Source: Escherichia phage A7_1
Direction: 5' to 3' (one strand)
Length of the DNA: 64,000 bases
Sequence record: OP795442
Positions 1-64,000 of the stretch are shown piece after piece. Positions within the stretch are counted from its first letter, which is position 1, and each line of letters starts with the position of its first letter. Under the pieces are notes generated by a model. It did not search any database. It worked only from the letters and a program-made list of their open reading frames with translations, and had not been told where the DNA came from. The translations under genes were made by a program, and so were the position numbers.

Positions 1-1488
1 ATGTCTGCTACATTCGCACCAGCGAGTCGAAAGCAACAAATGGTTCTCGAATCTGACGCACAAATAATGGTTATCGGTGGTGCAGCGGGATCAGGTAAGT
101 CCTACCTGCTCCAGTTGATGCCTTTGTTGATTGTAAACGACCCTAGAACAGCGTGTATCATGTTCCGTCGTACCGTCCCTCAGATTCGTGGACAAGGTGG
201 TTTGTTCGACAAAGCTAAGGATATTTACAACCAACTGCCTCCGGTAGTTAAGCCTAAGTTTAAAGAAAATGAAATGACTGCGACATTCCCTAACGGTGCA
301 ACCGTTAAGTGGCAGTCTATGCAACACGTAAGCGATAAATTTGATATTCAGGGGTTGGAGTTTACATTTATCGGTGTTGACGAAGGAACACAGTTTGAAT
401 GGGAACAATTGGAATATATGATGTCCCGTTTGCGTTCAAACTCGAAATACCCTTCTCGCATGGTAATAAGTTGTAACCCCGATCCTGATCATTATCTTCG
501 TAAGATGGTTGACTGGTATCTCGATAAGGATGGATATCCTAATCCTGAAAAAGACGGTGTTATTCGTTATTTCGTCCGTGTGGATGACCAATACATGTGG
601 GGAGACTCAGTAGAGGAGTTGAAGAAACGTTATGGTAAGAAATGTAAGCCCGTATCGTTCACATTCATATCTTCCACTATTTATGACAACCCGCCAATGC
701 TTATCAACAACCCCGAATACCTTGCTCAGTTGGAAGGTCTTAACGAGGTTGACCGTGCACGACTTCTTCATGGTAACTGGGATGCTCGTCCGCAGGGTGC
801 AAACTATTTTAAACGTTCTTTCCTCAAAAATGTAGATCATCTCCCGCTTAATTGCGACAAGGTTAGATCTTACGATAAAGCAGGTACAGAGCGTTCCACA
901 GGTAACAAAACACCTGACTTCACGGCAGGTATAGGTGTAGCGCGAGATCAGGATGGGTTCTACTACCTGTTCGGTGATTATTGTGATGAATTCGTTGATA
1001 CTGGCGATTGGTCCACTGGACAAGCCGGACGCTTCTGCAAAAAAGCAGGTGAGCGTGACAAGATTATTCTTAAACAGGCAATACATGACGGAGATGACGT
1101 TAGGATCATCTTCCCTGTTGACCCTGGTCAAGCAGGTCTATCCGAATTTACTACATCTTCTCGTGAGTTATTAAGTAAAGGGTTCATGGTTGAGAAAGAT
1201 CCAACACCAGGTAACAAGAAGAAGCTTGTACGCTTCTCTCCGTTTGCTAACTTAGCACAGAACGGATTTGTACGGATTGTTGAGAAATCTTTTCCTATGG
1301 ACACATTAGAAGCTTTATTGAAGGAACTTGAATCTTTCGACGGTGAGAGGTCAACTGGATCACGTAAGGACGACTGGGTGGATGCCATCTCTTCGGGTAT
1401 TAACTATCTGGAGAAAACAGAAATTGTCCGTGCTGTTCCAATACCACGACCTCACGCCCCTACGATGTATTCCAGGTATAGACGATAA
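1..1488 (+). CDS. terminase large subunit
   Basis: 495 aa; Walker A-like GGAAGSGKS near N-terminus; first gene of the structural module, followed by portal. ORF starts at window edge so the 5' end may be incomplete. Confidence 0.85.
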   Translation: MSATFAPASRKQQMVLESDAQIMVIGGAAGSGKSYLLQLMPLLIVNDPRTACIMFRRTVPQIRGQGGLFDKAKDIYNQLPPVVKPKFKENEMTATFPNGATVKWQSMQHVSDKFDIQGLEFTFIGVDEGTQFEWEQLEYMMSRLRSNSKYPSRMVISCNPDPDHYLRKMVDWYLDKDGYPNPEKDGVIRYFVRVDDQYMWGDSVEELKKRYGKKCKPVSFTFISSTIYDNPPMLINNPEYLAQLEGLNEVDRARLLHGNWDARPQGANYFKRSFLKNVDHLPLNCDKVRSYDKAGTERSTGNKTPDFTAGIGVARDQDGFYYLFGDYCDEFVDTGDWSTGQAGRFCKKAGERDKIILKQAIHDGDDVRIIFPVDPGQAGLSEFTTSSRELLSKGFMVEKDPTPGNKKKLVRFSPFANLAQNGFVRIVEKSFPMDTLEALLKELESFDGERSTGSRKDDWVDAISSGINYLEKTEIVRAVPIPRPHAPTMYSRYRR

Positions 1489-1503
1489 CTGAGGGGAATT
1501 ATT

Positions 1504-3036
1504 TTGAAGAAGAAGAATAAAGGTCGCAACACACAGGTTCGTAAAGCGACGAGCGAAGAATTAAACGTTGCTCGTTTACGAATGAGTGAGCAAGGTACTT
1601 TTGCTTTAGCTAAGGTTCAGGTGGAAACTGAACGTATGAAAGCTGAAGAAATTAAATGGCCTCAATTGATCGGTACGGTTGAAGCTATGAAACAAGATGC
1701 TACGGTAGCGACTGGTCTTGATATGCTTTACACTTTCGTAGAGAAAGCATTCAAGGACTTCAAAGTAATCCCTGGCAAATCTAAAGAGTCTCAAGACGCA
1801 GCAGAGTTCATTACCTTCTGCCTTCGTAACATGGAAGGTCAAACCCTGCGTCAATTTGCCCGTGACGCTGCCACATTTAACGAATACGGCATCTCTGTAG
1901 TTGAGAAGGTATATACTCAGATCCAGACTGGTGAATATGCAGGACGATTTAAGATTAAAAACCTTGCATTCCGTCCACAGGCTTCTCTGAGTCGTAAAAA
2001 CCCTCTCGTGTACAGCGATGATGGTTCTCGTGTTGTAGGTGTTAAGCAATCCCTTGATTCTTTCAAGAACTACACTGCCAGTCCTCTTGGCGCTTCTATT
2101 AGTGGCCTTATCGGCTCTCGTAAAGGCAATGACGTTGTAATCCCAGCAAACAAGCTGATGATCATGACTACTGGTGGTTCTTCTTCTCAAGCACTCGGCG
2201 TTTCCCCGTTGGTTGCTTGTTACCGACCTTGGCGTGAAAAGGTTCTTATTGAGAACCTCGAAGTTGTTGGTGCTACGAAAGACATGGGCGGCGTTATCGA
2301 ACTGAAGATTCCTTCTGCCATCCTTAACAAAGCTGCCATCGATCCTTCCAGCTACGAAGCAGAAATGGTTCAGGGTTTGATGATGGATGCTGCAAACGCC
2401 CACTCCGGTGAGCAATCTTTCTTTATGCTACCATCTGACGTTAAAGACAACTCACCTTTGTACTCAATGTCTCTGAAAGGCATTGATGGTATGGGTAAAC
2501 AGTACAGCACTCGCGACCTGATCAGTGATCGTAAGAAATCAATTCTTGATCGTTTAGGTGCAGGATTCTTGAACGTAGGTAATGATGCCTCTGGTTCATA
2601 CAACCTGTCGGAATCAAAACAAACTATCCATACTCAATTTGTACAACGTGTTAATGAAATTATCGCTGAAGCACTGAATGAAAACCTGCTCCCTCAGCTT
2701 CTGGCTCTGAACGGTATTCGTCTGGCAGAAAAAGAAATGCCATTCGTTAAATTCGGTCAGATCGTTGATACAGACATGGAAGGTTTCTCTAAAGCGGTTC
2801 AGCGTATGGGTGCTGTCGGCTACTTGCCTAAGACACCGGAAGTTATTAATCGCATTCTTGATGTTCTTGGAATCGATTATCAAGTTGGTGAAGATATTTC
2901 GCAAGAAGAACTTATGCTTCTCCTTGGAGATAATACCAGTCGTTCTGGCGATGGCTTTGCACAGGGGACTTCTGGAAACGGGACTGCAAAGATTAGCGGA
3001 ACAAGAGATAATTCAGTTTCTAATTTAGAAAATTGA
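1504..3036 (+). CDS. portal protein
   Basis: 510 aa ORF directly downstream of terminase with GAGGGG RBS; size and position typical of portal. TTG start at 1504, so exact start uncertain. Confidence 0.7.
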   Translation: MKKKNKGRNTQVRKATSEELNVARLRMSEQGTFALAKVQVETERMKAEEIKWPQLIGTVEAMKQDATVATGLDMLYTFVEKAFKDFKVIPGKSKESQDAAEFITFCLRNMEGQTLRQFARDAATFNEYGISVVEKVYTQIQTGEYAGRFKIKNLAFRPQASLSRKNPLVYSDDGSRVVGVKQSLDSFKNYTASPLGASISGLIGSRKGNDVVIPANKLMIMTTGGSSSQALGVSPLVACYRPWREKVLIENLEVVGATKDMGGVIELKIPSAILNKAAIDPSSYEAEMVQGLMMDAANAHSGEQSFFMLPSDVKDNSPLYSMSLKGIDGMGKQYSTRDLISDRKKSILDRLGAGFLNVGNDASGSYNLSESKQTIHTQFVQRVNEIIAEALNENLLPQLLALNGIRLAEKEMPFVKFGQIVDTDMEGFSKAVQRMGAVGYLPKTPEVINRILDVLGIDYQVGEDISQEELMLLLGDNTSRSGDGFAQGTSGNGTAKISGTRDNSVSNLEN

Positions 3037-3057
3037 TCTTTGATTTAAATCAGACTC

Positions 3058-3675
3058 TTGCAAAACGAATCGTTCAGTGTTAAAATAAATATCACGGGAG
3101 CAATGATGGAAAACATTACTATCTCCGACCTTCCTTCACAAACCTATCTGTCCCGAATCCAAAAGGGACGGGCTGTGAAAAAGGCCAATGAGCTACTTAA
3201 ACAGGGCTTCAATAAAGAGGCTTCTATTTCTGGAGCCATTGGCTCCGTTCTTGTCCAAAAAGCTGCACAGAAAGAAGAGATGATTTCTTACGAGATCATT
3301 TACGAACCTGATACGCCGGATGCTCATGGACAATGGATGAGCAAAGAGACACTAGTTAAAGCACAACAAGATTTCAAGAAAGCTCAAGAAATCGGTGCGG
3401 TAACTGAGAACTTGTACCACTTGGTTGATACCGAAGCATTCAAGATCGTAGATCATTGGATTCAGCCAGAAATTGATGTAACTGTCACACAAACAGGAGA
3501 AATCATAAAAGCAGGATCATGGGTAGCAAAGGTTCAATATTCACCTGAAGCATGGGAGTTAAAGAAAGCTGGCATCGTCGGTGGATTATCTCTTCAGTGC
3601 GGTGGTATGTTGAATGAGGAAACAAATGAGCTATCCGATCTTGATTTCAGTATCGAATTGGAAGAGGAAGAATAA
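3058..3675 (+). CDS. head morphogenesis protein (possible prohead protease)
   Basis: ORF between portal and scaffold, the protease slot in lambda-like head gene order. No catalytic motif recognised. Start ambiguous (TTG 3058 or ATG 3103/3106 after GGGAG). Confidence 0.45.
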   Translation: MQNESFSVKINITGAMMENITISDLPSQTYLSRIQKGRAVKKANELLKQGFNKEASISGAIGSVLVQKAAQKEEMISYEIIYEPDTPDAHGQWMSKETLVKAQQDFKKAQEIGAVTENLYHLVDTEAFKIVDHWIQPEIDVTVTQTGEIIKAGSWVAKVQYSPEAWELKKAGIVGGLSLQCGGMLNEETNELSDLDFSIELEEEE

Positions 3676-4769
3676 TGATTAAGACCCTTATAGAGAAAGG
3701 TCGCCAGATTAAATCTCGCGGAATTGCTCTAACTCACCGAGATCAAGGCTACAGTGCGAATAACCGCCACGTAAGCCTCCTCACTAAATCTGACATTGAC
3801 CCTAGCAAACTTACGGTTGATGTTATCAAAGCCCTTGAGCAAGTTCAAGTAACTATCAGTATGGAAGAGTTTTTACGTCGCTTCTTCCACATGTATTGTG
3901 ATGATGCTGAGTTACTTACTAAGCTGCTGGGCTTCACAACTACCTTCGAAGACGAATATGCTGATAAAGATCCTGAAGACTTGGATTCTTATACGGCTGA
4001 TTACATCCGTCGTCATCAAGAATATCTCGATGAGAAGCTTGAAACAATCACTATCATCAAGAAAGCAAAAGAAGGTGCTGACCTTTCTCTCGTTGAACGC
4101 TTCGAGTTAATTAAGACTCGCAAGCAGTTTGAAGACGGATGTAAAGAATTGGGCCTTGACTTTGGTGACAATTCAGAATTACGCAAACCAGAAACTGGTG
4201 AAGTAGTTAAATCAGCTACTAAGCCTGAACCTGTAAGCTCCGCTGGAGCGACCACAACCATCAAGGAGACTCCTGTGGAAAAAGAAGTAGATGTAACCAA
4301 GTCCCAACAATTCATTGATCTGATGAAAGCTAATGAAGCGTTGATGGCTCAGGTTGAAGGTATGAAAGAAACCTTCACCGCTGCTCAAGAAATCGTTAAA
4401 GCTCAGGCTGTTGCAAAACGTGAAGTTGCCTTGAACAAAGCTGCAAGTTTTGGTTTTGTTGCTGATGACCAACGTGAAGCTGTTGCTGACCTGATCGAAG
4501 ACCCAGCTAAAGCATCTGTTGTTGCTGTGCTGGAAAAAGCTGCTGCTGCTCTTAAAGAGAAAGACGAAGCTCTCGTCGCTAAAGATGCAGAAATCGAAGA
4601 GATCAAAAAATCCTTCGCTGACGGCAAAGAAGTAGGTGCTGATGGTCAACTGACTGAAGTTGCTAAAGGCTCTGAAGACGCTCAGGCTCGTTTGAACCGA
4701 GTAATCGCAGAACGTGCAGCAGAGATCGCTAAGGCTGCTAACGGCAATGCTGAATTTATTAACGCCTAA
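3675..4769 (+). CDS. scaffolding protein
   Basis: 364 aa, Ala/Glu/Lys-rich with helical low-complexity C-terminal half; start overlaps upstream stop (ATGA); lies just upstream of capsid genes. Confidence 0.6.
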   Translation: MIKTLIEKGRQIKSRGIALTHRDQGYSANNRHVSLLTKSDIDPSKLTVDVIKALEQVQVTISMEEFLRRFFHMYCDDAELLTKLLGFTTTFEDEYADKDPEDLDSYTADYIRRHQEYLDEKLETITIIKKAKEGADLSLVERFELIKTRKQFEDGCKELGLDFGDNSELRKPETGEVVKSATKPEPVSSAGATTTIKETPVEKEVDVTKSQQFIDLMKANEALMAQVEGMKETFTAAQEIVKAQAVAKREVALNKAASFGFVADDQREAVADLIEDPAKASVVAVLEKAAAALKEKDEALVAKDAEIEEIKKSFADGKEVGADGQLTEVAKGSEDAQARLNRVIAERAAEIAKAANGNAEFINA

Positions 4770-4789
4770 TTATTGAGGAAACGAATAGA

Positions 4790-5221
4790 ATGGCTAAAGC
4801 ACATGTTGTAACTCTCGAAGGTAACTACTCTGATATCGTACTGGGCCGTGTTGTTGCATTTGGTGACACTGGTTGGAACTTTGAAGAAGTAGAAATGGAT
4901 TATACTGCTGATCTGGTCGCAGGTCTGCTGGTTAAAGCTGATGGTACTCCGGCTGCTGTTGCAGACGCTGCTGACGTTTACGGTGTTCTGGTTGACCGTA
5001 AAGTTCTGCCTGGTGTTACCAAGCATGACGGCGCTACCCCGATGGCTGGTGAGAAGCTTCCTATGACTATCGCTGTTCGTGGTCTGACCCTGAACGCAAC
5101 CAAACTGGTCTACGCTGATGGTACTGTAATTGACGCTGCTGGTAAACTGGCTCTGTCTAAAGCTGGAAACCAAGTGACTGACCGTGTAGTAGCTACCGAA
5201 TTCCTGGGCGCTGTCCTGTAA
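4790..5221 (+). CDS. putative head decoration / capsid-associated protein
   Basis: 143 aa ORF immediately upstream of the major capsid gene (position of lambda gpD); highly biased codon usage suggests high expression. Confidence 0.45.
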   Translation: MAKAHVVTLEGNYSDIVLGRVVAFGDTGWNFEEVEMDYTADLVAGLLVKADGTPAAVADAADVYGVLVDRKVLPGVTKHDGATPMAGEKLPMTIAVRGLTLNATKLVYADGTVIDAAGKLALSKAGNQVTDRVVATEFLGAVL

Positions 5222-5244
5222 CTTTTTCGAAGGAGAATATTTAA

Positions 5245-6240
5245 ATGCATAATGGTGATTTTCAAATCCTGGATTACACTGGCCTGATCTCTACTCTGCC
5301 GCGTGTTGATACCCTGCTTCAAAGCATGAACCTGTTCACTGAGAACTTTGGTCGTACCACTATCGCTAAAATCGAACGTCGTGATGACGGTGCTGGTCAG
5401 ATCAATGCTGTACAGCGTGGTAGCGTTCGTCAGCACCTGGGTAATGATCGTAAAAAGATCGTCAACCTGAATATCCCGTTCTTCCCTCTGGACCGTTCCA
5501 TTGACCGTGCTGATATCCAGAACTTCCGTGAATTCGGTACTGAAAATGCTCCGGCAACTGTTGAAGCTGAAGTAGCTCGTCACCTGGCTCGTATCCGTCG
5601 TAGTCATGCGGTTCTGAAATCCAAGGCAATGTACGCTGCTCTGAAAGGTACTTCCTGGTCGCCAAATGATCCGGTTTGTGATTACGACTACTACGATGTT
5701 TGGGGTGTAACCCAGCAGACTGCTGATGTTGACTTCACCTCTCTGGCTGTTGACCCGATTGAAGTGCTGGAAGCTGAAGCTCGTGCACATATCATCGATT
5801 ACGCAGGTGATCAAGGCGACAACTACGAGATCGTTGTTATGGCATCCCGTCAGTGGTTCTCTGCTCTGATTTCTCACCCGCAGGTAACTGGTGCATACTC
5901 TCAGTATCCGTCTACTCAGGAAATCCTGCGTCGTCGTCTGGGCGGTAATGCTAATAACCGTATCTTCGAACACAAGAACATCCTGTTCATCGAAGACATT
6001 TCCGGTAACATCCCTGCTGGTGAAGCATACATCTTCCCTCGTGGTATCGATCGTATGTTCGAAATCTATTACGCGCCGAGCGACACTCTGGAAGGTGCTA
6101 ACCAAGTAGCTCAGGAACTGTATGTATTCTTCAAAGAATCTCAGTACCTGCGTGAAGCGAAGATCGAATCTGAAACTTCCTTCCTGACTGTTAACAACCG
6201 TCCTGAACTGGTAGTTAAGTCTGTTGGTAAGTTTGAGTAA
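5245..6240 (+). CDS. major capsid protein (lambda E-like)
   Basis: 331 aa, strong RBS (AAGGAGA), strongly optimised codons, followed by a strong terminator; position after scaffold and decoration genes. Confidence 0.75.
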   Translation: MHNGDFQILDYTGLISTLPRVDTLLQSMNLFTENFGRTTIAKIERRDDGAGQINAVQRGSVRQHLGNDRKKIVNLNIPFFPLDRSIDRADIQNFREFGTENAPATVEAEVARHLARIRRSHAVLKSKAMYAALKGTSWSPNDPVCDYDYYDVWGVTQQTADVDFTSLAVDPIEVLEAEARAHIIDYAGDQGDNYEIVVMASRQWFSALISHPQVTGAYSQYPSTQEILRRRLGGNANNRIFEHKNILFIEDISGNIPAGEAYIFPRGIDRMFEIYYAPSDTLEGANQVAQELYVFFKESQYLREAKIESETSFLTVNNRPELVVKSVGKFE

Positions 6241-6256
6241 TCTTAATAACTAATTA

Positions 6257-6286
6257 AAGGTCACCTTCGGGTGGCCTTTTTTATTA
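6257..6286 (+). terminator. rho-independent terminator after capsid gene
   Basis: Hairpin AGGTCACC-TTCG-GGTGGCCT (one G-U pair) followed by TTTTTTATT. Confidence 0.75.
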
Positions 6287-6364
6287 TGCCTGTACAATTT
6301 AACCAAAATAGTGTACCATTATAAGATAGGCTATTAATCTAATCAATGACGAAGGAGTTATTTA

Positions 6365-6949
6365 ATGTCTAAGCAAACTCACTTGGAAGTCTTTAAGAGT
6401 GAATATCACATGCTCAAGTTCTTTGGTGAATATCTTGAAAAACTTGATGTAAACACCTCTGCACGTTTAGGTGCATTCCTTTATAGTTACGACGGTAAAC
6501 TGGTTCTTGCTCGTGGACTTTACGATTTCCTAACCCAAATGGAAAAGATGACCGCTCTCGGCATCGATACTATGGCTTCTGCACAAAAAGGTACAAGTTT
6601 CTTAGTGTTTTTCAAAGAAAAACCTAAAGACCCTTTAAAATTTCGATTAGATGTTAAGAAAATCGAGGCTGTTAAAGAAGCTATCGTTGCTGACACCCCG
6701 TCTAAGGTAATGGAAGAGTCTGTTCTTGTCAATACCAAAGTTGAAGAAGTAGAAGTAAAGGCAGAATCATCTGACCGTACTGAAGAAGAAAAAGCACAGA
6801 TCTTGACTAAAGCTGAAGAACTGCGTGATGACAGCAAAAAGGCTGCATCTAAGGCTGCATTGGAAGCTTTCGCTGTGGAATATGGTATTTCACTGAGCAA
6901 AGGCAAAACCTTTGATGGGATGCTTGAAGATTTAGCTGCTGCACTATAA
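6365..6949 (+). CDS. hypothetical acidic protein (head region)
   Basis: 194 aa ORF with AAGGAG RBS after the capsid terminator; Glu/Lys-rich C-terminal half. Confidence 0.6.
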   Translation: MSKQTHLEVFKSEYHMLKFFGEYLEKLDVNTSARLGAFLYSYDGKLVLARGLYDFLTQMEKMTALGIDTMASAQKGTSFLVFFKEKPKDPLKFRLDVKKIEAVKEAIVADTPSKVMEESVLVNTKVEEVEVKAESSDRTEEEKAQILTKAEELRDDSKKAASKAALEAFAVEYGISLSKGKTFDGMLEDLAAAL

Positions 6950-7002
6950 TCCCACCTCATGCCCCTGTTCAGGGGCTTAAAATCCCTAGGAGAATTTTAT
7001 AA

Positions 7003-10000
7003 ATGGCTGAATATAATGATAAGGTCGTGGAAGCATTCGTTACTGCCCCAGATCCTGTCGTAACTACCACTGGTGGTGGAGTTATTTTTGACGGTATTGA
7101 AACAGAAGATACTGTATCAACCCTGCTGATTGGTGATGGTACTGCATCCTCCCCTTTACAAGCGCAAGTCAAACTTTCTCGCCGTGCTGGTAACGCCCTG
7201 ACTATCGTTCAATCCGATACCGAGCAAGGCTTGTTTGCTACTGCCGGAGATGCTAAAGTTTCAGCTTCTCAAGTGAACATTGCAAAATACGTAACTGCGG
7301 AAGAAGCTGCTGCACAAGGCGATGCAGGTCTGGAAGGTATTTTGGTAGAGCCTGTCCATGCGACCACCACCGCAGTTGGCGATGCCTTGGAAATTACCGC
7401 AGATCCTTTGACGGCTAAAAAATCCCGCATTTCCCTGAAAGTTTCCCCTTCCGCAACCAACGCGTTATCTGTAGAGTCAGATGGATTGGCAGTTAAAGTC
7501 TCTCCTGCCGTTGACAACAGCCTGCAAGTCCGTGAAGGTGCACTTTACGTAGCTCCTGTTGGTGCTGATATTTCTCAAGACCCAGGTAACAAACTGGAAC
7601 AGCGTTCAGATGGACTGTTCGTAGAAACCATCAAAGGCGACAAAGGTGATCAGGGCGAGCAAGGACCAGAAGGTCCTCAAGGCCCAGCAGGGGAAGCTGG
7701 ACCTGCTGGACCACAGGGTGAAAAAGGCGACAAAGGCGATCAAGGTGAAGTCGGCCCTGCTGGCGCAACTGGCCCTGCTGGCCTGACTGGTGCAACTGGT
7801 CCTCGTGGTATAGAAGGACCTCGTGGCCCTGCTGGTATTGGTATTAATATCCTAGACACCCTTGCATCTGAAGACCAATTACCTTCTGTTGTTGATCTTT
7901 CGAATGGGGATACCTATGTAATAGGACAGAGTTTCTTTACCGTTATCACTGAAGGTGGTATCAAACAATGGAGAAACGTAGGTAACTTCGCTGGACCTGA
8001 AGGTCTTTCTGCATTTGAAGTTGCTGAAACCGCAGGCTTTGTTGGAACAGTTGATGACTGGTTGGCTACCCTTCGTGGTGCTGATGGAATCGGTCTGCAA
8101 TTACTCGGTTCTTTCCAACGAATTGAAGACCTTCCGGCAGAAGAGAACAACCCAGGCGATGCCTACATCATCCAAGAAAAGATGTATGTTTGGACTGGTG
8201 ATACAGATGGCTGGCAACCTGTAGGACAGATCGGTCCTGAAGGTCGTTCTGCTTATCAGGTCTGGCTGGCTAACGGGAACGTAGGTTCTCAGCGTGAATT
8301 CCTTGAATCACTGAAAGGTGAGAAAGGTGATACTGGCGATCAGGGTCCTCAGGGTATCCCAGGTGCAGATGGTAAAAATGCTAACGCCATTAATATCTTA
8401 GGTTCCGTTGCAGATCAGGCGAGTTTGCCAGAAGGTGCAGATGCAGGTGATGCTTACCTGATCGGTACTAACGTATTCGTTTCTGATGGTGCTGGCAACT
8501 GGCAAGACTTGGGATCTTTCCAAGGTCCGCAAGGTCCTACTGGTGCTAAAGGCGACAAGGGGGACAAAGGGGATAAAGGGGACAAAGGCGATAAAGGTGA
8601 TGACAACTATGCCATCGCAGTTGCTAACGGTTTCCAAGGATCAGTAAATGAATACCTTGCATCTATCAAGGGTGAGAAAGGTGACGTTGGTGCAACTGGC
8701 CCTCGTGGATTAGCTGGTCCACAAGGTGAACAAGGTCCTGTTGGTGCGGGTCTGAATATCCTTGGCTCAGTAGCTTCCGAAGACCAATTGCCTCAGACTG
8801 GTATTAGTGAAGGTGATGCTTATCTGATTGAAGCTGATCTTTATATCTTTACTGGCGGTCAGTGGACTAACGTTGGTAACATCAAAGGTCCCCAAGGGGA
8901 TGTAGGACCACAAGGTCCACAAGGTCCTATTGGTCTGACTGGGGCACAAGGACCGCAGGGTGCAACAGGGGCACAAGGTCCTGCTGGTCCCCAAGGTGAG
9001 ACTGGTCCACAAGGTGGTATTGGTCCACAGGGCGAGACTGGCGAGAAAGGTGACAAGGGCGATAAGGGTGATAAGGGTGATACTGGAATTGGTATCGTTG
9101 CTCGTGGTATTGTTGCAACTCAAGAAGCACTTCCTGCCGATGCCACCACTGGTGACTTCTACGTTGTAGAGTCTGAAGGTAATGGTTATGCTTGGGACGG
9201 CACTGCATGGGTACTGACTGGTCTTACTCGTGGACCTCAGGGTCTGAAGGGCGACAAAGGCGACACTGGTGAGAAAGGAGACAAAGGAGACAAAGGCGAC
9301 GCAGGTGATGCACTGAAGCTGAAAGGTTTGGTTGCAACCTCCGCTGAACTTCCTTCTACTGCTGAATTAGGTGACTTCTACGTAGCTGAAGACACTGGGA
9401 TCGGTTACGCTTGGGATGGCGTGGAATTCGTTTCTGCCGGAACCGTTAGAGGACCGCAAGGTGAAGTAGGGCCTCAGGGTGAAATTGGTCCTCAAGGACC
9501 GCAAGGCGAGAAGGGAGATGCTGGCGACCAAGGACCTCAAGGATTGGTCGGTGAAACAGGTGCAAAAGGTGATAAAGGGGATAAGGGTGACGTTGGCTCT
9601 GGTCTGATTCCGAGAGGAACTTTACCGTCTCAAGCAGACCTTCCTCAAACTGGTGAAGTTGGTGACTTCTACGTAGCTAACGATACTGGTATTGGATATG
9701 CTTTTGACGGAACTACATTCGTAGAAGCTGGCGTTGCCCGTGGTCCACAGGGTGAACAAGGACCTCAGGGTGAACAGGGACCTCAAGGTCTTAAAGGGGA
9801 TACTGGTGAAACAGGTGCTCAGGGACCTCAAGGTGCTCAAGGTGAGAAAGGTGATACCGGAGAACGTGGAGAGGTAGGTCCGCAAGGTGATCAGGGTCCG
9901 CAAGGTGAGCAAGGTCCTCAGGGTGATATCGGACCAGGTGTAGAGATCATTGGACGATTTGATACCTCTGATGAATTACCTTCCACGGGTACTTTGGGTC

Positions 10001-10803
10001 AAGGTTACCTTATCCAAGGCGACTTCTGGGGTTGGACTGGTGCAGCATACGAGAACTTGGGTCGTATTCAAGGTCCGGTTGGACCAGTAGGTCCTACGGG
10101 TGACCAAGGACCACAAGGCCCTGTCGGTAACAAAGGCGATAAAGGCGACCAAGGGACCCTTTGGGTAGTTTTTGCTCGTGCACCAATGGTGAGCGATGGT
10201 CGTGTTAACGACCTGTACCTCAACTCTTCCACTCTGGAATATTACCGTAAAACTTCCGCAACGAACTGGGCACTGCTCGGATTCTTAGGTGGTGGTAACG
10301 TGTATGACGCACCAGGGGACGGAAAGCTGTATGTCCGTACTGATGGTGGTTGGGTTGAATTACCTACCGCAGAAGTTCTGGAAGCACCTCGTGATGGTAA
10401 CCAATACGTCCGTAAAGACGGCGCTTGGACAACTGTTACAGTTCCTGTAACGGAAGCACCACTTGAAGGTGGATTCTACGTCCGTGAAAATGGTGCGTGG
10501 GTTAAACTGGATCAGTACGATTTACGTGTTGTTGCTTCAACTGGTGCAATTGATGCAAGCTCTGGTAATGCTTGGACTTTAGATGGTACAACCAACAAGT
10601 CCTTGACTATCACCGGATTGCCAGCAGGAAGGGCTAAAACCATAGTTTTACGATTCACTGGTAACGGTGGTCAGATTAACTGGGATAGCCAGATCGCTTG
10701 GTCTAACGGAACAGCACCTACTCTCGGGGCTACTCGCACTATCCTAACCTTGTTCTGGGATGGTGAGTTCCTGACGGGTACTCAAGCAATGACTATAGGT
10801 TAA
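7003..10803 (+). CDS. collagen-like repeat fiber protein
   Basis: 1266 aa with many Gly-X-Y runs (GPQGPQG, KGDKGD) alternating with about 8 copies of a module 'LP..G..GD.Y...W.G..W' and SAY...WL-SLKGEKGD motifs; C-terminal non-collagen domain. Confidence 0.85.
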   Translation: MAEYNDKVVEAFVTAPDPVVTTTGGGVIFDGIETEDTVSTLLIGDGTASSPLQAQVKLSRRAGNALTIVQSDTEQGLFATAGDAKVSASQVNIAKYVTAEEAAAQGDAGLEGILVEPVHATTTAVGDALEITADPLTAKKSRISLKVSPSATNALSVESDGLAVKVSPAVDNSLQVREGALYVAPVGADISQDPGNKLEQRSDGLFVETIKGDKGDQGEQGPEGPQGPAGEAGPAGPQGEKGDKGDQGEVGPAGATGPAGLTGATGPRGIEGPRGPAGIGINILDTLASEDQLPSVVDLSNGDTYVIGQSFFTVITEGGIKQWRNVGNFAGPEGLSAFEVAETAGFVGTVDDWLATLRGADGIGLQLLGSFQRIEDLPAEENNPGDAYIIQEKMYVWTGDTDGWQPVGQIGPEGRSAYQVWLANGNVGSQREFLESLKGEKGDTGDQGPQGIPGADGKNANAINILGSVADQASLPEGADAGDAYLIGTNVFVSDGAGNWQDLGSFQGPQGPTGAKGDKGDKGDKGDKGDKGDDNYAIAVANGFQGSVNEYLASIKGEKGDVGATGPRGLAGPQGEQGPVGAGLNILGSVASEDQLPQTGISEGDAYLIEADLYIFTGGQWTNVGNIKGPQGDVGPQGPQGPIGLTGAQGPQGATGAQGPAGPQGETGPQGGIGPQGETGEKGDKGDKGDKGDTGIGIVARGIVATQEALPADATTGDFYVVESEGNGYAWDGTAWVLTGLTRGPQGLKGDKGDTGEKGDKGDKGDAGDALKLKGLVATSAELPSTAELGDFYVAEDTGIGYAWDGVEFVSAGTVRGPQGEVGPQGEIGPQGPQGEKGDAGDQGPQGLVGETGAKGDKGDKGDVGSGLIPRGTLPSQADLPQTGEVGDFYVANDTGIGYAFDGTTFVEAGVARGPQGEQGPQGEQGPQGLKGDTGETGAQGPQGAQGEKGDTGERGEVGPQGDQGPQGEQGPQGDIGPGVEIIGRFDTSDELPSTGTLGQGYLIQGDFWGWTGAAYENLGRIQGPVGPVGPTGDQGPQGPVGNKGDKGDQGTLWVVFARAPMVSDGRVNDLYLNSSTLEYYRKTSATNWALLGFLGGGNVYDAPGDGKLYVRTDGGWVELPTAEVLEAPRDGNQYVRKDGAWTTVTVPVTEAPLEGGFYVRENGAWVKLDQYDLRVVASTGAIDASSGNAWTLDGTTNKSLTITGLPAGRAKTIVLRFTGNGGQINWDSQIAWSNGTAPTLGATRTILTLFWDGEFLTGTQAMTIG
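8548..8601 (+). repeat. tandem 9-bp repeat encoding (KGD)6
   Basis: aaa-ggN-gaY repeated six times in frame inside the collagen-like gene; similar shorter arrays at 7725-7745, 9043-9081 and 9250-9300. Confidence 0.8.
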
Positions 10804-10812
10804 TTTTTAAAT

Positions 10813-10834
10813 GGGGGCTTAGGCCCCCTCTTTC
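10813..10834 (+). terminator. rho-independent terminator
   Basis: GGGGGC-TTAG-GCCCCC hairpin followed by TCTTTC; directly after the stop of the 1266 aa gene. Confidence 0.55.
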
Positions 10835-10848
10835 AGAAAGGAGTTAAT

Positions 10849-11484
10849 ATGGTGATCGATAAGATTTATGGCTGGACCCCCATGATCCGCATGTCTGACA
10901 TGCGTTATCCGGTATACCTGGCCGACTACCGTGCTGAATATCCTAACGTATCTATTGGTAGCTTTGTTTACGCTGTCGGTATGGCTGAAGTTGGATATCA
11001 TGCGGTTTATGATGTACCGATGCCGCAAGGTGATGTTGTTACGGAAGGACTTCCAGAATTACGAGAAGACGGTTTCTGGTACAGAACTTGGAACGTTAGA
11101 GATTTCACCGAGCAAGAGATTGCCGATAATCTTATCCGTGAAAAAGAGCAACGCATCAATGAAGCTCGAATGGTTCTAGATAATGAAAGATCTGAGGGTG
11201 TTTTTGTATCCGGTAAAAGATATCAATCCGACGCTCAAGCTTTTACTTATTACAGTTCTATCTCTGCTGTTGCTAAAGATTCACCTGAAGGTGTTTTTCA
11301 CTTAGTGACCTCTGACAATCAGGTGGAGGAATTTTTTGGTGATGACGTTATTGTCCACATCAAAGAAATTCAAAAAGTAAATGCAAAAATTTACGATGAG
11401 TTTGCTAAAATTGTAAAAGTTATCCGCGAAGCAAAATCCCCTGAAGAAATCCCTCAAGTTCCTCCCTCGTTCCAAAATATCTAA
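10849..11484 (+). CDS. hypothetical protein (between collagen-like genes)
   Basis: 211 aa ORF with AAAGGAG RBS; possibly a fiber assembly factor by position only. Confidence 0.55.
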   Translation: MVIDKIYGWTPMIRMSDMRYPVYLADYRAEYPNVSIGSFVYAVGMAEVGYHAVYDVPMPQGDVVTEGLPELREDGFWYRTWNVRDFTEQEIADNLIREKEQRINEARMVLDNERSEGVFVSGKRYQSDAQAFTYYSSISAVAKDSPEGVFHLVTSDNQVEEFFGDDVIVHIKEIQKVNAKIYDEFAKIVKVIREAKSPEEIPQVPPSFQNI

Positions 11485-11516
11485 TTAATCTCCTAACGTA
11501 ACAGAAGGATGTAAAA

Positions 11517-13100
11517 ATGAGTACACTTGCTCGTGGTATTGCAGGAGAACAAAGAGGCGTATTTTATGGATATGCTCTTTACGATCTGGAACAAAAAAGA
11601 AAGATAGCCTTTAAAGATTTAACTAAGGGTGACTCAGGGGCAAAGGGCGATAAGGGTGATCCTGGTCCAGAAGGTCCACAAGGTGATAAAGGAGATACCG
11701 GAGAGCAAGGCCCTGTAGGACCTCAAGGTCCTGCTGGTGCAACAGGGCCACAAGGTGTGTCTGGTGAAAGAGGACCTCAAGGTCCCGAAGGTCCTGTAGG
11801 ACCTCAAGGTCCAATTGGTCCCGAAGGCCCAGTAGGGCCAATTGGCCCCCAAGGTCCAGAAGGTCCTAAAGGAGAGCAAGGTGACCAAGGCCCTTCTGGA
11901 TCTCAAGGCCCTCAAGGATTAAAAGGGGATACAGGGCCACAAGGACCTCAAGGTCCCGTTGGACCCAGAGGAGAGACAGGTGCAACAGGACCTGTTGGAC
12001 CTAAAGGGGACACAGGCCCAACAGGTCCAAAAGGAGAAACGGGTGAACAGGGACCCATTGGTCCGCAAGGACCTAAGGGTGATACAGGGCCTGTGGGTCC
12101 TGCAAGCTTAACCTTCAGAGGTTTCTATGAACCTCTTGAAGAATACAACGAAAAGGATACAGTAGCTTATAATGGTTCTACTTATTTTGCGTTAAGAACC
12201 AGTACAGGAGCAACACCGGATATTTCTCCCGATGACTGGGCATTACTTGCAGCTGAAGGTGCAGTTGGACCACAAGGACCTATGGGACCAGAGGGTCCGC
12301 AAGGTATCGCTGGTGCTCAAGGTCAGGAAGGCCCTGTAGGACCGCAAGGTGAACAGGGTCCGGTTGGACCTGTTGGCCCACAAGGCCCACAAGGTCCTGC
12401 GGGTCAGGAAGGAATAGAAGGCCCTCAGGGACCTCAAGGAGAAGAAGGCCCTATGGGACCTCAGGGACCACAAGGGATTGTAGGACCAACAGGTCCACAA
12501 GGCCCTCAAGGCCCCAAAGGGGACACTGGTGCAGTTGGACCACAAGGTCCTCAAGGCCAACAAGGTCTTGATGGTCCACAAGGCCCTGCTGGTCCGCAAG
12601 GCGAAAGAGGTGTTACTGGACTAACCGGACCCCAAGGTCCCAAGGGTGATATCGGCCCTGTGGGTCCGGCTGGCCCTCAAGGTAAGGATGGTAATTCTTA
12701 CACTATCTACAACTGGGGCAACATATCAACGGGCTATGGTGAGATGGTAATACCTGGTGTTACTAACACAGTATTCAGAGTGAGACGAGTAGGAACCACA
12801 TTAGAATACAGTGTACTTAGTAAAGGTGGTGCGAATAGATACCTTGACTTCCATACCATAATTCCAGCCCCCTCTACAGGGGGCGCTGTAATTATCCAAT
12901 CAGGAAATACAACATTGACATCCTCCAGCTCTTTAAATGTTGTTACATCTGCACCTCCTGGTCTTGGTTTTCGACCAATATTCATCTCTTTAAAAGAGTG
13001 GGGAGATAGGGCAATAGTAACCATAGAGGTTTTCCACACAGGTAGAAGTGGAGATGCCAGTTACCCAATACATGTTCGTATGCTAACGACGAAGTATTGA
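11517..13100 (+). CDS. collagen-like protein (second fiber protein)
   Basis: 527 aa; about 300 residues of uninterrupted Gly-X-Y (GPQGP, GPVGP) in two blocks plus a C-terminal globular domain of about 140 aa. Confidence 0.8.
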
Positions 13101-13104
13101 CATG

Positions 13105-13134
13105 AAAGCCACCTTCGGGTGGCTTTATTTTTAT
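13105..13134 (+). terminator. rho-independent terminator
   Basis: AAAGCCACC-TTCG-GGTGGCTTT hairpin followed by ATTTTTAT. Confidence 0.75.
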
Positions 13135-13157
13135 ACAAATGACTTTCTTTTAATTTT

Positions 13158-13712
13158 GTGATAACATGTTTTAATACACTGGAGGAATATATGACTGATG
13201 AAGAAGTAGTACAACTTGTCCGTAACTTTTTAGGCGGTCTTACTGAAGATGAAATGCCTGATAGCATGATTCTGTTTTTCTATAATAAATGGAAGGTCTG
13301 TTATGATTTAGAAAACAGACCTGATCAATTCTCCATTATTCTTTATAACACCGTATTAGATTGTGTCCGCTGGCTTCTGGTTCAAAGCGTTTCAAGTGGT
13401 GCTTCTGGCATCCGTGAAAGATTTGAGAAGGTAGGTGATGAGACGATATCTGTTAAGTATGGAGATAGCTCAGGTAATTGGCAAAATTTCTTGGATTACC
13501 TGCTTGAACATCCCGAATATATAGATCCTTGTTTAAAAGAGGCAAACGGGAATGGTTCAGGTCTTGTCATCATTGGCGGCGTAAGAAGAAATGAAGTTAA
13601 CCGTGTTCGTAGAAACCCAAATTCTCATAACGGTTTCATGGAGCAAGGTATCTATCCCGCACCAGGTACAAGATCCAGTGTAAGAAAGCGTAATCCGTGG
13701 ATGGTTAAGTAA
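13158..13712 (+). CDS. hypothetical protein (head completion / connector region)
   Basis: ORF after terminator; the more likely start is ATG 13191 after GGAGG (MTDEEVVQ...). Confidence 0.55.
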   Translation: MITCFNTLEEYMTDEEVVQLVRNFLGGLTEDEMPDSMILFFYNKWKVCYDLENRPDQFSIILYNTVLDCVRWLLVQSVSSGASGIRERFEKVGDETISVKYGDSSGNWQNFLDYLLEHPEYIDPCLKEANGNGSGLVIIGGVRRNEVNRVRRNPNSHNGFMEQGIYPAPGTRSSVRKRNPWMVK

Positions 13713-13775
13713 AGCTTTGAGTTTGTTGCTTTTGCTCATCTATTGTGGTAAAATAACTTTCATGGAGAAATAACC

Positions 13776-14237
13776 GTGAAGAAAACATCGACAATTGATT
13801 TTTCTGTCATGGATCGCTATTTCGACCAACTCTCAGATTTAGAAACAAAAGAGATTGAGGTGGGCTTCTTTGATGAGGCTCATTACTCTGGTCTAAATAT
13901 GGCGACTCTCGCAGCGATTCACGAACTAGGATGGAACAATCTTCCTGAACGTAACTTCATGCTTTCCACATCGATCCATTATCGAGGTGGACTTATCAAG
14001 AACCTCAAAAAACTCAATGATGATTTACTGAAAGGTAAGCCATATGACCCTGTGCTTAAGAAAATAGGTAAAGACTACGCTGACAGCATTCGTTTTACGA
14101 TTGACCAAGGTACGTTCTCTAATAACCGAGTGTCTACAGCATGGGCGAGCTATAAAGGGTTCAGTGATGCAATGATCCATTACGGCGATCTTTCAGATTC
14201 AGCGAAGTTTAAGATTGTCCCTCTTACGAAAGACTAA
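13776..14237 (+). CDS. hypothetical protein (neck / tail completion region)
   Basis: 153 aa, GTG start after GGAGA RBS; position between head and tail genes. Confidence 0.5.
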   Translation: MKKTSTIDFSVMDRYFDQLSDLETKEIEVGFFDEAHYSGLNMATLAAIHELGWNNLPERNFMLSTSIHYRGGLIKNLKKLNDDLLKGKPYDPVLKKIGKDYADSIRFTIDQGTFSNNRVSTAWASYKGFSDAMIHYGDLSDSAKFKIVPLTKD

Positions 14238-14246
14238 GGAGGCATC

Positions 14247-14687
14247 ATGTCTCGTGGCTATTTATTGTTAAGCCGTCGCAATCAGCTTATTCCTCGTATC
14301 GAGGTTGAAGGTCGCAGACGCGCTTATAAAAAGGTTGATCTGGATGACCCGTTTGATAACGGTGGTCTGGAGATTGAATATACACCATTCACGGCTGTTG
14401 AATGTGTCATTCAACCAATCAGAGGCAAAGCGCTTCGTGACCAGAACAACCAACTGACTACTGCTGGTGAGGAAGATTATGATTCCTACACTGTGTATTC
14501 AGAAACTGTATTGTATCGTGCACAAGAAGGAACGGATAAACTTTCTGATCAATTGTGGCTTCCCAATTCTGTTGGTGAGAATAGTTGGTTTACAGTAATG
14601 AAAGCTGACCGTTACCCAAGTGCAGGCAACATGAGATATCGTTACTATCTGATCGCTGTACCTGTTGGAACAGAGGGTGGATTATAA
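14247..14687 (+). CDS. hypothetical protein (neck / tail completion region)
   Basis: 146 aa, AGGAGG RBS; stop overlaps the next start. Confidence 0.55.
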   Translation: MSRGYLLLSRRNQLIPRIEVEGRRRAYKKVDLDDPFDNGGLEIEYTPFTAVECVIQPIRGKALRDQNNQLTTAGEEDYDSYTVYSETVLYRAQEGTDKLSDQLWLPNSVGENSWFTVMKADRYPSAGNMRYRYYLIAVPVGTEGGL

Positions 14688-15346
14688 TGGATCAATTGCC
14701 TAATGAGTTTACAAACTCCGACGAGATTATGGGCAATCTCACAAGGGTTATCGGTCGTCTCTTGAAAGACGTAACCACTTATAAGGTGGTTGAAGCTGGT
14801 GAAACAATCCCTAAAGTTGAGGGACCATTCATCCTCGTAGACCTCTCAGATTTAAGCCCTCTCGATTGGGAAACAAATCAGATTGTTGAGAATGGTATTA
14901 CACACACTGTTCACAACTACACTGCAACATACACACTCACCGCATATCGTGGAAAACCTCACTGGGCATTGACTCGTTTTCATCAGGCATTGAGCCTTGC
15001 ATGGATAAGAGATAAATACTTCCCTGTCGGATCACCTTATGCTTACTCGTCCACTTCTTCTATTGCAAGATTAAGAATTCCTCTTAATGAGCAATATTAT
15101 GAAAACAGGGCAAGGGTACTGATTACCTTTAACGTTACGTTCGTTGAAAGTGACTTTGGTCAGTTTGAAAATATCGAGAGCATCATTATCGACACCAGTG
15201 TTTCAGATCCTTCTGGAAACAAGATCGAAAATGAAGCCATTGTAGATATCAACGTCAAACCAGGTGGTGATGGTCCTAGTATCCCGCCAGAACCGGAGAT
15301 TCCTTTCACTTACATCGATACTATCGTTACTGTAAACGAGAAGTAA
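14687..15346 (+). CDS. hypothetical protein (tail completion region)
   Basis: 219 aa; ATGA overlap with the upstream gene. Confidence 0.55.
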   Translation: MDQLPNEFTNSDEIMGNLTRVIGRLLKDVTTYKVVEAGETIPKVEGPFILVDLSDLSPLDWETNQIVENGITHTVHNYTATYTLTAYRGKPHWALTRFHQALSLAWIRDKYFPVGSPYAYSSTSSIARLRIPLNEQYYENRARVLITFNVTFVESDFGQFENIESIIIDTSVSDPSGNKIENEAIVDINVKPGGDGPSIPPEPEIPFTYIDTIVTVNEK

Positions 15347-15458
15347 ATCCGGTTATTGATAGGCACACGCTTATCAGTGACAAATGAGGGGCTTTTAGCC
15401 CCTAATCAATTGGCACTTCCGGTGCTAGTCAATAATCGTCTAGAAGCAGAGGATAAAC

Positions 15459-16874
15459 ATGGCTTATGAAGATAAGGTAGTTGACGTCGAGGTAACGCTT
15501 GGCACTCAACCTATTGATACCGTAGGGTTTGAAACCCCAATGTTCTTAGCAGTACACAATAATTTCCCTGAACGTCTCCGTCTGTACGGATCTGTGGAAA
15601 GTCTGGTTGGTGATGGATTTGCAGTTGGGTCCGCAGCATATCAATTCGCATCCAATGCATTTGGTGGGTCTTTTGCCCCACAACTGGTAGCAATTGGTCG
15701 TATGTCCATGTCTGGTTCTCGAATCGACTTCACAGGCACTACCAATACCGAGCGTGTTGTGGTAAACATTACTATCAATAAGGTGGTAAAGGCAATAACT
15801 ATCACGATCAACCCTGGAAACACCCCTGGTCAGATCGCAACTGCTCTTGCAGAAGGTATTAACAATGATGTAGATTTGGCTGGTCGCGTTACTGCAACTG
15901 TTGAAGGCAGTACAGTCGTAGTTGTGCAATCCGCAGAGATTATCAGTGTAGGTAAAGGCGAAGGTAGCTACAAGATTGTAAACACCTCTGTTGAAACTGT
16001 TGCAACTGTTCTTCCGCAGGTACTTGCTGAAAACCACAACTGGTACTTCCTGTCTCACGAACAACGTTCTGATGCAGATATCGTTGCAGCGGCTGAATTT
16101 GCACAAGCTAATTACAAACTGCACGTATATAACTCCAGTGACAGCGATGCTCTGGCAGCAGCTAACCAAAGCGCTTCTGTGTTTGACACTCTGAAAGCTC
16201 TGGGTTACAACTCTTTAGGGACTTACGACAAAGAAGCGGATGTAGAATTCACCGAAGGTTCTGTTATCGGCGCAATGGCTGCTAACGATCCTTCTTACGG
16301 TGACTCTATTCACCTGAAGACAATGCCTGGCATGAAGCCTTCTACGATTTCCGAAACTCAGCGTAGCAACGCTTGGGGACGTAACGCAAACATCTATCGT
16401 GCAATGTACGGCACTAACAGCTACATCGAAGGGCGTACCTCCAGCGGTCAGTATGTTGACGTTATTCGTTTCTCCCATTGGCTGAAATTCCGCATGGAAG
16501 AATCTGTATTCGGATACATGAAGCGTCGTTCTGATCAAGGCCAGTCCATGAAGATGAGTGATGAAGACCTTCCGGTTCTGCGATCTATCCTGTTTAATAA
16601 CCCAATCAACATCGGTATTCGTAATGGTGGCATTCTGACTGGTTATGACACAGTGAACCGTGTTAGCTATGATCCGATTATCACCATTCCTCGCCGTGCT
16701 GAAATCCCAAGTAATGACTTAGCTAACCGTATTCTGCGTGATGTTAAAGTTGAAGTGGTTTACAACAACTCCCTGCACTACGTTAAAATTCGCGCTGCTG
16801 TTGTTCTGGATCGTCCGCAAAACACGACCCAAAGCACTCAGACTCCTTTCACTAACTCTACTGTAGGGGTGTAA
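15459..16874 (+). CDS. putative tail sheath protein
   Basis: 471 aa ORF immediately upstream of a 160 aa tube-sized gene, chaperone pair and tape measure (myovirus order); biased codon usage. Confidence 0.6.
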   Translation: MAYEDKVVDVEVTLGTQPIDTVGFETPMFLAVHNNFPERLRLYGSVESLVGDGFAVGSAAYQFASNAFGGSFAPQLVAIGRMSMSGSRIDFTGTTNTERVVVNITINKVVKAITITINPGNTPGQIATALAEGINNDVDLAGRVTATVEGSTVVVVQSAEIISVGKGEGSYKIVNTSVETVATVLPQVLAENHNWYFLSHEQRSDADIVAAAEFAQANYKLHVYNSSDSDALAAANQSASVFDTLKALGYNSLGTYDKEADVEFTEGSVIGAMAANDPSYGDSIHLKTMPGMKPSTISETQRSNAWGRNANIYRAMYGTNSYIEGRTSSGQYVDVIRFSHWLKFRMEESVFGYMKRRSDQGQSMKMSDEDLPVLRSILFNNPINIGIRNGGILTGYDTVNRVSYDPIITIPRRAEIPSNDLANRILRDVKVEVVYNNSLHYVKIRAAVVLDRPQNTTQSTQTPFTNSTVGV

Positions 16875-16877
16875 TAG

Positions 16878-17360
16878 ATGGCACTGAATCCTAAGTTAAT
16901 TAGTCTCCAGGCATACGACCCAGCGAAGGTTCTGATCTTCATCGGCGGTCAACGTGTTTCTGGATTTGCCGCTGATACGAAAGTTGTTGTTTCTCGTAAC
17001 AACGATAACATTACCCCGCTGTCTGGTGTTGATGGTGAAGTAAGTTCGGCTATCGTTCGCGACAACTCTGGTGTAGTAACTATCTCCTTGCAGAATACTT
17101 CTGTATGGAACGGTTATCTTTCCCAATGGCAGTTGCAAGCCCGTCTGACCGGACTTGTTTACTTCCCAATCCAGATTGAAGGTTCTCAGGGTCTGTCCTT
17201 GAACACCTTTGGTTGGATTCAACGTCAACCAGACCTGACCTATGGATCTGAAGTAGGGCAGATGGACTGGGAAATCGGCGTTGTCGATGCACAACTGAGT
17301 GCTGACCAGATTCAGGGTGTTGCTGCCGGAATCGGTGGAATCCTCGGTCTGGATCAATAA
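16878..17360 (+). CDS. putative tail tube protein
   Basis: 160 aa ORF between the sheath-sized gene and the chaperone pair. Confidence 0.55.
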   Translation: MALNPKLISLQAYDPAKVLIFIGGQRVSGFAADTKVVVSRNNDNITPLSGVDGEVSSAIVRDNSGVVTISLQNTSVWNGYLSQWQLQARLTGLVYFPIQIEGSQGLSLNTFGWIQRQPDLTYGSEVGQMDWEIGVVDAQLSADQIQGVAAGIGGILGLDQ

Positions 17361-17440
17361 TTACGTGAGCCTCAAGGATGAGGCCCTTCTCACGCAATGG
17401 ATGATATTCATATTAACAAAGTGGACACAGGAGTGTAAAC

Positions 17441-17911
17441 GTGCAAGGTTTTAAATTTAAAAAGACCACAGAGATTACTCTTTGCGGCGGTAAGCGATTC
17501 ACAATCTATCATTGGTCACCTACTCAAGTTATCCGTAATATGCCTAAGATTGGTAAACTGGTAGCTGTTCCTTTGGGCACGATGGCAGGTTCTGCTATTT
17601 CCGGTGGACAAGATTTTCAAGACGCTGTACCAACAGCAATTCTCTACATCTTAGATCGCATAGATGAAGGTGGTCTGGAAATTATTAATCTTCTGTTGGA
17701 AGGTGTAGAAGTAGACAACATGGGTGGCCCTATTGATATAGACGAAGTGTTCGATGGTCACGTAGAAGATTTGTTTAAACTGCTGGCAGAAATTATACAG
17801 GTGAACTACGGCTGTTTTTTCGGCAAGAGCGGTTTCGGGACAATCGAAAATCTCCTTCAGAAGTTCGGTCTGGTTCGCAAGGTGGACCAACTGGATCAGA
17901 CGGAAGCCTGA
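17441..17911 (+). CDS. tail assembly chaperone (G-like, frame 0 product)
   Basis: 156 aa ORF directly upstream of the tape measure gene; contains slippery heptamer T-TTT-TTC near its 3' end. Confidence 0.6.
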   Translation: MQGFKFKKTTEITLCGGKRFTIYHWSPTQVIRNMPKIGKLVAVPLGTMAGSAISGGQDFQDAVPTAILYILDRIDEGGLEIINLLLEGVEVDNMGGPIDIDEVFDGHVEDLFKLLAEIIQVNYGCFFGKSGFGTIENLLQKFGLVRKVDQLDQTEA

Positions 17912-18177
17912 GGCCGCTGAGTACGGTGGAAAGGGCCTTGGAGTATTGTAGGAAAAACTCCAGTCTGAAATGGTATGACTATCTTTATTTCCGTGTCATG
18001 GAGAAATTCAAGGGAGTTAATGAACTTTCTATTGAAAGTGGGGACATGGAAGACCTTCTTAAGAAAAATGAATATATAGATATTCAAGAATATTTGGAAG
18101 GTGTTCAAGAGAAAGAGAAGGAATACGAACGCCAGCGAATGGAACAACAAGAGGCCCAGTTAAAACGGAGAAAGTAA
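17441..18177 (+). CDS. tail assembly chaperone frameshift fusion (GT-like), predicted
   Basis: Frame 0 up to 17820 joined by -1 slip to the frame of ORF 17926-18177; about 245 aa. Conserved G/GT arrangement upstream of tape measure genes. Confidence 0.45.
17815..17821 (+). other. putative -1 programmed frameshift slippery site (TTTTTTC)
   Basis: X-XXY-YYZ heptamer in the chaperone frame (codons TTT-TTC = FF); the -1 frame stays open from 17821 to the stop at 18177. Confidence 0.5.
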
Positions 18178-18185
18178 ATAAATAG

Positions 18186-18220
18186 GGCTGGAGTCGAAAG
18201 ACTCTGGCCTTTATTTTTAT
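18186..18220 (+). terminator. rho-independent terminator (attenuator before tape measure)
   Basis: GGCTGGAGTC-GAAA-GACTCTGGCC hairpin (two G-U pairs) followed by TTTATTTTTATT. Confidence 0.55.
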
Positions 18221-18234
18221 TATGAGGAGTCAAA

Positions 18235-20658
18235 ATGGCTGTTGAAGTAATTGCAACAACAAAGAACCGTGTCATATTTGAAACTGACAAAGGTTCCTAT
18301 CGAAAAGCTCGTGAAGAGATTCGAAAACTCTCTAACGAATGGAAAAAGGCTTCAACAGAGGCTACTGCTGCCGGAAAGAATTCTCCTGCTGAGGCTTATA
18401 AACAATCTGCCCGTGAAATGCGATTAGTCAGTAAACGTTTGGAAGAAACTCGCAAACGTGAAGAGAAGAAAGCGACAGATTATCGTATTGCTCTGGCAAA
18501 GAAAGAAGCCAAGGCAAAGGAAGCGATCCAAAAGGTTTCTGCTGCAAAAATACGACAACAGGTTAAAAGCCTGACGGCTGCATCCCCTGGTTCTGCTGAG
18601 ATGAGAAAGTTCTATCAGGAACAGGAGAAAGCTGCCCGTGCTGCTGCAAGATCTGCAAACCGTACAGCGACACCTTTACCGCCTTTCAACATCCAACGTG
18701 TGGAAGCTGCAAATCAATTATTATCTCGCGGTAACAGAGAGCCAGGGTCAGGTATTGTTGGAGATCCTAATAGCCGATTCAACCCTGATTTAATTGCTGC
18801 ACAAAACAGAGCGATGCAACGTAGTTCTCGTATCAAAGAGAGAATGCAGAAGCAACAAACTCAAGAACAGGAACGTGAACGTGTCCGCGCTGCTCGTGCT
18901 GCTGCCCGTATTGATGATGTTACAGCACAACAACGTATTCGTCTATCCTCTCGATATGGTCGTGGTTATGCAGGTGCTTTGGGTCGTGATTCAGAGGGTC
19001 GTGGGATTGAAGATCTTAATAGACAATTCCGTGCGGGTACATTATCATCTGGACAATATCGACAAAGTGTTCAGGCACTCGAAAGACAATTTCGCGCCGC
19101 ACAATCAAGTGCTGGGTCTTTCTCTTCTACGTTGAGAGATATTCGTTCTAACTTGGTAAGTGCTACGGCTGCATATGGTGTTTTCTCCGCAGGTGCATCA
19201 ATCACTCGTCAAGGTCAATTCTTCGAAGGTATTAATGCAACCTCCTTGCTGATCTCTGATTCAGCAGAAGAGGCTGGTCAGCGTGTTAAGTTTGTTCGTG
19301 ACGAAGCATACCGTTTAGGTTTGGATCTGAAAACTGCATCGCAGGGATTTACCCAGTTAGCGATCTCTGCTGATGGTGTTATTAGTAAATCTCAAACAGA
19401 CGAATTATTTAGTGCATTTTCTGAATATTCCACCGCACTTCAGGTCGATCCCGTAAGATATCAGCGTGGCATTACAGCAATTCAACAGATCCTTGGTAAA
19501 GGTCAAGTAATGGCTGAAGAACTAAAGGGTCAGTTGGCTGAAGCAATTCCTGGTTCTTTACAGGTATTCTTGAAAGCAACTCAAGAAGCATTCGGCGACA
19601 CCTCTATCGACATTGCAAAATTGTTGAAGTTGATGGAAGATGGTGAATTGAAAGCCTCCAAGATCATACCCCTGGTTGGAAAATACTATGCAGAAGCTGC
19701 TAATAAGGGTGGCGCACTGGATAAAGCTTTAGAAAGTAACCGTGTTGCTTACCAGCGTTTAACTCAGACTTTTGCAGAGTTTCAAAACAGAATATTCCAA
19801 GGTGGCTTTGGTGAACAACTGACAAGAGTTTTCAATAACTTAGCTACAATCCTATCAAGCAATGGTAACGTTGCAAGCACCATCGGTAGATTCTTCGGTA
19901 ACGTAATTGAAGGATTTACAGACATGGTTCTTGAAATACATGATAACCTTGTCCTTTTGGATCGTGTGGTGTCTTATTACTTCAAGAAAATAGGTGTTGA
20001 AGGTGATACTCTTCGTCAAGTGTTTGATTGGGGTTCTTATCTCCTTGGTATCGGATTGTTCCTCGGCGGTCTAACTAAAGTGTTTAATATCCTAGCTAAG
20101 ATTGCAGGATTAAAAGGTGCACTTAAGGAGATTCGTGGAACCCTTGGTGGAGATTTAGCTACGGGTGGAAAAACCACAACTGGTGCAAACACTACAGCCT
20201 CTGGTGGCGCAACTACCCCAGGTAAGACAAGTGTAGCTGGAAGATTCAGTCAACTTGGTAAGCTTGGTAAGCTTTTTGGCCTTGGTACGCTTTATTCAGC
20301 AGGGTCAGAAATCAATGACCGCTTTATCCAAAGTGGAGAGAGCCGATTGGCTGGAGCAGGGCTTGACGCAACAGCTTTCCAGCAGCAATATGGTGTAACT
20401 CCACAACCTGTCGGGTTAACTGATGTGTTCAGAGAGTTGTTTGGTGGCTCTCGTGACATAACTGTAGATCCTAACACTATCTCGACTCCATCTGGTATTC
20501 GCCCTAGCGGATTTCCTCTGGAAACTCCAGCAGCACCACCTGAAGGTAAGATCACCGTTGAGATCAAGAGTGGAGAGATTCGTCAATATATCCGTGCAAT
20601 TGTGGATGAAGAGAACGGATTCAATATCAACCTGCTCACTCAGGGTGGTAACCAATAA
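18235..20658 (+). CDS. tail tape measure protein
   Basis: 807 aa, Ala/Arg/Gln-rich helical N-terminal region and Gly-rich hydrophobic segment; directly downstream of the frameshifted chaperone pair. Confidence 0.8.
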   Translation: MAVEVIATTKNRVIFETDKGSYRKAREEIRKLSNEWKKASTEATAAGKNSPAEAYKQSAREMRLVSKRLEETRKREEKKATDYRIALAKKEAKAKEAIQKVSAAKIRQQVKSLTAASPGSAEMRKFYQEQEKAARAAARSANRTATPLPPFNIQRVEAANQLLSRGNREPGSGIVGDPNSRFNPDLIAAQNRAMQRSSRIKERMQKQQTQEQERERVRAARAAARIDDVTAQQRIRLSSRYGRGYAGALGRDSEGRGIEDLNRQFRAGTLSSGQYRQSVQALERQFRAAQSSAGSFSSTLRDIRSNLVSATAAYGVFSAGASITRQGQFFEGINATSLLISDSAEEAGQRVKFVRDEAYRLGLDLKTASQGFTQLAISADGVISKSQTDELFSAFSEYSTALQVDPVRYQRGITAIQQILGKGQVMAEELKGQLAEAIPGSLQVFLKATQEAFGDTSIDIAKLLKLMEDGELKASKIIPLVGKYYAEAANKGGALDKALESNRVAYQRLTQTFAEFQNRIFQGGFGEQLTRVFNNLATILSSNGNVASTIGRFFGNVIEGFTDMVLEIHDNLVLLDRVVSYYFKKIGVEGDTLRQVFDWGSYLLGIGLFLGGLTKVFNILAKIAGLKGALKEIRGTLGGDLATGGKTTTGANTTASGGATTPGKTSVAGRFSQLGKLGKLFGLGTLYSAGSEINDRFIQSGESRLAGAGLDATAFQQQYGVTPQPVGLTDVFRELFGGSRDITVDPNTISTPSGIRPSGFPLETPAAPPEGKITVEIKSGEIRQYIRAIVDEENGFNINLLTQGGNQ

Positions 20659-20664
20659 TTACAG

Positions 20665-20690
20665 GGGGCTTCGGCCCCCTTTTTTATTGT
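20665..20690 (+). terminator. rho-independent terminator
   Basis: GGGGGC-TTCG-GCCCCC followed by TTTTTTATT. Confidence 0.75.
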
Positions 20691-20726
20691 ACTTATTCGT
20701 GTTAAAATACTGAAAGGAGGAAACTT

Positions 20727-21602
20727 ATGGCTACTGATTTAAAACCTAGCACTTACAAAATGGGTACGTATTCACCTGAGCAGATTGCTGCTATCGACAA
20801 GGCGTATCAGCAAGGTCAAGCTGAAGAGGCCCGTCAAAAACAGACGGCTCAGAATACCAAGTTGCGTGAAGATGTTCAATACACACTCTTCGCTTCTGGT
20901 ATAAATACAGGTAGAGCACCACTTCTTTACGACAAGAACCAAACAGACGATATTGCTATCCTGTTTGACGTTGTTACTACCCACACCTACACAAAGGATT
21001 ATAACAAAACCAGTTATGCTGTAGAATCAAAAGCTAAAGCATCTGATCATGTTGTAACTCAAGATGGTAAATTTAGTTTTTCGGCAGTCATCACTGACTC
21101 TCCTTTAATTATAAACGAGAGAAACTATATTGATTTCGATACAGACAAAAATAACCCGTTACAATCCAAGCGTCCAGCAAAAGCTGTAGAGATCCTTAAG
21201 CAAATTGGTGATGGTCATCAACTTGTTACCTTGGTAACAGAAGATGATATCCTGACGAACTATGTGATCACAAACTTCTCTGTTACTCGTGACAATGGTC
21301 AGGGAGGTAGCATTGCTGTTAGTTTGACCCTTGAAGAGTTCCGTTTCCGTGATATTTCTAAAACAGTTTTAGCAAGAACTACTGCTGATCCTAAGAAAGC
21401 TAAGAATGTAAACTCTGGCACTAAACAGACCGCAGAGAATGGTTCTGTTAGCGACAACGCTCAAGGTAAGCGTAAAACACCGTATCTCGGAAAGAATGCT
21501 GCTGCAAAAGAGCGAATCGAAAACGCACTTACAGGAACGACAGATTTCTCTGGAGAGGCAGGTAAGAAATATGAATTTGATCCAGCATCTTTGAAGAGGT
21601 AA
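20727..21602 (+). CDS. tail / baseplate protein (hypothetical)
   Basis: 291 aa, AAAGGAGG RBS, first gene after the tape measure terminator. Confidence 0.6.
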   Translation: MATDLKPSTYKMGTYSPEQIAAIDKAYQQGQAEEARQKQTAQNTKLREDVQYTLFASGINTGRAPLLYDKNQTDDIAILFDVVTTHTYTKDYNKTSYAVESKAKASDHVVTQDGKFSFSAVITDSPLIINERNYIDFDTDKNNPLQSKRPAKAVEILKQIGDGHQLVTLVTEDDILTNYVITNFSVTRDNGQGGSIAVSLTLEEFRFRDISKTVLARTTADPKKAKNVNSGTKQTAENGSVSDNAQGKRKTPYLGKNAAAKERIENALTGTTDFSGEAGKKYEFDPASLKR

Positions 21603-21604
21603 TA

Positions 21605-21973
21605 ATGATTGATCTTAACAAGAAATATGTGAGAACATTCGATTTTGAATTGACTGGATACCCTGACGAAACATTCCGTGTGGTCCTCGACTCCGTAACT
21701 TACGAGGTTCGTTTTACATGGAATGAAAGGGATGAGTCTTGGTTATTCTCTTTAGGTGATATCGGTGTTTCTCCTACGATAACTACCAAATTGACTTGCT
21801 ATAGTGATATTATCGGACCTTATCGTTATTTGGATAATGTTCCCGATGGTAACCTGTATTTATTCCCATTGCGAGATATTGCTACTCGTGTGGGTCGTTA
21901 TAATGTTGGACCTCTTTCTGGTGTCCAGATGATTTATGCATCCAGAGAGGAAGATGTGGAGGCGATCAATTAA
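21605..21973 (+). CDS. tail / baseplate protein (hypothetical)
   Basis: 122 aa; start 3 nt after the upstream stop. Confidence 0.55.
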   Translation: MIDLNKKYVRTFDFELTGYPDETFRVVLDSVTYEVRFTWNERDESWLFSLGDIGVSPTITTKLTCYSDIIGPYRYLDNVPDGNLYLFPLRDIATRVGRYNVGPLSGVQMIYASREEDVEAIN

Positions 21974-22929
21974 TGAAGGCATTGGAAAGGACATATACTT
22001 TAGTTATCGGAAGACCTGTTTATATTGGTGAAAAGCCTGTCAACATTGAGCGCTACGCCAGTAACAGTAACCAAGGTGAAGCATATGAGATCAAGGATCT
22101 TCATATTACCTTTCAGTTAAAGAAAGACAACTCAAAGGAACCTAACAAGGGATACGTAAGTGTATTTAACCTTTCCGATGACGTTGTTAACTACCTCAGT
22201 ATAAACCAAAGGGAATCTCTCGCTGTCCTTTTAAAAGCGGGATACAATGGTGACGAAAAACTTATCTTTTCTGGAACAATCGAGTTTGTAGAGGATACTT
22301 TCTCAGAGGAAACACGAGAGACTAAGTTTATTTTTGGTGATGGAACGCTAAACTTGACTACCGCCACAACCTCACGATCTTACAGAAAGGGAACGCCTGT
22401 GAATCAGGTTCTTAATGACCTTATCTCTGATCTTAAGCTACCCAAAGGGCGTGTTGTTCCTTTTAGTGCTGACACATTGCAGAGTTCTATGGCATTTACT
22501 GGGAATGCGGCACAGAACTTAGAAAACCTTGCAAAAAATACCGGATCTACCTTTTCCATACAGGATGGTGCTGTTTATTGGACAAAAGAAGGTTCTCGGT
22601 TTGCAAATGTTATGTTTGAGATCTCCGAAGAAGGCGGGATGGTTGGCACACCAACATTAAAGCAACCAAACATCTCGAAGAAGAAAAAGAAGAAAGATAC
22701 AAAAGAGACTTCAAATAAGAAGGAGAAGAATGTAAAAGAGGACGTTGGTTTAACAGTAACTACACTCCTTAATGGTGCGATCCTTCCTGAGTCTACAGTA
22801 TACCTAAACACTCGCTACATTAAAGGTTTTTACAAAGTCATTGAGTTGACACACAGGGGCGGTTACGAAACAGGCGACTGGGTAACCGAATTAGGTCTTG
22901 CAGAAACACGAGGGGAGTTGATAAGATAA
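21973..22929 (+). CDS. tail / baseplate protein (hypothetical)
   Basis: 318 aa with internal poly-Lys tract (KKKKKKDTKETSNKKEK); start overlaps upstream stop. Confidence 0.55.
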   Translation: MKALERTYTLVIGRPVYIGEKPVNIERYASNSNQGEAYEIKDLHITFQLKKDNSKEPNKGYVSVFNLSDDVVNYLSINQRESLAVLLKAGYNGDEKLIFSGTIEFVEDTFSEETRETKFIFGDGTLNLTTATTSRSYRKGTPVNQVLNDLISDLKLPKGRVVPFSADTLQSSMAFTGNAAQNLENLAKNTGSTFSIQDGAVYWTKEGSRFANVMFEISEEGGMVGTPTLKQPNISKKKKKKDTKETSNKKEKNVKEDVGLTVTTLLNGAILPESTVYLNTRYIKGFYKVIELTHRGGYETGDWVTELGLAETRGELIR

Positions 22930-22932
22930 CTT

Positions 22933-23625
22933 ATGGCTTACGTAGATCGTTATGATGCAGCACTATCTGTCTTTGTCGGAAGATATCTGCGAAACAACGT
23001 GCATACTAACATCCGAGGAACAGTGGTTGGCGTTAATTACGCCATTCCATCTGTTGATGTTAAACCTATGGCACAAACTGAATTTGAGAACGGAACAGTA
23101 GAAGCTTATCCGGTTATTTACGATGTTCCGATTAACTTCCCTTCCGGTGCAGGTGGAAAGGCAAGATTATCTATGCCTATAAAAGTCGGAGATCTAGTAG
23201 GTGTTGCTTTTTCAGAAAGAAATGAAAGCGACTTCAAGGATGTGAATACCCATCAATTGTTCCCTGGTTGGGCTGTGACACAGATATTTACCGAAGGTAA
23301 TGGAAAGGCTGCTCATCCAGATAACGTTGTTCTTGAGAACGACAAAGGAGTTATGACATTGATGCCTGATGGTACGATGACGTTTCAGAATCCCGCTGCA
23401 AATCTAAAGATTGAGCAAAGTGGCAAGATGACATTTTCGAATGGCCCTGCCAACATAGAAGTAATGGAATCTGGAATGGTAAGGGTGAATGGTTGCACCA
23501 TAACAACCTCCGGTAACGTGATCACAGCTTCCGGTGTTGATCTGGAAGATTTTTATGCCGACTACCTCAACCATAGACATAGTGGCGTTGAAAGAGGTGG
23601 TGATATAAGCGGGGTTAAAGTATAA
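22933..23625 (+). CDS. putative baseplate spike / hub protein (gpV-like position)
   Basis: 230 aa ORF upstream of the gp25/W-like and J-like genes. Confidence 0.45.
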   Translation: MAYVDRYDAALSVFVGRYLRNNVHTNIRGTVVGVNYAIPSVDVKPMAQTEFENGTVEAYPVIYDVPINFPSGAGGKARLSMPIKVGDLVGVAFSERNESDFKDVNTHQLFPGWAVTQIFTEGNGKAAHPDNVVLENDKGVMTLMPDGTMTFQNPAANLKIEQSGKMTFSNGPANIEVMESGMVRVNGCTITTSGNVITASGVDLEDFYADYLNHRHSGVERGGDISGVKV

Positions 23626-24149
23626 TGGCTACAGTATTTAAAGACTTCCTTCTAGATCCCTTAACAGGGGATCTTGATTTCTCGACTAGAACTTTGCAGG
23701 TTGTCACCTCTAACCAGATGAGTTTACGTCAGAGGCTTTATCTTCGCTTCGGGATCTGGCAGGGTACTTGGTATTTCGACGAAACAATAGGATTCCCCTA
23801 TGGGATGTTTATTGCTAAGAAACTATCAAAAACTGTTCTTGATAACAGGATAAAGCAAGAAGTTCGTCAAGAACCTGATGTTATTGCGATAAAAGATTTC
23901 AATTCTTCTGTGGAGATTTACAGCCGTAGTTATAAATGCTTCTTTACGGTTGTAACGTCAGAGGGTGAAGAGATTAACTTCGCATTCTTAGGTGATGATA
24001 CTTATGAGTATCCAACACCGCCGGAAGGTAACGTTGAACTGTGTGGTGACGAAGGTTCTTTAATTGAGTTCAAGAACAAACTTTACTACCTGATTAACTT
24101 TAGATTACCGAAATATGGTGACTCTACTTGGGTCAACACCTGGAAATAA
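23625..24149 (+). CDS. putative baseplate wedge protein (gp25/W-like)
   Basis: 174 aa; N-terminal segment (LRQRLYLRFG...W) resembles the gp25/GPW family; start overlaps upstream stop; terminator follows. Confidence 0.45.
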   Translation: MATVFKDFLLDPLTGDLDFSTRTLQVVTSNQMSLRQRLYLRFGIWQGTWYFDETIGFPYGMFIAKKLSKTVLDNRIKQEVRQEPDVIAIKDFNSSVEIYSRSYKCFFTVVTSEGEEINFAFLGDDTYEYPTPPEGNVELCGDEGSLIEFKNKLYYLINFRLPKYGDSTWVNTWK

Positions 24150-24155
24150 CCTCAA

Positions 24156-24183
24156 GGGAGCCTCGTGCTCCCTTTTCTTTTAA
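24156..24183 (+). terminator. rho-independent terminator
   Basis: GGGAGC-CTCGT-GCTCCC followed by TTTTCTTTT. Confidence 0.7.
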
Positions 24184-24240
24184 TTCTCTGGATATTATGA
24201 TAAAATACGCTTATCGTCTAATTTTGGAGCAGGAGGAACA

Positions 24241-25725
24241 ATGGCGTCCAATTACGGTCTAACGGGTAGTGGATTTAACCTCCCGCCGATGGAAGACTTG
24301 ATTCAGGAAACGAAGAAAACTTTCAAGAATGAATTTGGTGAAGATTTCAATACCGAAAGTAACTCAGTTGCTGACAAACTCATTTCTATCTTTAACGAAC
24401 GTGAATATCAACTCTGGTTGTTGATGGGTTCTGTTTATTACGCACAGACAATGCAAGGTGCAGAAGGTATTTACCTTGACGACCTTTTATCTAAGCGTGG
24501 TATTTATCGTAACGGGAAGACTCGAAGCACAGGTCAGGTTCAGTTGACCATTGATTCCACTATCCCTTACAACATGATTTACTCTGCCTCTGCATACACC
24601 ATCGACAACGATTATCGTCTCTCTAACGATGTTCAGGTTGCAGGAAACATTTTTGCTCAGGTCATCCGTGGTTCGGATCTTTCTGTCGGGAGTTACAGAT
24701 TACAGATCCAGAACATCAATGATCAATCGATCAAGACCATGACATATCAATTGACAGCCACCACTGGTGCGCCTGTTATCGCATTCTTCTCTGCAATTAA
24801 AGATTTCATTGTGGAGAACACTATCCTGTCCAACCGTGATAAAATCATTATTGATTCCGTAGCCAACTCTATCCACATTGGGTATGATAGTAACAAGAAC
24901 CTTATCGGCTTGTCAAGCAGAATCGATTTCCGTACTCAACCATTGGCAGGTACTAGAACTATCACAATGGATGTTAGAGCTACGGAGCCTGGTTTAACAT
25001 CTCGTGATGCTTTCAGTGTTCGTGGAATAAGTCCGGTTCCGGCGGGTTTCCTTGACTTGACGAACCTGATTGCATTCACTCCAGGGTCAGACGTAGAATC
25101 AGATAATGAATACCGTCTCCGTGCAATTGATGCAGTTAACACAGGAAAGGCCACTCGTGCAGCGATCCTTTCTGCACTGTTGAACAAAGTTGAGGGTATA
25201 GAAAAGGTAAGGATCTTTGCAAACAATACCGACAAGACTAACTCTGTTGGTGTACCTCCTTACTCCTTCATGCCTGTTGTTTACGGTGGTAACACTGCTG
25301 AAATCAGTCAGGTACTTTACGACACTATCGCTGGTTCCAACAATACGTCAGGGAGTACTTTCTACAACATCACCACTGAAGATGACCAAGTAGAAACAAT
25401 CTGGCACACGAAGGCCCAAGCTCGTAACCTGAGTATGAGAATCAGCTATCGTGGAAGACCTCTTTCTGTTGTCGAAGAAACAACTATCTCAAATAGCTTG
25501 ATTACTGCGATAAATGGGACTATTATAGCCGGAACTCTGTACAACGTTCAGTTGGTAGGTACAGTTATCAGTTCAACGGCATCATCTCGTTTCACTCAAG
25601 TTTTTGTTGAGATTAAGAACGTAGAAGAACCTGAGTCTTCCTATGTTGGAACAGATGTATCTGCCGATGTTACTGAAGTATTCGCCCTGTCCGCAGAGAA
25701 TATTGAATTCCGTCAGATAGTTTAA
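24241..25725 (+). CDS. putative baseplate J-like protein
   Basis: 494 aa ORF (GGAGCAGGAGG RBS) in the baseplate cluster, followed by a 213 aa ORF and tail fiber genes (P2/Mu-like J-I-H-G order). Confidence 0.5.
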   Translation: MASNYGLTGSGFNLPPMEDLIQETKKTFKNEFGEDFNTESNSVADKLISIFNEREYQLWLLMGSVYYAQTMQGAEGIYLDDLLSKRGIYRNGKTRSTGQVQLTIDSTIPYNMIYSASAYTIDNDYRLSNDVQVAGNIFAQVIRGSDLSVGSYRLQIQNINDQSIKTMTYQLTATTGAPVIAFFSAIKDFIVENTILSNRDKIIIDSVANSIHIGYDSNKNLIGLSSRIDFRTQPLAGTRTITMDVRATEPGLTSRDAFSVRGISPVPAGFLDLTNLIAFTPGSDVESDNEYRLRAIDAVNTGKATRAAILSALLNKVEGIEKVRIFANNTDKTNSVGVPPYSFMPVVYGGNTAEISQVLYDTIAGSNNTSGSTFYNITTEDDQVETIWHTKAQARNLSMRISYRGRPLSVVEETTISNSLITAINGTIIAGTLYNVQLVGTVISSTASSRFTQVFVEIKNVEEPESSYVGTDVSADVTEVFALSAENIEFRQIV

Positions 25726-25734
25726 GGAGAAAGA

Positions 25735-26376
25735 ATGGCAGAGGTTACAGAAAAGAAGGATGTTAACCACATACATCCTCTGCCTGATTTCGTCAAAGGG
25801 GGTATTGATTATTTACCCCCTGAGATCTTTGAGAATAAAGATAATATCCAAAAGGTCCTTGAGATCTTCTTGAAACGTCTTGAACTCATAGATCAGAAAG
25901 CTGTTGAACTGGCAGAGATGAGAACGATCATCAATGCAGAGGGCGACACTCTCGACGAAATAGGCAGACAAAACGGTATCTTCCGTAACGGATTGAATGA
26001 TCCTGAGTACAGGGCTGTTATTATAATCCTTACAGGTATTGGATCTAAAAGTGGAACAAGATCTGAAATTATATCCACATTGAAGCAATTATTCGGTGAA
26101 GAGGGTGTGACTACCTATAAGGGTAGAAACTACCGTATGGATATTAACATCTTCAATACCTGTGTGGAAGTTGAGCTTATTCTTGACCAAATACTTGATA
26201 TGCTCCCTCTGGTGACTCACTTGCGAGTTGTGGAGAATCAGGGATACCCGTTTGGATTTGAGGGTGACGAACAAGCATTTGGGTGGGCATCCGTCTACGA
26301 CACTGATCGTACTGGCGCGGGTGGACTTGCAACTTTAGTTTATGTATCTGACGACGAAGACCCTTGGGGCTTTTAA
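25735..26376 (+). CDS. putative baseplate / tail fiber attachment protein
   Basis: 213 aa ORF between the J-like gene and the tail fiber gene. Confidence 0.45.
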   Translation: MAEVTEKKDVNHIHPLPDFVKGGIDYLPPEIFENKDNIQKVLEIFLKRLELIDQKAVELAEMRTIINAEGDTLDEIGRQNGIFRNGLNDPEYRAVIIILTGIGSKSGTRSEIISTLKQLFGEEGVTTYKGRNYRMDINIFNTCVEVELILDQILDMLPLVTHLRVVENQGYPFGFEGDEQAFGWASVYDTDRTGAGGLATLVYVSDDEDPWGF

Positions 26377-26388
26377 TGGGAGAATTTA

Positions 26389-28023
26389 ATGGCTAGACCA
26401 ACAACACCGATTGTTGTCTTTGCGGCACAAGATGTTAACCTTCCTGGTACTGGAAGACCTAACAAATCAAAACCGATTGATGACCTTTTAGCAAAGGGCT
26501 ATGACAAAGGGCAAAAACCAGCGGCAGAAGAATTCAACTATATTCTTCACCAGTCTGGTGCTTGGCTTAATTGGATCGTAGAAGAGAAGTTTCCAGAGGT
26601 TGAAGAAGAATACAAGCGACTGATTCAGGAACTCGAAACACGAGTAAACAATCAACTGGAAGTTATTCGTGAAGATGTTGCGAACGTAAGACAATCTGTT
26701 GCAACCTTAAGAACTTATGTAGAGCAGACTGTTGCAGATCTTCGTCGTGAGATCACTGCGGTTGATCAGCGTGTTACTCGTTTGTCTCAAGACTTGGATA
26801 ATGCTGTTTCCAGATTGAACGCACGTATTGATGAACTTGAACCCCGTTTAGTCCCTATTGGTGCAATATTGACTTGGGCTGGTCAGGTCCCTCCTGCGGG
26901 ATTCTTAGAGTGTAATGGTCAGGTATTTAGTACATCACAGAACCCGAAACTATATGAGGTTCTGGGAAGAAACGTGGTGCCTGATTATCGTGGACTCTTC
27001 CTTCGTGGGTGGGCACATGGTTCTGGTGCTTATGATCCAGATTCTGGTCGTGGGTTAGGTTCTATACAAGGGGATGCAATTAGAAACATTACCGGAAACA
27101 TGGGTTGGGAAAGTATCCGTACTGACCACGGATATCGCCAATCTGGTGCGCTTTATACTCAAGTTAACTCTTATGCTGGACCAGACCATGACGGTGGAAA
27201 CCCTGCTGGCGACATTAAGTTCGATGCAAGCCGAGTAGTTCCTACCGCACCGGAAAACAGACCTAAGAACGTCGCGGTAATGTATATTATCAAGACTGAC
27301 CAAGCTCAAGGGACAGGGAGTTTATCTCCTACTGCGCTTGTTACGACACCAGATAGCATTACTAACCGTGTTGGATTTACTCGTGGAATTTCTGCACAGG
27401 TACTTCCTGCCAACTTAGCAAGTCAATACCCTGTAACTTGGACCTCTCAAAATGGTAACGTTGCAACGGTAGATAGTGCGGGTAACGTAAGACTGACTGG
27501 CCCAGGTGAGACAAACATTATAGCTTCTATCGCTACTGGAATCTCGGCTCAAATTAAGATAGTTTCGTACACAGCCCTGAGTGCCGTTTCTATTGGGACA
27601 ATACCGAGTATACAGGTGAACAGATCTGAACTGATCCCTGTGAATAAAACACCTGCGAACTCTAACGAACCACTTGAATATTCTAGTAGTAATTCTAACG
27701 TAGCTGTCGTGACTCAAAGCGGGTATGTTTCTGGTGTTGCTCCAGGTACTGCTGTTATTACTGTTCGTGGATCTATTACAGGTATCCAAGCAACGAGACA
27801 AGTTACAGTTATTCCAGCCGTAATTGTTCAAACTATCGAAGATGTTCGTTTAGGTATTGAGCAACAAACCACTATGAATGGTGATAACTATACCACCCCT
27901 GTTCGTGCTCCGGCAGGATGTGTTATTACTGGTGTTGTTTCAGCGGGACTTGGATTAAACCAAGGTTATTACAAGCCAATCCAGAAGCGTATGTCTGGCG
28001 TATGGGTAACGGTAGAGGGCTAA
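26389..28023 (+). CDS. tail fiber protein (tail-collar domain plus Ig-like repeats)
   Basis: 544 aa; N-terminal coiled coil; motif AILTWAGQVPPAGFLECNGQ...YRGLFLRGW typical of phage tail-collar fiber domains; C-terminal Ig-like beta repeats. Confidence 0.7.
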   Translation: MARPTTPIVVFAAQDVNLPGTGRPNKSKPIDDLLAKGYDKGQKPAAEEFNYILHQSGAWLNWIVEEKFPEVEEEYKRLIQELETRVNNQLEVIREDVANVRQSVATLRTYVEQTVADLRREITAVDQRVTRLSQDLDNAVSRLNARIDELEPRLVPIGAILTWAGQVPPAGFLECNGQVFSTSQNPKLYEVLGRNVVPDYRGLFLRGWAHGSGAYDPDSGRGLGSIQGDAIRNITGNMGWESIRTDHGYRQSGALYTQVNSYAGPDHDGGNPAGDIKFDASRVVPTAPENRPKNVAVMYIIKTDQAQGTGSLSPTALVTTPDSITNRVGFTRGISAQVLPANLASQYPVTWTSQNGNVATVDSAGNVRLTGPGETNIIASIATGISAQIKIVSYTALSAVSIGTIPSIQVNRSELIPVNKTPANSNEPLEYSSSNSNVAVVTQSGYVSGVAPGTAVITVRGSITGIQATRQVTVIPAVIVQTIEDVRLGIEQQTTMNGDNYTTPVRAPAGCVITGVVSAGLGLNQGYYKPIQKRMSGVWVTVEG

Positions 28024-28025
28024 TT

Positions 28026-28538
28026 ATGAGAATGAATAACTTCAAGCTTTATACACCGGAAGTTAAAGCTTTTGGAGAGGGTGTTCAGTATTTTCAGGAC
28101 GATAAAGGTCGTGATTTCTACGACTCTCGTGAACTGTTCAAAAAGAAATATGTTGTTTTCTTTGATGAACATAGCATTGTCCGTGGCTGGGCAAAGAGTG
28201 AAGAGGTTACCCGTCTTCACCCAGGTGGTTTGTCTGTTGTGGACCTTAATACACTCCCCAAAGATTTTTCTTTGCAAGGTGGTGTTTGGTCATTCAACGG
28301 TAAACAGGTAGTTAAGGCAGATTATGACCCTGCTTTTAGCACCGCTGCAAGAAAGGCTGGCATTCTGCAAGTGATCGGTTCTGTTATCGTCCCGCTTCAG
28401 GATGCTGTTGAATTGGGAGATGCTACAGACGATGAGCTTGAGAGATATAACGATCTTCGCAAGATGAGAGTTAAAGTCATGCGTATCCCTGATAGCACCT
28501 CCCCTGGTGATATCGACTGGTCAGAGTTCACCTTTTAA
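28026..28538 (+). CDS. tail fiber assembly chaperone
   Basis: ATG at 28026 right after the fiber stop; 170 aa starting MRMNNFKLYTPEV, resembling Tfa-type chaperones. The longer track ORF from 27918 is an overlapping extension. Confidence 0.6.
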   Translation: MRMNNFKLYTPEVKAFGEGVQYFQDDKGRDFYDSRELFKKKYVVFFDEHSIVRGWAKSEEVTRLHPGGLSVVDLNTLPKDFSLQGGVWSFNGKQVVKADYDPAFSTAARKAGILQVIGSVIVPLQDAVELGDATDDELERYNDLRKMRVKVMRIPDSTSPGDIDWSEFTF

Positions 28539-28577
28539 CCTTAGATAAGTCGGGCTTCGGCCCGACTATGGAGACTT

Positions 28578-28910
28578 ATGATTGTTGATATAATGGCAGT
28601 TCTGAAAGCACTTTGGGGTCTTTTAACATTCATTTTGCTGGGTGCACTAAAGATCTTTTACACCGACTTTAAAAAATTAGAGTCACGTCAAAGTGAGCTT
28701 GAAAAAGATGTTCTTCGTTTGAAGGAATCTGCGGTTACTAAGGATAGTATCGATGCCATTCTTGACCGTAAGATAAAGCATATCACTGATACGATTCAAG
28801 ATATCAGGACCGATATCACAGATATGCGAAAGGAAGCGAAAGAAGAAAACCACGCTCTACAGAAAGATATTCGAGAGTTACTAAACAAAATTATTGAGAA
28901 CCGCAAATGA
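28578..28910 (+). CDS. membrane-anchored coiled-coil protein
   Basis: 110 aa; N-terminal hydrophobic helix then charged coiled coil; ATGA overlap with the next gene. Confidence 0.5.
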   Translation: MIVDIMAVLKALWGLLTFILLGALKIFYTDFKKLESRQSELEKDVLRLKESAVTKDSIDAILDRKIKHITDTIQDIRTDITDMRKEAKEENHALQKDIRELLNKIIENRK

Positions 28911-29365
28911 TTACAGCCATAATATATGGCATTTGTTTCGTAATCCTTGCTACTCGAAAAGAGAGTGGAACAAAGATAATGGCTGGGCTTTGCCTAGCCT
29001 ATCTCGTATTGGAGAACCTGATCCTTTGGTTCTTCTCTACGCAACAATATTTCGACATCACTCTTTATTTTAATGTTCTCTGGACATTGGATTCGATACT
29101 GCTTTTCACTATGGGTTGTACAGTGAAAGGATTACGACAAAAACTTATCGTATGCCTAAGTATTCCGTTCATGCTTATTCAAGTGTTTGCAATCCAATAT
29201 CCAGAATTGTTCCCCTTATGGGTTTACGAATTCGCTCTTAGAGACGCTCACAAATATTTCATAGAAACCTTTGTGTTCGTTTATTCTTGGAAGGATAATA
29301 CCGTACCGGAATGGATAAGAACAGCAGTAGTGATATTTCTAGTGCTCATTGCCCACATGGTATGA
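28907..29365 (+). CDS. polytopic membrane protein
   Basis: 152 aa with at least 4 hydrophobic segments. Confidence 0.5.
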   Translation: MITAIIYGICFVILATRKESGTKIMAGLCLAYLVLENLILWFFSTQQYFDITLYFNVLWTLDSILLFTMGCTVKGLRQKLIVCLSIPFMLIQVFAIQYPELFPLWVYEFALRDAHKYFIETFVFVYSWKDNTVPEWIRTAVVIFLVLIAHMV

Positions 29366-29387
29366 ACATTGATAATGAAGGTGATCT

Positions 29388-29648
29388 ATGTTAAAATTTC
29401 TCAAAGACCTAGTGACCTCTGCGGTGGAACCAGATAAAGCTTCTCATACGAAGTTTTGGTCTAACGTAGGTATGGCTGCTATGACTGCCGTCTTTCTCTG
29501 GTATGGATTCAACAATACATTGCCTGAATGGTACGTATGGCTTTATGCCCCTACGGTAGTGGCCCCACACCTGTTGAGTGACCTCATCAACCTCCGTTGG
29601 GGATTATCTTTGAAAAAAGATAAAGACCCTTCCGACGAAAACAAGTAA
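29388..29648 (+). CDS. small membrane protein (two hydrophobic segments)
   Basis: 86 aa; hydrophobic segments MAAMTAVFLWYGF and WYVWLYAPTVVAPHLL; charged C-terminus. Confidence 0.5.
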   Translation: MLKFLKDLVTSAVEPDKASHTKFWSNVGMAAMTAVFLWYGFNNTLPEWYVWLYAPTVVAPHLLSDLINLRWGLSLKKDKDPSDENK

Positions 29649-29660
29649 GAGGAGAAAACT

Positions 29661-32600
29661 GTGTCGTCTAATACTGATATATTGGCACTGGTAAGCACTG
29701 AAGCAGACCTCGCTGTTGATCAGATCATCGAAGACTCTCGAAGACTTCATTTGATCGTCAACGGAACTGCAACAGAACAAGCTGTTACAGAAGATGGTAG
29801 CTTAATTCCTAGTGTACGTAAAGCGATAATTGATAACTTTTATTTTAAAACTCCACCGTTACCGTGGAGAAATGGAAGTTCAGTTATTGAATTCAATCAG
29901 TTGTATGCCTTTACTGATGTAAATGGCAACGTAACTTGGTGGTATGCCCCAGGTGCAACCAGCAGTACCCCTGTCGTTATGCGAGATAGTCCAATCAACG
30001 ACGGGAAGTTTAGACCTTTCTTCGATAAAGGTAACATTCAAGAAACTTACGCCCCTATCCTTTCCCCTGTCTTCCGTGGAAACCCTACCGTACCCCTTGC
30101 TGCTGAAGGCGATAGCTCATTTACTATCGCGAACACCGCTTGGGTTAGCCGAGAAATAGAAAAAGTACGTGGTGAGGTTCTTGAAGAATCCAGAGGTGAA
30201 TTCCAAAACATTATCGTTGCAGATGATGCGAGTCTGAAAGATCTCTATGTAAGTGGAGAAACCATCTTTACTGGTGATAGGATCGCTGCTCTTGATGCCG
30301 AGTTATCTTTAAAAAGATTACGAATGACAGGTACAGGCGCAGAAATCGCATTTGAACAAAATGGTGTTCCACCCCAAGCAGGATTAACAAAAAGAACAAA
30401 TATCAAACCTTTCCAAGTCACCACTGGGGTTGTTGATACAGATAATATAACTGCGAGAGAGATCAAGGTTGGAAATACCTCTGTTTCCACGAATTCCCTC
30501 GATGTTGATGGATTCATGCAAGGTGACTATCTTCACTTACAGGGTAATGCCAACAACGCAGAAGACCGCCCACAACTGATCGTTGACGGTGTTGCGGAAA
30601 TAAATACTCTTCGTGTGACGAACACCATTGAAGGATTGAAGGCTGACGTTGAAGGTCTGGATATTAATCCTAACAGTATTGTGGTTGAAAGAACTGCGGA
30701 GATCAAGGGAAATACAACCCTTGGTGCAGATCTTTCCGTTTCTGGCAATACCGTATTGAAAGATGTACGCATCGATGGTACTCTTACTGGCGCGGGAATC
30801 GGCGTTGATGGTAAAGATATCTCTCCTCGTAACGTGAGTGCAACATCCGTAACAGTTGCAGAGAATTTAAATATCACAGGTCCAACTAATGCTTCCGGCG
30901 ATGTTACAGTAAACAACCTCACTGTTAACGGGACACTTAGAGCAGATATCGATTTTGGAACAAGTGCTGTTGAATTTCAAGATTTAACTGTAACCAATAG
31001 AGCTACGATTAAAGATCTTGAGATCACGGGCAACGTTACAGGTTTTACTCCCTCTGTTGATGGAGAAGCAATATCCCCTTCATCTGTGACAACGACAGGG
31101 AACATTGATGTTGGAAACAATCTACGTGTCCGTGGCGATCTTAGCCTAGATGGTGAATTGAGCCTTCCAAGCTTAGATACTGGAGATATCTCCGCTGCTG
31201 AAATTGACGCTGCAAGTCTTTCGGTTAGTGGTGACATTACCGCAGGGACAACCTCGACTACAACGGTTAATAATCTTGTGGTAACAGGAACCACTACAGG
31301 AATCACTGTAACGGGCAATGTTGATGGACAAGACATTCTCCCATCGTCGGTAGAAACAACGTCTGTAGAAGCTTCTGAGAGCGTTACAACGGCAAACCTG
31401 ACAGCCACTGGAGAAACTCAGGTAAATAACCTGACAATCACGGGAACTGTAACAGGTTTTGAAGTAGACCTCACTGGGCGGGACATTCAGGTTAATACCC
31501 TGACGGTTACTCGTGGATCAACTTTTGACGAGGTTACTGCTAATAACATAACCAACAATCAAAAGATTACTACGGTAGATCTTCAGGTAACTGGAAACCT
31601 GACAAATGCCAATGGTGAGCAATTCTTTGCAAACGTCACTGGTCAAGACATTCTTCCAAATAGTGTGCAGTCTGCAACGTCTGTGAGAACTAAAACGCTA
31701 CGTGTCGAAGAGACTAGCCTCTTGGAAGGTGCTGTTACCTTAAATGATGGTTTGACTATCACCGCTGGTAATATCACATCTGTTCAAGGTCAAGCAAGCT
31801 TCAATGACGTACAGGTATTTGGATCTCTTCTGGACGCGAATGGTAATGCCTTAGGGACAGCGGAAAGCATAAACGGTAAAGATATCTCTCCCCGTAGCGT
31901 AACCGCTCAAGTTGAGATTCAGACTACTGCAATTGTTGCTACAGGTCAAGCTGAAGTTGGTTCTTTGATTTCAACTGGACAAGTAACGGCAGGAAGCTTA
32001 GAGGTTTCAGGGATAGGCAACATTGATCAAGTCATCACCGATGATATCCGTGCTGGTAAAGTGACTTCCGGTAACACTGTTATCACTCGCACTGTCGGGT
32101 CTAATGACCCCGCTCTTGAAGTTCGTGGACCAGGTGAGATTCAGGGCGACCTTAATGTAACCGGAACTGTAACTGGTAACATCGATCTTAGCTCTCAGGA
32201 CGTTAACGTTGCTTCTATGACCTCAACGGGAACAGTAAATGCCCTTTCCATTGAGTCTCGTACATCGGTAACTGGATTATCTGGTACATTCGGTGAAGAT
32301 TATGAAGGTGCACCTACATACGGGATAACTTCTCTTTCCGGCGCAAACATCAACAAGAACCTTCGAGTTGGTGGAAACCTGACTGTTGTTGGTAACATCT
32401 CTGGCAATATCGACTTGTCTGGAAAGGCGATCGAGCCTGCATCTTTGTCTACCACGACAGCTACGTTAACGACGGCGAACATAACAGACCTGACTGTAAC
32501 TGGTCAGTTTAATATCCCGACTGTACCGTTAAATGTTCAATCCCTTAGTTCTGAAAACGCTATTTCCGCAAGCAAGTTCAGCACCACACCAAAAGAAGTA

Positions 32601-32894
32601 AGCACCACCTCTTCTTCTTATATCCCAGACGGCTCAACGAGCATATATAACGTAAACGTTATAAATGATGTTGAAGTGAAAGCGCCGATTGGCCTGTTGA
32701 GTTCAGGAAAAGGTGAGTCAGTATTCCTCTTCTTTGAACAGGATGGTACTGGTGGACATGCGGTAACATTCGGATCGGAGTTTGTTGTGCACGGTACTGA
32801 AACCATCAACACAGATGCAAACACTGTATCGGTAGTTAACATGGTTTATCGTGGCAAAGGCCCATTGATTGACGTATTCATCACTCGTCGCTAA
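29661..32894 (+). CDS. large tail fiber / tailspike protein with internal repeats
   Basis: 1077 aa, GTG start after AGAGGAG; about 8 repeats containing 'G.DI.P.SV', Thr/Asn/Val-rich as in beta-helical fibers; terminator follows. Confidence 0.7.
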   Translation: MSSNTDILALVSTEADLAVDQIIEDSRRLHLIVNGTATEQAVTEDGSLIPSVRKAIIDNFYFKTPPLPWRNGSSVIEFNQLYAFTDVNGNVTWWYAPGATSSTPVVMRDSPINDGKFRPFFDKGNIQETYAPILSPVFRGNPTVPLAAEGDSSFTIANTAWVSREIEKVRGEVLEESRGEFQNIIVADDASLKDLYVSGETIFTGDRIAALDAELSLKRLRMTGTGAEIAFEQNGVPPQAGLTKRTNIKPFQVTTGVVDTDNITAREIKVGNTSVSTNSLDVDGFMQGDYLHLQGNANNAEDRPQLIVDGVAEINTLRVTNTIEGLKADVEGLDINPNSIVVERTAEIKGNTTLGADLSVSGNTVLKDVRIDGTLTGAGIGVDGKDISPRNVSATSVTVAENLNITGPTNASGDVTVNNLTVNGTLRADIDFGTSAVEFQDLTVTNRATIKDLEITGNVTGFTPSVDGEAISPSSVTTTGNIDVGNNLRVRGDLSLDGELSLPSLDTGDISAAEIDAASLSVSGDITAGTTSTTTVNNLVVTGTTTGITVTGNVDGQDILPSSVETTSVEASESVTTANLTATGETQVNNLTITGTVTGFEVDLTGRDIQVNTLTVTRGSTFDEVTANNITNNQKITTVDLQVTGNLTNANGEQFFANVTGQDILPNSVQSATSVRTKTLRVEETSLLEGAVTLNDGLTITAGNITSVQGQASFNDVQVFGSLLDANGNALGTAESINGKDISPRSVTAQVEIQTTAIVATGQAEVGSLISTGQVTAGSLEVSGIGNIDQVITDDIRAGKVTSGNTVITRTVGSNDPALEVRGPGEIQGDLNVTGTVTGNIDLSSQDVNVASMTSTGTVNALSIESRTSVTGLSGTFGEDYEGAPTYGITSLSGANINKNLRVGGNLTVVGNISGNIDLSGKAIEPASLSTTTATLTTANITDLTVTGQFNIPTVPLNVQSLSSENAISASKFSTTPKEVSTTSSSYIPDGSTSIYNVNVINDVEVKAPIGLLSSGKGESVFLFFEQDGTGGHAVTFGSEFVVHGTETINTDANTVSVVNMVYRGKGPLIDVFITRR

Positions 32895-32896
32895 TA

Positions 32897-32923
32897 GAGG
32901 CCCTTCGGGGCCTTTTCTTTTTA
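32897..32923 (+). terminator. rho-independent terminator
   Basis: AGGCCC-TTCG-GGGCCT followed by TTTCTTTTT. Confidence 0.7.
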
Positions 32924-32933
32924 GGAGGACAAC

Positions 32934-34169
32934 ATGATCCCTTTTCCAATTATTAATTTCGGTGGCGGTGTTCCACTACCTGTAGGCGTTACAATCAAGT
33001 ATGCAGTAAGTACCAGCACCGGAAATATTTTTATTCTGCTTACCAATGGGCATCTATATGTAACCGGATCTAATTATCTAAACGGGCTTGGTAAAACAGG
33101 GACCACAAATAATGCAACTTCGGGATGGTCACTTACTAACACAGGTGTTGAAGAAGTTTATGAGGTAGGAACAGAAAGTACACTGTACGGCGGTGTGTGG
33201 GTTAAGAAAAATAATAACCACTATGAATATATCTCTGCTGTAGTCTTTCCCGCTGTTGACACAACTCTCCAAAACAGTTGGAACGTCTTGCCTGAATCCG
33301 CATACATCGTTGGTGGTGTAAATATCTTATCTTCAGCAATACAAATAGCCAGATCATACGCGATCCAACCCGACGGCACTGTTTACAGACTGCTTCCAGA
33401 GGGGCCGCAAGTAGCTTGGCCTGAAAAAACAAAATACCTGTATTTTGCAAACTATAATGCTATTCGTGTCGAGGTGGATGGGACTTTAAAATACCGAGGC
33501 GACAATGGTGTAGATCAAGTGGCAGGCACTTCTGCCGGAACAACATTATCAACTTGGACAACCATCGGGGATTCTTCTGTAAGGTATATTAGGGCAAAAT
33601 GTGCTCGTGGTCAAGTGGCTAACACGAGTGGCGGTTCAGGTGCTCAATCTATTGTACTTGTTGTTGCACAGAGGGAAGATGGGTCATGGGATGCAGTTGG
33701 ATCGGCAGCAAGAGCAGGGATAAACTCAACCAACGTCCTCGGTCCTAATTTAGCACCTATGACAAGCATACCTGCGGGGGTTGAAGTTTATGTCACCAAC
33801 CAGATCAGCTATACAAACGCAAGTGTGAGCACAAGGGCAGCACTGCAAGTATTCATCTCTGACAGGGTTAATGGCATCTATCAATCAACGGGTGGACAAG
33901 GGGGATACACCTATTCTTTATTTAGGAATCTTCCTATAACCACCAACGCAACATCTTTCGAGAACATATCCGAAGATATTATAAACGATGGCGGTATCCT
34001 CAACATGACAGGTTCATTATCCGACACTTTCAAAGTGATTGTTAGTGGTAATGGTAATCTTTACTGGACAGGGAGAGGTTACACAGGGGCTATGTACCCT
34101 GCTGACTTTACGGCCTCTAATACGATAGCTCAGAAGTTTAACTTGGAAGGTATAGTTATTCCAGCATAA
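32934..34169 (+). CDS. hypothetical tail fiber-associated protein (last late gene)
   Basis: 411 aa, AGGAGG RBS, Gly/Thr/Asn-rich; last plus-strand gene before the convergent terminator. Confidence 0.55.
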   Translation: MIPFPIINFGGGVPLPVGVTIKYAVSTSTGNIFILLTNGHLYVTGSNYLNGLGKTGTTNNATSGWSLTNTGVEEVYEVGTESTLYGGVWVKKNNNHYEYISAVVFPAVDTTLQNSWNVLPESAYIVGGVNILSSAIQIARSYAIQPDGTVYRLLPEGPQVAWPEKTKYLYFANYNAIRVEVDGTLKYRGDNGVDQVAGTSAGTTLSTWTTIGDSSVRYIRAKCARGQVANTSGGSGAQSIVLVVAQREDGSWDAVGSAARAGINSTNVLGPNLAPMTSIPAGVEVYVTNQISYTNASVSTRAALQVFISDRVNGIYQSTGGQGGYTYSLFRNLPITTNATSFENISEDIINDGGILNMTGSLSDTFKVIVSGNGNLYWTGRGYTGAMYPADFTASNTIAQKFNLEGIVIPA

Positions 34170-34170
34170 A

Positions 34171-34206
34171 GAAAAGGCGCTCAAATGAGCGCCTTTATTT
34201 TTATCT
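34171..34206. terminator. bidirectional terminator between convergent modules
   Basis: AAAGGCGCTC-AAAT-GAGCGCCTTT hairpin flanked by an A-tract upstream and ATTTTTAT downstream; sits between plus-strand stop 34169 and minus-strand stop 34218. Confidence 0.75.
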
Positions 34207-34217
34207 AAATTTTACGA

Positions 34218-35393
34218 TCAAAACGGAATATCGTCGTCAAAATCCATATCATCTACAGACATATTTACATGTCCTTCAATATCAGGGGTAGGTGAATCTT
34301 CTGCTGACGGAGTTAACTGCGGTTCCGGCTCAGGTTTCTTTTCCTCTTGCTTAGGAGTTGAAGCACCGTTACGGATCTTATCTTCCAATTGACAGATGAA
34401 TCGGAAATTCTCTTCAGTCTTAGCAATAAAGGTTTCGATATTGTCACGACCCCAACGGGCAGAAAGAATGCCACACTGGCCTAAACGAGCACCGAAAGAG
34501 TAATCATCCATAGATTTAAACTCTTCACGCAGTTTTGCTTTGATCGAATCCATCGCTGCAAGAACTTGTTCTACGATCACACCCTGATTTGCAATAGTTT
34601 CATCAGGGAACATTGCATCGGTAATAGACAGTGCATTACCTAAACGAATAGGTAGATCATCTTTACCTTTACCTGAACGTGATCCTGTTCCAGTACTTGC
34701 ACCTTTTGGACCGTAAGCTTTAAAGCCTGTAACCGTACCATCATCTGAACGAACACCTGCAATACGACCACCTTCTGTAATCTGACCCGCCTGTTCATCA
34801 GTGAGGTTTACAGTAACTTCTGTGCCGTCTTCCAGCTTAACAACTACCTTATTGCCTTCAATAGATGTGATATCACCATAAATCTTCTTAGCTGCACCAC
34901 CAGACGGCTTTTGCTGCTGTTGGGAACCACTTGATTGCTGCTGTTTCTGACGAGGCTCACGAGCACCGGATGCGTCAGTAATTTTGATACGTGCTTTCTT
35001 ACCTTCTGTAGAAGAACCTTGACTACCATCTTCTTTGGTATAGGTCTTGATAACAACAGGTAAACGAATTTTCATACCCTCTTTAAGATCAGTGTAACCA
35101 CCTTCAGGATTTTTAATCTGGAACTGATTCTCATACTTCAGGTTTTTAACTTCACCCTCACCAAAAGAAATCCATGCTTGATCTTCACCTTCTTTAAGAA
35201 GAACCGCATAGCGGTGGGTATTGTTAATGCTTTTCTGCTGACCAGTATTCTTGTCTTTGAAGGTAGTCACTCGTGGGCTACCATCTTCATTAATACGTTT
35301 GATCATGATACGTTCAATCGTACCTGCTGCAATGTTTACTGTGGTATCGGAAACAGCATCGTATACAGCATTGATAACTTTAACTTCAGACAT
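34218..35393 (-). CDS. single-stranded DNA-binding protein (SSB-like, acidic C-terminal tail)
   Basis: 391 aa; Gly/Ser/Gln-rich linker; C-terminus ...DDMDFDDDIPF matches the bacterial SSB tail motif (DDDIPF). Confidence 0.6.
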   Translation of the reverse strand: MSEVKVINAVYDAVSDTTVNIAAGTIERIMIKRINEDGSPRVTTFKDKNTGQQKSINNTHRYAVLLKEGEDQAWISFGEGEVKNLKYENQFQIKNPEGGYTDLKEGMKIRLPVVIKTYTKEDGSQGSSTEGKKARIKITDASGAREPRQKQQQSSGSQQQQKPSGGAAKKIYGDITSIEGNKVVVKLEDGTEVTVNLTDEQAGQITEGGRIAGVRSDDGTVTGFKAYGPKGASTGTGSRSGKGKDDLPIRLGNALSITDAMFPDETIANQGVIVEQVLAAMDSIKAKLREEFKSMDDYSFGARLGQCGILSARWGRDNIETFIAKTEENFRFICQLEDKIRNGASTPKQEEKKPEPEPQLTPSAEDSPTPDIEGHVNMSVDDMDFDDDIPF

Positions 35394-35476
35394 TTAAATC
35401 TCCTTTAACTATTGAACACACCACTTAAGGCCGAGAAACTATATTACAACTAACTTATTTGAATTGCAAATAACTT

Positions 35477-35857
35477 TTAGAGATAAACTCGCTTAACTTT
35501 TTCATGAACATTATCAAACAAAGTGTTGATCATCTGCAAGTCTTTAATAAGTTCTTCCGTAAATTGTTCTTCTTTGTGAGCAAACACACGAGAACGGTCA
35601 ATGTTTACGGGATCTGCACTTTGGTCACCAGACAGGTCGAAAATGTCGATACCAATACGAGCACGACCTTTTTCAATCTTATTCTCATCATCAATACCAT
35701 AAACACTCATGATTTGCATTTCACGATCTTCTTCACTGTTTGTGTAAATGATCGTCGTATTCAAATTCTTAACACCATCGTAAATGTGAATGTTACGTGT
35801 CGCAGAGATAGGAATCCAATCAGCAACCAAATAATCTTTACCGTCGAAAATACTCAT
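35477..35857 (-). CDS. hypothetical protein
   Basis: 126 aa ORF in the minus-strand operon; no motif recognised. Confidence 0.5.
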   Translation of the reverse strand: MSIFDGKDYLVADWIPISATRNIHIYDGVKNLNTTIIYTNSEEDREMQIMSVYGIDDENKIEKGRARIGIDIFDLSGDQSADPVNIDRSRVFAHKEEQFTEELIKDLQMINTLFDNVHEKVKRVYL

Positions 35858-35911
35858 CTTCTTTCCTCTTTTGTTTAAGTGGGGCCATTATGCCCCACAC
35901 TTAACTTTCTG

Positions 35912-36499
35912 TCAAGGACGTTTCGGTGGACTAACGACACCTTTTTTAGATAAAGGTAATTCGTCTGCATCTTTTCCACGAAGAGATTCTAGCCACTCAT
36001 CTAAAGACAGGGGTACTTTACCATCACCTTTGGACCATACAGATAAGCAATACAGATCGTATGCAGATGGACCTCGATCACCTTTGTCACCATTCAACCC
36101 TTTTAAACTATCCAGCCAATCCTTCTCATTTAGTGGGATAGCGCCAGGATCTTCTTTACGAAGAACTCTCAGGTATGTTTCATAAGCAGACTCTCCACGG
36201 GGACCAATTGGACCAGGTAAACCTTGCGGTCCCTTTGCATACTCAAGACACTTAGAATCTAAATATGCAGACTTTGAACCATCATTAACCACTGAAACTT
36301 TATACAATGACCAAGCCAACAGAACTATCCAACAAGCAAACAATGCAAGCGGGTAAGGGATCATTGAAGTAAAGAATGACAGGGCTAAAATTACAACCTT
36401 GTTCTTGTGATCACGACGGAAAGCGATGATCACAGGGGCTAACCAGATAGCAAAGATAACCCACGCAGATAAGATAAACAACCAACTAATGTATTCCAT
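35912..36499 (-). CDS. membrane protein with collagen / fiber-like SAY...WL-SLKG modules
   Basis: 195 aa; two N-terminal hydrophobic helices; two copies of G(P/E)SAY...WL(D/E)SL(K/R)G plus short Gly-X-Y stretches, the same module as in the 7003-10803 fiber protein. Confidence 0.6.
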   Translation of the reverse strand: MEYISWLFILSAWVIFAIWLAPVIIAFRRDHKNKVVILALSFFTSMIPYPLALFACWIVLLAWSLYKVSVVNDGSKSAYLDSKCLEYAKGPQGLPGPIGPRGESAYETYLRVLRKEDPGAIPLNEKDWLDSLKGLNGDKGDRGPSAYDLYCLSVWSKGDGKVPLSLDEWLESLRGKDADELPLSKKGVVSPPKRP

Positions 36500-36687
36500 T
36501 AAGCCTCCTCAGTATCGTCTTTAAAGTAATCTAACATCCAACTCTCTACAGGTTTCGCATAGTAACCTGTTCGCCCTTTCTTTTGGAACTCCATAACAAT
36601 TTCATTTGCAATACTTTTTGTGATTGCGATCCCGATTAGTGCTCCACCAGGACCCATTACTGCGTGTGAACTAAAAACATTACTCAT
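36499..36687 (-). CDS. hypothetical small protein
   Basis: 62 aa; stop overlaps the start of the downstream gene. Confidence 0.4.
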   Translation of the reverse strand: MSNVFSSHAVMGPGGALIGIAITKSIANEIVMEFQKKGRTGYYAKPVESWMLDYFKDDTEEA

Positions 36688-36751
36688 ATTTAACCCCCTT
36701 TATTCTCTCCGCAACCGACAAGAAGAAGTATACATAAAATGATTAACCTCT

Positions 36752-36904
36752 TCAATAGCTACCTCCAAAATATTTTGTAGCCTCTACTGCAAATATTGTC
36801 CCAAGTATGAACCATGTCGCACTTAGCACGTTGAAAGGTAAAAACCTCGATCCTGCAAGAGAAACCATAATAAAAAATGTTACAAAAATCTCTGGAGAAA
36901 TCAT
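36752..36904 (-). CDS. small membrane protein (50 aa, not in ORF track)
   Basis: ATG overlaps the upstream stop (ATGA); translation MISPEIFVTFFIMVSLAGSRFLPFNVLSATWFILGTIFAVEATKYFGGSY is strongly hydrophobic. Confidence 0.3.
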   Translation of the reverse strand: MISPEIFVTFFIMVSLAGSRFLPFNVLSATWFILGTIFAVEATKYFGGSY

Positions 36905-37305
36905 CATTGTTTGATAGCCCCTTTGGCAATCATCTCGTCAAGTTCATCTTCCGCACGACACATGATTTGGTAGATAGTTTCTGGATTGTTTAAGAATTCT
37001 GTGTACTTCTTGATACGACAAACTAAACGTGCACGAACTTTACGCTCACGGGCCACATGATTAAAGTAATGTCCCTTTTGTCTGTAGACCCAAGCATAAT
37101 ATACAGTTTTTGCTCTCTGGCGATCAGAACCTAAACGTTCAGCTAATTCCGTGTACGGGTCATTGTTGGTTGGACCAAACAAAAATATTTCTGCAAAACT
37201 TTCCTTCATGATACGAGCTTCTTCATCCGTAACTCGCGGACATTCTTCAGAACCGTAACGTGGGGTTTTAGTGGCATTTGGCTTCTTAGGGTATACTTTA
37301 CGCAT
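36904..37305 (-). CDS. hypothetical basic protein
   Basis: 133 aa with GAGGAG RBS; Arg/Lys-rich, possible nucleic-acid binding. Confidence 0.5.
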   Translation of the reverse strand: MRKVYPKKPNATKTPRYGSEECPRVTDEEARIMKESFAEIFLFGPTNNDPYTELAERLGSDRQRAKTVYYAWVYRQKGHYFNHVARERKVRARLVCRIKKYTEFLNNPETIYQIMCRAEDELDEMIAKGAIKQ

Positions 37306-37372
37306 TTCATCACTCCTCTAATTAAAACTCTTACTCCCGATGTGAGGAGCCTTTCGGCCCCTCCCTTAAATA

Positions 37373-37981
37373 TCAATCACAACTGCTTGAAGAACTGCTA
37401 CTGCTACTATCCGAAGAATAACTATCGTAAGATGATGAGCTATCATACGAACTTGATCGACTTGAAGAACAGTAAGAACTTGAACTACTTGTACGATCTT
37501 CACTGGATGACATTACGGCAGCATACGTTGCCACACCACCTAAAGCTGCCACCTGAGGATCAACCTGGCTAGTTCCATATCCGTTTGGAGAGTCGCTCAT
37601 TTTACGTGGCGCTGCCCGACGTGCCTGATCAATATATTGTCGCTTTGCCTTCGGTGGTAATTTCTTACCTTGAGCATAAGACGGCAGTTCAACACCCTTC
37701 AGTTGTTCATCCAAAGGTTTCGGCGGCGTAGCCTGTGATTTTGGTCGTTCAACAGAGATATCAACAACCTTCATCGTCTTATCTTTGATGTTTAACCCAA
37801 CCAATACCTCATTTTCTTTTAATGGTTCTTCCAGATCGCGTGTTTCAACTGGACCGAATTTAACGCTTTCAGTTTCCTGACGCTGTTCGGCCTGCTTTGC
37901 AATATACTTGTCGATCGCCGCAGTTTCTACTTCCAGCGGAATAAACAGTGATTTTACCCAAGCAACAAACTTCTTGATCAT
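37373..37981 (-). CDS. hypothetical protein with Ser-rich C-terminal tail
   Basis: 202 aa; last about 50 residues are almost entirely Ser with Tyr/Asp/Cys (...SSSSSYCSSSRSSSYDSSSSYDSYSSDSSSSSSSSSCD). Confidence 0.5.
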   Translation of the reverse strand: MIKKFVAWVKSLFIPLEVETAAIDKYIAKQAEQRQETESVKFGPVETRDLEEPLKENEVLVGLNIKDKTMKVVDISVERPKSQATPPKPLDEQLKGVELPSYAQGKKLPPKAKRQYIDQARRAAPRKMSDSPNGYGTSQVDPQVAALGGVATYAAVMSSSEDRTSSSSSYCSSSRSSSYDSSSSYDSYSSDSSSSSSSSSCD

Positions 37982-38202
37982 ACTCTTTCTCCTTTTTCAT
38001 CAATAACAATCAGTGGCTCAATAACTAAAAGACGTTGCTTCATAAGACTTTTTATAGTCTCATCAATGTCAGACAGAAGAATATCTTTTTGACCTTCTAT
38101 CCAATTGAGTGCTGCCTTTTCTGAAACAAATGCAATACCTTCTTGACCAATATCCCATTCACAGAATACTTTATACACCATCATCTTCTCCCTTGTCAAC
38201 AT
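37978..38202 (-). CDS. hypothetical small protein
   Basis: 74 aa; start uncertain (internal Met residues at 7/8 would reduce overlap with the upstream gene). Confidence 0.4.
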   Translation of the reverse strand: MLTREKMMVYKVFCEWDIGQEGIAFVSEKAALNWIEGQKDILLSDIDETIKSLMKQRLLVIEPLIVIDEKGERV

Positions 38203-38488
38203 TATTCGGGTTAAGTTTCTTTTCTGCGGCCTTCAAAATAATATCCAGCTTTTCAATTTCCTTATGTAAAGGCTCAGATAATAACTTCTCACCAAAAAGC
38301 CAGAATTTCTTCATGCCTTTCTTAACGCACTTTCCCATAAAGCCCGCGAGGTCTTCTAGTCGCCAAGCAATAAAACTAAATATTGCAGCTAAAAGGTGAA
38401 TCAAGGCCAGCAGTAAACGATGCGGGTTTAGTACAGCAAGGCACAGGATCATAAAGATTATTTTAGTAAAACCCCAAATAATTTTCAT
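38171..38488 (-). CDS. small membrane protein
   Basis: 105 aa with two hydrophobic helices. Confidence 0.45.
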   Translation of the reverse strand: MKIIWGFTKIIFMILCLAVLNPHRLLLALIHLLAAIFSFIAWRLEDLAGFMGKCVKKGMKKFWLFGEKLLSEPLHKEIEKLDIILKAAEKKLNPNNVDKGEDDGV

Positions 38489-38871
38489 TCGTAATTGATC
38501 TCCACTTTAACAATTTTACCAGTTTTATCATTGAATACTTCAATATCGTAGTATTCAATAACACCTTCATCATCAAAAGAACTTTTTTGTTTGCAAGGTG
38601 ATACCCAAAAACCGTGGATTACTGCCTCCTCCAGTCCGTCGGTATGTGATACAACACTCAATGTCGGGTAAGGAACCATAATAGGTTTTACCTCACCACA
38701 ACCACACGTACAGCAAAATACTTCATCTTCTTCCAGTTGGTACAGTCGCTTTTCTGGAACAAAAGTCAGATGCGCCAAAGGATATTTAGAAACGATGGCA
38801 TTAATATAAGGCTTTCCTGCCAAGCTGTCAATAAAATCATTAAATTCTTTTCTATTTTTTGATAATCTCAT
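38485..38871 (-). CDS. hypothetical Cys-cluster protein
   Basis: 128 aa containing CCTCGCG and a later Cys/His, possible metal-binding; ATGA overlaps on both sides. Confidence 0.5.
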   Translation of the reverse strand: MRLSKNRKEFNDFIDSLAGKPYINAIVSKYPLAHLTFVPEKRLYQLEEDEVFCCTCGCGEVKPIMVPYPTLSVVSHTDGLEEAVIHGFWVSPCKQKSSFDDEGVIEYYDIEVFNDKTGKIVKVEINYE

Positions 38872-39104
38872 CGAGTACCTCCAAAAATATTTAAAGCTTT
38901 AGAATAATCAATGTGACCTGGAACAGTGTGGGCCTCTTGTACAAGGCATTGCCGACAAATACGTGACACAACTGTTGTCTTGATCTCTTCTGTATCGTAG
39001 AAGCGAGACATTACCTTTGTAACTTGATTACATTGAGTAATAACAAAATCGTGTTTACAACTTGGTTTGTTTTCTTCAGTTTCTTTCTTTTTAAAAGGCC
39101 ACAT
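38868..39104 (-). CDS. hypothetical zinc-ribbon-like protein
   Basis: 78 aa with two Cys pairs (C..H...C and CRQC). Confidence 0.45.
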   Translation of the reverse strand: MWPFKKKETEENKPSCKHDFVITQCNQVTKVMSRFYDTEEIKTTVVSRICRQCLVQEAHTVPGHIDYSKALNIFGGTR

Positions 39105-39112
39105 GGTGACTC

Positions 39113-39295
39113 CTATTCTTCAACTATTTCGTATTCATCTTTCAAGAGCATAAATTGATAGCCCTTGCCCTTATTCGCAATAATAGTACCAGACGCGCTT
39201 TCTTTTGTCACGAAAAGAATTGAATCTTTTTGGACACCGTAATACTTAAGTTGCTCAAGCAGTTTGGTCTTTGATTCTAAGATTTTGACTTTCAT
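39113..39295 (-). CDS. hypothetical small protein
   Basis: 60 aa ORF in the coupled operon. Confidence 0.35.
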   Translation of the reverse strand: MKVKILESKTKLLEQLKYYGVQKDSILFVTKESASGTIIANKGKGYQFMLLKDEYEIVEE

Positions 39296-39552
39296 CAGAT
39301 ATCAATTACTACGATTTCAAGCATTGAATTTTCAACAGCTTCCTTAAGCTCATCGTATACAATAATAGACCAATCATTGTTAAGATTACCTTTGATCAGT
39401 TTGGCTATCTGTTCTAACGAGGTCACAAAAGGTGTGTCACTCTCGTTATTGGAAAGACTTAACTTTGTATGGATAAAGCCATCATCGTCGGCAGTCTGCC
39501 AAAATGAAACAAATTCACCACTGACTTTATGTTTTGCTGAGTAAAATTTCAT
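39295..39552 (-). CDS. hypothetical protein
   Basis: 85 aa; stop adjacent to the next start. Confidence 0.45.
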   Translation of the reverse strand: MKFYSAKHKVSGEFVSFWQTADDDGFIHTKLSLSNNESDTPFVTSLEQIAKLIKGNLNNDWSIIVYDELKEAVENSMLEIVVIDI

Positions 39553-39573
39553 TTAATTATCCTCTCTGCCAGT

Positions 39574-39840
39574 TTATAACTTTTCTTTACCTAAAGTAAG
39601 ACTAATTTCGAAAGTTTTTGTTATAACTTTGTCGTCTTTGTCGAAGAAATCGAATTGGACATAACTCTCGGTCGAACTGACAACCAGACCTACAGAGACA
39701 GTCCCTTCTGGTACGAGAGCCTTATATTCTTCTTTTAGCACAACGTCGTAAAAATACAACGCTCCACAATAAACTTCATCCCAACCATCAAAAGATTCGA
39801 TGAAAGCTTTTTCAATACCAACTAAAGTATTTTCTGACAT
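39574..39840 (-). CDS. hypothetical protein
   Basis: 88 aa ORF; no motif recognised. Confidence 0.45.
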   Translation of the reverse strand: MSENTLVGIEKAFIESFDGWDEVYCGALYFYDVVLKEEYKALVPEGTVSVGLVVSSTESYVQFDFFDKDDKVITKTFEISLTLGKEKL

Positions 39841-39863
39841 TATATTATCCTCTTCGTTTCAAG

Positions 39864-40130
39864 TTAGATATAGTCTACACCAGCTTGTTCCAACAAGTCA
39901 AGTCTCAATTTAAGTTCTTTTTCACGATAATCGGAAACAAGTTTATCCTTTTTCTTTTCTTCTTCCTCAAACTGTTCGAGAGGAAGAATACGAATAATGT
40001 GTTCTGCCTTCATGTAGGACGTTGAACCAATAAGCTGAACATTACCATTTGGTAACAATCGGCCCTTGATCACCCGATAACGAGGGAACAAGTCATATTT
40101 AACAATCGCGGTAACTGCTAGATTACTCAT
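39864..40130 (-). CDS. hypothetical protein
   Basis: 88 aa; Glu/Lys-rich helical C-terminus. Confidence 0.45.
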   Translation of the reverse strand: MSNLAVTAIVKYDLFPRYRVIKGRLLPNGNVQLIGSTSYMKAEHIIRILPLEQFEEEEKKKDKLVSDYREKELKLRLDLLEQAGVDYI

Positions 40131-40500
40131 GTGTATTCTCCATATCGCGAATTCGATCTTCTACCCAACCACGACGATAAATGTTGAGGTAAGATTTACC
40201 TTTTGAACCATGATGGGCATATTCGTCAAAATCAAAATCGAAAGGTGTCTCGGTGTTAAGACCTGCATCAAAGAATTGATTCTTCATTTCGAATTGCACT
40301 TTCATATCTGGATCATTTTTACCTAAAAATGAGGACAAATTAAAACAAAGGCCAGCACCTCGGTAAAAAGCCCCATCTTTTGGTGCACCGATATCTAACC
40401 ATTTTTTATATTCTCGGTAGAAATTCAGAAGTTGCGGACTGCTTTTCATTTTGTTCTCCTCATTTGTTTTGATAGGACTACTATAACATAGTCCTATCAA
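40123..40500 (-). CDS. hypothetical protein (paralog of 50204-50500)
   Basis: Shares WLD.GAP...GLC and FxDAGLN.EFPFD motifs with ORF 50204-50500. Likely true start is ATG 40449 after AGGAGAA (MKSSPQ...); a palindrome lies at 40471-40498. Confidence 0.5.
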   Translation of the reverse strand: MIGLCYSSPIKTNEENKMKSSPQLLNFYREYKKWLDIGAPKDGAFYRGAGLCFNLSSFLGKNDPDMKVQFEMKNQFFDAGLNTETPFDFDFDEYAHHGSKGKSYLNIYRRGWVEDRIRDMENTHE

Positions 40501-40582
40501 CTTGTATACTATTTAATTAAAGATTTTATGAATACTTGGTAGGACCCTTCTTTAAATACTCATCTGGATAATAAAAATCATC

Positions 40583-40960
40583 CTATACTCCAAATGTGGA
40601 TTTGATTTCAGCAATAACCTCATGCACATTGTTTTCGTTTACTTCAAATGTGTAGGACGTTGGTTTAAGGAACGTCTGAGGTGAAACATTAACAAAGAAT
40701 TCAAATTCATCATCAAAAATTTCAAAGTATTTTCCCGGTGTTGATTCTTGACTTTTGAAAACAGTACCATCTTCCATAGTAACAGAAGAAACAGATTTTT
40801 CACCAAGGGTGTATGTTTTTAACTCATCAACAACGAAACTAGGACCGTGACGACGTAGTATTTCAACCATAGTTCGGTTGGCCCCGCAAATACCTGTCCG
40901 CTTAATAAATAACTCTTCACACCGAGGATTGAGAATATAAGTTTTTCCTACTTGCATCAT
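40583..40960 (-). CDS. tandem paralog family member 3
   Basis: 125 aa; shares MxxGKTYxLN, HGPxFVV, EDGxxG and C-terminal IKSTFxx with the two adjacent ORFs. Confidence 0.55.
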   Translation of the reverse strand: MMQVGKTYILNPRCEELFIKRTGICGANRTMVEILRRHGPSFVVDELKTYTLGEKSVSSVTMEDGTVFKSQESTPGKYFEIFDDEFEFFVNVSPQTFLKPTSYTFEVNENNVHEVIAEIKSTFGV

Positions 40961-40970
40961 AACAACCCCC

Positions 40971-41330
40971 TTAGGATAAGTTAAATGTGGATTTGATCAG
41001 GTCGATAGTTTCTTGTGCGTTTTGCTCAGATACTGACACCTGGATAATTTTAAGATCACTGACCTCTTCGAAGTATTTGAACTCAGATTCACGAAGTTCA
41101 AAGTACATTGCCCCACAGCCCACACTGAATGAATCACACCCTACAGCACCATCTTCTGTTGTGATGTTATTAACATACTCATCACCTTCGATCATACTCA
41201 TGTTATTAACAATAAATCGCGGCCCGTGCTCATCCAGAAAAGAAACAATCTCGTGATTGTAACTTGGGTCAGCCTTAATAAATTCTTCCACGAATTTTGG
41301 ATTAAGTTTATAAGTTTTACCTACTTCCAT
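40971..41330 (-). CDS. tandem paralog family member 2
   Basis: 119 aa; same conserved blocks as 40583-40960 and 41342-41716. Confidence 0.55.
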   Translation of the reverse strand: MEVGKTYKLNPKFVEEFIKADPSYNHEIVSFLDEHGPRFIVNNMSMIEGDEYVNNITTEDGAVGCDSFSVGCGAMYFELRESEFKYFEEVSDLKIIQVSVSEQNAQETIDLIKSTFNLS

Positions 41331-41341
41331 CTTTGTTCTCC

Positions 41342-41716
41342 TTACGCCAGGTTAAAGGTAGCTTTAATCAAATCTAAAGTTTCTTGTGCATTACTACGAG
41401 AGACGGCAACCTGAATAATAACAGGGTCTTCATCTTCCCCGACTTCTTTGAAGAAGGGAAATTCACTCTCTGCAAGTTCAAAGTATACACACTTGTTACC
41501 TTCGCAGTCGTGAAAAACGTCACTACCTAAAGTACCATCTTCAAATATGACATTGTTAACATATGCAACATTATCATAGAAGTGGGTGGTGTTGACAACA
41601 AATTTAGGACCGTGCTTATAAATAAGGTCAACCAATTCTTGATTGTAGCTAGGGTCCATATTGATAAAAGCTTTTTCTAAGTCTTTATTAAGAATGTAAG
41701 TTTTTCCGATTTCCAT
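41342..41716 (-). CDS. tandem paralog family member 1
   Basis: 124 aa; same conserved blocks (MEIGKTYILN...HGPKFVV...EDGTLG...LIKATFNLA). Confidence 0.55.
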   Translation of the reverse strand: MEIGKTYILNKDLEKAFINMDPSYNQELVDLIYKHGPKFVVNTTHFYDNVAYVNNVIFEDGTLGSDVFHDCEGNKCVYFELAESEFPFFKEVGEDEDPVIIQVAVSRSNAQETLDLIKATFNLA

Positions 41717-41736
41717 CTTTGCTCTCCTCTTATTTG

Positions 41737-41913
41737 TTGATGAATTGGCTAAGGATTTCGATAAGATCTTTAGCTTGTTTCTTGTCGAGAATCACGCTGT
41801 CTCCTGCATGGCAGATTTCAATAACATCCTCTTCTGCATGATATTCAACTTCCTTTGCATGAAAATCTTCAGTTTCTTTAATCACTTTTACAATGCGCTG
41901 TGTCATCTTGTTT
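41737..41913 (-). CDS. small hypothetical protein (58 aa, not in ORF track)
   Basis: Minus-strand ORF MTQRIVKVIKETEDFHAKEVEYHAEEDVIEICHAGDSVILDKKQAKDLIEILSQFINK with upstream GGGAGAG; fills an otherwise empty gap. Confidence 0.3.
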
Positions 41914-42016
41914 CTCTCCCTTTCTCTCTTTCATCGTTTAGTTTCGATAAGGTGATAGTACATCAACTAACCAATTATTATTTAGCAATTAGTGCTAAAC
42001 GCCATAATCAATCTTA

Positions 42017-42259
42017 TTAATTTTCATTTAATACCCTTAGTGCTCTCTTTTCACAAATATCCCTGAGCCTGATTACCTCTCCTATTAGATAGGAAATAGC
42101 CTTAGCTTGTACTGGTTCATCGTAATCCCCAACCGTCCCAAACACTTCATCGAGAGATAGGAAGAACTCTGAAGAGTAAATACTGTTTTGATCTTCTATA
42201 GCACGGTCTGCATTAAATTTAATATCTTCCAGGGCGCTATTACTGATATTCATAGTCAA
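42017..42259 (-). CDS. hypothetical protein
   Basis: 80 aa; start overlaps the upstream stop (ATGA). Confidence 0.45.
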   Translation of the reverse strand: MTMNISNSALEDIKFNADRAIEDQNSIYSSEFFLSLDEVFGTVGDYDEPVQAKAISYLIGEVIRLRDICEKRALRVLNEN

Positions 42260-42681
42260 ACTCCATAATCTATCTTAACAAGCTTCCCTTTGTAGTATCC
42301 AAAGTTTTTAGGAAATGCGTCGTACTCGAAGAAATCTCGGTCAAGGGTTCTATCTTTATCGTTATCAATCTCATCATAAAGTTTTTGTAGATCAGCTGTA
42401 AATAATTCCTTATTCTCTACTGATTTAGCCTTGTGCATCACAACCATAAGTCCGAATCTGTTTGAGTAAGCTATTGGGCATAGATGCGGGTTATTATACC
42501 CTTTCCACTGACCCTCTGTCATATTGCTGAGCATTCCCTGAACAAACGCCTTCCATGAATTAAATCTTGGGAACTTAATCGCATACTTGTTTGTGATTAT
42601 GACAATTCTCGTCCCACCACTCCTGTTTATCTGCATCTTAATATCTCCAGACCTCGTTACTTGTTTCGATGAGGGCATCAT
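42256..42681 (-). CDS. hypothetical protein with weak kinase-like motifs
   Basis: 141 aa; contains KYAIKFP (reminiscent of a kinase VAIK beta3 lysine) and C-terminal KIDYG (DFG-like). Too short for a full kinase; call is tentative. Confidence 0.45.
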   Translation of the reverse strand: MMPSSKQVTRSGDIKMQINRSGGTRIVIITNKYAIKFPRFNSWKAFVQGMLSNMTEGQWKGYNNPHLCPIAYSNRFGLMVVMHKAKSVENKELFTADLQKLYDEIDNDKDRTLDRDFFEYDAFPKNFGYYKGKLVKIDYGV

Positions 42682-42718
42682 ACCAGAATGAATCTGTGTG
42701 TCAACACTTTTTATTCAG

Positions 42719-42748
42719 ATAATAAAAAACCACCCCGAAGGGTGGTTT
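42719..42748 (-). terminator. rho-independent terminator (minus strand)
   Basis: Minus strand reads AACCACC-CTTCGG-GGTGGTT followed by TTTTTTATT; just downstream of the stop at 42752. Confidence 0.7.
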
Positions 42749-42751
42749 AAA

Positions 42752-43276
42752 TTAATTGCACAGGATGGTCTTTATAGCTGCATCAACTTCTGGACCTTCC
42801 TTACCGATAAAAGAAGCAAGACCCTTAAGTTTACAGGCTTCATACACTGCCCTAGCTTCTTCTTTTGTCCTGTATCTCCCAATATGTTTTTTGTTGATCT
42901 TGACCCTCCATTTCTGGCGATCTTCTTCCCAAGATATGCCTTTTCTTTTTGTCCAGTAACGATTAAGGTCACCGGAGATAAACAGGCAGGTTTCTGGTGA
43001 ATATACCTTACCGCCTTTTAAATCTTTATCAAGGCACTTCCCCTTCCAATCCTTTGTTTGCATCCACGCTTTGAAATTGCTAAACCTGAGCCACTCTTCA
43101 CAGACGGTAGTCCCCTCATAAGAGGGGTCCCTTGACAAAGCGCCCTGATCGTAACAACGTTGAAGCATACTCATCCATCGCATGTAGAATGGGCACATCT
43201 TTTCGTCTGGCCTAACATTGTAACCTGCGTCGTTTATACCCTTTCCGTAAACCATAAAAAACTCCTTATAAATCAA
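42752..43276 (-). CDS. AP2-domain DNA-binding protein (homing endonuclease-associated family)
   Basis: 174 aa; C-terminal KGISWEEDRQKWRVKINKKHIGRYRTKEEARAVYE fits the AP2 pattern (G.SW....KW...I....IG.Y....A..AY); directly downstream of the DNA polymerase. Confidence 0.5.
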   Translation of the reverse strand: MIYKEFFMVYGKGINDAGYNVRPDEKMCPFYMRWMSMLQRCYDQGALSRDPSYEGTTVCEEWLRFSNFKAWMQTKDWKGKCLDKDLKGGKVYSPETCLFISGDLNRYWTKRKGISWEEDRQKWRVKINKKHIGRYRTKEEARAVYEACKLKGLASFIGKEGPEVDAAIKTILCN

Positions 43277-43282
43277 TAACTA

Positions 43283-45937
43283 CTAATGGCACGCCCCCCA
43301 GTTCATCCCTGTGAGGTATTCTCCAGTTATCATCACTGGTGATTTCATCATCTTAGCTGCTTGTTCGACACAACGAACAACCATCTCTCCTACAGGGCAG
43401 TATGTAATAGTGAAGATACCATTTTCATCAGGATCACACTTAAACTTCCCTTCTTTCACACAATGACCATCTAAGACCATCTTCTTAGCCAAGCAAGCTT
43501 CTACAAATTTTTTCGCGTCAGCTTCGTTGTCAAAGGTCCAGGTCTTCTTGAACTTGTGTGGCACTTCAAGCTGGTATTCATCATGATAGTAAATGATACG
43601 GCGAACACCTTCATCATACCAACCTTTCTTAACCAACTGCCAGTGCAGGAGGATACCTACCAAGTCAAACAGTGCAGCACCACCATTCTGCTGATAAGCA
43701 TTAAGCAATGAGTGTTTGGAACGAGTGTAGATCTTACGTCCATCAAGACCGTAGATGAATCGCTTACCGTTAGCTTCCCAAAACTTCTCTAGTGCTTCTT
43801 TACGACCTTTCAAGCCGATGTTGCTATCCCAGAATGCGTCGATTACTGCCTGGGCCTTCTCAAGAGTGATCCCCAGCATTGATGCAATCTTCGCTGCCTG
43901 TGCCCCGTACATAATTCCGTATGTCACACCTTTACCTTCACCACGAGAAACCTTCTTCCCTGCCGCTTTGGTATACGCTTCTGCGTTTCGGGAGTGAGCA
44001 TCTCCAGATTCCATGATACGAAGATAAGCGCCACCATCGAAATCATACGCGCCCCATGCCGCGATCATACCTTCCAAGTTTGAACCGTCGATACCTACCT
44101 GATATTTACCCTCGGAGGCTCTAAACAGTTCACGCATCTCTTTACCGAGAAGAACTTTCTCATCCGGCTTAGGTACGTTTGCTACGATCGTATGCTTACG
44201 ACGACCTGTGTTAGTTATTCCACTATAACGGGCCGGAAGTTTACCGTCAACCCGTAGACGTGGATGGTTAAGCCATCCGGTATCAACCTTCTCTTCTTTC
44301 AGTGGGTCAAGAACAGATCGTCGGTTACGTAAAGACAGCCATTTAACAATCTGTTTAGCCATTTCACCATCTACTCGCTCAAGGTTAGGGCAAAGACCCT
44401 GCTGATCCTTAAGTTGTGGAGATGTTGGTAATGCACGGGCTTTCTTCCTGAAGAACTTATACATCTTCTCTTTATCTTGCCACTGCTTACCACTGATACC
44501 TAAACTTTTCAGAATCAGATCGCGATATTCAGTCTGGTCAAGATCATCAATATATTGACGAACAATGATATCGACTTCGTTATCGGGACGTTGTTTCTTA
44601 AACTGGTCCTTCGTCGCATCTTTAGTTCGCCACAATGTTGGGACCCAACCAGCATCACGAATAAGGAATTTTTTAACGTCATCCTGATTACCAATACGCA
44701 TCGGGATCATAATGTCCGGCATCTTTTGTTCTTTGATATCCATCAAAGCACGAGCCATATCTTCCGGCGGCAAAGGAACAAGCCCTTGCTGCTTAACGTT
44801 TTGTGCACGGATAAAATCACCCATTTTGGATTCATCTTCTACACCGTGTTCAACACAATACTTGATCGCGGCGGCAGTAAGAGATCCGTCAGCCTTAAAC
44901 GGCTTACTTGGTGCACCTTTAAACTCTAATGCTTCCCAATTGATATTATAACCTAACTTCTCTAACCATTTCCAACCTGTACCGGAAAGAGATCCATCAC
45001 CCTTGAAAGGCTTAGATGGGAATGTCGGTTGTGCTGATTTCGACATTTCTTTCTTCGGTAACTTAGGTTCAACCTCTAACTCAATGTCTGTCATCATCTT
45101 ATCGATACGATCACGGAGCTTGAGTGCTTTTTCTTCATCAAATGAAACACCCTGAATCTCTTGCTCAATCATCAGGTAGTCGGTCAGCATACCTCGACGC
45201 AGGGCATTCTTCCAGTTGATCATTTTAAACTTCTTCTGATCTTTGTCTGTTTCATCCTTAAACATGAAGCGTTTATCATCTGGCATGGATTCACAAGAGA
45301 TCTCTTTCATCAGAGCATCCCACACCATTTCGTTGATAATTACGTCTTCAATAATACGATCGCAATATTTCCAAAGTGGAAGGCCACGCCAATCTTCAAT
45401 CGCCACTTTCTGGTTGGCTACTCGCATACCCCAAGCTTCAAGCCCGTGAGGGCCTACAGGCTTCATTTTACCTGTGACTGGGTTCTTTACCATCTCGGGA
45501 CAACCACGAGGCAGAGGGCGATCTGGATACAATGTACGGGACATTGAAAGTGTATCGAAGATGTTTACTTGTTTACCATTAATCGTACCCATGCAACCAG
45601 GGTCTGCAAACATATCGTAAGTTGTTCCAAGCATCTTCTTAAACAACTGGAGGTCGTAGCCGAAGATGTTGTGGATAGCAATTGCTTTAGGCTCTGTGAC
45701 AAACCACTCGTTTAATTCCTCAATGGTCCGAATCTTAAAGTTTTTACCTTTAGATTGGATAAATTTAACAGCTTGATCGTAACCTTCCCGCTGGGGATCA
45801 AGAAAGATGTTCCAGTTATCTTTTTTATACTCTTTAAACAAGACGCAGTGAATCAGATCAACCTCTGTCAATAGACCATTCGCTTCCGCATCTCCAATAA
45901 ATAAGCCTTTCATTTTTTCTCCTTCTTCAAGCTCCAA
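43283..45937 (-). CDS. DNA polymerase, family A (T7 gp5 / Pol I-like) with 3'-5' exonuclease
   Basis: 884 aa; exo I motif FIGDAEANG (D.E) at N-terminus; motif B RGEGKGVTYGIMYGAQAAK and motif C YYHDEYQ. Confidence 0.9.
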   Translation of the reverse strand: MELEEGEKMKGLFIGDAEANGLLTEVDLIHCVLFKEYKKDNWNIFLDPQREGYDQAVKFIQSKGKNFKIRTIEELNEWFVTEPKAIAIHNIFGYDLQLFKKMLGTTYDMFADPGCMGTINGKQVNIFDTLSMSRTLYPDRPLPRGCPEMVKNPVTGKMKPVGPHGLEAWGMRVANQKVAIEDWRGLPLWKYCDRIIEDVIINEMVWDALMKEISCESMPDDKRFMFKDETDKDQKKFKMINWKNALRRGMLTDYLMIEQEIQGVSFDEEKALKLRDRIDKMMTDIELEVEPKLPKKEMSKSAQPTFPSKPFKGDGSLSGTGWKWLEKLGYNINWEALEFKGAPSKPFKADGSLTAAAIKYCVEHGVEDESKMGDFIRAQNVKQQGLVPLPPEDMARALMDIKEQKMPDIMIPMRIGNQDDVKKFLIRDAGWVPTLWRTKDATKDQFKKQRPDNEVDIIVRQYIDDLDQTEYRDLILKSLGISGKQWQDKEKMYKFFRKKARALPTSPQLKDQQGLCPNLERVDGEMAKQIVKWLSLRNRRSVLDPLKEEKVDTGWLNHPRLRVDGKLPARYSGITNTGRRKHTIVANVPKPDEKVLLGKEMRELFRASEGKYQVGIDGSNLEGMIAAWGAYDFDGGAYLRIMESGDAHSRNAEAYTKAAGKKVSRGEGKGVTYGIMYGAQAAKIASMLGITLEKAQAVIDAFWDSNIGLKGRKEALEKFWEANGKRFIYGLDGRKIYTRSKHSLLNAYQQNGGAALFDLVGILLHWQLVKKGWYDEGVRRIIYYHDEYQLEVPHKFKKTWTFDNEADAKKFVEACLAKKMVLDGHCVKEGKFKCDPDENGIFTITYCPVGEMVVRCVEQAAKMMKSPVMITGEYLTGMNWGACH

Positions 45938-46078
45938 CTAGACTAAAACAAAGCCCAGCCGGAGGTATGACCCTTCGGCTAGGTTATCAAAAGTGTCGGT
46001 ATCCTTCATCAATAAAATAAAGCATCACTAACAGGGCGAATACCCCACATAAGAAGATCAAGCCCAATAAGGTGGGCA

Positions 46079-46354
46079 TCAGTCTTCTATTACCTCAAAT
46101 TCACCACTAAAAGCTACGATAGTTTCACCGTAGCCCATGTTCAATCGGGCAGTTGTAGGTTTGCCATTCCTAGATAGATAGTACACCCTCGCTTCGTAAA
46201 TGTCACCAACTTTTACACCGTAAGCCTGTAGGTCTTTGTTATTGATATCTTTATTTTCAGCATTGATTATTCGAACACTGCTGATCTCTGAGTATACAGA
46301 ATTATCTTTCATCAGTATTTTTCCTCTGGACGGAAAACTCCACGGCAAGCCCAC
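46079..46354 (-). CDS. hypothetical protein
   Basis: 91 aa ORF; overlaps the upstream gene by about 40 nt, so the start may be at an internal Met. Confidence 0.4.
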   Translation of the reverse strand: MGLPWSFPSRGKILMKDNSVYSEISSVRIINAENKDINNKDLQAYGVKVGDIYEARVYYLSRNGKPTTARLNMGYGETIVAFSGEFEVIED

Positions 46355-46596
46355 ATACTTGCTTCTTTGAGGCGATCTTTAGCCTTAGATAAGCAATCAG
46401 ATGCAAAAAGCACGGAATCTAGATCCCCTTCGGGAATCGAAGAGTCATTAGCCAGTCGATTATATTCCTCAATAATCTCGTCTTCTAATGCTTTTAAAAT
46501 AAGACCTAAACGAATTTCAGCATCTTTAATGGCATTCACCTTACCGATTTTTTCATCGGTGTGTGGTTTGTAGCCCTTAATGTCATCAATAGCCAT
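46312..46596 (-). CDS. hypothetical protein
   Basis: 94 aa helical ORF; ATGA overlap with the upstream gene. Confidence 0.45.
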   Translation of the reverse strand: MAIDDIKGYKPHTDEKIGKVNAIKDAEIRLGLILKALEDEIIEEYNRLANDSSIPEGDLDSVLFASDCLSKAKDRLKEASMWACRGVFRPEEKY

Positions 46597-47090
46597 TACC
46601 AGTCCTCCTCTGTTTGTTCATACTCTGAAGGGGTGATGAAGTAATTCTGACCCCGCTTGCACTGGTTGAAAGTCCCAACATACCAAGTACCGATATCCAT
46701 GTTGATGAAAGTTTCTTCTTGAACAAAGATCAGATCAGCAAGATTATTGTCTGATCGTTGGGTCGCTAACAAAATATGCTCAAAATCTGCCAACGTCATG
46801 TTATAAGAGAAACCATCTTCGTCCTCCATAACCGCAACAACAGAACTGCGCCCCTGAGTGAATTGACGAAACTGTAAACGTAAATGACGATGCTCATGTT
46901 CATTCGTCTTTACCTTTTTCCGATTTTCAAAGTATTCTTCGGAATAATACGGATGCTTTAACTTTAGCTTTTCAATCTCTTCTAAAGAAAGAGCGTCCTT
47001 GTCCCAACCAGTGAACCATTTACCGTTATGATCAAATACCGCAGGGTATTTACGCTTACTTAAATCTTTAAACATCATAATCCTCCCCAT
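46596..47090 (-). CDS. hypothetical protein
   Basis: 164 aa; His-rich segment (EHEHRH). Confidence 0.5.
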   Translation of the reverse strand: MGRIMMFKDLSKRKYPAVFDHNGKWFTGWDKDALSLEEIEKLKLKHPYYSEEYFENRKKVKTNEHEHRHLRLQFRQFTQGRSSVVAVMEDEDGFSYNMTLADFEHILLATQRSDNNLADLIFVQEETFINMDIGTWYVGTFNQCKRGQNYFITPSEYEQTEEDW

Positions 47091-47400
47091 AAATATCTTG
47101 AATTTTTGAACTTAGGTATTCAGGATCGCTACCATCATACCAGACTTCTACGAAAACCTTTTGGGAACCTTTAACGATCTTTGCACCGACTCTTTCAATA
47201 CCTTTAAAGAAAGATTGCAAGATGTAATCATCTAACACGTTTACTCCATAAGCATCGTGGAGGGATTTTTCATTGTGAACATACACAACCATCTTACCAT
47301 CATAGGTGATTTGGATATGGGGATCATCTTCCCAAGTAATAGCCGGAGAATCCGGCTCAAGCTTTGCAATAACACCAATAGTCAATCGGTTGTCACTCAC
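47068..47400 (-). CDS. hypothetical protein
   Basis: 110 aa; start overlaps the stop of the GHKL-like gene (ATGA). Confidence 0.5.
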   Translation of the reverse strand: MSDNRLTIGVIAKLEPDSPAITWEDDPHIQITYDGKMVVYVHNEKSLHDAYGVNVLDDYILQSFFKGIERVGAKIVKGSQKVFVEVWYDGSDPEYLSSKIQDIYGEDYDV

Positions 47401-48614
47401 TCTTTACCCCCTGCGATGCGTAACATTTTGATAGTTTTCTCCAGTTCTTTACGAGGTTTAGCAACTAAACGACGTTCGTGTCGCTTCAGGAAGCCTTCTA
47501 AGAACTCTAGCGGTTTAAAGGATAACACTTCCTGTACTGATTCGTCAACAGCATACTCTTTCTGGACCATACGATAAACCGGATTTTTTACAGTTACAGG
47601 AGTATAACCCTTCGTGATCGCCATCTGAGTAACAACACGTTTCTTACCGTCGGTCCACGAATCGTCAATAGGGAAAGAATCTTTTCCGTATTTTTCAGCG
47701 AACAACTTAACTGCTGTCTTTGTCAGGTCGTCCTGATCTTCTTGTGACCGACTTTGACCCCAATAATAGCCACCAGAGGTCTTAGCACGACGTTCTGAGA
47801 ACAAAGCAAGGTCATCGTACTGCTCAAGAGCTAAACGCGCCAGAAGCTCGATATCGTCGCTTTCTGACAGTAGTCGGTTTGCTTCATACTTAACCTCAAA
47901 AGTATTTGCACTATCACGATCACGGTCAAGAGTAAAGGCTTCCGGCTTAAAATCATAATCGAATTTAAAATTACCTGGAACACGAGTAACGAACAGTCCA
48001 TTTACAAACAGGTTGCAGTCGCCACCTGTGATAGAGCCATCCTCTTCTTCATTTTGGTATTCGTCCGCAGCATTGTATAGCTTAGTATAAGCTTTACCGC
48101 GGTCATTCTGAATAACGACTGTACGTTCAGTAGTTGGTGCATAGTTATCCATAATTTCCGACATAGCGTACTGAGGGATGTTTTCAATGATAACGGTCAC
48201 AGTATTTGAATCACGACCCGATAAGGCGTTTTCATGGATATCCACCGCCAAAATGTTCTGTTCGTATGTGGTATCGTAAACCATATTTGGAATCCAAAGA
48301 TCATTACCATTTTCGATAACGATATCTGCGCCTTCACGAACAAGCACCAGAAGACCCACTTTCAGACCTTCACCAAACTTACCGATCTTACTGTCATCAT
48401 CACGTTTGGTTGAAACACCCATCAAAAGGCCGGAAACAGGAACAACACCGCCACGAGAGATGATTGTGATCTTACCTTGATTACTATCATCATTCCCAAA
48501 ATAAATATTGAAATCTTCTGTATCGATAGCATTTTGCATGAGTTCACGAGCACCTTGCCACCATGACCAGTGGCTGACGTAATTTTCAGTGATGCTCAAT
48601 TTAATCTGTTTCAT
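47397..48614 (-). CDS. GHKL-family (Hsp90 / MutL / MORC-like) ATPase-domain protein
   Basis: 405 aa; N-box-like ELMQNAIDT (consensus EL..NA.DA) followed by Gly-rich boxes (RGG; GKFGEGLKVG), the Bergerat ATP-binding fold; C-terminal 200 aa unassigned. Confidence 0.6.
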   Translation of the reverse strand: MKQIKLSITENYVSHWSWWQGARELMQNAIDTEDFNIYFGNDDSNQGKITIISRGGVVPVSGLLMGVSTKRDDDSKIGKFGEGLKVGLLVLVREGADIVIENGNDLWIPNMVYDTTYEQNILAVDIHENALSGRDSNTVTVIIENIPQYAMSEIMDNYAPTTERTVVIQNDRGKAYTKLYNAADEYQNEEEDGSITGGDCNLFVNGLFVTRVPGNFKFDYDFKPEAFTLDRDRDSANTFEVKYEANRLLSESDDIELLARLALEQYDDLALFSERRAKTSGGYYWGQSRSQEDQDDLTKTAVKLFAEKYGKDSFPIDDSWTDGKKRVVTQMAITKGYTPVTVKNPVYRMVQKEYAVDESVQEVLSFKPLEFLEGFLKRHERRLVAKPRKELEKTIKMLRIAGGKE

Positions 48615-48626
48615 TTATTTGTCCTC

Positions 48627-49343
48627 TTATTTGTTGTATTGATAAATTGCTTCAGCTAAGCCCCGTGGGGTTAGTGACCGGATCATCTTAGTTCTTGCTG
48701 ACTTACCTCCTAACTTATTCTGCTGATCTGACCAACCAGGTGCAACAGGAACCGGAGAGGTTTTTGGAATTATAAACCCATTTCCTGTCCAAAGTCCAGT
48801 CTTTTTCGGATAAGCATCCCTTGGTTTAATGTATTGAGGAAAATAAGGGTTAACATCATTTACCGGAAGGTAACCGCCATATTCCCAAGGGTTAAAATAT
48901 ACAGTAGGTTTTCGCCATTGTCCAGCTAAAACACTTACTGGGTTTTCAATCATATACGGACAATCGAAAACAAATTCAGCAAGCCAAGCTGCAATCTTCG
49001 CAGTTCTTACCGCCTTGACCTGGAAGAAAGGATCTTTTGCTTTCTTCGATGCAAAGTGACGAGAACCACTAACAGCCATATCGGTACATGGAGGATAGGC
49101 AAGGATCAGGTCCGGCGCAGGCAATCCTAAGTTCTCTACATTCTCCATCCATTCAATATCGATAAAGGCGTTAACGTAAGTGATGTTGGGATGAATTTCC
49201 TTTACGCCTTCATAATCCCCGTGATCAGCATCGTCATAGTTGAAGCAGTAGCATTTGTGCCCTGCCTTCGCCCAGGGAAGAACATCAATCCCTGAACCAG
49301 AAAAGAGACTCCAGATAATCTTTTTATTCATCGTAGCATCCAA
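48627..49343 (-). CDS. C5-methyltransferase-like protein (minimal catalytic core, no obvious target-recognition domain)
   Basis: 238 aa; motif I LFSGSG (F.G.G), motif IV PPCTDMAVSG (catalytic Pro-Cys), motif VI IENP (ENV-like), QWR after it; order matches the C5-MTase catalytic domain. Confidence 0.55.
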   Translation of the reverse strand: MDATMNKKIIWSLFSGSGIDVLPWAKAGHKCYCFNYDDADHGDYEGVKEIHPNITYVNAFIDIEWMENVENLGLPAPDLILAYPPCTDMAVSGSRHFASKKAKDPFFQVKAVRTAKIAAWLAEFVFDCPYMIENPVSVLAGQWRKPTVYFNPWEYGGYLPVNDVNPYFPQYIKPRDAYPKKTGLWTGNGFIIPKTSPVPVAPGWSDQQNKLGGKSARTKMIRSLTPRGLAEAIYQYNK

Positions 49344-49636
49344 ATAGTGGTTAATTTACAAATACACCAGAAAATCCCGATCAGTGTAGCCAGAGTAATA
49401 ACACAAGTCAATACTATAGGTAAGAATATCGTCATAATCACTGCAAAAACTGAAATACCTATGCTTGCAATAAGATCCGGCACGAAATAGTGAAATGGAT
49501 CTCTTGCCTTTTTAATGTTGTCCCATGTTATTACTACGGAGCTAAGGACGAGCCAGAATAAAAAGTACAAAATGCAAGGAAATAAAGTCATGTGTGACTT
49601 AACCATATCAAACCACATGTTGTAGAATTCAATCAT
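49328..49636 (-). CDS. small membrane protein
   Basis: 102 aa, three hydrophobic segments. Confidence 0.45.
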   Translation of the reverse strand: MIEFYNMWFDMVKSHMTLFPCILYFLFWLVLSSVVITWDNIKKARDPFHYFVPDLIASIGISVFAVIMTIFLPIVLTCVITLATLIGIFWCICKLTTIWMLR

Positions 49637-49956
49637 TCAGTTTTCCTCGGTACAGATGCAATAACAGCCTTTTCGACGAGACATACAATAAATCTCCCAA
49701 TCCCTGCCAAAAGGAGAGCAAAGACTGTAAAAGGCAACCCATAAATAAGAACCAAAATCATCAATCCAAAACAAGCGGAAAACAGGACTTCTGTGCCTAG
49801 CCACATTTTGGAGTAATTGATATAATTATGCCGCAATTTTAAAAACAGTCCAGCAATAGAGCCTACAGAAAATATACCAATCAACCAAGGTGCAGTTACA
49901 AATGAACGACTGAACCCTTCCCAAAAAACAAAAACATTAATGATTGCTTCGATCAT
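49633..49956 (-). CDS. small membrane protein
   Basis: 107 aa, hydrophobic throughout; ATGA overlaps on both sides. Confidence 0.45.
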   Translation of the reverse strand: MIEAIINVFVFWEGFSRSFVTAPWLIGIFSVGSIAGLFLKLRHNYINYSKMWLGTEVLFSACFGLMILVLIYGLPFTVFALLLAGIGRFIVCLVEKAVIASVPRKTE

Positions 49957-50207
49957 AAACCATACCTCGCTTCATATAAGAATTCATCAAGATCTTTACT
50001 GTCGTCGGAACCTTCTACTGTCAACGGCATCAGGTGTTCTTTGAAATAATAGCAAAGATTGCCGGAACTCGTTTCCACTAAACATGTGGTTTTGCAAACC
50101 ATCTTAACTTTCACCGATAGTCCCGCATCTTCATGGCTGTGGACCATTGCAAGACAACCATCATAAAGCTTATCCTCGTAAGGTAAGCAAGGATCTGGAT
50201 TTTTCAT
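49953..50207 (-). CDS. hypothetical Cys-containing protein
   Basis: 84 aa with several Cys residues. Confidence 0.45.
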   Translation of the reverse strand: MKNPDPCLPYEDKLYDGCLAMVHSHEDAGLSVKVKMVCKTTCLVETSSGNLCYYFKEHLMPLTVEGSDDSKDLDEFLYEARYGL

Positions 50208-50500
50208 CGTGAACTTTCCTCCTCCGCATGTTTACGCACCCATTCTACACGGGACGCGTTCAGGTGTTTGTTATCGTCGTAGTGATACGCTTTCCAACCT
50301 TCGTCGAAAGGGAACTCCCAGTTCAGTCCGGCATCGGTAAACTGTTGCTGCATCTCTTTGAGTAACTTATAGTCACACTCTGAAAACTCTTCCAGTGCGT
50401 TACACAGACCGCAGGTCCGATCAAACGTCTCGGAGTGTGGTGCACCAGCGTCAAGCCACTCAGCATAGGCTTTATAGAATGCTTTAAGTTGCTCGCTCAT
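50204..50500 (-). CDS. hypothetical protein (paralog of 40123-40500)
   Basis: 98 aa; shares WLDAGAP...CGLCNAL...FTDAGLNWEFPFDEG with ORF 40123-40500. Confidence 0.5.
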   Translation of the reverse strand: MSEQLKAFYKAYAEWLDAGAPHSETFDRTCGLCNALEEFSECDYKLLKEMQQQFTDAGLNWEFPFDEGWKAYHYDDNKHLNASRVEWVRKHAEEESSR

Positions 50501-50896
50501 TTATTTATCCTCTGCATATGCAATCTTAGTCATGTAGTCAATACAATCATATTGAACATTGTGGCTATTAAAAACAGCCTTGTCTTTGTAAATAACTTGC
50601 CAATAATCAATGCTTTCAATTTCGGAAAGGTATGCAACACACTCCCCTTTTGGATTAATAAGTTCAACTCGATCAGTTTCTCGTAATTTCCAACCAGTAG
50701 GTAACTGAACAGCTTGTTCCTTAAAAATCACAATATCGTCACGGTGACCAGTTGCCCTTTTAAATGCCCGCAGTAATTCTTTGTATTCACGATATTTCAC
50801 ATAAAGGCCGTCCTCTGATTTTTCCATACGGGCTTCATTGATATTGCAATTACCATCCATATCTCCAACCAGGTCGTAACGATATACAGGTTTCAT
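50501..50896 (-). CDS. hypothetical protein
   Basis: 131 aa ORF immediately following the upstream stop. Confidence 0.5.
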   Translation of the reverse strand: MKPVYRYDLVGDMDGNCNINEARMEKSEDGLYVKYREYKELLRAFKRATGHRDDIVIFKEQAVQLPTGWKLRETDRVELINPKGECVAYLSEIESIDYWQVIYKDKAVFNSHNVQYDCIDYMTKIAYAEDK

Positions 50897-51105
50897 TTTT
50901 TAACTTTCTCCTTTTTCTCAGGTTTTACATCGCAAACTTTTTGTTGATAACTGATCGGTGTTACATAGCGCCACGTCTTTTTAAGGTTCTCAACGAGGAT
51001 TCGCATTTGTTCCTCATCAGCACCCCAGCCTGCGGTATGTGCTATTTCATCAACACTCATCTGGCATTTAACGTACCATCTTGTAATTGTCTTCGATTGT
51101 ATCAT
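50893..51105 (-). CDS. hypothetical small protein
   Basis: 70 aa; Lys-rich C-terminus. Confidence 0.4.
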   Translation of the reverse strand: MIQSKTITRWYVKCQMSVDEIAHTAGWGADEEQMRILVENLKKTWRYVTPISYQQKVCDVKPEKKEKVKK

Positions 51106-51132
51106 TATCGTTTCCTTAAGGTCAAGAGATTT

Positions 51133-51429
51133 TTATTTAATACCTAATTCTTTTGCACTGTAAATATCATTACCTTCATAGCCTTTGTAGTAGATCAGGA
51201 TATCTTTGACAATCTCTCCCGTCGGTCCGCTCCGGCGAGTACGTGGTCGCTGTGCATTGACCAAATAAACTTCACCACGAGTATTTATTTTTGTTGTACG
51301 ATGGCCTTCGACAAAGGTCAAAGTTGTATATGCAGGAACCTTAACAAGAACTTCTACCTGGTCACCAGCAGTATTCTGTTGTTCATTTGCCATATCGTCT
51401 TTAACAACAGTCGTCATAAGTTTGGTCAT
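51133..51429 (-). CDS. hypothetical protein
   Basis: 98 aa ORF; no motif recognised. Confidence 0.45.
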   Translation of the reverse strand: MTKLMTTVVKDDMANEQQNTAGDQVEVLVKVPAYTTLTFVEGHRTTKINTRGEVYLVNAQRPRTRRSGPTGEIVKDILIYYKGYEGNDIYSAKELGIK

Positions 51430-51431
51430 TT

Positions 51432-51695
51432 TTATTCTCCTTTGTTCAATGTGGATACGAATTCGATATAAGATTCTGCATTTCGTTTATGATAAATCTG
51501 AGGATAGCTGTCGGTTACTTTGCCGTATTTGATGTATCGCTCAAGCATACCGACAACACCACCAATGGAATGCACAACAACGCCTTCTTCACCGACAAAG
51601 GTAACCACTTCTACGAATGGACTGTTATCATAAGAACGATTTACAATCAGATCGCCGACTTCAAATTCGATTTTATCATTTTGTGAGTAGTGCAT
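51432..51695 (-). CDS. hypothetical protein
   Basis: 87 aa, first gene downstream of the terminator at 51754-51782. Confidence 0.45.
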   Translation of the reverse strand: MHYSQNDKIEFEVGDLIVNRSYDNSPFVEVVTFVGEEGVVVHSIGGVVGMLERYIKYGKVTDSYPQIYHKRNAESYIEFVSTLNKGE

Positions 51696-51753
51696 TTGTT
51701 TCTCCTTTCTGTTTGGTATGGGAGAAGTATAGGGGAGTTTAGGAGGGGTGTCA

Positions 51754-51782
51754 ATAGAAAAACCGCCCGAAGGCGGTTTATT
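51754..51782 (-). terminator. rho-independent terminator after primase-helicase (minus strand)
   Basis: Minus strand reads AAACCGCC-TTCG-GGCGGTTT followed by TTCTATT; downstream of the stop at 51793. Confidence 0.65.
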
Positions 51783-51792
51783 TTGAAAAATA

Positions 51793-52902
51793 TCAGAAAG
51801 GTGCTTCGTCGTCGAAATCTACATCTTCAACTTCCGGTACATCAGGAATGTCACCTGCGGATTCAACGATACTCTGTTGTTCCCACGTAGGTTCCTCTGA
51901 AGGTTGGTCCATTTCTTCCATAACCTTCTTGATCTCTTCCTCTTGCTCACGTAGGAAGTTATCATCCGGCTCAGGAATATCTTCCTCTTTAATATCTGAA
52001 CGAGTGAGATCACTGTTTTGTTCAGACAAAGGTTGAATCTCTGCGGCCTTAGGTTTGAAATCTGGAGAACGATGATCATCTTCTGGATGAGCGGCATACC
52101 ACTCACGAAGAGTTTCATAAGGACTCTCTAGGAAGCCCTCTGGCGGTTCCAGATAATCACCTGTATCAATGTCATAGAACACAGGGAATTTACCAGCACG
52201 ACCGTGTTTACGGTCATCCAGGATAACAAAGTAAGAAGTGTTACGTTGTTTCATCGGAAGCTCTGGATCTTTGTTACGTTCAATACCCCACATATAGTAA
52301 GTGTTTCGCATCATTGCACGGCTACCAGCAAACTGCGCCGACTGGACTTGACCACCAAATTCATGAGGCTTACCAGATTCAGGCTTGTTAAGGTGACAGA
52401 AGCAATAATAAGTAAAGCCAAGCTCTTTTGCCAGTTTGGAGATCTCATCCGAGAATCGTTCCAGTTCCTGGTTAGCTTCAGAAGCACTCATACCTTGCAC
52501 AAGACGAGTGATCGGGTCAATAAAGATATCTTCACAACCTTCTACGATCACTGCGTGACGGATAGCACCTTTCAGTTCATCCCATACTGCACGACCATAG
52601 TTGTTATAATAGATAACACTATCACCAACTTCATCAGTAGCTTTGATCAGTTCTTCTTGCTTAAAGTAGCCACGTTGACCTTCAAATACTTCATTACCCC
52701 AAATGTCACGGAAAGTTCCATCTTCTTGAGGAATCATTACCTTTTCTGCGTTAACAAAGTCTTTATGATAACGCTTACCTGCGATCTTCTTACAAGTGAT
52801 CTCGTTCTCTTCTTCAAACTTAAACACCGCAGCTTTTGACTTCTCAATACCCGTGATGTGTTCAACCATTTGGTTAAGAAGTTCAGACTTGCCCATTTTC
52901 AC
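51793..52902 (-). CDS. primase-helicase, 3' exon (gp4 / DnaB-like helicase domain; proposed exon starts near 52899)
   Basis: Begins (V)KMGKSELL, the second half of a Walker A; CHLNKPESGKPHEFGG resembles T7 gp4 CHLKNPDKGKAHEEG; acidic tail ...VDFDDEAPF. The annotated GTG start is probably intron sequence. Confidence 0.75.
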   Translation of the reverse strand: MKMGKSELLNQMVEHITGIEKSKAAVFKFEEENEITCKKIAGKRYHKDFVNAEKVMIPQEDGTFRDIWGNEVFEGQRGYFKQEELIKATDEVGDSVIYYNNYGRAVWDELKGAIRHAVIVEGCEDIFIDPITRLVQGMSASEANQELERFSDEISKLAKELGFTYYCFCHLNKPESGKPHEFGGQVQSAQFAGSRAMMRNTYYMWGIERNKDPELPMKQRNTSYFVILDDRKHGRAGKFPVFYDIDTGDYLEPPEGFLESPYETLREWYAAHPEDDHRSPDFKPKAAEIQPLSEQNSDLTRSDIKEEDIPEPDDNFLREQEEEIKKVMEEMDQPSEEPTWEQQSIVESAGDIPDVPEVEDVDFDDEAPF

Positions 52903-53652
52903 CGTTATGTTCGACAGGGTTCGCTACTCCCTGCCCGTTCTCTTACGAACTGCTACATGTCCCCATGCAGACCAGACTATATCTTCAACCTGTTTCCAGG
53001 TGCTATGCACTTCGGACCGCTTGGTCCTACTCTACTCGATTCAAGAGTCTAGCTCTTGTCTTTCGATAGTCGTTGCTCCTTCCTCTCAACCGCTTTGTAA
53101 TTTGTCTTACGGTATCTCTGTGTATCCCAAAATGCTCTGCAATTTCTTTTTGTTGAAGCGTGGTATTAATAACCATTTCGTAAACCTGCTTCTCAAAATC
53201 ATCAGCATATCTATTTGGATTTCTTCTACCGTTGGCCCAACCATGATCGACATTTTCTTTCGTGGTTGTCCATTCCAAATTAACATCGTTGTTGTTTTGC
53301 CTGTCGCTATCTTTATGATTAACAACAGGAAGGTTATGAGGGTTATCAACGTAGTGTTCAGCCACCAATTGGTGAATAAATCTACGTGTAACCTTACCAT
53401 CTTTACTTAACGAAACTCTAAGATACCCTGAACTATTGGTATCCGGTTTGAGTTTTTTAAGCTTCCGGTAAACATCTCCCCTTCGGGTAATGATGTAATT
53501 TTCAAAACCTTTTATTCTTTTCATTTCCCCCTCCTTGCAATAAACAAAGAGGTTGAGAGGCTTGGATCAGGATTACGTGTTCTACGCTTCCCCTGAGTTC
53601 ACATAGTATTTAGTCGAGGCATCTCTGCCAAGGCTGGCTAGACTTAATGTTT
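52900..53652 (-). mobile_element. putative self-splicing (group I-type) intron carrying an HNH homing endonuclease gene
   Basis: Insert between ...GAG (exon ends in U) and KMGKS (preceded by G). Candidate P1: exon GCUGGU pairs with intron GCCAGC 15 nt in. Intron has GACTAAAT and AAGATATAGTC elements. Boundaries approximate. Confidence 0.5.
53027..53524 (-). CDS. HNH homing endonuclease (intron-encoded)
   Basis: 165 aa; N-terminal GFENYIITRRGDVY (NUMOD4-like), HNH core HQLVAEHYV...NHKD...NLEWTTTKEN, C-terminal helix-turn-helix-like segment; own RBS AAGGAGGGGG. Confidence 0.8.
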   Translation of the reverse strand: MKRIKGFENYIITRRGDVYRKLKKLKPDTNSSGYLRVSLSKDGKVTRRFIHQLVAEHYVDNPHNLPVVNHKDSDRQNNNDVNLEWTTTKENVDHGWANGRRNPNRYADDFEKQVYEMVINTTLQQKEIAEHFGIHRDTVRQITKRLRGRSNDYRKTRARLLNRVE

Positions 53653-54588
53653 ACCAGCACCGATGAAGTAACCTTCACCTGGACGACGACCCAAGGTAAG
53701 CTTGGTCATGGTGGGCCAAGGGAACTTCTTGCCGAGTTTAGGGATCTCATGTGCCTTTTCGCGGAACTGTGAATAAGTCGAGAAACCATCCGGCACATAT
53801 TCCTTTGGCTTCATTGCAGCCCAAAACAACTGATCAGAAAGTCCTTTGTTATACATGTCGCAAGGGTCCATATCTTCTGGAATGTCCACGACCTTCATTT
53901 GTGGAATTACAGAGTATACCGCTGCAACTGCATCTTTACCTTTCATGATCCCTTTGGCCTTCTCTGCTTCTGTCGCACGGTCAGCATCGAAAGCTACGAT
54001 AATCTCTTCAAACTTACTCAGAAGCTTATAGTTATTCTTCTGTGATAAGTTTTGCACGGCATTGGATGTACCGTTAGAGATAGATACAACTGTGAAGTTT
54101 GGTTTACGAGTGGAACCATCCTTCGGTTTGTACTTCTCTGTCAATACCTGCCACAAGATTGCAGCATCGTATTCACCTTCAGTGATAAAGATCATACGTT
54201 TGGAAGACTTGTTTGCACCTTCCAGACCAAACATATCACAGGCTACAGATTGGAAACCGATAGTTGTAAAGTGCCCTTTCTGTTGCTTAGGGATCGTAAG
54301 ATCACGCTTTTTAAAACCTACAACCTTACCTTCCAATGTGTACGGAAAATAATGTGCTTCTGGAGTCATACCGTCTTTAGCTGACAACTTGGTACGAATA
54401 CCAAATCGTTTAGCTGTCTTTTCGTCGATACCACGCTCAGGGATACTTTTACACGGGTAAGTCAATACATCTTCAACTGTTTCTTCCACACGAGACACAC
54501 CACCACCATAATTACGTGCTACTGAAGCTTTAGGATTTTTATGTCCGAACTTATAACCGCCAAACAAACTTTCGCCAATAGTGCTCAT
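53644..54588 (-). CDS. primase-helicase, 5' exon (TOPRIM primase domain; proposed exon ends near 53653)
   Basis: TOPRIM motifs IFITEGEYDA and VAFDADRAT; C-terminus LTLGRRPGEGYFIGAG parallels the segment preceding the T7 gp4 Walker A; ORF stops 3 codons later (KH*) inside the insert. Confidence 0.75.
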   Translation of the reverse strand: MSTIGESLFGGYKFGHKNPKASVARNYGGGVSRVEETVEDVLTYPCKSIPERGIDEKTAKRFGIRTKLSAKDGMTPEAHYFPYTLEGKVVGFKKRDLTIPKQQKGHFTTIGFQSVACDMFGLEGANKSSKRMIFITEGEYDAAILWQVLTEKYKPKDGSTRKPNFTVVSISNGTSNAVQNLSQKNNYKLLSKFEEIIVAFDADRATEAEKAKGIMKGKDAVAAVYSVIPQMKVVDIPEDMDPCDMYNKGLSDQLFWAAMKPKEYVPDGFSTYSQFREKAHEIPKLGKKFPWPTMTKLTLGRRPGEGYFIGAGKH

Positions 54589-54746
54589 TACTGCTCCTTG
54601 ATCATCGTCGCCAAATAAATAGTGTTACCGTTTGAATTAATACCTGTTGTTACAGAACCCATCAATTTATAACCGTAATCGTAATATTCTACAATACGCC
54701 TTTCAAGAGATAGTGTATTTGTATAAGTCAGGATCTTAACGTCCAT
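54588..54746 (-). CDS. small hypothetical protein (52 aa, not in ORF track)
   Basis: ATG overlaps the upstream stop and its TAA overlaps the primase ATG (TAATG); carries AAGGAG for the primase within its 3' end. Confidence 0.3.
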   Translation of the reverse strand: MDVKILTYTNTLSLERRIVEYYDYGYKLMGSVTTGINSNGNTIYLATMIKEQ

Positions 54747-55021
54747 CAAAAACCTCCAGTTTCTTCATTAAATGCCTGACTTACTTGTGCATCACGGACA
54801 CGTTCTTCAATACAACGATACACCACTTCATAAGGGATATCAAGAGCAATTTCTTCACCATCTTCATAAACAGTGATTGAAAAAATATCTAAGTAATCTT
54901 CGGCATCCCAATCTGATTCTGCATCTGGAATACCCTTGTACATAATAACCTCGGCCTCAACTACTACCTCTTTACCGATCGCTTTATGAAAATGTGTGAA
55001 TTCGAAGTTTACTGTACGCAT
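54746..55021 (-). CDS. hypothetical acidic protein
   Basis: 91 aa ORF; Asp/Glu-rich. Confidence 0.45.
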   Translation of the reverse strand: MRTVNFEFTHFHKAIGKEVVVEAEVIMYKGIPDAESDWDAEDYLDIFSITVYEDGEEIALDIPYEVVYRCIEERVRDAQVSQAFNEETGGF

Positions 55022-55057
55022 TTTATTTTCTCCTGATAATTTATATTTATTTACTGC

Positions 55058-55249
55058 TTACTTTTTGGAAATGATATGTTCTTCACGAACTTGAAGCTTA
55101 GTGCCATCTGTCATCTCGACAAGGTAGGCATTGCAAAGAATGTATTCTTGCAGCATCAAGATCTTACCATCACCTTTCTTACCGTACTTTTCGCCAACTT
55201 GATCGAAGCTCACATCATCATTGATTGCATATTTGAACACATTATTCAT
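55058..55249 (-). CDS. hypothetical small protein
   Basis: 63 aa; start overlaps the upstream stop. Confidence 0.4.
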   Translation of the reverse strand: MNNVFKYAINDDVSFDQVGEKYGKKGDGKILMLQEYILCNAYLVEMTDGTKLQVREEHIISKK

Positions 55250-55677
55250 GCGTATTCAACCTCACTGATCATTTCAAAGCCGTCATTTTGGATTAATGTT
55301 TTAACAAAGCCAATATTACCTTCTTCTATGTTTCGATGCAACCACATATAACCTTCAGCACAGTAAACATTAACACCGTAGCCTAGTTTAGCTGCCCGTT
55401 CAAAATCACCGCTTTCTTTCTTAACCAAACAACGAACCGTCTTTTTCATTAGTCTTTCCCCCTTATGATCAGGAACAACGTGTTTATTGATTACTTTAAC
55501 AATACGTTCCCGTAATTGTTGTGTATGCCCATATTTTGAAAAAGTCCCCATGATCTCACCAATATGCTTACTGAATAGGTGAGGTGGGATTTTTAACTTT
55601 CCGAGTTGATCCATATCATTCCTCAATAATCTCAAGTTTACCGTTGATAGTGTACAACGTAGTTGCTTTATCTTCAA
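55246..55677 (-). CDS. hypothetical protein
   Basis: 143 aa; basic helical N-terminal half, possible DNA-binding regulator (weak). Confidence 0.5.
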   Translation of the reverse strand: MKIKQLRCTLSTVNLRLLRNDMDQLGKLKIPPHLFSKHIGEIMGTFSKYGHTQQLRERIVKVINKHVVPDHKGERLMKKTVRCLVKKESGDFERAAKLGYGVNVYCAEGYMWLHRNIEEGNIGFVKTLIQNDGFEMISEVEYA

Positions 55678-55840
55678 TGGCTTTTAAAGCCTGAATGACA
55701 GAATCATAAAACTGTTCAGATTCCTTAACTTCTTGTTTGCACTTCTGGATATGATCAGCACTAATGTCGCGAAGACTCAGCAGTTGTGCACGGTTCAGTA
55801 CAGATAGGTCTACAGAAAAATCATCAACTTTAAAACTCAT
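55616..55840 (-). CDS. hypothetical small protein
   Basis: 74 aa; AAGGAG RBS after the terminator at 55886-55916. Confidence 0.45.
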   Translation of the reverse strand: MSFKVDDFSVDLSVLNRAQLLSLRDISADHIQKCKQEVKESEQFYDSVIQALKAIEDKATTLYTINGKLEIIEE

Positions 55841-55885
55841 CTCTAATCTCCTTGTTTGTGTTCAGTTACTTTATCATTTTAAGAT

Positions 55886-55916
55886 AAAGATGCAACAAGT
55901 TTATTGCATCTTTTTG
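55886..55916 (-). terminator. rho-independent terminator after helicase gene (minus strand)
   Basis: GATGCAA / TTGCATC 7-bp inverted repeat with T-rich flank on the minus strand (and TTTTTG on plus); located just past the stop at 55923. Confidence 0.5.
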
Positions 55917-55922
55917 AATTAT

Positions 55923-57281
55923 TTATTGATCCTTGAAGATACTGGGGAACTTCTCGTGATAGAAGTTTACAACATCTTGGTCAACAATGATATCTTTTAC
56001 TCGTAAGCGTTTCAAAAGGCGAAGACCTTCTACACTCGTGGCACGGGAGAGCATAACATATGCTTGACCAGGTGTGAAAGTACCAAAGCCGAGATCGATG
56101 TTTACCTTACCTAAAGTTAAACCTTGTGCCTTGTGACCAGTGATCGCATAGCCCAACTTGAATGGGTATTGAATGTATTCACCAATAGATTTATCAACAA
56201 GAACAGTCTTTTCAACCATCTTCTTGATCATCTTTTTAGTCCCGTCCGGCATATCAACCTCTTCCTCTTCAAGCATCATCTTTTTCTCAGGTACTTGAGC
56301 AACGTTGTTCCATGTTGCAGGACCAATTGGGACCATCTTGCCATCGATATCTACAACAACAAAGGTTTTTGCGATACGACGCACAATACCGACTGTACCA
56401 TTGACATAATCAGGAACTTTCTTCTTCTGATCATTGTCGTTAACAACGATCATTACTTTAAGACCTTCTTTGAGAAAGAGCTTTTCGTTAACTGGACGTT
56501 CAACAAACTCACCAGTAATACGAGCATTAAATTCATGCTGTTCAGCATTAATCTTTGCGTATTCTTTGTTGTTGATCTCTTCTGCCAGCTTGTTCGTGGT
56601 AGTTAAAGTTACTGCTCCATCAAGTGGACGACCAAAGCAACGCTGATTAAAGAAGTTAACAGCATCGGGGATGTTCTTCCCGATACGGATATTATTAAGG
56701 TGTTCTGCAAACACAGGATCACTTTGACGATGCACTTTGGGAAGATAGGCATAGGTCAAATTCAAGGATTCCCAACTTTCACAACCAAAAGGAATTTCCT
56801 TGCCATGTAGCTCACGGAACAGGGGAACTTCTTCTTTCTTAAGAACAGGCTTGATCTGGAAACCATCGCCAAACATGATGATCTGGAGTCCACCAAAAGG
56901 CTTATCGGATTTACGATGATGGCGAAGTTTCATATCGATTTCCTTCAGTTTGTCACTTCGAGTCATACCGATCTCATCAAACACGATACCATCCAGTGCA
57001 TCAGATGCCATAAGCATAGCTGCCTTTTTAGATTTTGCCTTATAATCCTCGGAAGTTGTGACACCAAAGGTTAAACCAAACGCCTTGTGAGCCGTAACAC
57101 CACGGATGTTTAATGATGCTACACCTGTAGGACCAACAAACAGAAAACTATCGGCAAAGAAGTCACGCAATGCAGCGATCATCATACTTTTACCACTACC
57201 ACCAGGTCCGGTGATAAAAACGTTTTCACCATTCATGATTGCCTGCATCGCTGCTTCGTTACCGATCACTGTCTTAGTCAT
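55923..57281 (-). CDS. SF1 DNA helicase (Dda / RecD-like)
   Basis: 452 aa; Walker A ITGPGGSGKS near N-terminus, Walker B region IVFDEIGM, C-terminal GQAYVMLSRAT motif typical of Dda/RecD/PIF1-type helicases. Confidence 0.85.
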   Translation of the reverse strand: MTKTVIGNEAAMQAIMNGENVFITGPGGSGKSMMIAALRDFFADSFLFVGPTGVASLNIRGVTAHKAFGLTFGVTTSEDYKAKSKKAAMLMASDALDGIVFDEIGMTRSDKLKEIDMKLRHHRKSDKPFGGLQIIMFGDGFQIKPVLKKEEVPLFRELHGKEIPFGCESWESLNLTYAYLPKVHRQSDPVFAEHLNNIRIGKNIPDAVNFFNQRCFGRPLDGAVTLTTTNKLAEEINNKEYAKINAEQHEFNARITGEFVERPVNEKLFLKEGLKVMIVVNDNDQKKKVPDYVNGTVGIVRRIAKTFVVVDIDGKMVPIGPATWNNVAQVPEKKMMLEEEEVDMPDGTKKMIKKMVEKTVLVDKSIGEYIQYPFKLGYAITGHKAQGLTLGKVNIDLGFGTFTPGQAYVMLSRATSVEGLRLLKRLRVKDIIVDQDVVNFYHEKFPSIFKDQ

Positions 57282-57492
57282 TATTTAGTTCCTCATATTC
57301 ATATGGGTAGAGTAGATATCCTTTGTTGTCTTTTAGTGCTACGGCTATAACACTCTCAAGGTAAAAATCATCATCATAGTGAATTTCTTCAATTACAAGA
57401 ATATCACCTTTCTTTGGATGGTCATCGCGATCACTGAAATCATTTAGTAGCTTTATTTTTACGTTTTTCATATAACATCTCCGCTGCCACAA
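57274..57492 (-). CDS. hypothetical small acidic protein
   Basis: 72 aa; overlaps the helicase start by 8 nt. Confidence 0.4.
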   Translation of the reverse strand: MWQRRCYMKNVKIKLLNDFSDRDDHPKKGDILVIEEIHYDDDFYLESVIAVALKDNKGYLLYPYEYEELNND

Positions 57493-57652
57493 GGGTTAAG
57501 ATCATTGCCATATACATTACAATAGAGGTCACACTGATTTGAATGAATAGTTCATCAGTAACATGATTGAAGTAAACATTCTTTACATATCGAACCCCTA
57601 TAAGCCAAAATGCCATCACCACAGCAAATGTTAGTATCATACGTTTTATCAT
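57440..57652 (-). CDS. putative holin (two hydrophobic segments)
   Basis: 70 aa with two hydrophobic helices and Lys-rich C-terminus; start overlaps the endolysin stop (ATGA). Confidence 0.45.
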   Translation of the reverse strand: MIKRMILTFAVVMAFWLIGVRYVKNVYFNHVTDELFIQISVTSIVMYMAMILTLVAAEMLYEKRKNKATK

Positions 57653-58164
57653 TTCTTCTTCTCCTCTTTGTCTTTATAAAAGATGTGATTTTCTATGGTT
57701 ACTGTTCTTTTTAGAAGTTTACGCCAAACGGGTTTAACCTTCTTCGTATGATAATACAGAGATCCATATGTCGGGTCAAACCTTTTGTACAAAATCTCGT
57801 TATTTTTTAGCTTATGTACGAATTTTGATATACTAAGAGCACCCTCCCAAGAATCTTTATCTGTTATATTATAGGAAGATTTGGTTAGTGTCCACGAGAA
57901 CTGAGAGGCTTGATACACAACACCCTTCATAGTGGTTGGGAACTTATCATGCTTCATACGATTCATAGTTACGAATGCAACAGCCATTTGACCATTGACC
58001 GTTTCTCCTCTCGCTTCCATATAAACATTGCAAGCTAAGGCATTAATAGAGTTATCCTTTTTAGTGCATTTGTGGATAACTTTCTGTGCTCTCTCTTTGG
58101 CATAAGTAACGCCTGGTGCCAGAGACAGAGTACAAATAAAACTATATAATACTAATTTCTTCAT
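57649..58164 (-). CDS. endolysin, SleB-type cell wall hydrolase with N-terminal signal peptide
   Basis: 171 aa; N-terminal MKKLVLYSFICTLSLAPGVTYA resembles a Sec signal; NVYMEARGE and QFSW motifs characteristic of the SleB / cell-wall hydrolase family. Confidence 0.65.
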   Translation of the reverse strand: MKKLVLYSFICTLSLAPGVTYAKERAQKVIHKCTKKDNSINALACNVYMEARGETVNGQMAVAFVTMNRMKHDKFPTTMKGVVYQASQFSWTLTKSSYNITDKDSWEGALSISKFVHKLKNNEILYKRFDPTYGSLYYHTKKVKPVWRKLLKRTVTIENHIFYKDKEEKKK

Positions 58165-58210
58165 TTTCCCTCCAATTGAGGACCCAGCTTATCACTGGGT
58201 CGCTCTCTTG

Positions 58211-58597
58211 TCAACTACCTTCTGTATGCTTTTTAATTTGGTCAGCGATCCCTTTCCATAGGCCGTTAAGGAAAGGGTTGCTTGTGATTACCTCGCCTAA
58301 CCAGGGGCCGTACAGGCGATATACGTAGTCATCTGTGATCGCATAGATACTTCCATCCCGTACAGCCAGTCCACGCACAAGAGATGTTGTTACACGACGG
58401 CCTGCGAATCCAGTTTTTTGATATTCCACTTCTGTATTCTCAATATAACCGACCAAATTCACAAGGTTTTTTGTCCCATCAATTGTAAAACCACACTTAT
58501 TTTCAAGATCTTCTGAAATAGTGCTGATCCCTTCTAGTGAGAAGTTGCCACCGAACTTTAGGCCATACTTAGCTGCAAGTTTATCGTGCGCTGTCAT
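58211..58597 (-). CDS. hypothetical protein
   Basis: 128 aa ORF; no motif recognised. Confidence 0.5.
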   Translation of the reverse strand: MTAHDKLAAKYGLKFGGNFSLEGISTISEDLENKCGFTIDGTKNLVNLVGYIENTEVEYQKTGFAGRRVTTSLVRGLAVRDGSIYAITDDYVYRLYGPWLGEVITSNPFLNGLWKGIADQIKKHTEGS

Positions 58598-58788
58598 TTT
58601 ACACTTTCCTTGATCAGTTGCTCAAAAGTTTCAACATCCTGAGTGATATGTGCTGTACTTCCATCACGGAAGACAACAACGGTAGTTTCTTCACCAAAAT
58701 GATTACCTTCACGAAAGAGAAGAATCTCTTCTACACGTAGAGCAACTTTAAGACCACCCTCACCTGTCAAATTTGCTTTTACGAACAT
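58594..58788 (-). CDS. hypothetical small protein
   Basis: 64 aa; ATGA overlap with the upstream gene. Confidence 0.4.
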   Translation of the reverse strand: MFVKANLTGEGGLKVALRVEEILLFREGNHFGEETTVVVFRDGSTAHITQDVETFEQLIKESVK

Positions 58789-58979
58789 TATAAACCTCCC
58801 ATGCTACGAAGAATAACATCTTTCATACGAATAAGAATTTCATTCTTATCCACCTCAGGAAAAATTTCAACCAGTTTAATAAGTAAACTTCTTCCACTTT
58901 TATACTCACCCGATCTTGCAAGGTGTAGAACAGTTCTTGCAAACTCTAACTCGTCTAAAGGTACTTTTCCTTCAACCAT
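58788..58979 (-). CDS. hypothetical small protein
   Basis: 63 aa; stop adjacent to the next start. Confidence 0.4.
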   Translation of the reverse strand: MVEGKVPLDELEFARTVLHLARSGEYKSGRSLLIKLVEIFPEVDKNEILIRMKDVILRSMGGL

Positions 58980-59233
58980 TCCGCAGCCTCCTTCAAGTTG
59001 TCAAACACTTTATAAGCAACACCTGTATATTCTGAATCCCAATCGTCACTTGGGTCATAATCCTCGTTAATCTCTTCTACATCAACATGATACTTATTTT
59101 CGTAGTCCTTTTCAACAAGAATACGAAGATCATGATAAACAGATGCTTCAACTTGGTCTGCTATTTTATCAAAGTAATCTCGATCTGTCATCTTTATACC
59201 CCACAACGTTGGAGAAAAGCTTCGCAAATGCAC
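58955..59233 (-). CDS. hypothetical acidic protein
   Basis: 92 aa; Asp/Glu-rich. Confidence 0.4.
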   Translation of the reverse strand: MHLRSFSPTLWGIKMTDRDYFDKIADQVEASVYHDLRILVEKDYENKYHVDVEEINEDYDPSDDWDSEYTGVAYKVFDNLKEAAEWLKEKYL

Positions 59234-59445
59234 AAAAAATCTTCTTTTTCTACATTCTTGATATCCATACCGATCTCTTTAAAAAGTTTAGGAAGATCAA
59301 GAGCCTTCGCGTCCTTTTCTAACTTGAAATAGCCGTTCTTATCATACGGAATTTTTTGGAGGAATAGAACATCTGGATTATCAGAGCCTTTTGTTTTTGT
59401 TGCTAGATAATCATAAATATCTTCACGAGGTACTGGCTTCTTCAT
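59194..59445 (-). CDS. hypothetical protein
   Basis: 83 aa ORF; no motif recognised. Confidence 0.4.
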   Translation of the reverse strand: MKKPVPREDIYDYLATKTKGSDNPDVLFLQKIPYDKNGYFKLEKDAKALDLPKLFKEIGMDIKNVEKEDFLCICEAFLQRCGV

Positions 59446-59446
59446 A

Positions 59447-59890
59447 TTATTCTCCTGTCAAATTTAATTTGTCACCTTTTCGCATCTCAAGGAAGGCTTT
59501 GAGATCTCCAAACTTAGTTTCCGTAAACGCAGAACCTGCCGGAGCTTTGTTATAATCCCATGTTTCCTTTGCTTCGTCAATATCTCCCACACGAGATTCA
59601 ATTTTCTTTCTGAATTCGTAAACGGAATACTTTGAACGAATAACTTTCGGCGGTACGTAACGCATAATGCCTGCGTCGCTTGATCTCTTTGATAATGAAA
59701 CCTTTTGTTGATGCATTTTAACACATCTTAAAACGTACTCCTCGAATTCCTTTTTAAAAGCCAGGTGAATCAAGGATTCTGGTGCAGAGAAGTGAACCTT
59801 GCGATAAGACCCATCATCATCCATAAGGTAACACACTTCTGGTTTTCCTGCAAAAACTTCAACATCAAAACTTTCAATCTGGAACTTCAT
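59447..59890 (-). CDS. hypothetical protein
   Basis: 147 aa ORF; no motif recognised. Confidence 0.5.
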   Translation of the reverse strand: MKFQIESFDVEVFAGKPEVCYLMDDDGSYRKVHFSAPESLIHLAFKKEFEEYVLRCVKMHQQKVSLSKRSSDAGIMRYVPPKVIRSKYSVYEFRKKIESRVGDIDEAKETWDYNKAPAGSAFTETKFGDLKAFLEMRKGDKLNLTGE

Positions 59891-59934
59891 AAAGTAAAAC
59901 CCCCATCGGTTAGGATAGGGGTATATTACATTGG

Positions 59935-60129
59935 TTACTCTACAGAGTCAACCGTTTCAACAAAGATAATATCACCATATTTCAGCTTACGGCGGTTGTC
60001 ACCTTTGTGGGTGTGGTCCACAGGGTTAAATGATCCAATATCATTGGAATGTTTCCAGCCAGATTTAACAGAAAACTGCTTAACAACAGCAGCAAAATCT
60101 TCCGGCTTTAACTCAATCATATGCTCCAT
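59935..60129 (-). CDS. hypothetical small protein
   Basis: 64 aa ORF with upstream GGAG. Confidence 0.4.
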   Translation of the reverse strand: MEHMIELKPEDFAAVVKQFSVKSGWKHSNDIGSFNPVDHTHKGDNRRKLKYGDIIFVETVDSVE

Positions 60130-60216
60130 TACATACTCCTTTCATAAGAAATTTCTCTATAGGGGCTTCATAGAGTAAAACCCCTATTGATTAAGATAGA
60201 ACCTATTATCAGTTAT

Positions 60217-60606
60217 TTACTCGTCAACAACTTTCCAACTCCAAAGATAACCATCTTTAGGCATAGTGGAACCTTTAACAAATATCATTTCGTCATAAAG
60301 ATCATCTTCGTTCGGCAAATCTTCTAAAAGTTTAAACTCAACATTGTTATACTCATTATAGATGATTTGTGCACGGAGTTTCTTGCCTACCTTAATGGAG
60401 TTAGTTTCTGATCGAACACATTCAATAATGTATCCCTTTTCATAAGAAATTTCTTCACGAGATACCTTATAGACCTTGACCAACGCAGGAAATTCCTTTT
60501 GTATTTTCAAAGCTGTATGCTGCGCTTCTTGTTCACTATCATAACCCTTGAAGAATTTAAAAACTTCACCTTCCCACTTGATCCAGACTTCATATTCTTT
60601 TTCCAT
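60217..60606 (-). CDS. hypothetical protein
   Basis: 129 aa ORF; no motif recognised. Confidence 0.5.
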   Translation of the reverse strand: MEKEYEVWIKWEGEVFKFFKGYDSEQEAQHTALKIQKEFPALVKVYKVSREEISYEKGYIIECVRSETNSIKVGKKLRAQIIYNEYNNVEFKLLEDLPNEDDLYDEMIFVKGSTMPKDGYLWSWKVVDE

Positions 60607-60616
60607 GTATCACCTC

Positions 60617-60934
60617 TTAAGAAATAAGTTGGATTTTTGGACCTTTTTCTTTTTCTGCTTGACGCAGGCGTTCACGAACGTACAGTTCGATATCAGTTGG
60701 TCGCCACAATTCAACTATAACCACATCGAAACGGTTTTCGTGAGCACCAGGTTGTTTATTCATGTAGCTTGCCATCAGGTCTGCACTTTCTTGATCAGCA
60801 AATACAGCTTTTGCTACGATTGGCTTACCATCTTCAGTTTGTCCCATACTCATGCTCGGAATGTTGTGACCTGCATCATTATCACGAATAGCAAACACAA
60901 GAGTAGTTTCAGCATTTTTCAGAAAGTCAGTCAT
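60617..60934 (-). CDS. hypothetical protein
   Basis: 105 aa ORF; no motif recognised. Confidence 0.5.
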   Translation of the reverse strand: MTDFLKNAETTLVFAIRDNDAGHNIPSMSMGQTEDGKPIVAKAVFADQESADLMASYMNKQPGAHENRFDVVIVELWRPTDIELYVRERLRQAEKEKGPKIQLIS

Positions 60935-61154
60935 TAATAATCTCCACGTCAGAATTGATATCAGTTTTATAAAACAGTCCCAGAGTTTCTGCGACCCCTA
61001 TCTCTATGAAAACAGCATCCTCATACACAACTGCATCAGAGGTTGCGTATACTTTATTATAAATTGGCTGGCCTGTAAAGTCACAATCAACAATATATTT
61101 AAACTTTTGGCCTTTCTTTACATCACGGGCCTTGATCAGCTTAACATTAATCAT
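60927..61154 (-). CDS. hypothetical small protein
   Basis: 75 aa; overlaps neighbours by 8 nt on each side. Confidence 0.4.
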   Translation of the reverse strand: MINVKLIKARDVKKGQKFKYIVDCDFTGQPIYNKVYATSDAVVYEDAVFIEIGVAETLGLFYKTDINSDVEIIND

Positions 61155-61842
61155 CGGTACTCCCTATTTGTAATGGTACAATACCTAAAGCTTCCAAACC
61201 TGCCTCCACGACCTTACGATTTACAGAAGCCTCAAACTCTGCTTGTGCTTTCGCCTTAACAACCTCGGAGTTTTCCTTAAACACGTTAATCGCATGTTGA
61301 GTGATATCCGGCAGCTTTGAATGAACACGAGTGATCTTATTCTTAAGTTCAGTCAATTCTTTCTTTGTTGCCTTACCTTTCTCAATAAGTTGCTGGACTT
61401 CAATTACGGCTTCCAGATGGTCCTTTAAAAGATCTTTTAAGTCTTTATCCACGTTCAAGCCGATCATGTCAGAACTGTTTTGTTGTCCCTCAATGCCAGG
61501 AACATATCCATCGCCCTTGATATATCTTAATGTGATTGGTACGCCTTGTCCACTATGGGATGCCACTAACTCTGCCCATTGGTAAGATGTTAATTCAATC
61601 TCAATGACACGAGAGTTTCGTGACGTATAATAAGACGGCAAACCATAAGAGATCTCCTGGTATGCGGTATCAATACGTAAACAAACACGTTGATTATGGG
61701 TCGTGTCTGATCCGAACATTTCCACATTCCCACCAGTTGGGTGAGTGATTGATGCCAACCCATAAGCTGGGTGTGTCTGGATTACACGCTCAAATACTCC
61801 AGCTTCAGATAATTTTACTTCGGGCTTCATTACGTTTCTCAT
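61147..61842 (-). CDS. hypothetical protein with C-terminal coiled coil
   Basis: 231 aa; charged heptad-like C-terminal 90 residues. Confidence 0.55.
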   Translation of the reverse strand: MRNVMKPEVKLSEAGVFERVIQTHPAYGLASITHPTGGNVEMFGSDTTHNQRVCLRIDTAYQEISYGLPSYYTSRNSRVIEIELTSYQWAELVASHSGQGVPITLRYIKGDGYVPGIEGQQNSSDMIGLNVDKDLKDLLKDHLEAVIEVQQLIEKGKATKKELTELKNKITRVHSKLPDITQHAINVFKENSEVVKAKAQAEFEASVNRKVVEAGLEALGIVPLQIGSTDD

Positions 61843-61850
61843 AAAATCCC

Positions 61851-62051
61851 CTATTTTATTTTTACAATGTATTTAGAAGTTCTTCGGATTCTTTGGGTCC
61901 TTGTCCAAGTTGGGTCAACATACTCTATTCCTGCCATACCCTTACTCGGGATGATTCTGGTGATAATCCCCTTAAATATAGTTTTACGATCGTCATAAGT
62001 AAAAGCTACTTTGTCACCAACTTTCATCTCTATACCCATTAAATCTTTCAA
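61851..62051 (-). CDS. hypothetical small protein
   Basis: 66 aa ORF; no motif recognised. Confidence 0.4.
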   Translation of the reverse strand: MKDLMGIEMKVGDKVAFTYDDRKTIFKGIITRIIPSKGMAGIEYVDPTWTRTQRIRRTSKYIVKIK

Positions 62052-62055
62052 ATCA

Positions 62056-62280
62056 TCAACCCCGTCTTTCTTTCAGTTCCTGTAAGAACAACTCATCAGC
62101 AAGATTATTTAAACTATTTGCCAGATTTCGGGCTTGTTCACGAGTAACACGAATACCAACAGAATCACAACCCTCACGATCGCAGTAGTCAATTCCGATC
62201 AGGATTTTACCTTTTTCAGTTGAGGGTGTAATATTAATTTCTGCCTGATAATCTACGCCAATATCCTGGAATGTCATCAT
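62056..62280 (-). CDS. hypothetical small protein
   Basis: 74 aa; start ATGATG overlaps the stop of an upstream small ORF. Confidence 0.4.
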   Translation of the reverse strand: MMTFQDIGVDYQAEINITPSTEKGKILIGIDYCDREGCDSVGIRVTREQARNLANSLNNLADELFLQELKERRG

Positions 62281-62435
62281 TTTGTGTATACCTCTTGTAT
62301 TTCTGCGATTAATGTTTCAGAGGAACTGGCAATTTCTGCTCGGACTTCCTCTGCTTTTTCTTTATCTTCAAATAGGGTCGGATGAATTTGAGCATCCTCA
62401 CCACAATGAAGACACAGTATAGCATAATACTTCAT
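62277..62435 (-). CDS. small hypothetical CxxC protein (about 52 aa, not in ORF track)
   Basis: ORF MKYYAILCLHCGEDAQIHPTLFEDKEKAEEVRAEIASSSETLIAEIQEVYTK fills the apparent gap; ATGA overlap upstream, TGATG overlap downstream. Confidence 0.3.
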   Translation of the reverse strand: MKYYAILCLHCGEDAQIHPTLFEDKEKAEEVRAEIASSSETLIAEIQEVYTK

Positions 62436-62797
62436 CACTTATTACCTTTTTCTTCTTCATGCGGCTTAACAATAATCTCTTCAATAATCTCAGGATCAAT
62501 GTTTTTAGTATACATAAAAGTATAAAGCGCCGTTTTCAAAGCGGCACGTTTACCATAGTAATGATCTGCGATGCCATTCTGTTTTGATAGTTTATGAATC
62601 TCCACTATTTTGCTTTCAACTTCTTCGTTGGAGATCTCTATATACTCGACTGCTGACATGCGTTCAATAAATATTGCATTAAGACCGTATAACTTGGCAT
62701 CTCGCTCCACGTATTCTTTGAATCGCTGCCACTCTACCTCATCTTTGATAAGGTCTGCAATTTTAAAGATTACTGGGTGCTTACGTGATTTGGTCAT
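62435..62797 (-). CDS. hypothetical protein
   Basis: 120 aa; Glu/Lys-rich. Confidence 0.5.
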   Translation of the reverse strand: MTKSRKHPVIFKIADLIKDEVEWQRFKEYVERDAKLYGLNAIFIERMSAVEYIEISNEEVESKIVEIHKLSKQNGIADHYYGKRAALKTALYTFMYTKNIDPEIIEEIIVKPHEEEKGNK

Positions 62798-62853
62798 TTA
62801 TTCTCTCCTCGTTTGTTTTGATAGGGTCATATTACACGACCCTTGATATGTTG

Positions 62854-63111
62854 TCAACTAAAAATTAAAGAAACAACGTGGTAAATTACTTGGGGAAAGA
62901 TAACTACGAAGTACAGATCAACAAATCCAGAGATAAAGTGATAAGCCTTCAGTTTTGTACGTTTACCTTTGTAAAAATCAGAGATGATTTTGAAATATTT
63001 ATAAAGATTCCTTAAAAGTGCAAAACCGATCAACCCCAATCCACTAAGAACCACAACAAAAAGTGAAAACTGGACGTCCGCACTAAAAACACCAACAATA
63101 AGATCTAACAT
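62854..63111 (-). CDS. small membrane protein
   Basis: 85 aa with two long hydrophobic segments. Confidence 0.45.
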   Translation of the reverse strand: MLDLIVGVFSADVQFSLFVVVLSGLGLIGFALLRNLYKYFKIISDFYKGKRTKLKAYHFISGFVDLYFVVIFPQVIYHVVSLIFS

Positions 63112-63392
63112 TAAATTTCCTCCAAATCAGCTTCTACGACATAGATACCTGGTAAAACTCTATAAGCCCAGGTGTTAAAAGTACAAGAATACATAATTCC
63201 TTTTACCTTGTAAGTTTTATTTGCAAACTGGCTTACAGGGTCAGTGACTTTAACTACGGTGTCACTTGCAAACTTAGGCATACCGTGCTTTGAAATTGCT
63301 TCACGATCAACTTTGTAAACATCCCTCCCAAAGAACTTTTCTAGTGGACAAAGATTATTCTCAAAATCAGTACCCATAGTCAACATCTCCAT
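63111..63392 (-). CDS. hypothetical protein
   Basis: 93 aa; ATGA overlap with the downstream gene. Confidence 0.45.
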   Translation of the reverse strand: MEMLTMGTDFENNLCPLEKFFGRDVYKVDREAISKHGMPKFASDTVVKVTDPVSQFANKTYKVKGIMYSCTFNTWAYRVLPGIYVVEADLEEI

Positions 63393-63633
63393 TAATTACC
63401 GAGGTGCTTTTGTTTGTCTTACCATTTGAAGTCTTGATATGAGTATCTGCATGAGGACAATACACCACATTCAGACTCATATCTCCTGGGTTAGCTTTGA
63501 GACGATAAATCTTACAACCTGCCTCTTTCATTTCTTGCGGTAAAATGTAATTAGTAGTCTTATCGACAACGCCCTTTTGATCACAACCGGAAATGAAACA
63601 TACCATAAAAATCGCAGCAATAATCTTTTTCAT
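63367..63633 (-). CDS. putative lipoprotein
   Basis: 88 aa; N-terminal MKKIIAAIFMVCFISGCDQ has a signal peptide and lipobox-like ISGC. Confidence 0.5.
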   Translation of the reverse strand: MKKIIAAIFMVCFISGCDQKGVVDKTTNYILPQEMKEAGCKIYRLKANPGDMSLNVVYCPHADTHIKTSNGKTNKSTSVINGDVDYGY

Positions 63634-63980
63634 TTTACCTCCATCATAAATACTTTAACTTTTCGTACCTCTAATCTTACTTTATTAGAGCCTTGAAGTC
63701 TATTTCTTTTTTCAATTGCGTCATTAATGTCGCCATAGAAGTAGTGATCCTTACCTATTGTTGGTATTCCATTGCCGCCTTGCATAGCCAGTGTATACAT
63801 TTCTTTTCCACCTTGCAACCCTTTTGATACTTTTTCTTCAAAATATTTATTGAATTGGGTTGGTGAAGTGTCAATTTCTACATCATCTTCCCATCCCATA
63901 ACTTTATCCCAAAAACGGTCAATCTTGTCAAGAACTTTGTTACTAATCTTTTTAATCTTCTTCAACATAATCTTCCCCAT
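63630..63980 (-). CDS. hypothetical protein
   Basis: 116 aa basic ORF; ATGA overlap with the lipoprotein gene. Confidence 0.45.
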   Translation of the reverse strand: MGKIMLKKIKKISNKVLDKIDRFWDKVMGWEDDVEIDTSPTQFNKYFEEKVSKGLQGGKEMYTLAMQGGNGIPTIGKDHYFYGDINDAIEKRNRLQGSNKVRLEVRKVKVFMMEVK

Positions 63981-64000
63981 TATTTATTTGGATACCGAAA

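Follow-up and report, generated by a model that had tools for sequence, protein, structure and literature searches.

Collagen-like phage fibres are already known as a kind. In phage SPP1 the auxiliary protein gp12 forms a collagen-like trimer at the centres of the capsid hexamers (Zairi et al. 2014, PMC4175352; review PMC7602432); its gene lies beside that of the major capsid protein, the trimer sits with a symmetry mismatch upon a quasi-six-fold site, and it is thought to serve adhesion, not capsid stability. In the EPclA–D prophage tail fibres of pathogenic E. coli (Ghosh et al. 2012, PMC3368898) and in BclA, hydroxyproline-free collagen is flanked by non-collagen trimerization domains, as in the proteins described here. 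Cryo-EM of phage phiTE (PMC11972413) placed gp217 putatively at the hexamer centres of the capsid, an assignment based only on mass-spectrometry abundance, and its authors noted near the tail a 'third putative fiber', which the long tail fibre touches; none of gp215, gp216 and gp217 was modelled in the maps. The proteins described below had themselves been deposited, annotated and detected in virions. What is new is a set of three foldon repeats with a conserved tip, a widespread module between collagen segments, the exchange of the smaller gene as a cassette and an N-terminal anchor of gp217 type. Literature searches on the collagen-like gene of phage VR7 and on collagen combined with foldons in phage cryo-EM returned nothing relevant, and the KEC4 and Jab papers contain no discussion of the fibre proteins described here.

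The window is a stretch of 64,000 nt from Escherichia phage A7_1 (sequence record OP795442), a Septuagintavirus (Vequintavirinae, myophage) with an identity of ~99.3–99.5% to phages A5-4, A73 and W70. Two collagen-like fibre genes are located at 7–13 kb, between the capsid and neck genes, on the + strand like all the features described here. The original prediction had delimited them as ORFs of 1266 aa (7003..10803) and 527 aa (11517..13100), and these coordinates are exact. They belong to a unit of four genes in the order Inh-like protein, large fibre, 211-aa protein and small fibre, with a strong intrinsic terminator at each end. The terminator at 6256..6279 (a 10-bp stem with 5 GC pairs, and a T-run), 3′ of the major capsid gene, is the upstream limit of the unit; that at 13105..13126 closes it and has a loop and an inner stem that match the first. 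In phiTE there is an annotated terminator at the position equivalent to 6256..6279, and also one after phiTE_217. The first gene of the unit (6365..6949) encodes a 194-aa Inh-like protein that matches phrog_3259, and phrog_1051 'inhibitor of protease' with E = 1.6e-5; Pfam Phage_Inh_N was found in its L007 orthologue, and the protein has no entry in the list of W70 virion proteins (PMC11370258, Table 2). The baseplate and tail-fibre genes form a cluster at ~21–33 kb, with the two fibre genes 13–19 kb upstream, and neither of these belongs to that cluster in the gene order of the window. Foldon repeats, C-terminal tips, a CBM5/12-like node and the 211-aa virion protein were all absent from the original prediction.

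The Gly-X-Y regularity of both proteins far exceeds chance. The large protein contains nine uninterrupted Gly-X-Y runs of 7–23 triplets each, with a total of 129 (31% of its length); the small protein had been estimated as about 60% Gly-X-Y, and 58% was measured, divided between two runs, of 53 and 49 triplets. When either protein was shuffled 1000 times, no Gly-X-Y run grew beyond 9 triplets, compared with 23 and 53 in the real sequences. Pfam Collagen (PF01391, cut-off 27.2 bits) matches the large protein with E = 9e-45 (150.8 bits) and the small protein with E = 6e-48 (160.9 bits). A search of PDB sequences with both returned only collagens, BclA and foldon fusions, and BclA matches the collagen part by sequence. 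The fibres differ from EPclA–D and BclA in the identity of the flanking domains; the latter occur in a tail-fibre or exosporium context and none has the arrangement of module, foldon and tip.

It had been claimed that both are virion fibres, a claim to be checked by mass spectrometry of virions, and the published W70 virion proteome contains both orthologues. By ESI-MS/MS (PMC11370258, Table 2) the large protein (W70_131) gave 2032 spectra, the highest of any protein, while the W70 allele of the small gene (W70_129) gave 728 and the 211-aa protein (W70_130) 114. In Certrevirus, the orthologues CB7_10 and CB7_11 have likewise been identified in virions (PMC7344957). That both genes encode virion-borne collagen-like fibres is thus very probable, and from the collagen repeats, together with the three foldon repeats of the large protein, the fibres would be homotrimeric. 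Reading the W70 spectral counts per kDa as copy number was rejected, since the portal (12 copies) then exceeds the sheath; the counts are not quantitative, and so abundance cannot decide the site of attachment.

The large protein would form a segmented rod of ~150 nm. Its N-terminal region (aa 1–211; 7003..7635) reads as a conserved anchor of ~66 aa followed by shaft-like repeats of N.L....DGL.V. In tblastn searches conservation of residues 1–66 extends to PVP-SE1, 4MG and GAP31; Certrevirus retains the N-terminal 211 aa in full. Beyond this region the nine hydroxyproline-free collagen segments, rich in KGD/KGE ion-pair triplets, would together extend for ~111 nm, with a 45-aa β module between each two; the rod would then end with three foldon repeats and a conserved β tip. 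SAY..WL..LKG motifs had also been predicted, and three are present within 8005..8670, starting at aa 335 (8005-8088), 415 (8245-8316) and 535 (8605-8670); in P0030 the motif occurs in many tandem copies. A word-indexed homologue search gave only three matches for the C-terminal 213 aa and none for the M1–S2 region, so the alignments available for structure prediction of these parts are shallow. The phiTE protein gp215 (phiTE_215) is a collinear orthologue, 52.8% identical over aa 1–211; it shares the modules, and its first four segments match those of the large protein in length (23, 7, 9 and 9 triplets), but it has seven modules and two foldons compared with eight and three. The same fibre family, with modules, SAY motif, foldon and tip, is present in Erwinia jumbo phage RAY (gp302/gp301; BLASTP E = 7e-57 between gp302 and the large protein) and Pseudomonas phage EL (gp156/gp154). 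These are jumbo-phage genomes in which the gene pair lies away from the capsid gene; the N-termini differ from that of the large protein, and the EL fibre is almost devoid of collagen (33 triplets).

The prediction of about eight copies of a repeated module was borne out by alignment, which gives eight well-aligned copies of 44–50 aa (~45 aa) plus one degenerate ninth. The eight copies span 7843..10071 and each is located between Gly-X-Y segments (M1, 7843-7992; M2, 8089-8232; M3, 8386-8523; M4, 8752-8886; M5, 9094-9231; M6, 9313-9450; M7, 9604-9741; M8, 9940-10071). Their consensus is L.ILG.V.....LP.....GD.Y.I.....Y.W.G..W...G. A structure prediction of the module, proposed with the original prediction as a check, was made by AF2 for M8, and gives a four-strand domain with pLDDT 85–96; the degenerate copy (aa 1054–1097; 10162..10293) has a moderate pLDDT of 67–69. 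A profile search matched 4,837 protein clusters, and the module lies between Gly-X-Y runs in all 22 of the matches inspected. It has no sequence match above cut-off to the β-prism modules DUF2793 and Mtd_N. The module is a widespread, unnamed small β domain, confidently predicted. The predicted structure resembles the trimerization domains of the multiplexin collagens XV and XVIII (PDB 3n3f and 9bnb), but there is no sequence similarity to these and the phage module occurs eight times per chain between collagen segments. Given the absent sequence similarity it is most likely an analogue, and its most likely function would be that of a node for trimerization and registration between collagen segments.

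Following the ninth module are three tandem foldon repeats of the T4 fibritin type (aa 1098–1172; 10294..10518), with 14/27, 13/27 and 11/27 residues identical to the T4 foldon. Pfam Fibritin_C (PF07921, cut-off 21 bits) matches three stretches, scoring 41.7 bits with the full-length protein and 49.4 with a C-terminal fragment, and PDB foldons are also matched. Among the homologues of the large protein the number of foldons varies from one to three. The C-terminal tip (aa 1173–1266; 10519..10800) is predicted to be all β with pLDDT 66–86; it is highly conserved, with 98–99% amino acid identity to UPEC06 and LTH01, and is also found in RAY gp302 and EL gp156. In T4, wac adjoins genes 13 and 14. 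True foldons, in a gene unit followed directly by the head-completion and neck genes in parallel with the position of wac, could make the large protein a set of neck whiskers or a collar like T4 fibritin, located at the head–tail connector and aiding deployment of the tail fibres. The two proteins do have in common the 27-aa β-hairpin trimerization unit, but the match to Fibritin_C is restricted to model positions 53–92 of 93, which is the foldon part. Moreover, fibritin has a coiled-coil rod with the foldon at its extreme C-terminus, whereas the rod of the large protein is collagen, the protein has no coiled-coil segment, and its foldons are internal, three in tandem, with a 94-aa domain after them. 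The large protein carries foldon units but is no fibritin. The phiTE connector, seen at 3.1–3.3 Å, is narrow, and neither 'collar' nor 'whisker' occurs in the text of that paper (PMC11972413). A whisker role is consequently very unlikely.

The 211-aa protein (10849..11484), a virion-borne component of 24 kDa, is encoded directly after the large fibre gene as its conserved partner. Its homologue is directly 3′ of the homologous fibre gene in phiTE (phiTE_216), CR3 and jumbo phage RAY; it is likewise downstream of the fibre gene in EL, with one gene between. The AF2 model has a pLDDT of 91.8, and Foldseek found no fold match for it in the PDB, capsid proteins included (best E = 0.2), so that it gives no clue to location.

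The small protein is organized differently. It would comprise a 37-aa anchor, a collagen rod of 45 nm, a CBM5/12-like node, a second rod of 42 nm and a hypervariable tip of 133 aa. The node (aa 197–247; 12105..12257), between the two rods, matches Pfam CBM_5_12 (PF02839) with E = 3.6e-4 and 20.9 bits, below the cut-off of 26.2; seven of the seven family members tested match only CBM_5_12, one of them above the cut-off with 32.8 bits, and the node is putatively a member of that family. The tip (aa 395–527; 12699..13097), hypervariable in a protein alignment of six isolates, has no Pfam match, and would act as an exchangeable adhesin. The N-terminal anchor (aa 1–37; 11517..11627) has its counterpart in the phiTE gp217 family (by hhalign, a probability of 92.3% with E = 5.5e-7 across 34 columns; pairwise BLASTP with phiTE gp217, E = 0.009). 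The small gene and phiTE_217 also occupy the same slot, with the 211-aa homologue upstream and, before the head-completion gene downstream, the terminator, but phiTE_217 has 164 aa and no collagen. CR3_gp010 and KaOmega gp10 (103–107 aa) consist of the anchor and ~10 Gly-X-Y triplets, and are similar to SPP1 gp12 in size and layout. By tblastn the anchor is also matched in T4-like phages beside hoc. In the Tevenvirinae VR7, Kosakonia 305 and KIT01 a gene with the order anchor, collagen, CBM, collagen and tip lies in the head-gene region near inh; a co-directional Hoc-like gene is next in VR7 and Kosakonia 305, and in KIT01 an unannotated gene is followed by hoc.

Because the anchor and the genomic slot match those of phiTE gp217, the putative hexamer-centre Pagoda, and because the same architecture adjoins hoc in T4-like phages, the small protein may be a head fibre anchored to the capsid, a reading that we put a little short of evenly balanced. 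The phiTE hexamer-centre density has no symmetry (PMC11972413), which fits a trimer placed on a six-fold site. The small fibre would then follow the principle of SPP1 gp12, a collagen-like trimer on the hexamer, on a larger scale. It is far larger (527 aa, ~95 nm), carries a CBM-like node and a variable tip in addition, and its binding to the capsid is inferred; we draw an analogy and claim no homology. The large fibre could attach at the capsid, or could be the third fibre near the tail of phiTE, which is probably gp215. The overall explanation, in which virion-borne collagen-like fibres are combined with a capsid-anchored small fibre, stands at about an even chance.

Both might instead be conventional tail fibres at or near the baseplate, the large protein a third fibre of the phiTE type, the small a side tail fibre and the 211-aa protein a chaperone or tip adhesin. 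In PHROG and GenBank both proteins carry the label tail fibre, but the PHROG matches, many of them 'tail fiber' ones, appear to be driven largely by the collagen repeats; most of the 70 matches cover the collagen-and-module region, and the top one, phrog_3904, also takes in much the greater part of the N-terminal region. The third putative fibre of phiTE is consistent with such a placement, as that record annotates just one further 'tail fiber protein', phiTE_215; yet the phiTE baseplate maps (~3.3 Å, C6 component) allowed the attachment of only two fibres to be modelled (PMC11972413). A fibre gene with a small downstream partner is the classic layout of fibre and chaperone, conserved in the jumbo phages, and prophage tail fibres often contain collagen motifs (PMC3368898); set against this, the terminator-bracketed unit is beside the capsid gene and 13–19 kb from the baseplate cluster, and the small-protein anchor is homologous to a putative capsid protein, with the same gene beside hoc in T4-like phages. 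Negative-stain TEM of W70 (PMC11370258) and CB7 shows only 'thin flexible tail fibres', mentioned as a bundle, and clear hexagonal head outlines, but the visible CB7 tail fibres measure ~42 nm, not 95–150 nm. We consider a location of both fibres on the tail possible but rather doubtful.

Another arrangement would have both fibres decorating the capsid, with the 211-aa protein as capsid adaptor. The large gene does share a transcription unit with an Inh-like head protein and a gp217-type gene, and W70_131 has the top spectral count among the virion proteins, but those counts carry no quantitative meaning. The phiTE capsid has only one unassigned density, already attributed to gp217, and the 211-aa protein resembles no capsid protein in fold. 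For the C-terminal model of the large protein Foldseek ranks the Pa223 gp52 capsid spike first; this match is weak and not significant (E = 7.6e-3, TM 0.23), reflects generic features of β fibres, and was rejected as a clue to location. We judge it unlikely that both fibres are on the capsid in this way.

What separates the isolates is mainly exchange of the entire small gene and mosaic recombination rather than slippage in the repeats. The small gene has only ~58% nucleotide identity to that of A73/W70 within flanks of >99%, and is a swapped, exchangeable cassette between near-identical isolates. Between the window and A73 only one other structural locus is strongly divergent. By comparison, the large gene of A73 and W70 (identical in both) differs from that of the window at 8 of 3801 nt. 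Its length is 3801 nt in the window, A73, W70, UPEC06 (92.6% nucleotide identity) and LTH01 (88.7%), and all nine Gly-X-Y segment lengths are equal in the window, UPEC06 and LTH01. The original prediction had described perfect 9-bp tandem repeats encoding KGD. The run at 8548..8601 does contain six in-frame KGD units, but at the nucleotide level it is imperfect (82% matches by TRF); units 1–3 are AAAGGCGAC, AAGGGGGAC and AAAGGGGAT, units 4–6 are AAAGGGGAC, AAAGGCGAT and AAAGGTGAT, and adjacent units are never identical. Synonymous differences scramble the KGD arrays, and in both genes adjacent identical 9-nt units occur at only two sites, 9064-9081 and 9274-9291. The first forms the last two of four KGD units at 9046..9081, and at this perfect duplication one 9-bp unit is absent in A5-4. 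Slippage, suggested earlier as a possible source of varying fibre length, is thus real but rare, represented by a single 9-bp deletion with length otherwise constant, and as a source of fibre-length variation it is weakly supported.

The two Septuagintavirus species differ in plaque formation on clinical strains, and the small gene is a candidate determinant of host range together with the short tail fibre. The difference between A5-4/A7-1 and A73/W70 could not be pinned on the small gene alone, since the C-terminus of the short tail fibre also differs between these pairs. The gp217-type anchor gives a concrete, testable identity to the unmodelled hexamer-centre density of phiTE, for which gp217 is the only candidate, and suggests that the capsid, too, merits attention when the host range of these phages is engineered. 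The 45-aa module could plausibly be a natural domain that keeps hydroxyproline-free collagens in register, and may serve in designed collagen materials.

The ~35-aa anchor is common to Vequintavirinae (Septuagintavirus and Certrevirus) and three Tevenvirinae genera, and occurs with unrelated major capsid proteins of T4 gp23 type and lambda gpE type. The shared motif could be an N-terminal trimerization cap rather than a docking element. More speculatively, and in our estimate improbable though worth stating, it would dock trimeric collagen fibres on hexamer centres in an exchangeable head-fibre system that crosses phage families, with the large fibre part of the same capsid-borne apparatus. 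If true, each capsid would carry up to ~120 adhesin fibres of ~95 nm, whose exchangeable tips would affect host range or adhesion in the environment, and the large fibre, 150 nm long and with eight nodes for collagen registration, would be capsid-borne too.

The two collagen-like proteins are encoded exactly where the original prediction placed them, the large protein (1266 aa) at 7003–10803 and the small protein (527 aa) at 11517–13100, both on the plus strand. The gene order runs from terminase, portal and protease (before 4790) through head decoration (4790), the major capsid protein (5245), a 194-aa Inh-like protein (6365), the large collagen-like protein (7003), a 211-aa protein (10849) and the small collagen-like protein (11517) to head completion (13158), neck (13776) and sheath (15459). 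The Inh-like, large, 211-aa and small genes are one unit enclosed by two strong terminators (6256–6279 and 13105–13126) with an identical loop and inner stem (CACCTTCGGGTG within a stem of 9–10 bp); terminators are annotated at both equivalent sites in the phiTE record. Further along the window, near 34 kb, the sign of the GC skew flips, at the point where the A73 annotation turns from plus-strand structural genes to genes on the minus strand.

In a megablast search with 4700–16900 as the query, A5-4 is 99.3% identical (100% query cover), A73 and W70 are 99.5% identical over 87% of the query, and UPEC06 and vB_EcoM-LTH01 (LTH01) are 91–93% identical. All five are Vequintavirinae, and A5-4, A73 and W70 form the genus Septuagintavirus together with A7-1 (PMC11370258). 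In the window the large gene has its 1266-aa form and the small gene is of the A5-4 type, so the phage is probably A7-1.

The large protein contains nine uninterrupted Gly-X-Y runs of 23, 7, 9, 9, 23, 9, 17, 22 and 10 triplets, a total of 129 triplets (31% of its length) corresponding to ~111 nm of triple helix. The longest run in 1000 shuffles of either collagen-like protein did not exceed nine triplets. Charged residues occupy 37% of the X and Y positions, and GDK is the second commonest triplet; inter-chain ion pairs from KGD and KGE reportedly stabilise collagen helices that lack hydroxyproline. Three SAY motifs (SAY..WL..LKG) are present as described. The KGD arrays are in frame and correctly located, but the supposedly perfect 9-bp tandem repeats at 8548–8601 are six 9-nt units, each synonymously different from its neighbours. 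Identical adjacent units occur only at 9064–9081 and 9274–9291.

Eight non-collagen spacers align as copies of one module of 44–50 aa (~45), as had been proposed. Positions L, P, G, Y, G and G are invariant in the alignment, and a degenerate ninth copy lies just ahead of the C-terminal region. No Pfam family spans the module, the signals for DUF2793 and Mtd_N being weak. Of 1.84 billion representative proteins searched with a profile built from the eight copies, 4,837 matched at E ≤ 0.001, including 744 at E ≤ 1e-10 and 91 at E ≤ 1e-30, with up to 15 matched stretches in a single protein; Gly-X-Y runs flank the module in the 22 matched sequences inspected. Because some module-plus-collagen proteins have leader-like N-termini, the module may not be restricted to phage fibres. 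Two profile matches, P0118 and P0163, have hydrophobic N-termini of this kind, which suggest a cellular rather than a phage origin.

Residues 977–1266 of the large protein were modelled using AlphaFold2, with paralogous modules added as alignment rows. The eighth module copy (9940–10071) is predicted to be compact, with four strands and a short helical turn (pLDDT 85–96). We infer that the modules act as nodes for trimerisation and registration, by which each short hydroxyproline-free collagen segment would be nucleated and kept in register.

The C-terminal region of the large protein comprises three T4-fibritin-type foldon repeats in tandem, followed by a 94-aa beta-rich tip, both overlooked previously. 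Pfam Fibritin_C scores 49.4 bits (cut-off 21), PDB foldon chains also match, and 14, 13 and 11 of 27 residues in the three repeats are identical to the T4 foldon. The foldons are low-confidence hairpins in the AlphaFold2 monomer model, as a monomer should give, while the tip is modelled as a beta domain (pLDDT 66–86). The foldon count differs between homologues, with three in the window (10294–10518) and the homologue P0002, two in phiTE (phiTE_215, locus L008), P0001 and P0003, and one in RAY (locus L012).

In phiTE and CR3 the gene for a homologue of the 211-aa protein directly follows that of the homologous fibre. The fibre family and this partner are also found in jumbo phages, as gp302 followed by gp301 in Erwinia phage RAY (L012, 3860–7708) and as gp156 with gp154 downstream in Pseudomonas phage EL (L013, 2261–7651). 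The match of the large protein to RAY gp302 (BLASTP E 7e-57) covers modules, SAY motif, one foldon and the tip; the EL fibre has modules and SAY motifs almost without collagen. The 211-aa protein has a confident predicted fold, for which no match was found in the PDB, and may be a bound assembly factor, a tip adhesin or a docking adaptor. In LTH01 (L004) it (10849–11484) is 65.6% identical and the adjacent large-fibre tip 98% identical, so the two do not co-vary.

Gly-X-Y triplets make up 58% of the small protein, in two uninterrupted runs (53 and 49 triplets, ~88 nm of collagen). Its conserved 37-aa N-terminus, CBM5/12-like domain and C-terminal domain had been overlooked. The CBM5/12-like domain is central and comprises 51 aa; it is sub-threshold in the window, but seven of seven family members tested match only that Pfam family, one of them above the cut-off. 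No family was detected for the 133-aa C-terminal domain.

The 9-bp arrays had been suggested to be slippage-prone and able to vary fibre length between isolates. One such event is seen, a 9-bp deletion in the large gene of A5-4 that removes one of two identical AAGGGTGAT units at 9064–9081. This is the sole length change; slippage thus does occur at a perfect repeat, but it is rare and a minor contributor to isolate variation. At up to 11% divergence the large gene keeps its length of 3801 nt in the window, A73, W70, UPEC06 and LTH01, and all nine collagen segment lengths are unchanged among the window, UPEC06 and LTH01. In the Certreviruses phiTE, CR3 and KaOmega, segments one to four (23, 7, 9 and 9 triplets) and the final segment (10) are also conserved in length. 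Over 7636–8751, compared with loci L008, L011 and L006, the first four are exact across Septuagintavirus and Certrevirus at ~50% protein identity, which implies that the proximal half of the large fibre is constrained in length or register.

The large gene is a recombination mosaic in which blocks of 100% nucleotide identity adjoin blocks of 73–86%, and the tip of its protein is 98–99% conserved. The small gene is ~58% identical to those of A73 and W70 or unalignable, within flanking DNA of >99% identity. The N-terminal anchor (~35–37 aa), collagen rods and CBM-like node are still recognisable among its alleles; the tip is essentially unrelated between the window, A73, UPEC06 and LTH01. The only other strongly divergent locus relative to A73 in the first 35 kb is the 3′ part (~27.0–28.0 kb, 82–84% identical) of the short-tail-fibre gene (26386–28020, orthologue of W70_112 and A73_126), in a structural module otherwise ~99–100% identical. 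Plaque formation on two clinical strains separates A5-4 and A7-1 from A73 and W70 (PMC11370258), a difference that could stem from the small gene, the short-tail-fibre 3′ part or both. Patches of the tape-measure gene (18001–20000) are 94–95% identical to A73 between neighbouring genes of >99%, and look like a smaller mosaic patch.

The presence of the fibres in the virion, as predicted, is already known from published proteomics. ESI-MS/MS of purified W70 virions gave 2032 spectra for W70_131 (129 kDa, the large counterpart), the highest in the table, 728 for W70_129 (53 kDa, the small counterpart) and 114 for W70_130 (24 kDa, the 211-aa counterpart); W70_129 and W70_131 were also seen by SDS-PAGE (PMC11370258). 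The authors label all three 'virion structural protein' and assign no role. Their orthologue table equates W70_131 and W70_130 with CB7_10 and CB7_11 and with PVP-SE1 gp068 and gp067, lists no counterpart of either in rV5, and gives no orthologue of W70_129 beyond its genus (PMC11370258). CB7_10 and CB7_11 are also contained in CB7 virions (PMC7344957).

A near-complete cryo-EM atlas of the Certrevirus phiTE includes unmodelled density at the capsid hexamer centres, the 'Pagoda protein', without symmetry at the capsid-protein interface; gp217 is its putative identity, by mass-spectrometry abundance alone (PMC11972413). The phiTE_217 gene occupies exactly the slot of the small gene, and the N-terminal 34 residues of the two families are homologous (hhalign probability 92.3%, E 5.5e-7). 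Short gp217-family members (CR3, KaOmega and a metagenomic relative) comprise the anchor, ~10 Gly-X-Y triplets and a small beta domain, and CR3 and the metagenomic phage also have long paralogues with the architecture of the small protein. A contig from a related metagenomic phage (L007, Logan SRR24146890, 6659–10918) has the large fibre in two ORFs (1112 and 305 aa), with a long non-collagen region in its middle and a split junction resembling the C-terminal small beta domain of CR3_gp010; three consecutive genes with gp217-type anchors (99, 500 and 446 aa) share the locus. Independently, the same anchor–collagen–CBM–collagen–tip protein is encoded by the T4-like phages VR7, Kosakonia 305 and KIT01 (three genera), each time in the interval from gene 24 to inh; a Hoc-like gene has the same orientation in VR7 and Kosakonia 305. 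SPP1 gp12 is a precedent for a collagen-like trimer at the hexamer centre. The gp217 anchor and slot, the T4-like gene context and this precedent, all indirect evidence, favour capsid anchoring of the small fibre. The shared N-terminal motif could instead serve as a trimerisation cap and not for docking, and TEM of W70 (PMC11370258) and CB7 reported no head fibres.

Evidence on the location of the large fibre points both to the capsid and to the tail. Its gene belongs to the head-side transcription unit, consistent with the capsid; in favour of the tail, the phiTE paper speaks of a 'third putative fiber' close to it (PMC11972413), which by elimination among the annotated fibres is probably gp215. 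A neck location is disfavoured by the same paper, which describes the connector maps as narrow and nowhere uses 'collar' or 'whisker' in its text (PMC11972413).

The original observation is real and largely holds, and published proteomics has already confirmed its main interpretation. In kind, the system is one of ordinary collagen-like phage fibres. Three points add to the existing annotation: a node domain between collagen segments that is widespread but unnamed, a small gene that behaves as a cassette and, probably, the anchoring of the small fibre to the head.

Follow-up and report, generated by a model that had tools for sequence, protein, structure and literature searches.

What do the two overlapping reading frames between the tail tube and tape measure genes of Escherichia phage A7_1 encode: two proteins from two genes, or a chaperone and a frameshifted extension of the same chaperone? 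The window analyzed here, a 64,000-nucleotide stretch of sequence record OP795442, comes from a Vequintavirinae-like E. coli myovirus. A sequence-only reading of it had proposed that a -1 frameshift in a tail assembly chaperone pair joins an upstream ORF at 17441-17911 to a downstream ORF at 17926-18177. This proposal is supported by the match of the upstream product to the Phage_TAC_15 family, by the presence of a slip site at 50 of 50 related loci, by invariant synonymous sites in the heptamer, and by the annotation of the homologous gene in Citrobacter phage Michonne. Taking these comparisons together, we consider it very probable that the A7_1 tail assembly chaperone gene uses a programmed -1 ribosomal frameshift of the G/GT type.

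Gene order at the A7_1 tail locus

The genes for the sheath, tube, and chaperone, a small ORF in the -1 frame, and the tape measure gene follow one another on the plus strand (Table 1), in a region where the A5-4, W70, and A73 phages are 98% identical to A7_1. The A7_1 tube gene occupies the place of the tube gene in related annotated phages, and PF11681, the Pfam family matched by its product, is named for Pakpunavirus KPP10. Judged by its profile matches, the upstream ORF of the pair is a genuine tail assembly chaperone: it matches Pfam PF21822 (Phage_TAC_15) at 7.9e-22 with 78.6 bits against a cut-off of 22, and phrog_3840, a tail assembly chaperone family, at E = 2.9e-63. Its GTG start is preceded by GGAG at 17430-17433.

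Both of the ORFs named in the sequence-only reading are present, and the second is in the -1 frame of the first (17441 mod 3 = 2, 17926 mod 3 = 1). Two overlapping ORFs flanked by tube and tape measure genes constitute the layout of a G/GT pair, and the claim that the fusion would lie immediately upstream of the tape measure gene holds as well, since that gene, recognized through phrog_5255 and TMP_3, begins at 18235. Between the fusion stop and the tape measure start is a terminator-like hairpin with a 12-bp stem containing 6 GC pairs and a tail of TATTTTTATT; the rV5 record has a terminator annotated at the equivalent position.

Table 1. Coordinates of genes, signals, and candidate elements at the A7_1 tail assembly chaperone locus
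Feature	Position	Strand	Remarks
Tail sheath gene	15459..16874	+	phrog_205, E = 4.5e-106
Tail tube gene	16878..17360	+	phrog_280 at 1e-38; Pfam PF11681
Tail assembly chaperone "G", zero frame	17441..17911	+	156 aa, GTG start
Overlap open in the zero and -1 frames	17779..17911	+	44 codons; a shift must fall here
AGGUGA, complementary to the 16S rRNA 3' end	17799..17804	+	10 nt upstream of the heptamer
Slippery heptamer T_TTT_TTC	17815..17821	+	zero-frame codons 126-127; X_XXY_YYZ register
-1 part of the proposed fusion	17821..18177	+	118 codons and stop
5' arm of the predicted long-range helix, AGCGGUUUCGGG	17828..17839	+	begins 6 nt past the heptamer
3' arm of the predicted long-range helix, CCUGAGGCCGCU	17907..17918	+	contains the chaperone stop UGA, 17909-17911
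Conserved "T" domain (PLSTVERALEYCRKNSSLKWYDYLYFRVMEKFKG...)	17914..18174	+	phrog_10409 at 6.5e-23
Small -1 frame ORF	17926..18177	+	83 aa; GTG start; phrog_10409, function unassigned in PHROG
Terminator-like hairpin and T run	18184..18221	+	between fusion stop and tape measure start
Tape measure protein gene	18235..20658	+	phrog_5255, E = 2.3e-290; Pfam PF20155 TMP_3

A single slippery heptamer within the overlap

The -1 frame had been described as open from 17821 to 18177, which is true, and it is in fact open from 17779, directly after a TAA at 17776-17778, to its stop at 18175-18177. T_TTT_TTC is the sole in-frame heptamer within the resulting overlap, which places a zero-frame slippery sequence inside the shifted-frame overlap, as in a G/GT pair. 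The register proposed for it is confirmed by the codons: the T run occupies 17815-17820 and the C is at 17821, so that the heptamer is read through TGT (17813-17815), TTT (17816-17818), and TTC (17819-17821). U_UU.U_UU.C is among the most efficient -1 motifs of E. coli, together with other sequences of the form H_HH.U_UU.Y, and the U_UU.C tetramer ranked second only to A_AA.G in that host (Sharma et al. 2014, PMC4066793).

Two other sequences in the chaperone gene were considered as slip sites. T_TTG_GGC at 17572-17578 lies far outside the -1 overlap and was rejected. The U_UUC tetramer at 17833-17836, inside a conserved GGTTTCG, was set aside as well; it might be used to a small extent, although its P-site codon does not allow re-pairing.

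How much weight a heptamer at this place can bear depends on how often such sequences occur. In the long ORFs of the window, in-frame X_XXY_YYZ heptamers are found at a background rate of 0.0030 per codon, which gives an expectation of 0.13 per 44-codon overlap. Taken in one genome alone, the heptamer thus says little beyond chance, and it is the comparative evidence that is decisive. One other ORF of the window, on the minus strand at 5110-6105, combines an in-frame heptamer with a long -1 extension; it mirrors a plus-strand ORF at 5245-6240, is probably no gene, and was not retained as a second candidate.

Conservation of the slip site across relatives

An in-frame slippery site lies within the -1 overlap at every one of the 50 related loci with a readable site, a set that spans Vequintavirinae genera, Stephanstirmvirinae, Aeromonas Plateaulakevirus, FelixO1-like Ounavirinae, six metagenomic lineages, and Pseudomonas phage KIL4. 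The -1 frame runs 74-98 codons beyond the zero-frame stop in the relatives examined. Among the first 16 relatives, which include rV5, CR3, CR9, SSE121, Av-05, Klebsiella Mydovirus, and Erwinia Henunavirus as well as two Stephanstirmvirinae (~27% chaperone identity) and an Aeromonas Plateaulakevirus, the in-frame heptamer is located in a -1 ORF reaching 80-98 codons past the stop. The same arrangement was found in 19 further IMG/VR contigs (a twentieth ends before the stop), in the six metagenomic lineages, and in three FelixO1-like Ounavirinae. As expected of a G/GT pair, the arrangement persists while chaperone identity declines from 98% to ~27%, and even below.

Of the first 16 relatives, 15 have T_TTT_TTC itself. 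In Vibrio phage 193E37-1, A_AAT_TTT stands at roughly the equivalent position, and Rheinheimera phage Barba8S has the lambda-type G_GGA_AAG ahead of a downstream domain that is 42% identical to that of A7_1. Pseudomonas phage KIL4 has only a G_GTT_TTT variant and no full X_XXY_YYZ heptamer. Over 222 comparisons among 13 lineages, the three heptamer codons have a codon identity of 1.00. The upstream part of the chaperone gene reaches 0.445, the six codons after the heptamer 0.83, and the remaining overlap 0.61. The heptamer codons are invariant at their synonymous positions, and the base preceding Phe-Phe is T whether the codon is the Cys codon TGT, the Ser codon AGT, or the Pro codon CCT.

The predicted fusion product and its downstream domain

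A slip at the heptamer would join 127 aa of the chaperone to 118 aa read in the -1 frame, which yields exactly 245 aa where a fusion of about that length had been predicted, and the proposed coding sequence is join(17441..17821,17821..18177). Immediately downstream of the slip site, 17821-17913 encodes a low-complexity linker rich in Gly, Ser, and Arg. In the alignment, the -1 products of the different lineages share a short RFR motif, followed by this linker and then by a conserved block (PLSTVEkALEYaRKNSSLkWYDYL...) that begins directly after the zero-frame stop. The linker differs in both length and sequence among lineages, yet it never contains a stop.

No start codon is conserved upstream of the T block in the aligned lineages. 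The earliest in-frame ATG, GTG, or TTG corresponds to the Met of "RVME", well inside the T block, in CR3, F4M1E, and phiTE, and to the Met of "ADM", at the midpoint of the T domain, in VLCpiM5a and L029. The GTG at 17926 is a possible start in A7_1, with GAGG 12 nt upstream, and is not conserved in relatives. Because no conserved start precedes the conserved T block, the downstream ORF is, by this comparison, not an independent gene; a downstream ORF that lacks a conserved start of its own is likewise a feature of G/GT pairs.

The fusion makes specific predictions at the peptide level. Its junction would be represented by the tryptic peptide LLAEIIQVNYGCFFR, whose zero-frame counterpart is LLAEIIQVNYGCFFGK, and the linker peptides SPSEVR and SGSQGGPTGSDGSLRPLSTVER are coded upstream of GTG 17926, so that only a frame change yields them. 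A sequence comparison with the PDB gave nothing below E = 0.3, and an AlphaFold model of the fusion made from the single sequence without an alignment had a pLDDT of 40.6 and was unusable.

Alternative explanations for the overlapping frames

If the fusion is made, the change of frame might be introduced into the mRNA rather than by the ribosome, with RNA polymerase adding one U (or dropping two) in U6, so that some mRNAs would encode the fusion directly. The site is a homopolymer of six T, and the conserved T before Phe-Phe fits a requirement for run length as well as it fits tRNA re-pairing. Bacterial RNA polymerase generally needs about 8-9 residues or more to slip efficiently, however, and a run of six T is too short to count as a long homopolymer of this kind. 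The run is also always in the X_XXY_YYZ register, and the homologous sites are not homopolymers: A_AAT_TTT, G_GGA_AAG, and the G_GTT_TTT of KIL4 are instead good or plausible motifs for tRNA slippage. The heptamer swaps in the Vibrio and Rheinheimera phages, along with the KIL4 variant, argue for ribosomal over transcriptional slippage, and natural swaps of this kind within one family are a clean argument for slippage of tRNA. We therefore regard slippage of RNA polymerase as a very unlikely source of the fusion.

The same swaps bear on a reading in which there is no fusion at all, only two separate genes, with the downstream ORF translated from GTG 17926 (or from ATG 17998, as annotated in A5-4) and the heptamer a by-product of a conserved Cys-Phe-Phe peptide. 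A separate small "hypothetical protein" is annotated in every Vequintavirinae record checked, and the GAGG ahead of GTG 17926 in A7_1 would suit such a start. But the annotated starts vary among relatives and truncate the conserved domain, the first in-frame ATG, GTG, or TTG of several lineages comes no earlier than the middle of that domain, and in no lineage does a stop interrupt the -1 frame between the heptamer and the domain, though the linker sequence is not conserved. A constraint on the peptide would also not account for the invariant synonymous positions of the heptamer or for the two lineages that swapped in another heptamer and did not merely keep the peptide, and we consider two separate genes to be very unlikely as well. 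In a last reading, a coincidental heptamer meets an open frame or a sequencing indel has split one gene. The expectation of 0.13 heptamers in the overlap of one genome is not small enough to dismiss coincidence there, but the same relation between the zero-frame stop and the -1 frame recurs in dozens of independently sequenced phages and metagenomic contigs, and, apart from one antisense mirror ORF, no other ORF of the window has both an in-frame heptamer and a long -1 extension. Chance or artefact is, on these comparative data, effectively refuted and may be given a negligible probability. Programmed slippage of the ribosome is the reading that we carry forward.

Candidate stimulatory elements flanking the heptamer

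A search for a downstream stem-loop or pseudoknot had been suggested as a check on the frameshift. In A7_1, a helix is predicted to start 6 nt downstream of the heptamer, in a fold with z = -2.7; a consensus structure for all 22 aligned sequences was not obtained, and the helix is absent from the rV5 clade. For 17822-17920, the minimum free energy is -38 kcal/mol, a value reached by 2 of 200 shuffles, and the fold is closed by a 12-bp helix between 17828-17839 and 17907-17918 that accounts for -19.4 kcal/mol as a duplex alone. The pair probability of this helix, about 1.0 in a local fold, declines to 0.10 as the folded stretch is lengthened to 600 nt. No match was found in Rfam at an E of 1 or better over 17600-18300.

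In most Vequintavirinae outside the rV5 group, the same topology is the minimum free energy or centroid structure, with the 3' arm placed 2 nt after the stop. Three fully complementary arm states occur (AGCGG:CCGCU, GACGG:CCGUC, and GGCGG:CCGCC), and in the 22-sequence alignment 76% of cells pair, as against 25-36% when the partner is slid. RNAalifold recovered the outer 5 bp only, with 2 covarying pairs, from 18 relatives, and no consensus structure from all 22 sequences, partly because the MAFFT alignment is wrong at the 3' end in the rows for rV5 and ABPH49. The helix is lacking in ABPH49 and L047 as well, and a permutation over the 9 distinct arm states gave P of ~0.04-0.05 only. Because folding z-scores are near 0 in most relatives, we do not claim a conserved stable fold, and the predicted long-range helix is better taken as a lead to a downstream stimulator than as a finding.

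Upstream of the heptamer, AGGUGA may tentatively be proposed as a stimulator. Its duplex with the anti-Shine-Dalgarno sequence is -8.4 kcal/mol, within the top 4.3% of windows in the chaperone gene, and an equivalent element of -6 kcal/mol or stronger is found at the same place in 14 of 25 lineages; it is absent in the Certrevirus group. This signal is confounded by a conserved peptide at the same codons (L/Q-E/Q-V; Leu-Glu-Val).

It is conceivable, if on balance rather unlikely, that the slip is tuned by a conserved long-range helix whose 3' arm contains or abuts the zero-frame stop, assisted in many lineages by an anti-Shine-Dalgarno element 10-13 nt upstream. If this were true, it would amount to a three-part signal like that of dnaX, with a stimulator that includes the stop codon of the chaperone itself, and zero-frame termination would be linked to the fold on which the slip rate of the following ribosomes depends. 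Within the A7_1 system, novelty could lie only in the stop-codon-containing helix together with the upstream anti-Shine-Dalgarno match.

Annotation and literature

By tblastn, the T domain is found in 357 phage records, and it is labelled "hypothetical protein" or left unannotated in all 60 of the matches listed. No joined CDS is present in the Vequintavirinae-like feature tables checked. In the Vequintavirinae and Stephanstirmvirinae records checked, the GenBank and RefSeq starts for the downstream ORF are inconsistent and truncate the product; in the rV5 record, the annotated downstream ORF overlaps the chaperone gene and begins 3 nt before the heptamer. The fused product was not found among 5.8 billion proteins searched with the 245-aa fusion, where each of the 45 matches was a chaperone-only protein of 153-161 aa aligned to no more than 54% of the query.

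Neither the chaperone genes nor a frameshift comes up in the rV5 genome and proteome paper, and our literature search returned no description of a chaperone frameshift for Vequintavirinae, nor experimental evidence of the fusion in that group. Two apparent precedents turned out to concern other matters: a Klebsiella paper that reports "peptides that suggest frameshifts" deals with T4-like phages and not with Vequintavirinae, and the "frameshift" of the KIL phage paper refers to poly-G tracts. The main value of the present analysis is a correction of the annotation to the joined coding sequence given above; many of the Vequintavirinae and Stephanstirmvirinae concerned are candidates for therapy or biocontrol.

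Proposed mechanism

The sequences show the layout, homologies, and conservation of the locus, the suppressed synonymous change, and the missing independent start of the downstream domain. In the mechanism that we infer, including the occurrence and efficiency of slippage, the roles of the products, and any stimulation by AGGUGA or the helix, most ribosomes would read 17441-17911 and release the 156-aa chaperone. A minority would pause with tRNA-Phe on the UUU (P site) and UUC (A site) of U_UUU_UUC, and both tRNA-Phe would slip back by one base onto UUU_UUU, re-pairing in the new frame. Reading would restart at CGG (17821) in the -1 frame and end at 18175-18177, giving a product in which residues 1-127 of the chaperone are connected through a flexible linker to a conserved C-terminal domain of ~85 aa. 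If the two proteins work as their counterparts in lambda do, the N-terminal part that they share would coat the tape measure protein and the C-terminal domain of the fusion would recruit the tube protein, with the slip rate fixing the ratio of the two products.

Other events could accompany these at the same locus. GTG 17926 with its GAGG could allow some independent initiation of the 83-aa product in A7_1, and RNA polymerase might slip at a low level on the six consecutive T.

Comparison with known frameshift systems

The A7_1 slip site is an ordinary new, unannotated case of the G/GT frameshift, a mechanism familiar from tailed phages, and changes no concept. The founding tail chaperone frameshift is reportedly that of lambda gpG/gpGT, credited to Levin, Hendrix and Casjens in 1993 and to Xu, Hendrix and Duda in 2004, and the lambda slip site is reported to need no strong stimulator. 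As in A7_1, the major tail gene and the tape measure gene flank two overlapping ORFs. In lambda, a -1 slip at a canonical heptamer close to where the first ORF ends produces a fixed small fraction of the fusion (review PMC5009743). G/GT pairs are further characterized by a fixed ratio of the two products with an excess of the short one, by a need for both in tail assembly, by their absence from virions, and by binding of the C-terminal domain to the tube protein. Lambda is a siphovirus with the heptamer G_GGA_AAG, whereas A7_1 is a myovirus with T_TTT_TTC, and the likeness is one of architecture and not a comparison of sequences.

The candidate flanking elements may be compared with those of E. 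coli dnaX (tau/gamma), and it is a comparison of how the two may work. With these candidates, A7_1 would share with dnaX a three-part layout, made up in A7_1 of an anti-Shine-Dalgarno hexamer 10 nt upstream, the heptamer, and a predicted helix 6 nt downstream. The dnaX heptamer is A_AAA_AAG where A7_1 has U_UUU_UUC, and dnaX has a compact hairpin in contrast to the predicted long-range helix of A7_1, which closes a domain of ~90 nt. The flanking elements of A7_1 are not conserved throughout the phage family.

The Vandenendeviridae (Pseudomonas phage Adele) and Andersonviridae have the same GTTTTT motif at the same locus; A7_1 has TGTTTTTTC, which contains the motif. A conserved -1 frameshift at an invariant GTTTTT was proposed in 2025 for the chaperone genes of these two families, on the argument that no stop interrupts the -1 frame anywhere in the locus in any genome (PMC12846349). 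The same study describes the two families as structurally related to Vequintavirinae, which were themselves outside its scope.

The nearest annotated system is that of the Citrobacter phages Michonne and Moogle, FelixO1-like members of the Ounavirinae, in which the same in-frame T_TTT_TTC is located near the 3' end of a homologous chaperone gene, at an equivalent N-[YF]-G-x-F-F and between a tube gene that is rV5-like and the tape measure gene. The announcement paper for these phages states a -1 frameshift (PMC4591319), and RefSeq gives Michonne a joined "tail assembly chaperone" CDS with "ribosomal slippage" on T_TTT_TTC and labels its sheath and tube "rv5 Orf53/52 like". An SD-like GGAGG stands 11 nt upstream of the heptamer. 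Their chaperone is shorter than that of A7_1 (~133 aa as against 156 aa) and too diverged from it to be detected by tblastn at 1e-3, only 36-51 nt instead of 87 separate the heptamer from the zero-frame stop, and the fusion stop overlaps the tape measure start, without the terminator-like hairpin that A7_1 has. Seen together with these phages, one homologous slip site, an N-Y-G-x-F-F encoded on GTTTTTTC, spans the FelixO1-like, rV5-like, phi92-like, and Aeromonas myoviruses, with a GTTTTT variant of it in KIL4.

Conserved and candidate elements around the proposed frameshift site

Across very divergent lineages, the motif GGTTTCG, a short distance 3' of the slippery T_TTT_TTC of the chaperone gene, is invariant or almost invariant. 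Read in the zero frame, it specifies Gly-Phe; read in the -1 frame, Arg-Phe-Arg. An in-frame U_UUC tetramer lies within the motif, which is also included in the proposed 5' arm of the downstream helix. Two-frame coding, the predicted helix arm, and the U_UUC tetramer are all candidate constraints for the fixation of this motif.

Features discussed in this section
Feature	Position	Strand	Description
331-aa ORF, TTG start	5110-6105	-	in-frame T_TTA_AAT and 114-codon -1 extension
T_TTG_GGC	17572-17578		second in-frame heptamer of the chaperone gene, codon 45
GGTTTCG	17831-17837		10-16 nt 3' of the heptamer
Terminator-like hairpin	18184-18221	+	12-bp stem, 6 GC pairs, then TATTTTTATT

Two further heptamers in the window were considered. 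The minus-strand ORF containing T_TTA_AAT is the mirror of a 331-aa ATG-start ORF on the plus strand (5245-6240) and is therefore probably a non-coding antisense ORF rather than a second frameshift site. The T_TTG_GGC heptamer reads TTTGGGT in the relatives A5-4 and LTH01; since it lies well outside the -1 overlap and is not present in more distant relatives, it is presumably without function.

The terminator-like hairpin follows the stop codon of the chaperone fusion and precedes the start of the tape measure gene, and a rho-independent terminator is annotated at the equivalent position in the rV5 record. Partial termination at this hairpin might keep expression of the tape measure gene below that of the chaperones.

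Comparison with related loci

Endonuclease genes occur at the loci of two relatives, given here in each locus's own coordinates. In Rheinheimera phage Barba8S, the chaperone pair is separated from the tape measure gene by an inserted HNH endonuclease gene of opposite orientation (1728-2366), and in this lineage G_GGA_AAG replaces T_TTT_TTC as the slip heptamer. In Pseudomonas phage KIL4, endonuclease genes (495-1211), one of them SegH-like, separate two ORFs labeled "structural protein" that precede the tube gene; these ORFs could be parts of one sheath gene interrupted by homing endonucleases. The KIL4 chaperone slip site (3543-3549) is G_GTT_TTT, which is incomplete as an X_XXY_YYZ heptamer.

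About two dozen MG0656xx records labeled "Campylobacter phage" (A12a, A141, C12, C14, and others) contain chaperone, tube, and T-domain sequences of the rV5-like or phi92-like type, with match statistics identical to those of E. coli phages; their Campylobacter host labels look doubtful. In the rV5 RefSeq record (NC_011041), gp050 is an ORF at 1563-1931 of our rV5 locus that overlaps gp051. Its annotated start lies 3 nt 5' of the slippery heptamer, and the original rV5 annotators therefore captured the entire open -1 frame but did not identify a frameshift.

Follow-up and report, generated by a model that had tools for sequence, protein, structure and literature searches.

Three conserved small genes in the tail-fibre cluster of Escherichia phage A7_1 encode candidate inner-membrane regulators of host lysis

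Three small genes, here called A, B, and C, lie between the tail-fibre assembly chaperone gene and the long tail-fibre gene of Escherichia phage A7_1, a coliphage of the rV5/PVP-SE1 type (sequence record OP795442; "the window" below is the whole 64,000-nt stretch that was analysed). The reading favoured here, with modest confidence, is that they form a conserved inner-membrane module which is not part of the virion, is expressed late along with the neighbouring fibre genes, and regulates host lysis. A and C are candidate lysis (holin) genes because each has relatives in lysis cassettes of Mu-like phages. An earlier note on this DNA had proposed a moron-like insert with a possible role in superinfection exclusion or as an accessory lysis function; the last of these suggestions points the right way, since homologues of C and relatives of A are found inside Mu-like lysis cassettes.

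Myophages of the rV5, PVP-SE1, phiTE, and phi92 types are widely used in therapy and biocontrol, and the comparisons below name universally conserved candidates for lysis timing in them: C (rV5 gp29, PVP-SE1 gp42, phi92 gp144) and its partner A. They also tie both proteins to phrog_1322, an unrecognised holin-slot family of Mu-like phages, the group in which releasins were discovered. If this is confirmed, hundreds of "membrane protein" and "hypothetical" annotations could be corrected, together with mislabels such as "tail fiber protein," "lipoprotein," and "ATP synthase subunit b," and the pattern of a holin gene following fibre genes, known from T4 and T7, would be extended.

Gene Arrangement

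Open reading frames A, B, and C are present on the forward strand at exactly the coordinates that had been given for them (Table 1), and correspond to annotated coding sequences in Escherichia phage A5-4 (99.6% identical DNA) and in UPEC06. A is preceded by a GGAG ribosome-binding site (28571-28574); A and B overlap by the sequence ATGA, through which B is translationally coupled to A; and the long-fibre gene starts 12 nt past the C stop codon. The identities assigned earlier to the flanking chaperone, short-fibre, and long-fibre genes are borne out by PF02413 and PHROG matches.

Table 1. Coordinates of the tail-fibre cluster, its signals, and the hydrolase locus within the window.
Feature	Position	Strand	Product	Evidence or description
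Short tail fibre gene	26389-28023	+		phrog_12846, E 2e-227; Collar and Big_2 domains
Tail-fibre assembly chaperone gene	28026-28538	+		PF02413 (Caudo_TAP), E 3e-11; phrog_136, E 2e-39
Hairpin	28548-28567	+		8 bp, GC-rich, C(UUCG)G tetraloop; between chaperone stop codon and A ribosome-binding site
Gene A	28578-28910	+	110 aa	Candidate releasin-like or antiholin-like lysis regulator
Gene B	28907-29365	+	152 aa	Polytopic inner-membrane protein; putatively accessory
Gene C	29388-29648	+	86 aa	Holin-family candidate
Long tail fibre gene	29661-32894	+		phrog_4549, E 2e-249
Intrinsic terminator	32896-32915	+		Strong stem, 8 pairs (5 G-C); UUCG loop and U-tract
Rival holin candidate gene	57440-57652	-	70 aa	Two strong TMDs, basic C-terminus; overlaps hydrolase gene
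SleB-like cell-wall hydrolase gene	57649-58164	-		TIGR02869, E 8.7e-18

A terminator scan found no strong-stem terminator-like site between 24154-24174 and 32896-32915, the latter being the first such site downstream of A-B-C. Promoter-like sites over the same interval are not above chance; the promoter scan found 18 vs. 21.9 +/- 4.6 expected. It is the position of A-B-C inside the structural operon that suggests late expression.

Protein C and phrog_1322

C matches phrog_1322 over its full length (residues 1-83 of 86, E 1.3e-29), and homologues were found in 373 phage records. A profile search yielded 90 clusters, and all 81 of the 81 tested matched the same family. The close and distant sets of C homologues align to each other with an hhalign probability of 99.6% (E 1.4e-24), and a reciprocal tblastn search with a cassette member as query led back to PVP-SE1 gp42 (E 2e-5). 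These distant relatives, in Mu-like phages, are located between endolysin and Rz/Rz1 genes, which is the holin slot: across 68 non-identical loci, the upstream neighbour is a peptidoglycan hydrolase in 29 of 47 called cases, and the downstream neighbour is an Rz-like spanin in approximately 25-30 of 61. The order in Ralstonia phage RS138 is endolysin, C-like gene (ORF27), Rz, and likewise in Pseudomonas phage Bise; in both, Rz1 lipoboxes lie within Rz, and the endolysins lack a TMD. The only annotations of their C-like genes are "membrane protein" and "hypothetical protein," and a holin label for phrog_1322 members was absent from the database records examined. PHROGs itself places the family in the category "moron, auxiliary metabolic gene and host takeover," with only the label "membrane protein."

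C resembles RS138 ORF27 and the Bise gene product in belonging to phrog_1322 and in having the motif SHTK(L/F)W(A/S)N, after which come two helices of weak hydrophobicity and then a hydrophilic tail; it is also similar in size to the Mu-like holin-slot proteins (75-100 aa), and late expression is expected for it as for them. Unlike the Mu-like slot genes, it is flanked by fibre genes, with the hydrolase and spanin genes elsewhere.

The AlphaFold2 model of C is a helical hairpin (helices 20-41 and 47-70) of low confidence (pLDDT 58). The protein is only weakly hydrophobic (best 19-residue Kyte-Doolittle mean 1.11), and previous annotators have given it 0 or 1 TMDs. Because of the weak hydrophobicity, the earlier description of C as a two-helix membrane protein is plausible rather than certain. 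With 5 basic and 4 acidic residues in its tail (residues 69-86), C has the general features of a holin (small size, one or more TMDs, and a hydrophilic, charged C-terminus), subject to the weak hydrophobicity and low-confidence model; an N-in/C-in orientation is predicted by the positive-inside rule. The usual location of a holin gene, adjoining endolysin or spanin genes, is seen for the remote homologues and not for C itself, which is between fibre genes and 28 kb from the SleB-like hydrolase gene; the T4 and T7 holins are likewise not in such a location. Homology to these holin-slot genes suggests that C belongs to a holin-type family. Holins are usually much less conserved than C, which for this reason may bind a conserved partner and not simply form holes.

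Pfam, NCBIfam, and PADLOC scans of C returned nothing. An assignment to DUF2644 (PF10841), suggested by a source name and one precomputed match, was rejected after hmmscan proved empty for C and its close relatives; among remote relatives the domain was matched by just 4 of 81 (best E 2e-4), a faint lead, and no mention of it was found in the literature.

Protein A

The N-terminus of A contains a single strongly hydrophobic segment (Kyte-Doolittle 2.09), and the rest of the protein is charged and helical, in agreement with its earlier description as a TM-plus-coiled-coil protein. A belongs to phrog_5345 (E 1.3e-35), with homologues in 219 phage records. The N-terminal flank, MIVD, has no basic and one acidic residue, and the 15 residues after the TMD have four basic and two acidic; the same asymmetry is found in the rV5, phi92, PVP-SE1, and Aeromonas homologues. 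By the positive-inside rule, about four N-terminal residues would be outside, the TMD would span approximately residues 5-24, and a coiled coil of ~85 aa would be cytoplasmic. The features of a releasin (a single N-terminal TMD, N-out/C-in topology, and a cytoplasmic C-terminal domain) are accordingly all present in A at the level of prediction.

A single profile-profile comparison of TM-plus-coiled-coil proteins linked A to a family of such proteins in Mu-like cassettes, with an hhalign probability of 89% and a score of 40.5 over 74 columns. Control scores were lower (19.5 for the reversed alignment, at most 17.1 for column shuffles, and 9-19 for six i-spanin families), with probabilities of no more than 3% in all. 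The link is visible at this level only: a profile HMM search with A against all ORFs of the fetched loci matched no cassette proteins. The cassette family sits 0-2 genes after Rz in 20 distant C-family loci, so that in Mu-like cassettes A's profile relatives hold the releasin position; nine further C-family loci have proteins of the DUF2730 (Mu gp25) type at this post-spanin position.

Mu gp25, the releasin, is a 99-aa N-out/C-in protein needed for release of the SAR endolysin (Chamblee et al., 2022, PMC9239132). A is similar in length (~100 aa), in its ~4 periplasmic residues and one N-out/C-in TMD, and in the helical cytoplasmic domain of ~75-85 aa, all as predicted; its relatives are similarly placed, within a few genes after the spanins; and the hydrolase of the present phage, with its MKK and weakly hydrophobic N-terminus, may be counted as a further likeness. 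There are also differences. No DUF2730 sequence match is detectable in A (PF10805: no Pfam match at E <= 0.1; hhalign probability 2.4% against a nine-member DUF2730-like set), and identity with this family was rejected. A is not near an endolysin gene, none having been found in its vicinity within the window. Its cytoplasmic domain is charge-balanced (20 basic and 19 acidic residues), whereas that of Mu gp25 is predominantly anionic (PMC9239132). Finally, A is accompanied in its genome by a holin-type gene, and Mu is without a holin.

An N-terminal TMD with a coiled coil is also the plan of Rz-type i-spanins, and A has weak PHROG matches to spanin families (E about 2e-3). The i-spanin assignment was nevertheless rejected: the predicted topology is the opposite one, with the coiled coil in the cytoplasm. 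hhalign probabilities against six Rz families were at most 1.8%, and no lipobox or lipoprotein partner ORF was found within, overlapping, or adjoining A. Pfam, NCBIfam, and PADLOC scans gave coiled-coil noise only. From topology and profile similarity, we infer that A is releasin- or antiholin-like.

Protein B

B had been described as polytopic, and the AlphaFold2 model (pLDDT 82) agrees, with 6-7 helices (2-15, 20-44, 51-72, 76-97, 104-127, and 133-151); structure comparison gave no specific fold match. It belongs to phrog_7451 (E 1.4e-61), with homologues in 106 phage records plus Aeromonas phages. Homologues of B carry a precomputed assignment to PF26221; Pfam, NCBIfam, and PADLOC scans of B itself returned nothing. 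B is missing from rV5- and phi92-type phages, and no counterpart was found in Mu-like lysis cassettes. It may be an accessory membrane component, dispensable in the rV5- and phi92-type phages.

Lysis Genes and a Possible Mechanism

If A, B, and C control lysis, C would accumulate in the inner membrane late in infection and permeabilise or depolarise it at a set time. A, as a membrane-tethered cytoplasmic coiled coil, could modulate this event as an antiholin-like partner of C, or could alternatively help a signal- or SAR-type SleB-like hydrolase to leave the membrane. B would be an accessory membrane partner, coupled to A.

The hydrolase in question is encoded at the separate lysis cassette (57440-58164) recognised in the earlier note, in which two genes were identified: the SleB-like hydrolase (TIGR02869) and an overlapping gene for a 70-aa protein with two TMDs. 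The hydrolase begins with MKK followed by a weakly hydrophobic segment, which could be either a signal peptide or a SAR-like anchor, and is likely to be the secreted endolysin on which a holin or releasin would act. Expression of its homologue CB7_83 is toxic, and CR3_087 has been linked to lysis (PMC7344957). The adjoining two-TMD gene (57440-57652) looks more like a holin gene than C does, and this counts against the lysis reading of A-B-C; its product was detected by tblastn only in the five closest relatives, and its positional analogue CB7_82 has been proposed as a class II holin (PMC7344957).

The existence of this cassette had been taken to argue against A, B, and C as the main holin. 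The argument is weak, since phages of this group have their lysis genes scattered over the genome (PMC7344957, PMC6658697) and the group's holin, according to the LL12 paper, "could not be positively identified"; the rV5 and CB7 papers offer guesses from topology only. The spanin pair of the group is beside TerL (PMC7344957, PMC6658697), with the T7 spanins beside terminase genes as in the Vequintavirinae (PMC7344957). The window starts inside TerL.

A holin gene among tail-fibre genes has precedents. T4 (37, 38, t) and T7 (17, 17.5) each have a holin gene right after tail-fibre or fibre-chaperone genes; the operon is a late one, and the endolysin and spanin are encoded at other sites. T4 T differs from C in having one TMD and a large periplasmic domain. 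Homology of C to the T7 holin was considered and found unconvincing, and is no more than a lead (hhalign probability 9-10%; score 19.9, against a column-shuffle maximum of 18.1).

Conservation and Alternative Functions

A-B-C, or A and C without B, are found in the tail-fibre cluster of all Vequintavirinae genera examined, of phi92/phAPEC8-type phages, and of Aeromonas Plateaulakevirus. The order fibre, chaperone, A, B, C, fibre is found in phiTE (236-241), CB7 (31-36), and PVP-SE1 (46-41); rV5 has gp33, gp32, A (gp31), gp30, C (gp29), gp28; in phi92, C (gp144) precedes the wedge gene, and A (gp149) follows the chaperone; and Aeromonas phage 2L372X has all three, with B unannotated. A follows a gene of the fibre-chaperone type in every lineage examined, a lineage-independent linkage that a pure lysis role does not explain.

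This synteny favours a second reading, conceivable although on balance unlikely: that A, B, and C are membrane-anchored tail-fibre or baseplate assembly factors which work with the chaperone and are absent from the virion. The cytoplasmic parts of the proteins (the coiled coil in A, the two ends in C) would tether or organise the trimerisation or attachment of fibres at the inner membrane. In Vequintavirinae, phi92/phAPEC8-type, and Aeromonas phages, A comes after the chaperone, including those genomes in which C has a different place. The neighbour of C is always a fibre or wedge gene; in ESCO13 and phi92 the start of the wedge gene overlaps the C stop codon or immediately adjoins it. The soluble parts of the proteins are predicted to be cytoplasmic, where fibres fold; the chaperone is likewise absent from virions; and C is about as conserved as baseplate proteins. 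On the other hand, the C homologues and A relatives of Mu-like phages are not among tail genes, but are interposed between endolysin and spanin genes or follow them closely, ahead of terminase; no fibre chaperones are known as integral membrane proteins; and profile searches found no similarity to tail proteins.

The two roles could conceivably be joined, A-B-C serving as a checkpoint which couples lysis timing to a completed adsorption apparatus: A, always encoded directly downstream of the chaperone, would use its cytoplasmic coiled coil to sense or bind unassembled fibre or chaperone, and would keep C (with B) inactive until the fibres are complete. This is a rather improbable proposal. In a less radical version, large virulent myophages may share with Mu-like phages, the only ones in which it has so far been found, a releasin-type control of a secreted or SAR endolysin.

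Accessory genes of the moron type are a third possibility, acting in superinfection exclusion or another form of host takeover, in the manner of T4 Imm and Sp or HK97 gp15. An exclusion gene within a tail operon has a precedent in HK97 (gp15); A, B, and C are small inner-membrane proteins; and PHROGs classifies phrog_1322 with morons and host-takeover genes. The reading has nonetheless already been largely refuted by conservation, and is very improbable. The genes have been kept in place across at least three deep lineages, subfamilies and host genera included. The comparison of base composition and codon usage with flanking genes that the earlier note had called for shows no foreign signature: GC3 is 0.36 for A, 0.41 for B, and 0.48 for C, vs. 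0.37 +/- 0.05 in neighbouring structural genes, and codon adaptation 0.71, 0.63, and 0.64 vs. 0.70 +/- 0.05, all within or near the range of the neighbours. Neither a promoter of their own, above chance level, nor a preceding terminator was found. Compared with UPEC06, A-B-C has 28 synonymous codon changes and one non-synonymous, and is under strong purifying selection. These are strictly virulent phages; exclusion is an early function, and the operon in which the genes lie is structural and late. The best PADLOC defence-profile match (A, E 0.023) falls on the coiled coil of A and is not meaningful; superinfection exclusion is without support. By these comparisons A-B-C is an old, conserved set, and its interpretation as a foreign insert fails. 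The note had held that conservation in the core tail operon of related phages, together with a demonstrated structural role, would refute an insert: the conservation was found, and a demonstrated structural role was not.

Virion data bear on that role. The CB7 homologues of the short and long fibres (CB7_31 and CB7_36) were confirmed in virions by MS/MS, and the four proteins between them (CB7_32 to CB7_35: chaperone, A, B, and C) are not flagged "MS/MS confirmed" in the CB7 annotation; rV5 gp29 and gp31 have no MS evidence in the rV5 table; and homologues of A, B, and C were not assigned in the whole-virion cryo-EM studies of phi92 and phiTE. From literature and annotation, then, the three proteins appear to be non-structural. 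That they are low-copy virion or ejection proteins, entering the host inner membrane during DNA delivery, is extremely improbable: mass spectrometry can easily overlook proteins that are small and hydrophobic, and phage Paula labels its C homologue "conserved phage structural protein," but this label is a BLAST transfer from phi92 gp144, itself "membrane protein" in RefSeq, and the proteins are undetected in the CB7 and rV5 virion proteomes, unassigned in the phiTE and phi92 maps, and have homologues in lysis cassettes.

The Hairpin Upstream of A

The hairpin upstream of A (AGTCGGGC-TTCG-GCCCGACT) had been reported before; its existence and its lack of a U-tract stand, and its position, off by 1-2 nt, is corrected in Table 1. 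A 71-nt context folds at -18.2 kcal/mol (z = -2.0), with 8 of 200 shuffles folding equally well. A terminator function was rejected because there is no U-tract and the site is not listed by the terminator scan; its role is probably in the stability or processing of the mRNA, or in partial attenuation. No hairpin was found at the corresponding spot in PVP-SE1, rV5, phi92, or the Aeromonas phages; phiTE and CB7 have a different GC hairpin there, and in A5-4 and UPEC06 the hairpin is identical.

Genomic Setting

Across the window, sequence identity is 99.6% to Escherichia phage A5-4 and 92–96% to phages W70, A73, LTH01, and UPEC06, all of them unclassified Vequintavirinae with genomes of ~140 kb. 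On the + strand, structural genes run from the first base, which falls within TerL, to ~34.2 kb. An earlier note had described three membrane-protein genes between the tail fiber chaperone and long fiber genes, and the three ORFs, here called A, B, and C, are present exactly where it placed them, with an ATGA overlap at the A/B junction. Its descriptions of A (TM-plus-coiled-coil) and B (polytopic) also held: A has a single strongly hydrophobic N-terminal segment followed by a charged helical remainder, and an AlphaFold2 model of B (pLDDT 82, pTM 0.70) has six to seven helices. For C, the described two-helix structure is predicted, as a hairpin of helices 20–41 and 47–70, but with low confidence (pLDDT 58) and weak hydrophobicity. 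B has no recognizable family in the readable profile libraries and no specific fold match; it is found in large myophages only and is probably accessory, since rV5- and phi92-type phages lack it.

Features in and around the A-B-C region
Feature	Position	Strand	Description
Short fiber gene	26389-28023	+	upstream of A
Chaperone gene	28026-28538	+	Caudo_TAP; upstream of A
Hairpin	28548-28567		AGTCGGGC-UUCG-GCCCGACU; C(UUCG)G tetraloop; 2 bases ahead of A's GGAG
A	28578-28910	+	110 aa
B	28907-29365	+	152 aa
C	29388-29648	+	86 aa
Long fiber gene	29661-32894	+	1077 aa; downstream of C
Intrinsic terminator	32896-32915	+	UUCG loop and U-tract; directly after long fiber gene
phrog_15692 gene	32934-34169		411 aa
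Bidirectional terminator	34173-34196		10-bp; from terminator scan; boundary of + strand late genes and - strand genes
2-TMD gene	57440-57652	-	70 aa
SleB-like hydrolase gene	57649-58164	-	

C Homologues in Lysis Cassettes

A profile of close relatives of C, searched against 1.84 billion representative proteins, recovered 90 clusters at E ≤ 1e-3. Each of the 81 clusters tested falls in phrog_1322; common to them are the motif SHTK(L/F)W(A/S)N, a second helix, and ...SKFLSL(K/R)YG. The close and distant sets align over 77 columns (hhalign probability 99.6%, E 1.4e-24), and tblastn with a cassette member directly matched PVP-SE1 gp42 (E 2e-5) as well as Aeromonas C proteins (E 1e-6).

When IMG/VR was scanned using the distant set, 80 loci were recovered, of which 68 are non-identical; many are on 35–50 kb contigs with Mor/GemA-type genes. 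Peptidoglycan hydrolases make up 29 of the 47 upstream neighbors called (13 VanY/M15, 7 amidase_2, the rest GH19, M15, CHAP, GH108, and amidase_3 types), with “endolysin” and “amidase” the dominant PHROG labels; downstream, about 25–30 of 61 called are Rz-like spanins. Two isolated phages display the order outright: in Ralstonia phage RS138 it is late activator, endolysin (ORF26), C-family “membrane protein” (ORF27), Rz (ORF28), and in Pseudomonas phage Bise it is Mor, M15 peptidase, C-like gene, Rz; both Rz genes have embedded Rz1 lipobox ORFs, and neither endolysin has a TMD, so that a hole-former is needed. C thus belongs to a family occupying the holin slot. In the records and libraries examined, the family is nowhere named holin, and there is no more than a hint of direct kinship between C and the T7 holin (probability about 10%). 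Two Mu-like loci (L102 5818–6177 and L127 5827–6186) encode a 119-aa three-TMD protein behind both the C-like gene and Rz. A second holin-type protein may thus be present in some cassettes, and in these the C family may supply either the holin or its regulator.

For rV5, the published analysis detected no homologue of a known holin and offered gp129 as a guess. The CB7 paper placed spanins beside TerL and proposed a 2-TMD gene overlapping a SleB-like hydrolase gene as a class II holin (PMC7344957). In the window the counterpart of this pair includes a 70-aa 2-TMD protein with a basic tail, its gene likewise overlapping the hydrolase gene. By tblastn it has matches in the five closest relatives only, and hence appears to evolve quickly. 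Fast evolution is common among holins. At its N-terminus the hydrolase has MKK and then a weakly hydrophobic stretch, which from the sequence could be a signal peptide or a SAR anchor. Dispersed lysis genes, with the holin directly behind fiber genes, have precedents in T4 (genes 37, 38, t) and T7 (genes 17, 17.5), the latter with spanins beside the terminase genes.

A Compared with Releasin-Type Proteins

[quoted passage not shown] Alignment of the A family with muCC (hhalign probability 89%, score 40.5) extends over 74 columns that take in the TMD and a conserved ELEK...VTKDxID region, compared with scores of 19.5 for the reversed alignment, at most 17.1 for 100 column shuffles, and 9–19 (probability at most 1.8%) for six real i-spanin families, which also combine a TMD and coiled coil. 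Nine other loci have DUF2730-type proteins at the post-Rz position. [quoted passage not shown] A shares the architecture and charge asymmetry of gp25, but has no sequence match to DUF2730.

Possible Functions of the Module

From homology, synteny, and predicted topology, we favor with moderate confidence a late-expressed lysis-control module, in which C would be holin-type, A releasin- or antiholin-like, and B accessory. A membrane-anchored role in fiber or baseplate assembly is the main rival. It would explain why A stays so persistently linked to the chaperone gene, but leaves the lysis-cassette homologues unexplained, and we consider it rather unlikely.

The earlier note had instead suggested a moron-like insert, possibly for superinfection exclusion or accessory lysis. 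Phage records with tblastn matches number 373 for C, 219 for A, and 106 for B. The order fiber, chaperone, A, B, C, fiber is identical in phiTE (236–241), CB7 (31–36), and PVP-SE1 (46–41), and Aeromonas Plateaulakevirus, outside both subfamilies, has fiber, chaperone, A, B (unannotated), C. rV5, missing B, has fiber 33, chaperone 32, A (gp31), fiber 30, C (gp29), fiber 28; in phi92 and ESCO13, C (gp144) is ahead of a wedge gene and A (gp149) behind the chaperone. The trio, or A and C, is thus kept in the tail fiber cluster rather than inserted sporadically. GC3 (A 0.36, B 0.41, C 0.48; neighboring structural genes 0.37 ± 0.05) and codon adaptation (0.71, 0.63, and 0.64; neighbors 0.70 ± 0.05) are within or near the neighbors' range. 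A and B are low in overall GC because of codon positions 1 and 2, and so because of amino acid composition. Promoter-like sites are no more numerous than expected by chance. All this argues against an insert, and a moron or exclusion function seems quite improbable.

Compared with UPEC06, A, B, and C together have 28 synonymous codon changes and one non-synonymous, versus 184:37 and 179:36 in the flanking fiber genes, which likewise speaks against a moron. Divergence from UPEC06 is 15.7% for the short fiber gene and 7.2% for the long, but only 0.9–5.7% for A, B, and C, a pattern resembling mosaic exchange in which receptor-binding modules are swapped around a conserved A-B-C core.

That the three are virion proteins is very improbable: “MS/MS confirmed” appears in GenBank notes for CB7_29, 30, 31, 36, and 37 but not for the chaperone CB7_32 or membrane proteins CB7_33 to CB7_35, the rV5 gene table has no MS evidence for gp29 (C) or gp31 (A), and the whole-virion cryo-EM papers on phi92 (2026) and phiTE (2025) give baseplate and fiber components without mentioning A, B, or C homologues.

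The Hairpin Before A

A hairpin without a U-tract had been reported at 28550–28568; it is real and lacks the U-tract, but its position is 28548–28567. It is not among the terminators listed by the terminator scan. A5-4 and UPEC06 carry an identical copy, phiTE and CB7 have a different GC-rich hairpin at the same junction, and there is none in phages in which A directly adjoins the chaperone gene. It may be an RNA stability, processing, or attenuation element setting off the downstream genes.

Annotation of Related Genes

The phrog_15692 product has weak N-terminal similarity to an RCC1-like PHROG family; its CB7 homologue is structural (MS/MS confirmed), and it may be the third fiber-like component named in the phiTE cryo-EM study. 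Misleading public names for A and B homologues include “ATP synthase subunit b,” “putative serine protease,” “septal ring factor EnvC,” and, in several rV5-like phages, “tail fiber protein”; “lipoprotein” is a mislabel of the A homologue in phi92 (gp149) and ESCO13. Unannotated 146-aa polytopic ORFs homologous to B occupy GenBank annotation gaps of ~500 bp in Aeromonas phage 2L372X (L009 5514–5954, E 2e-33) and phage PAc (L010 5468–5908, E 1.6e-16). In Stenotrophomonas phage Moby (MN095772), an unannotated C-family ORF (L175 ~3995–4210) lies on the strand opposite annotated CPT_Moby_033 and ends at an annotated terminator; since 16 Stenotrophomonas phage records give the same tblastn match, CPT_Moby_033 may have been annotated on the wrong strand.
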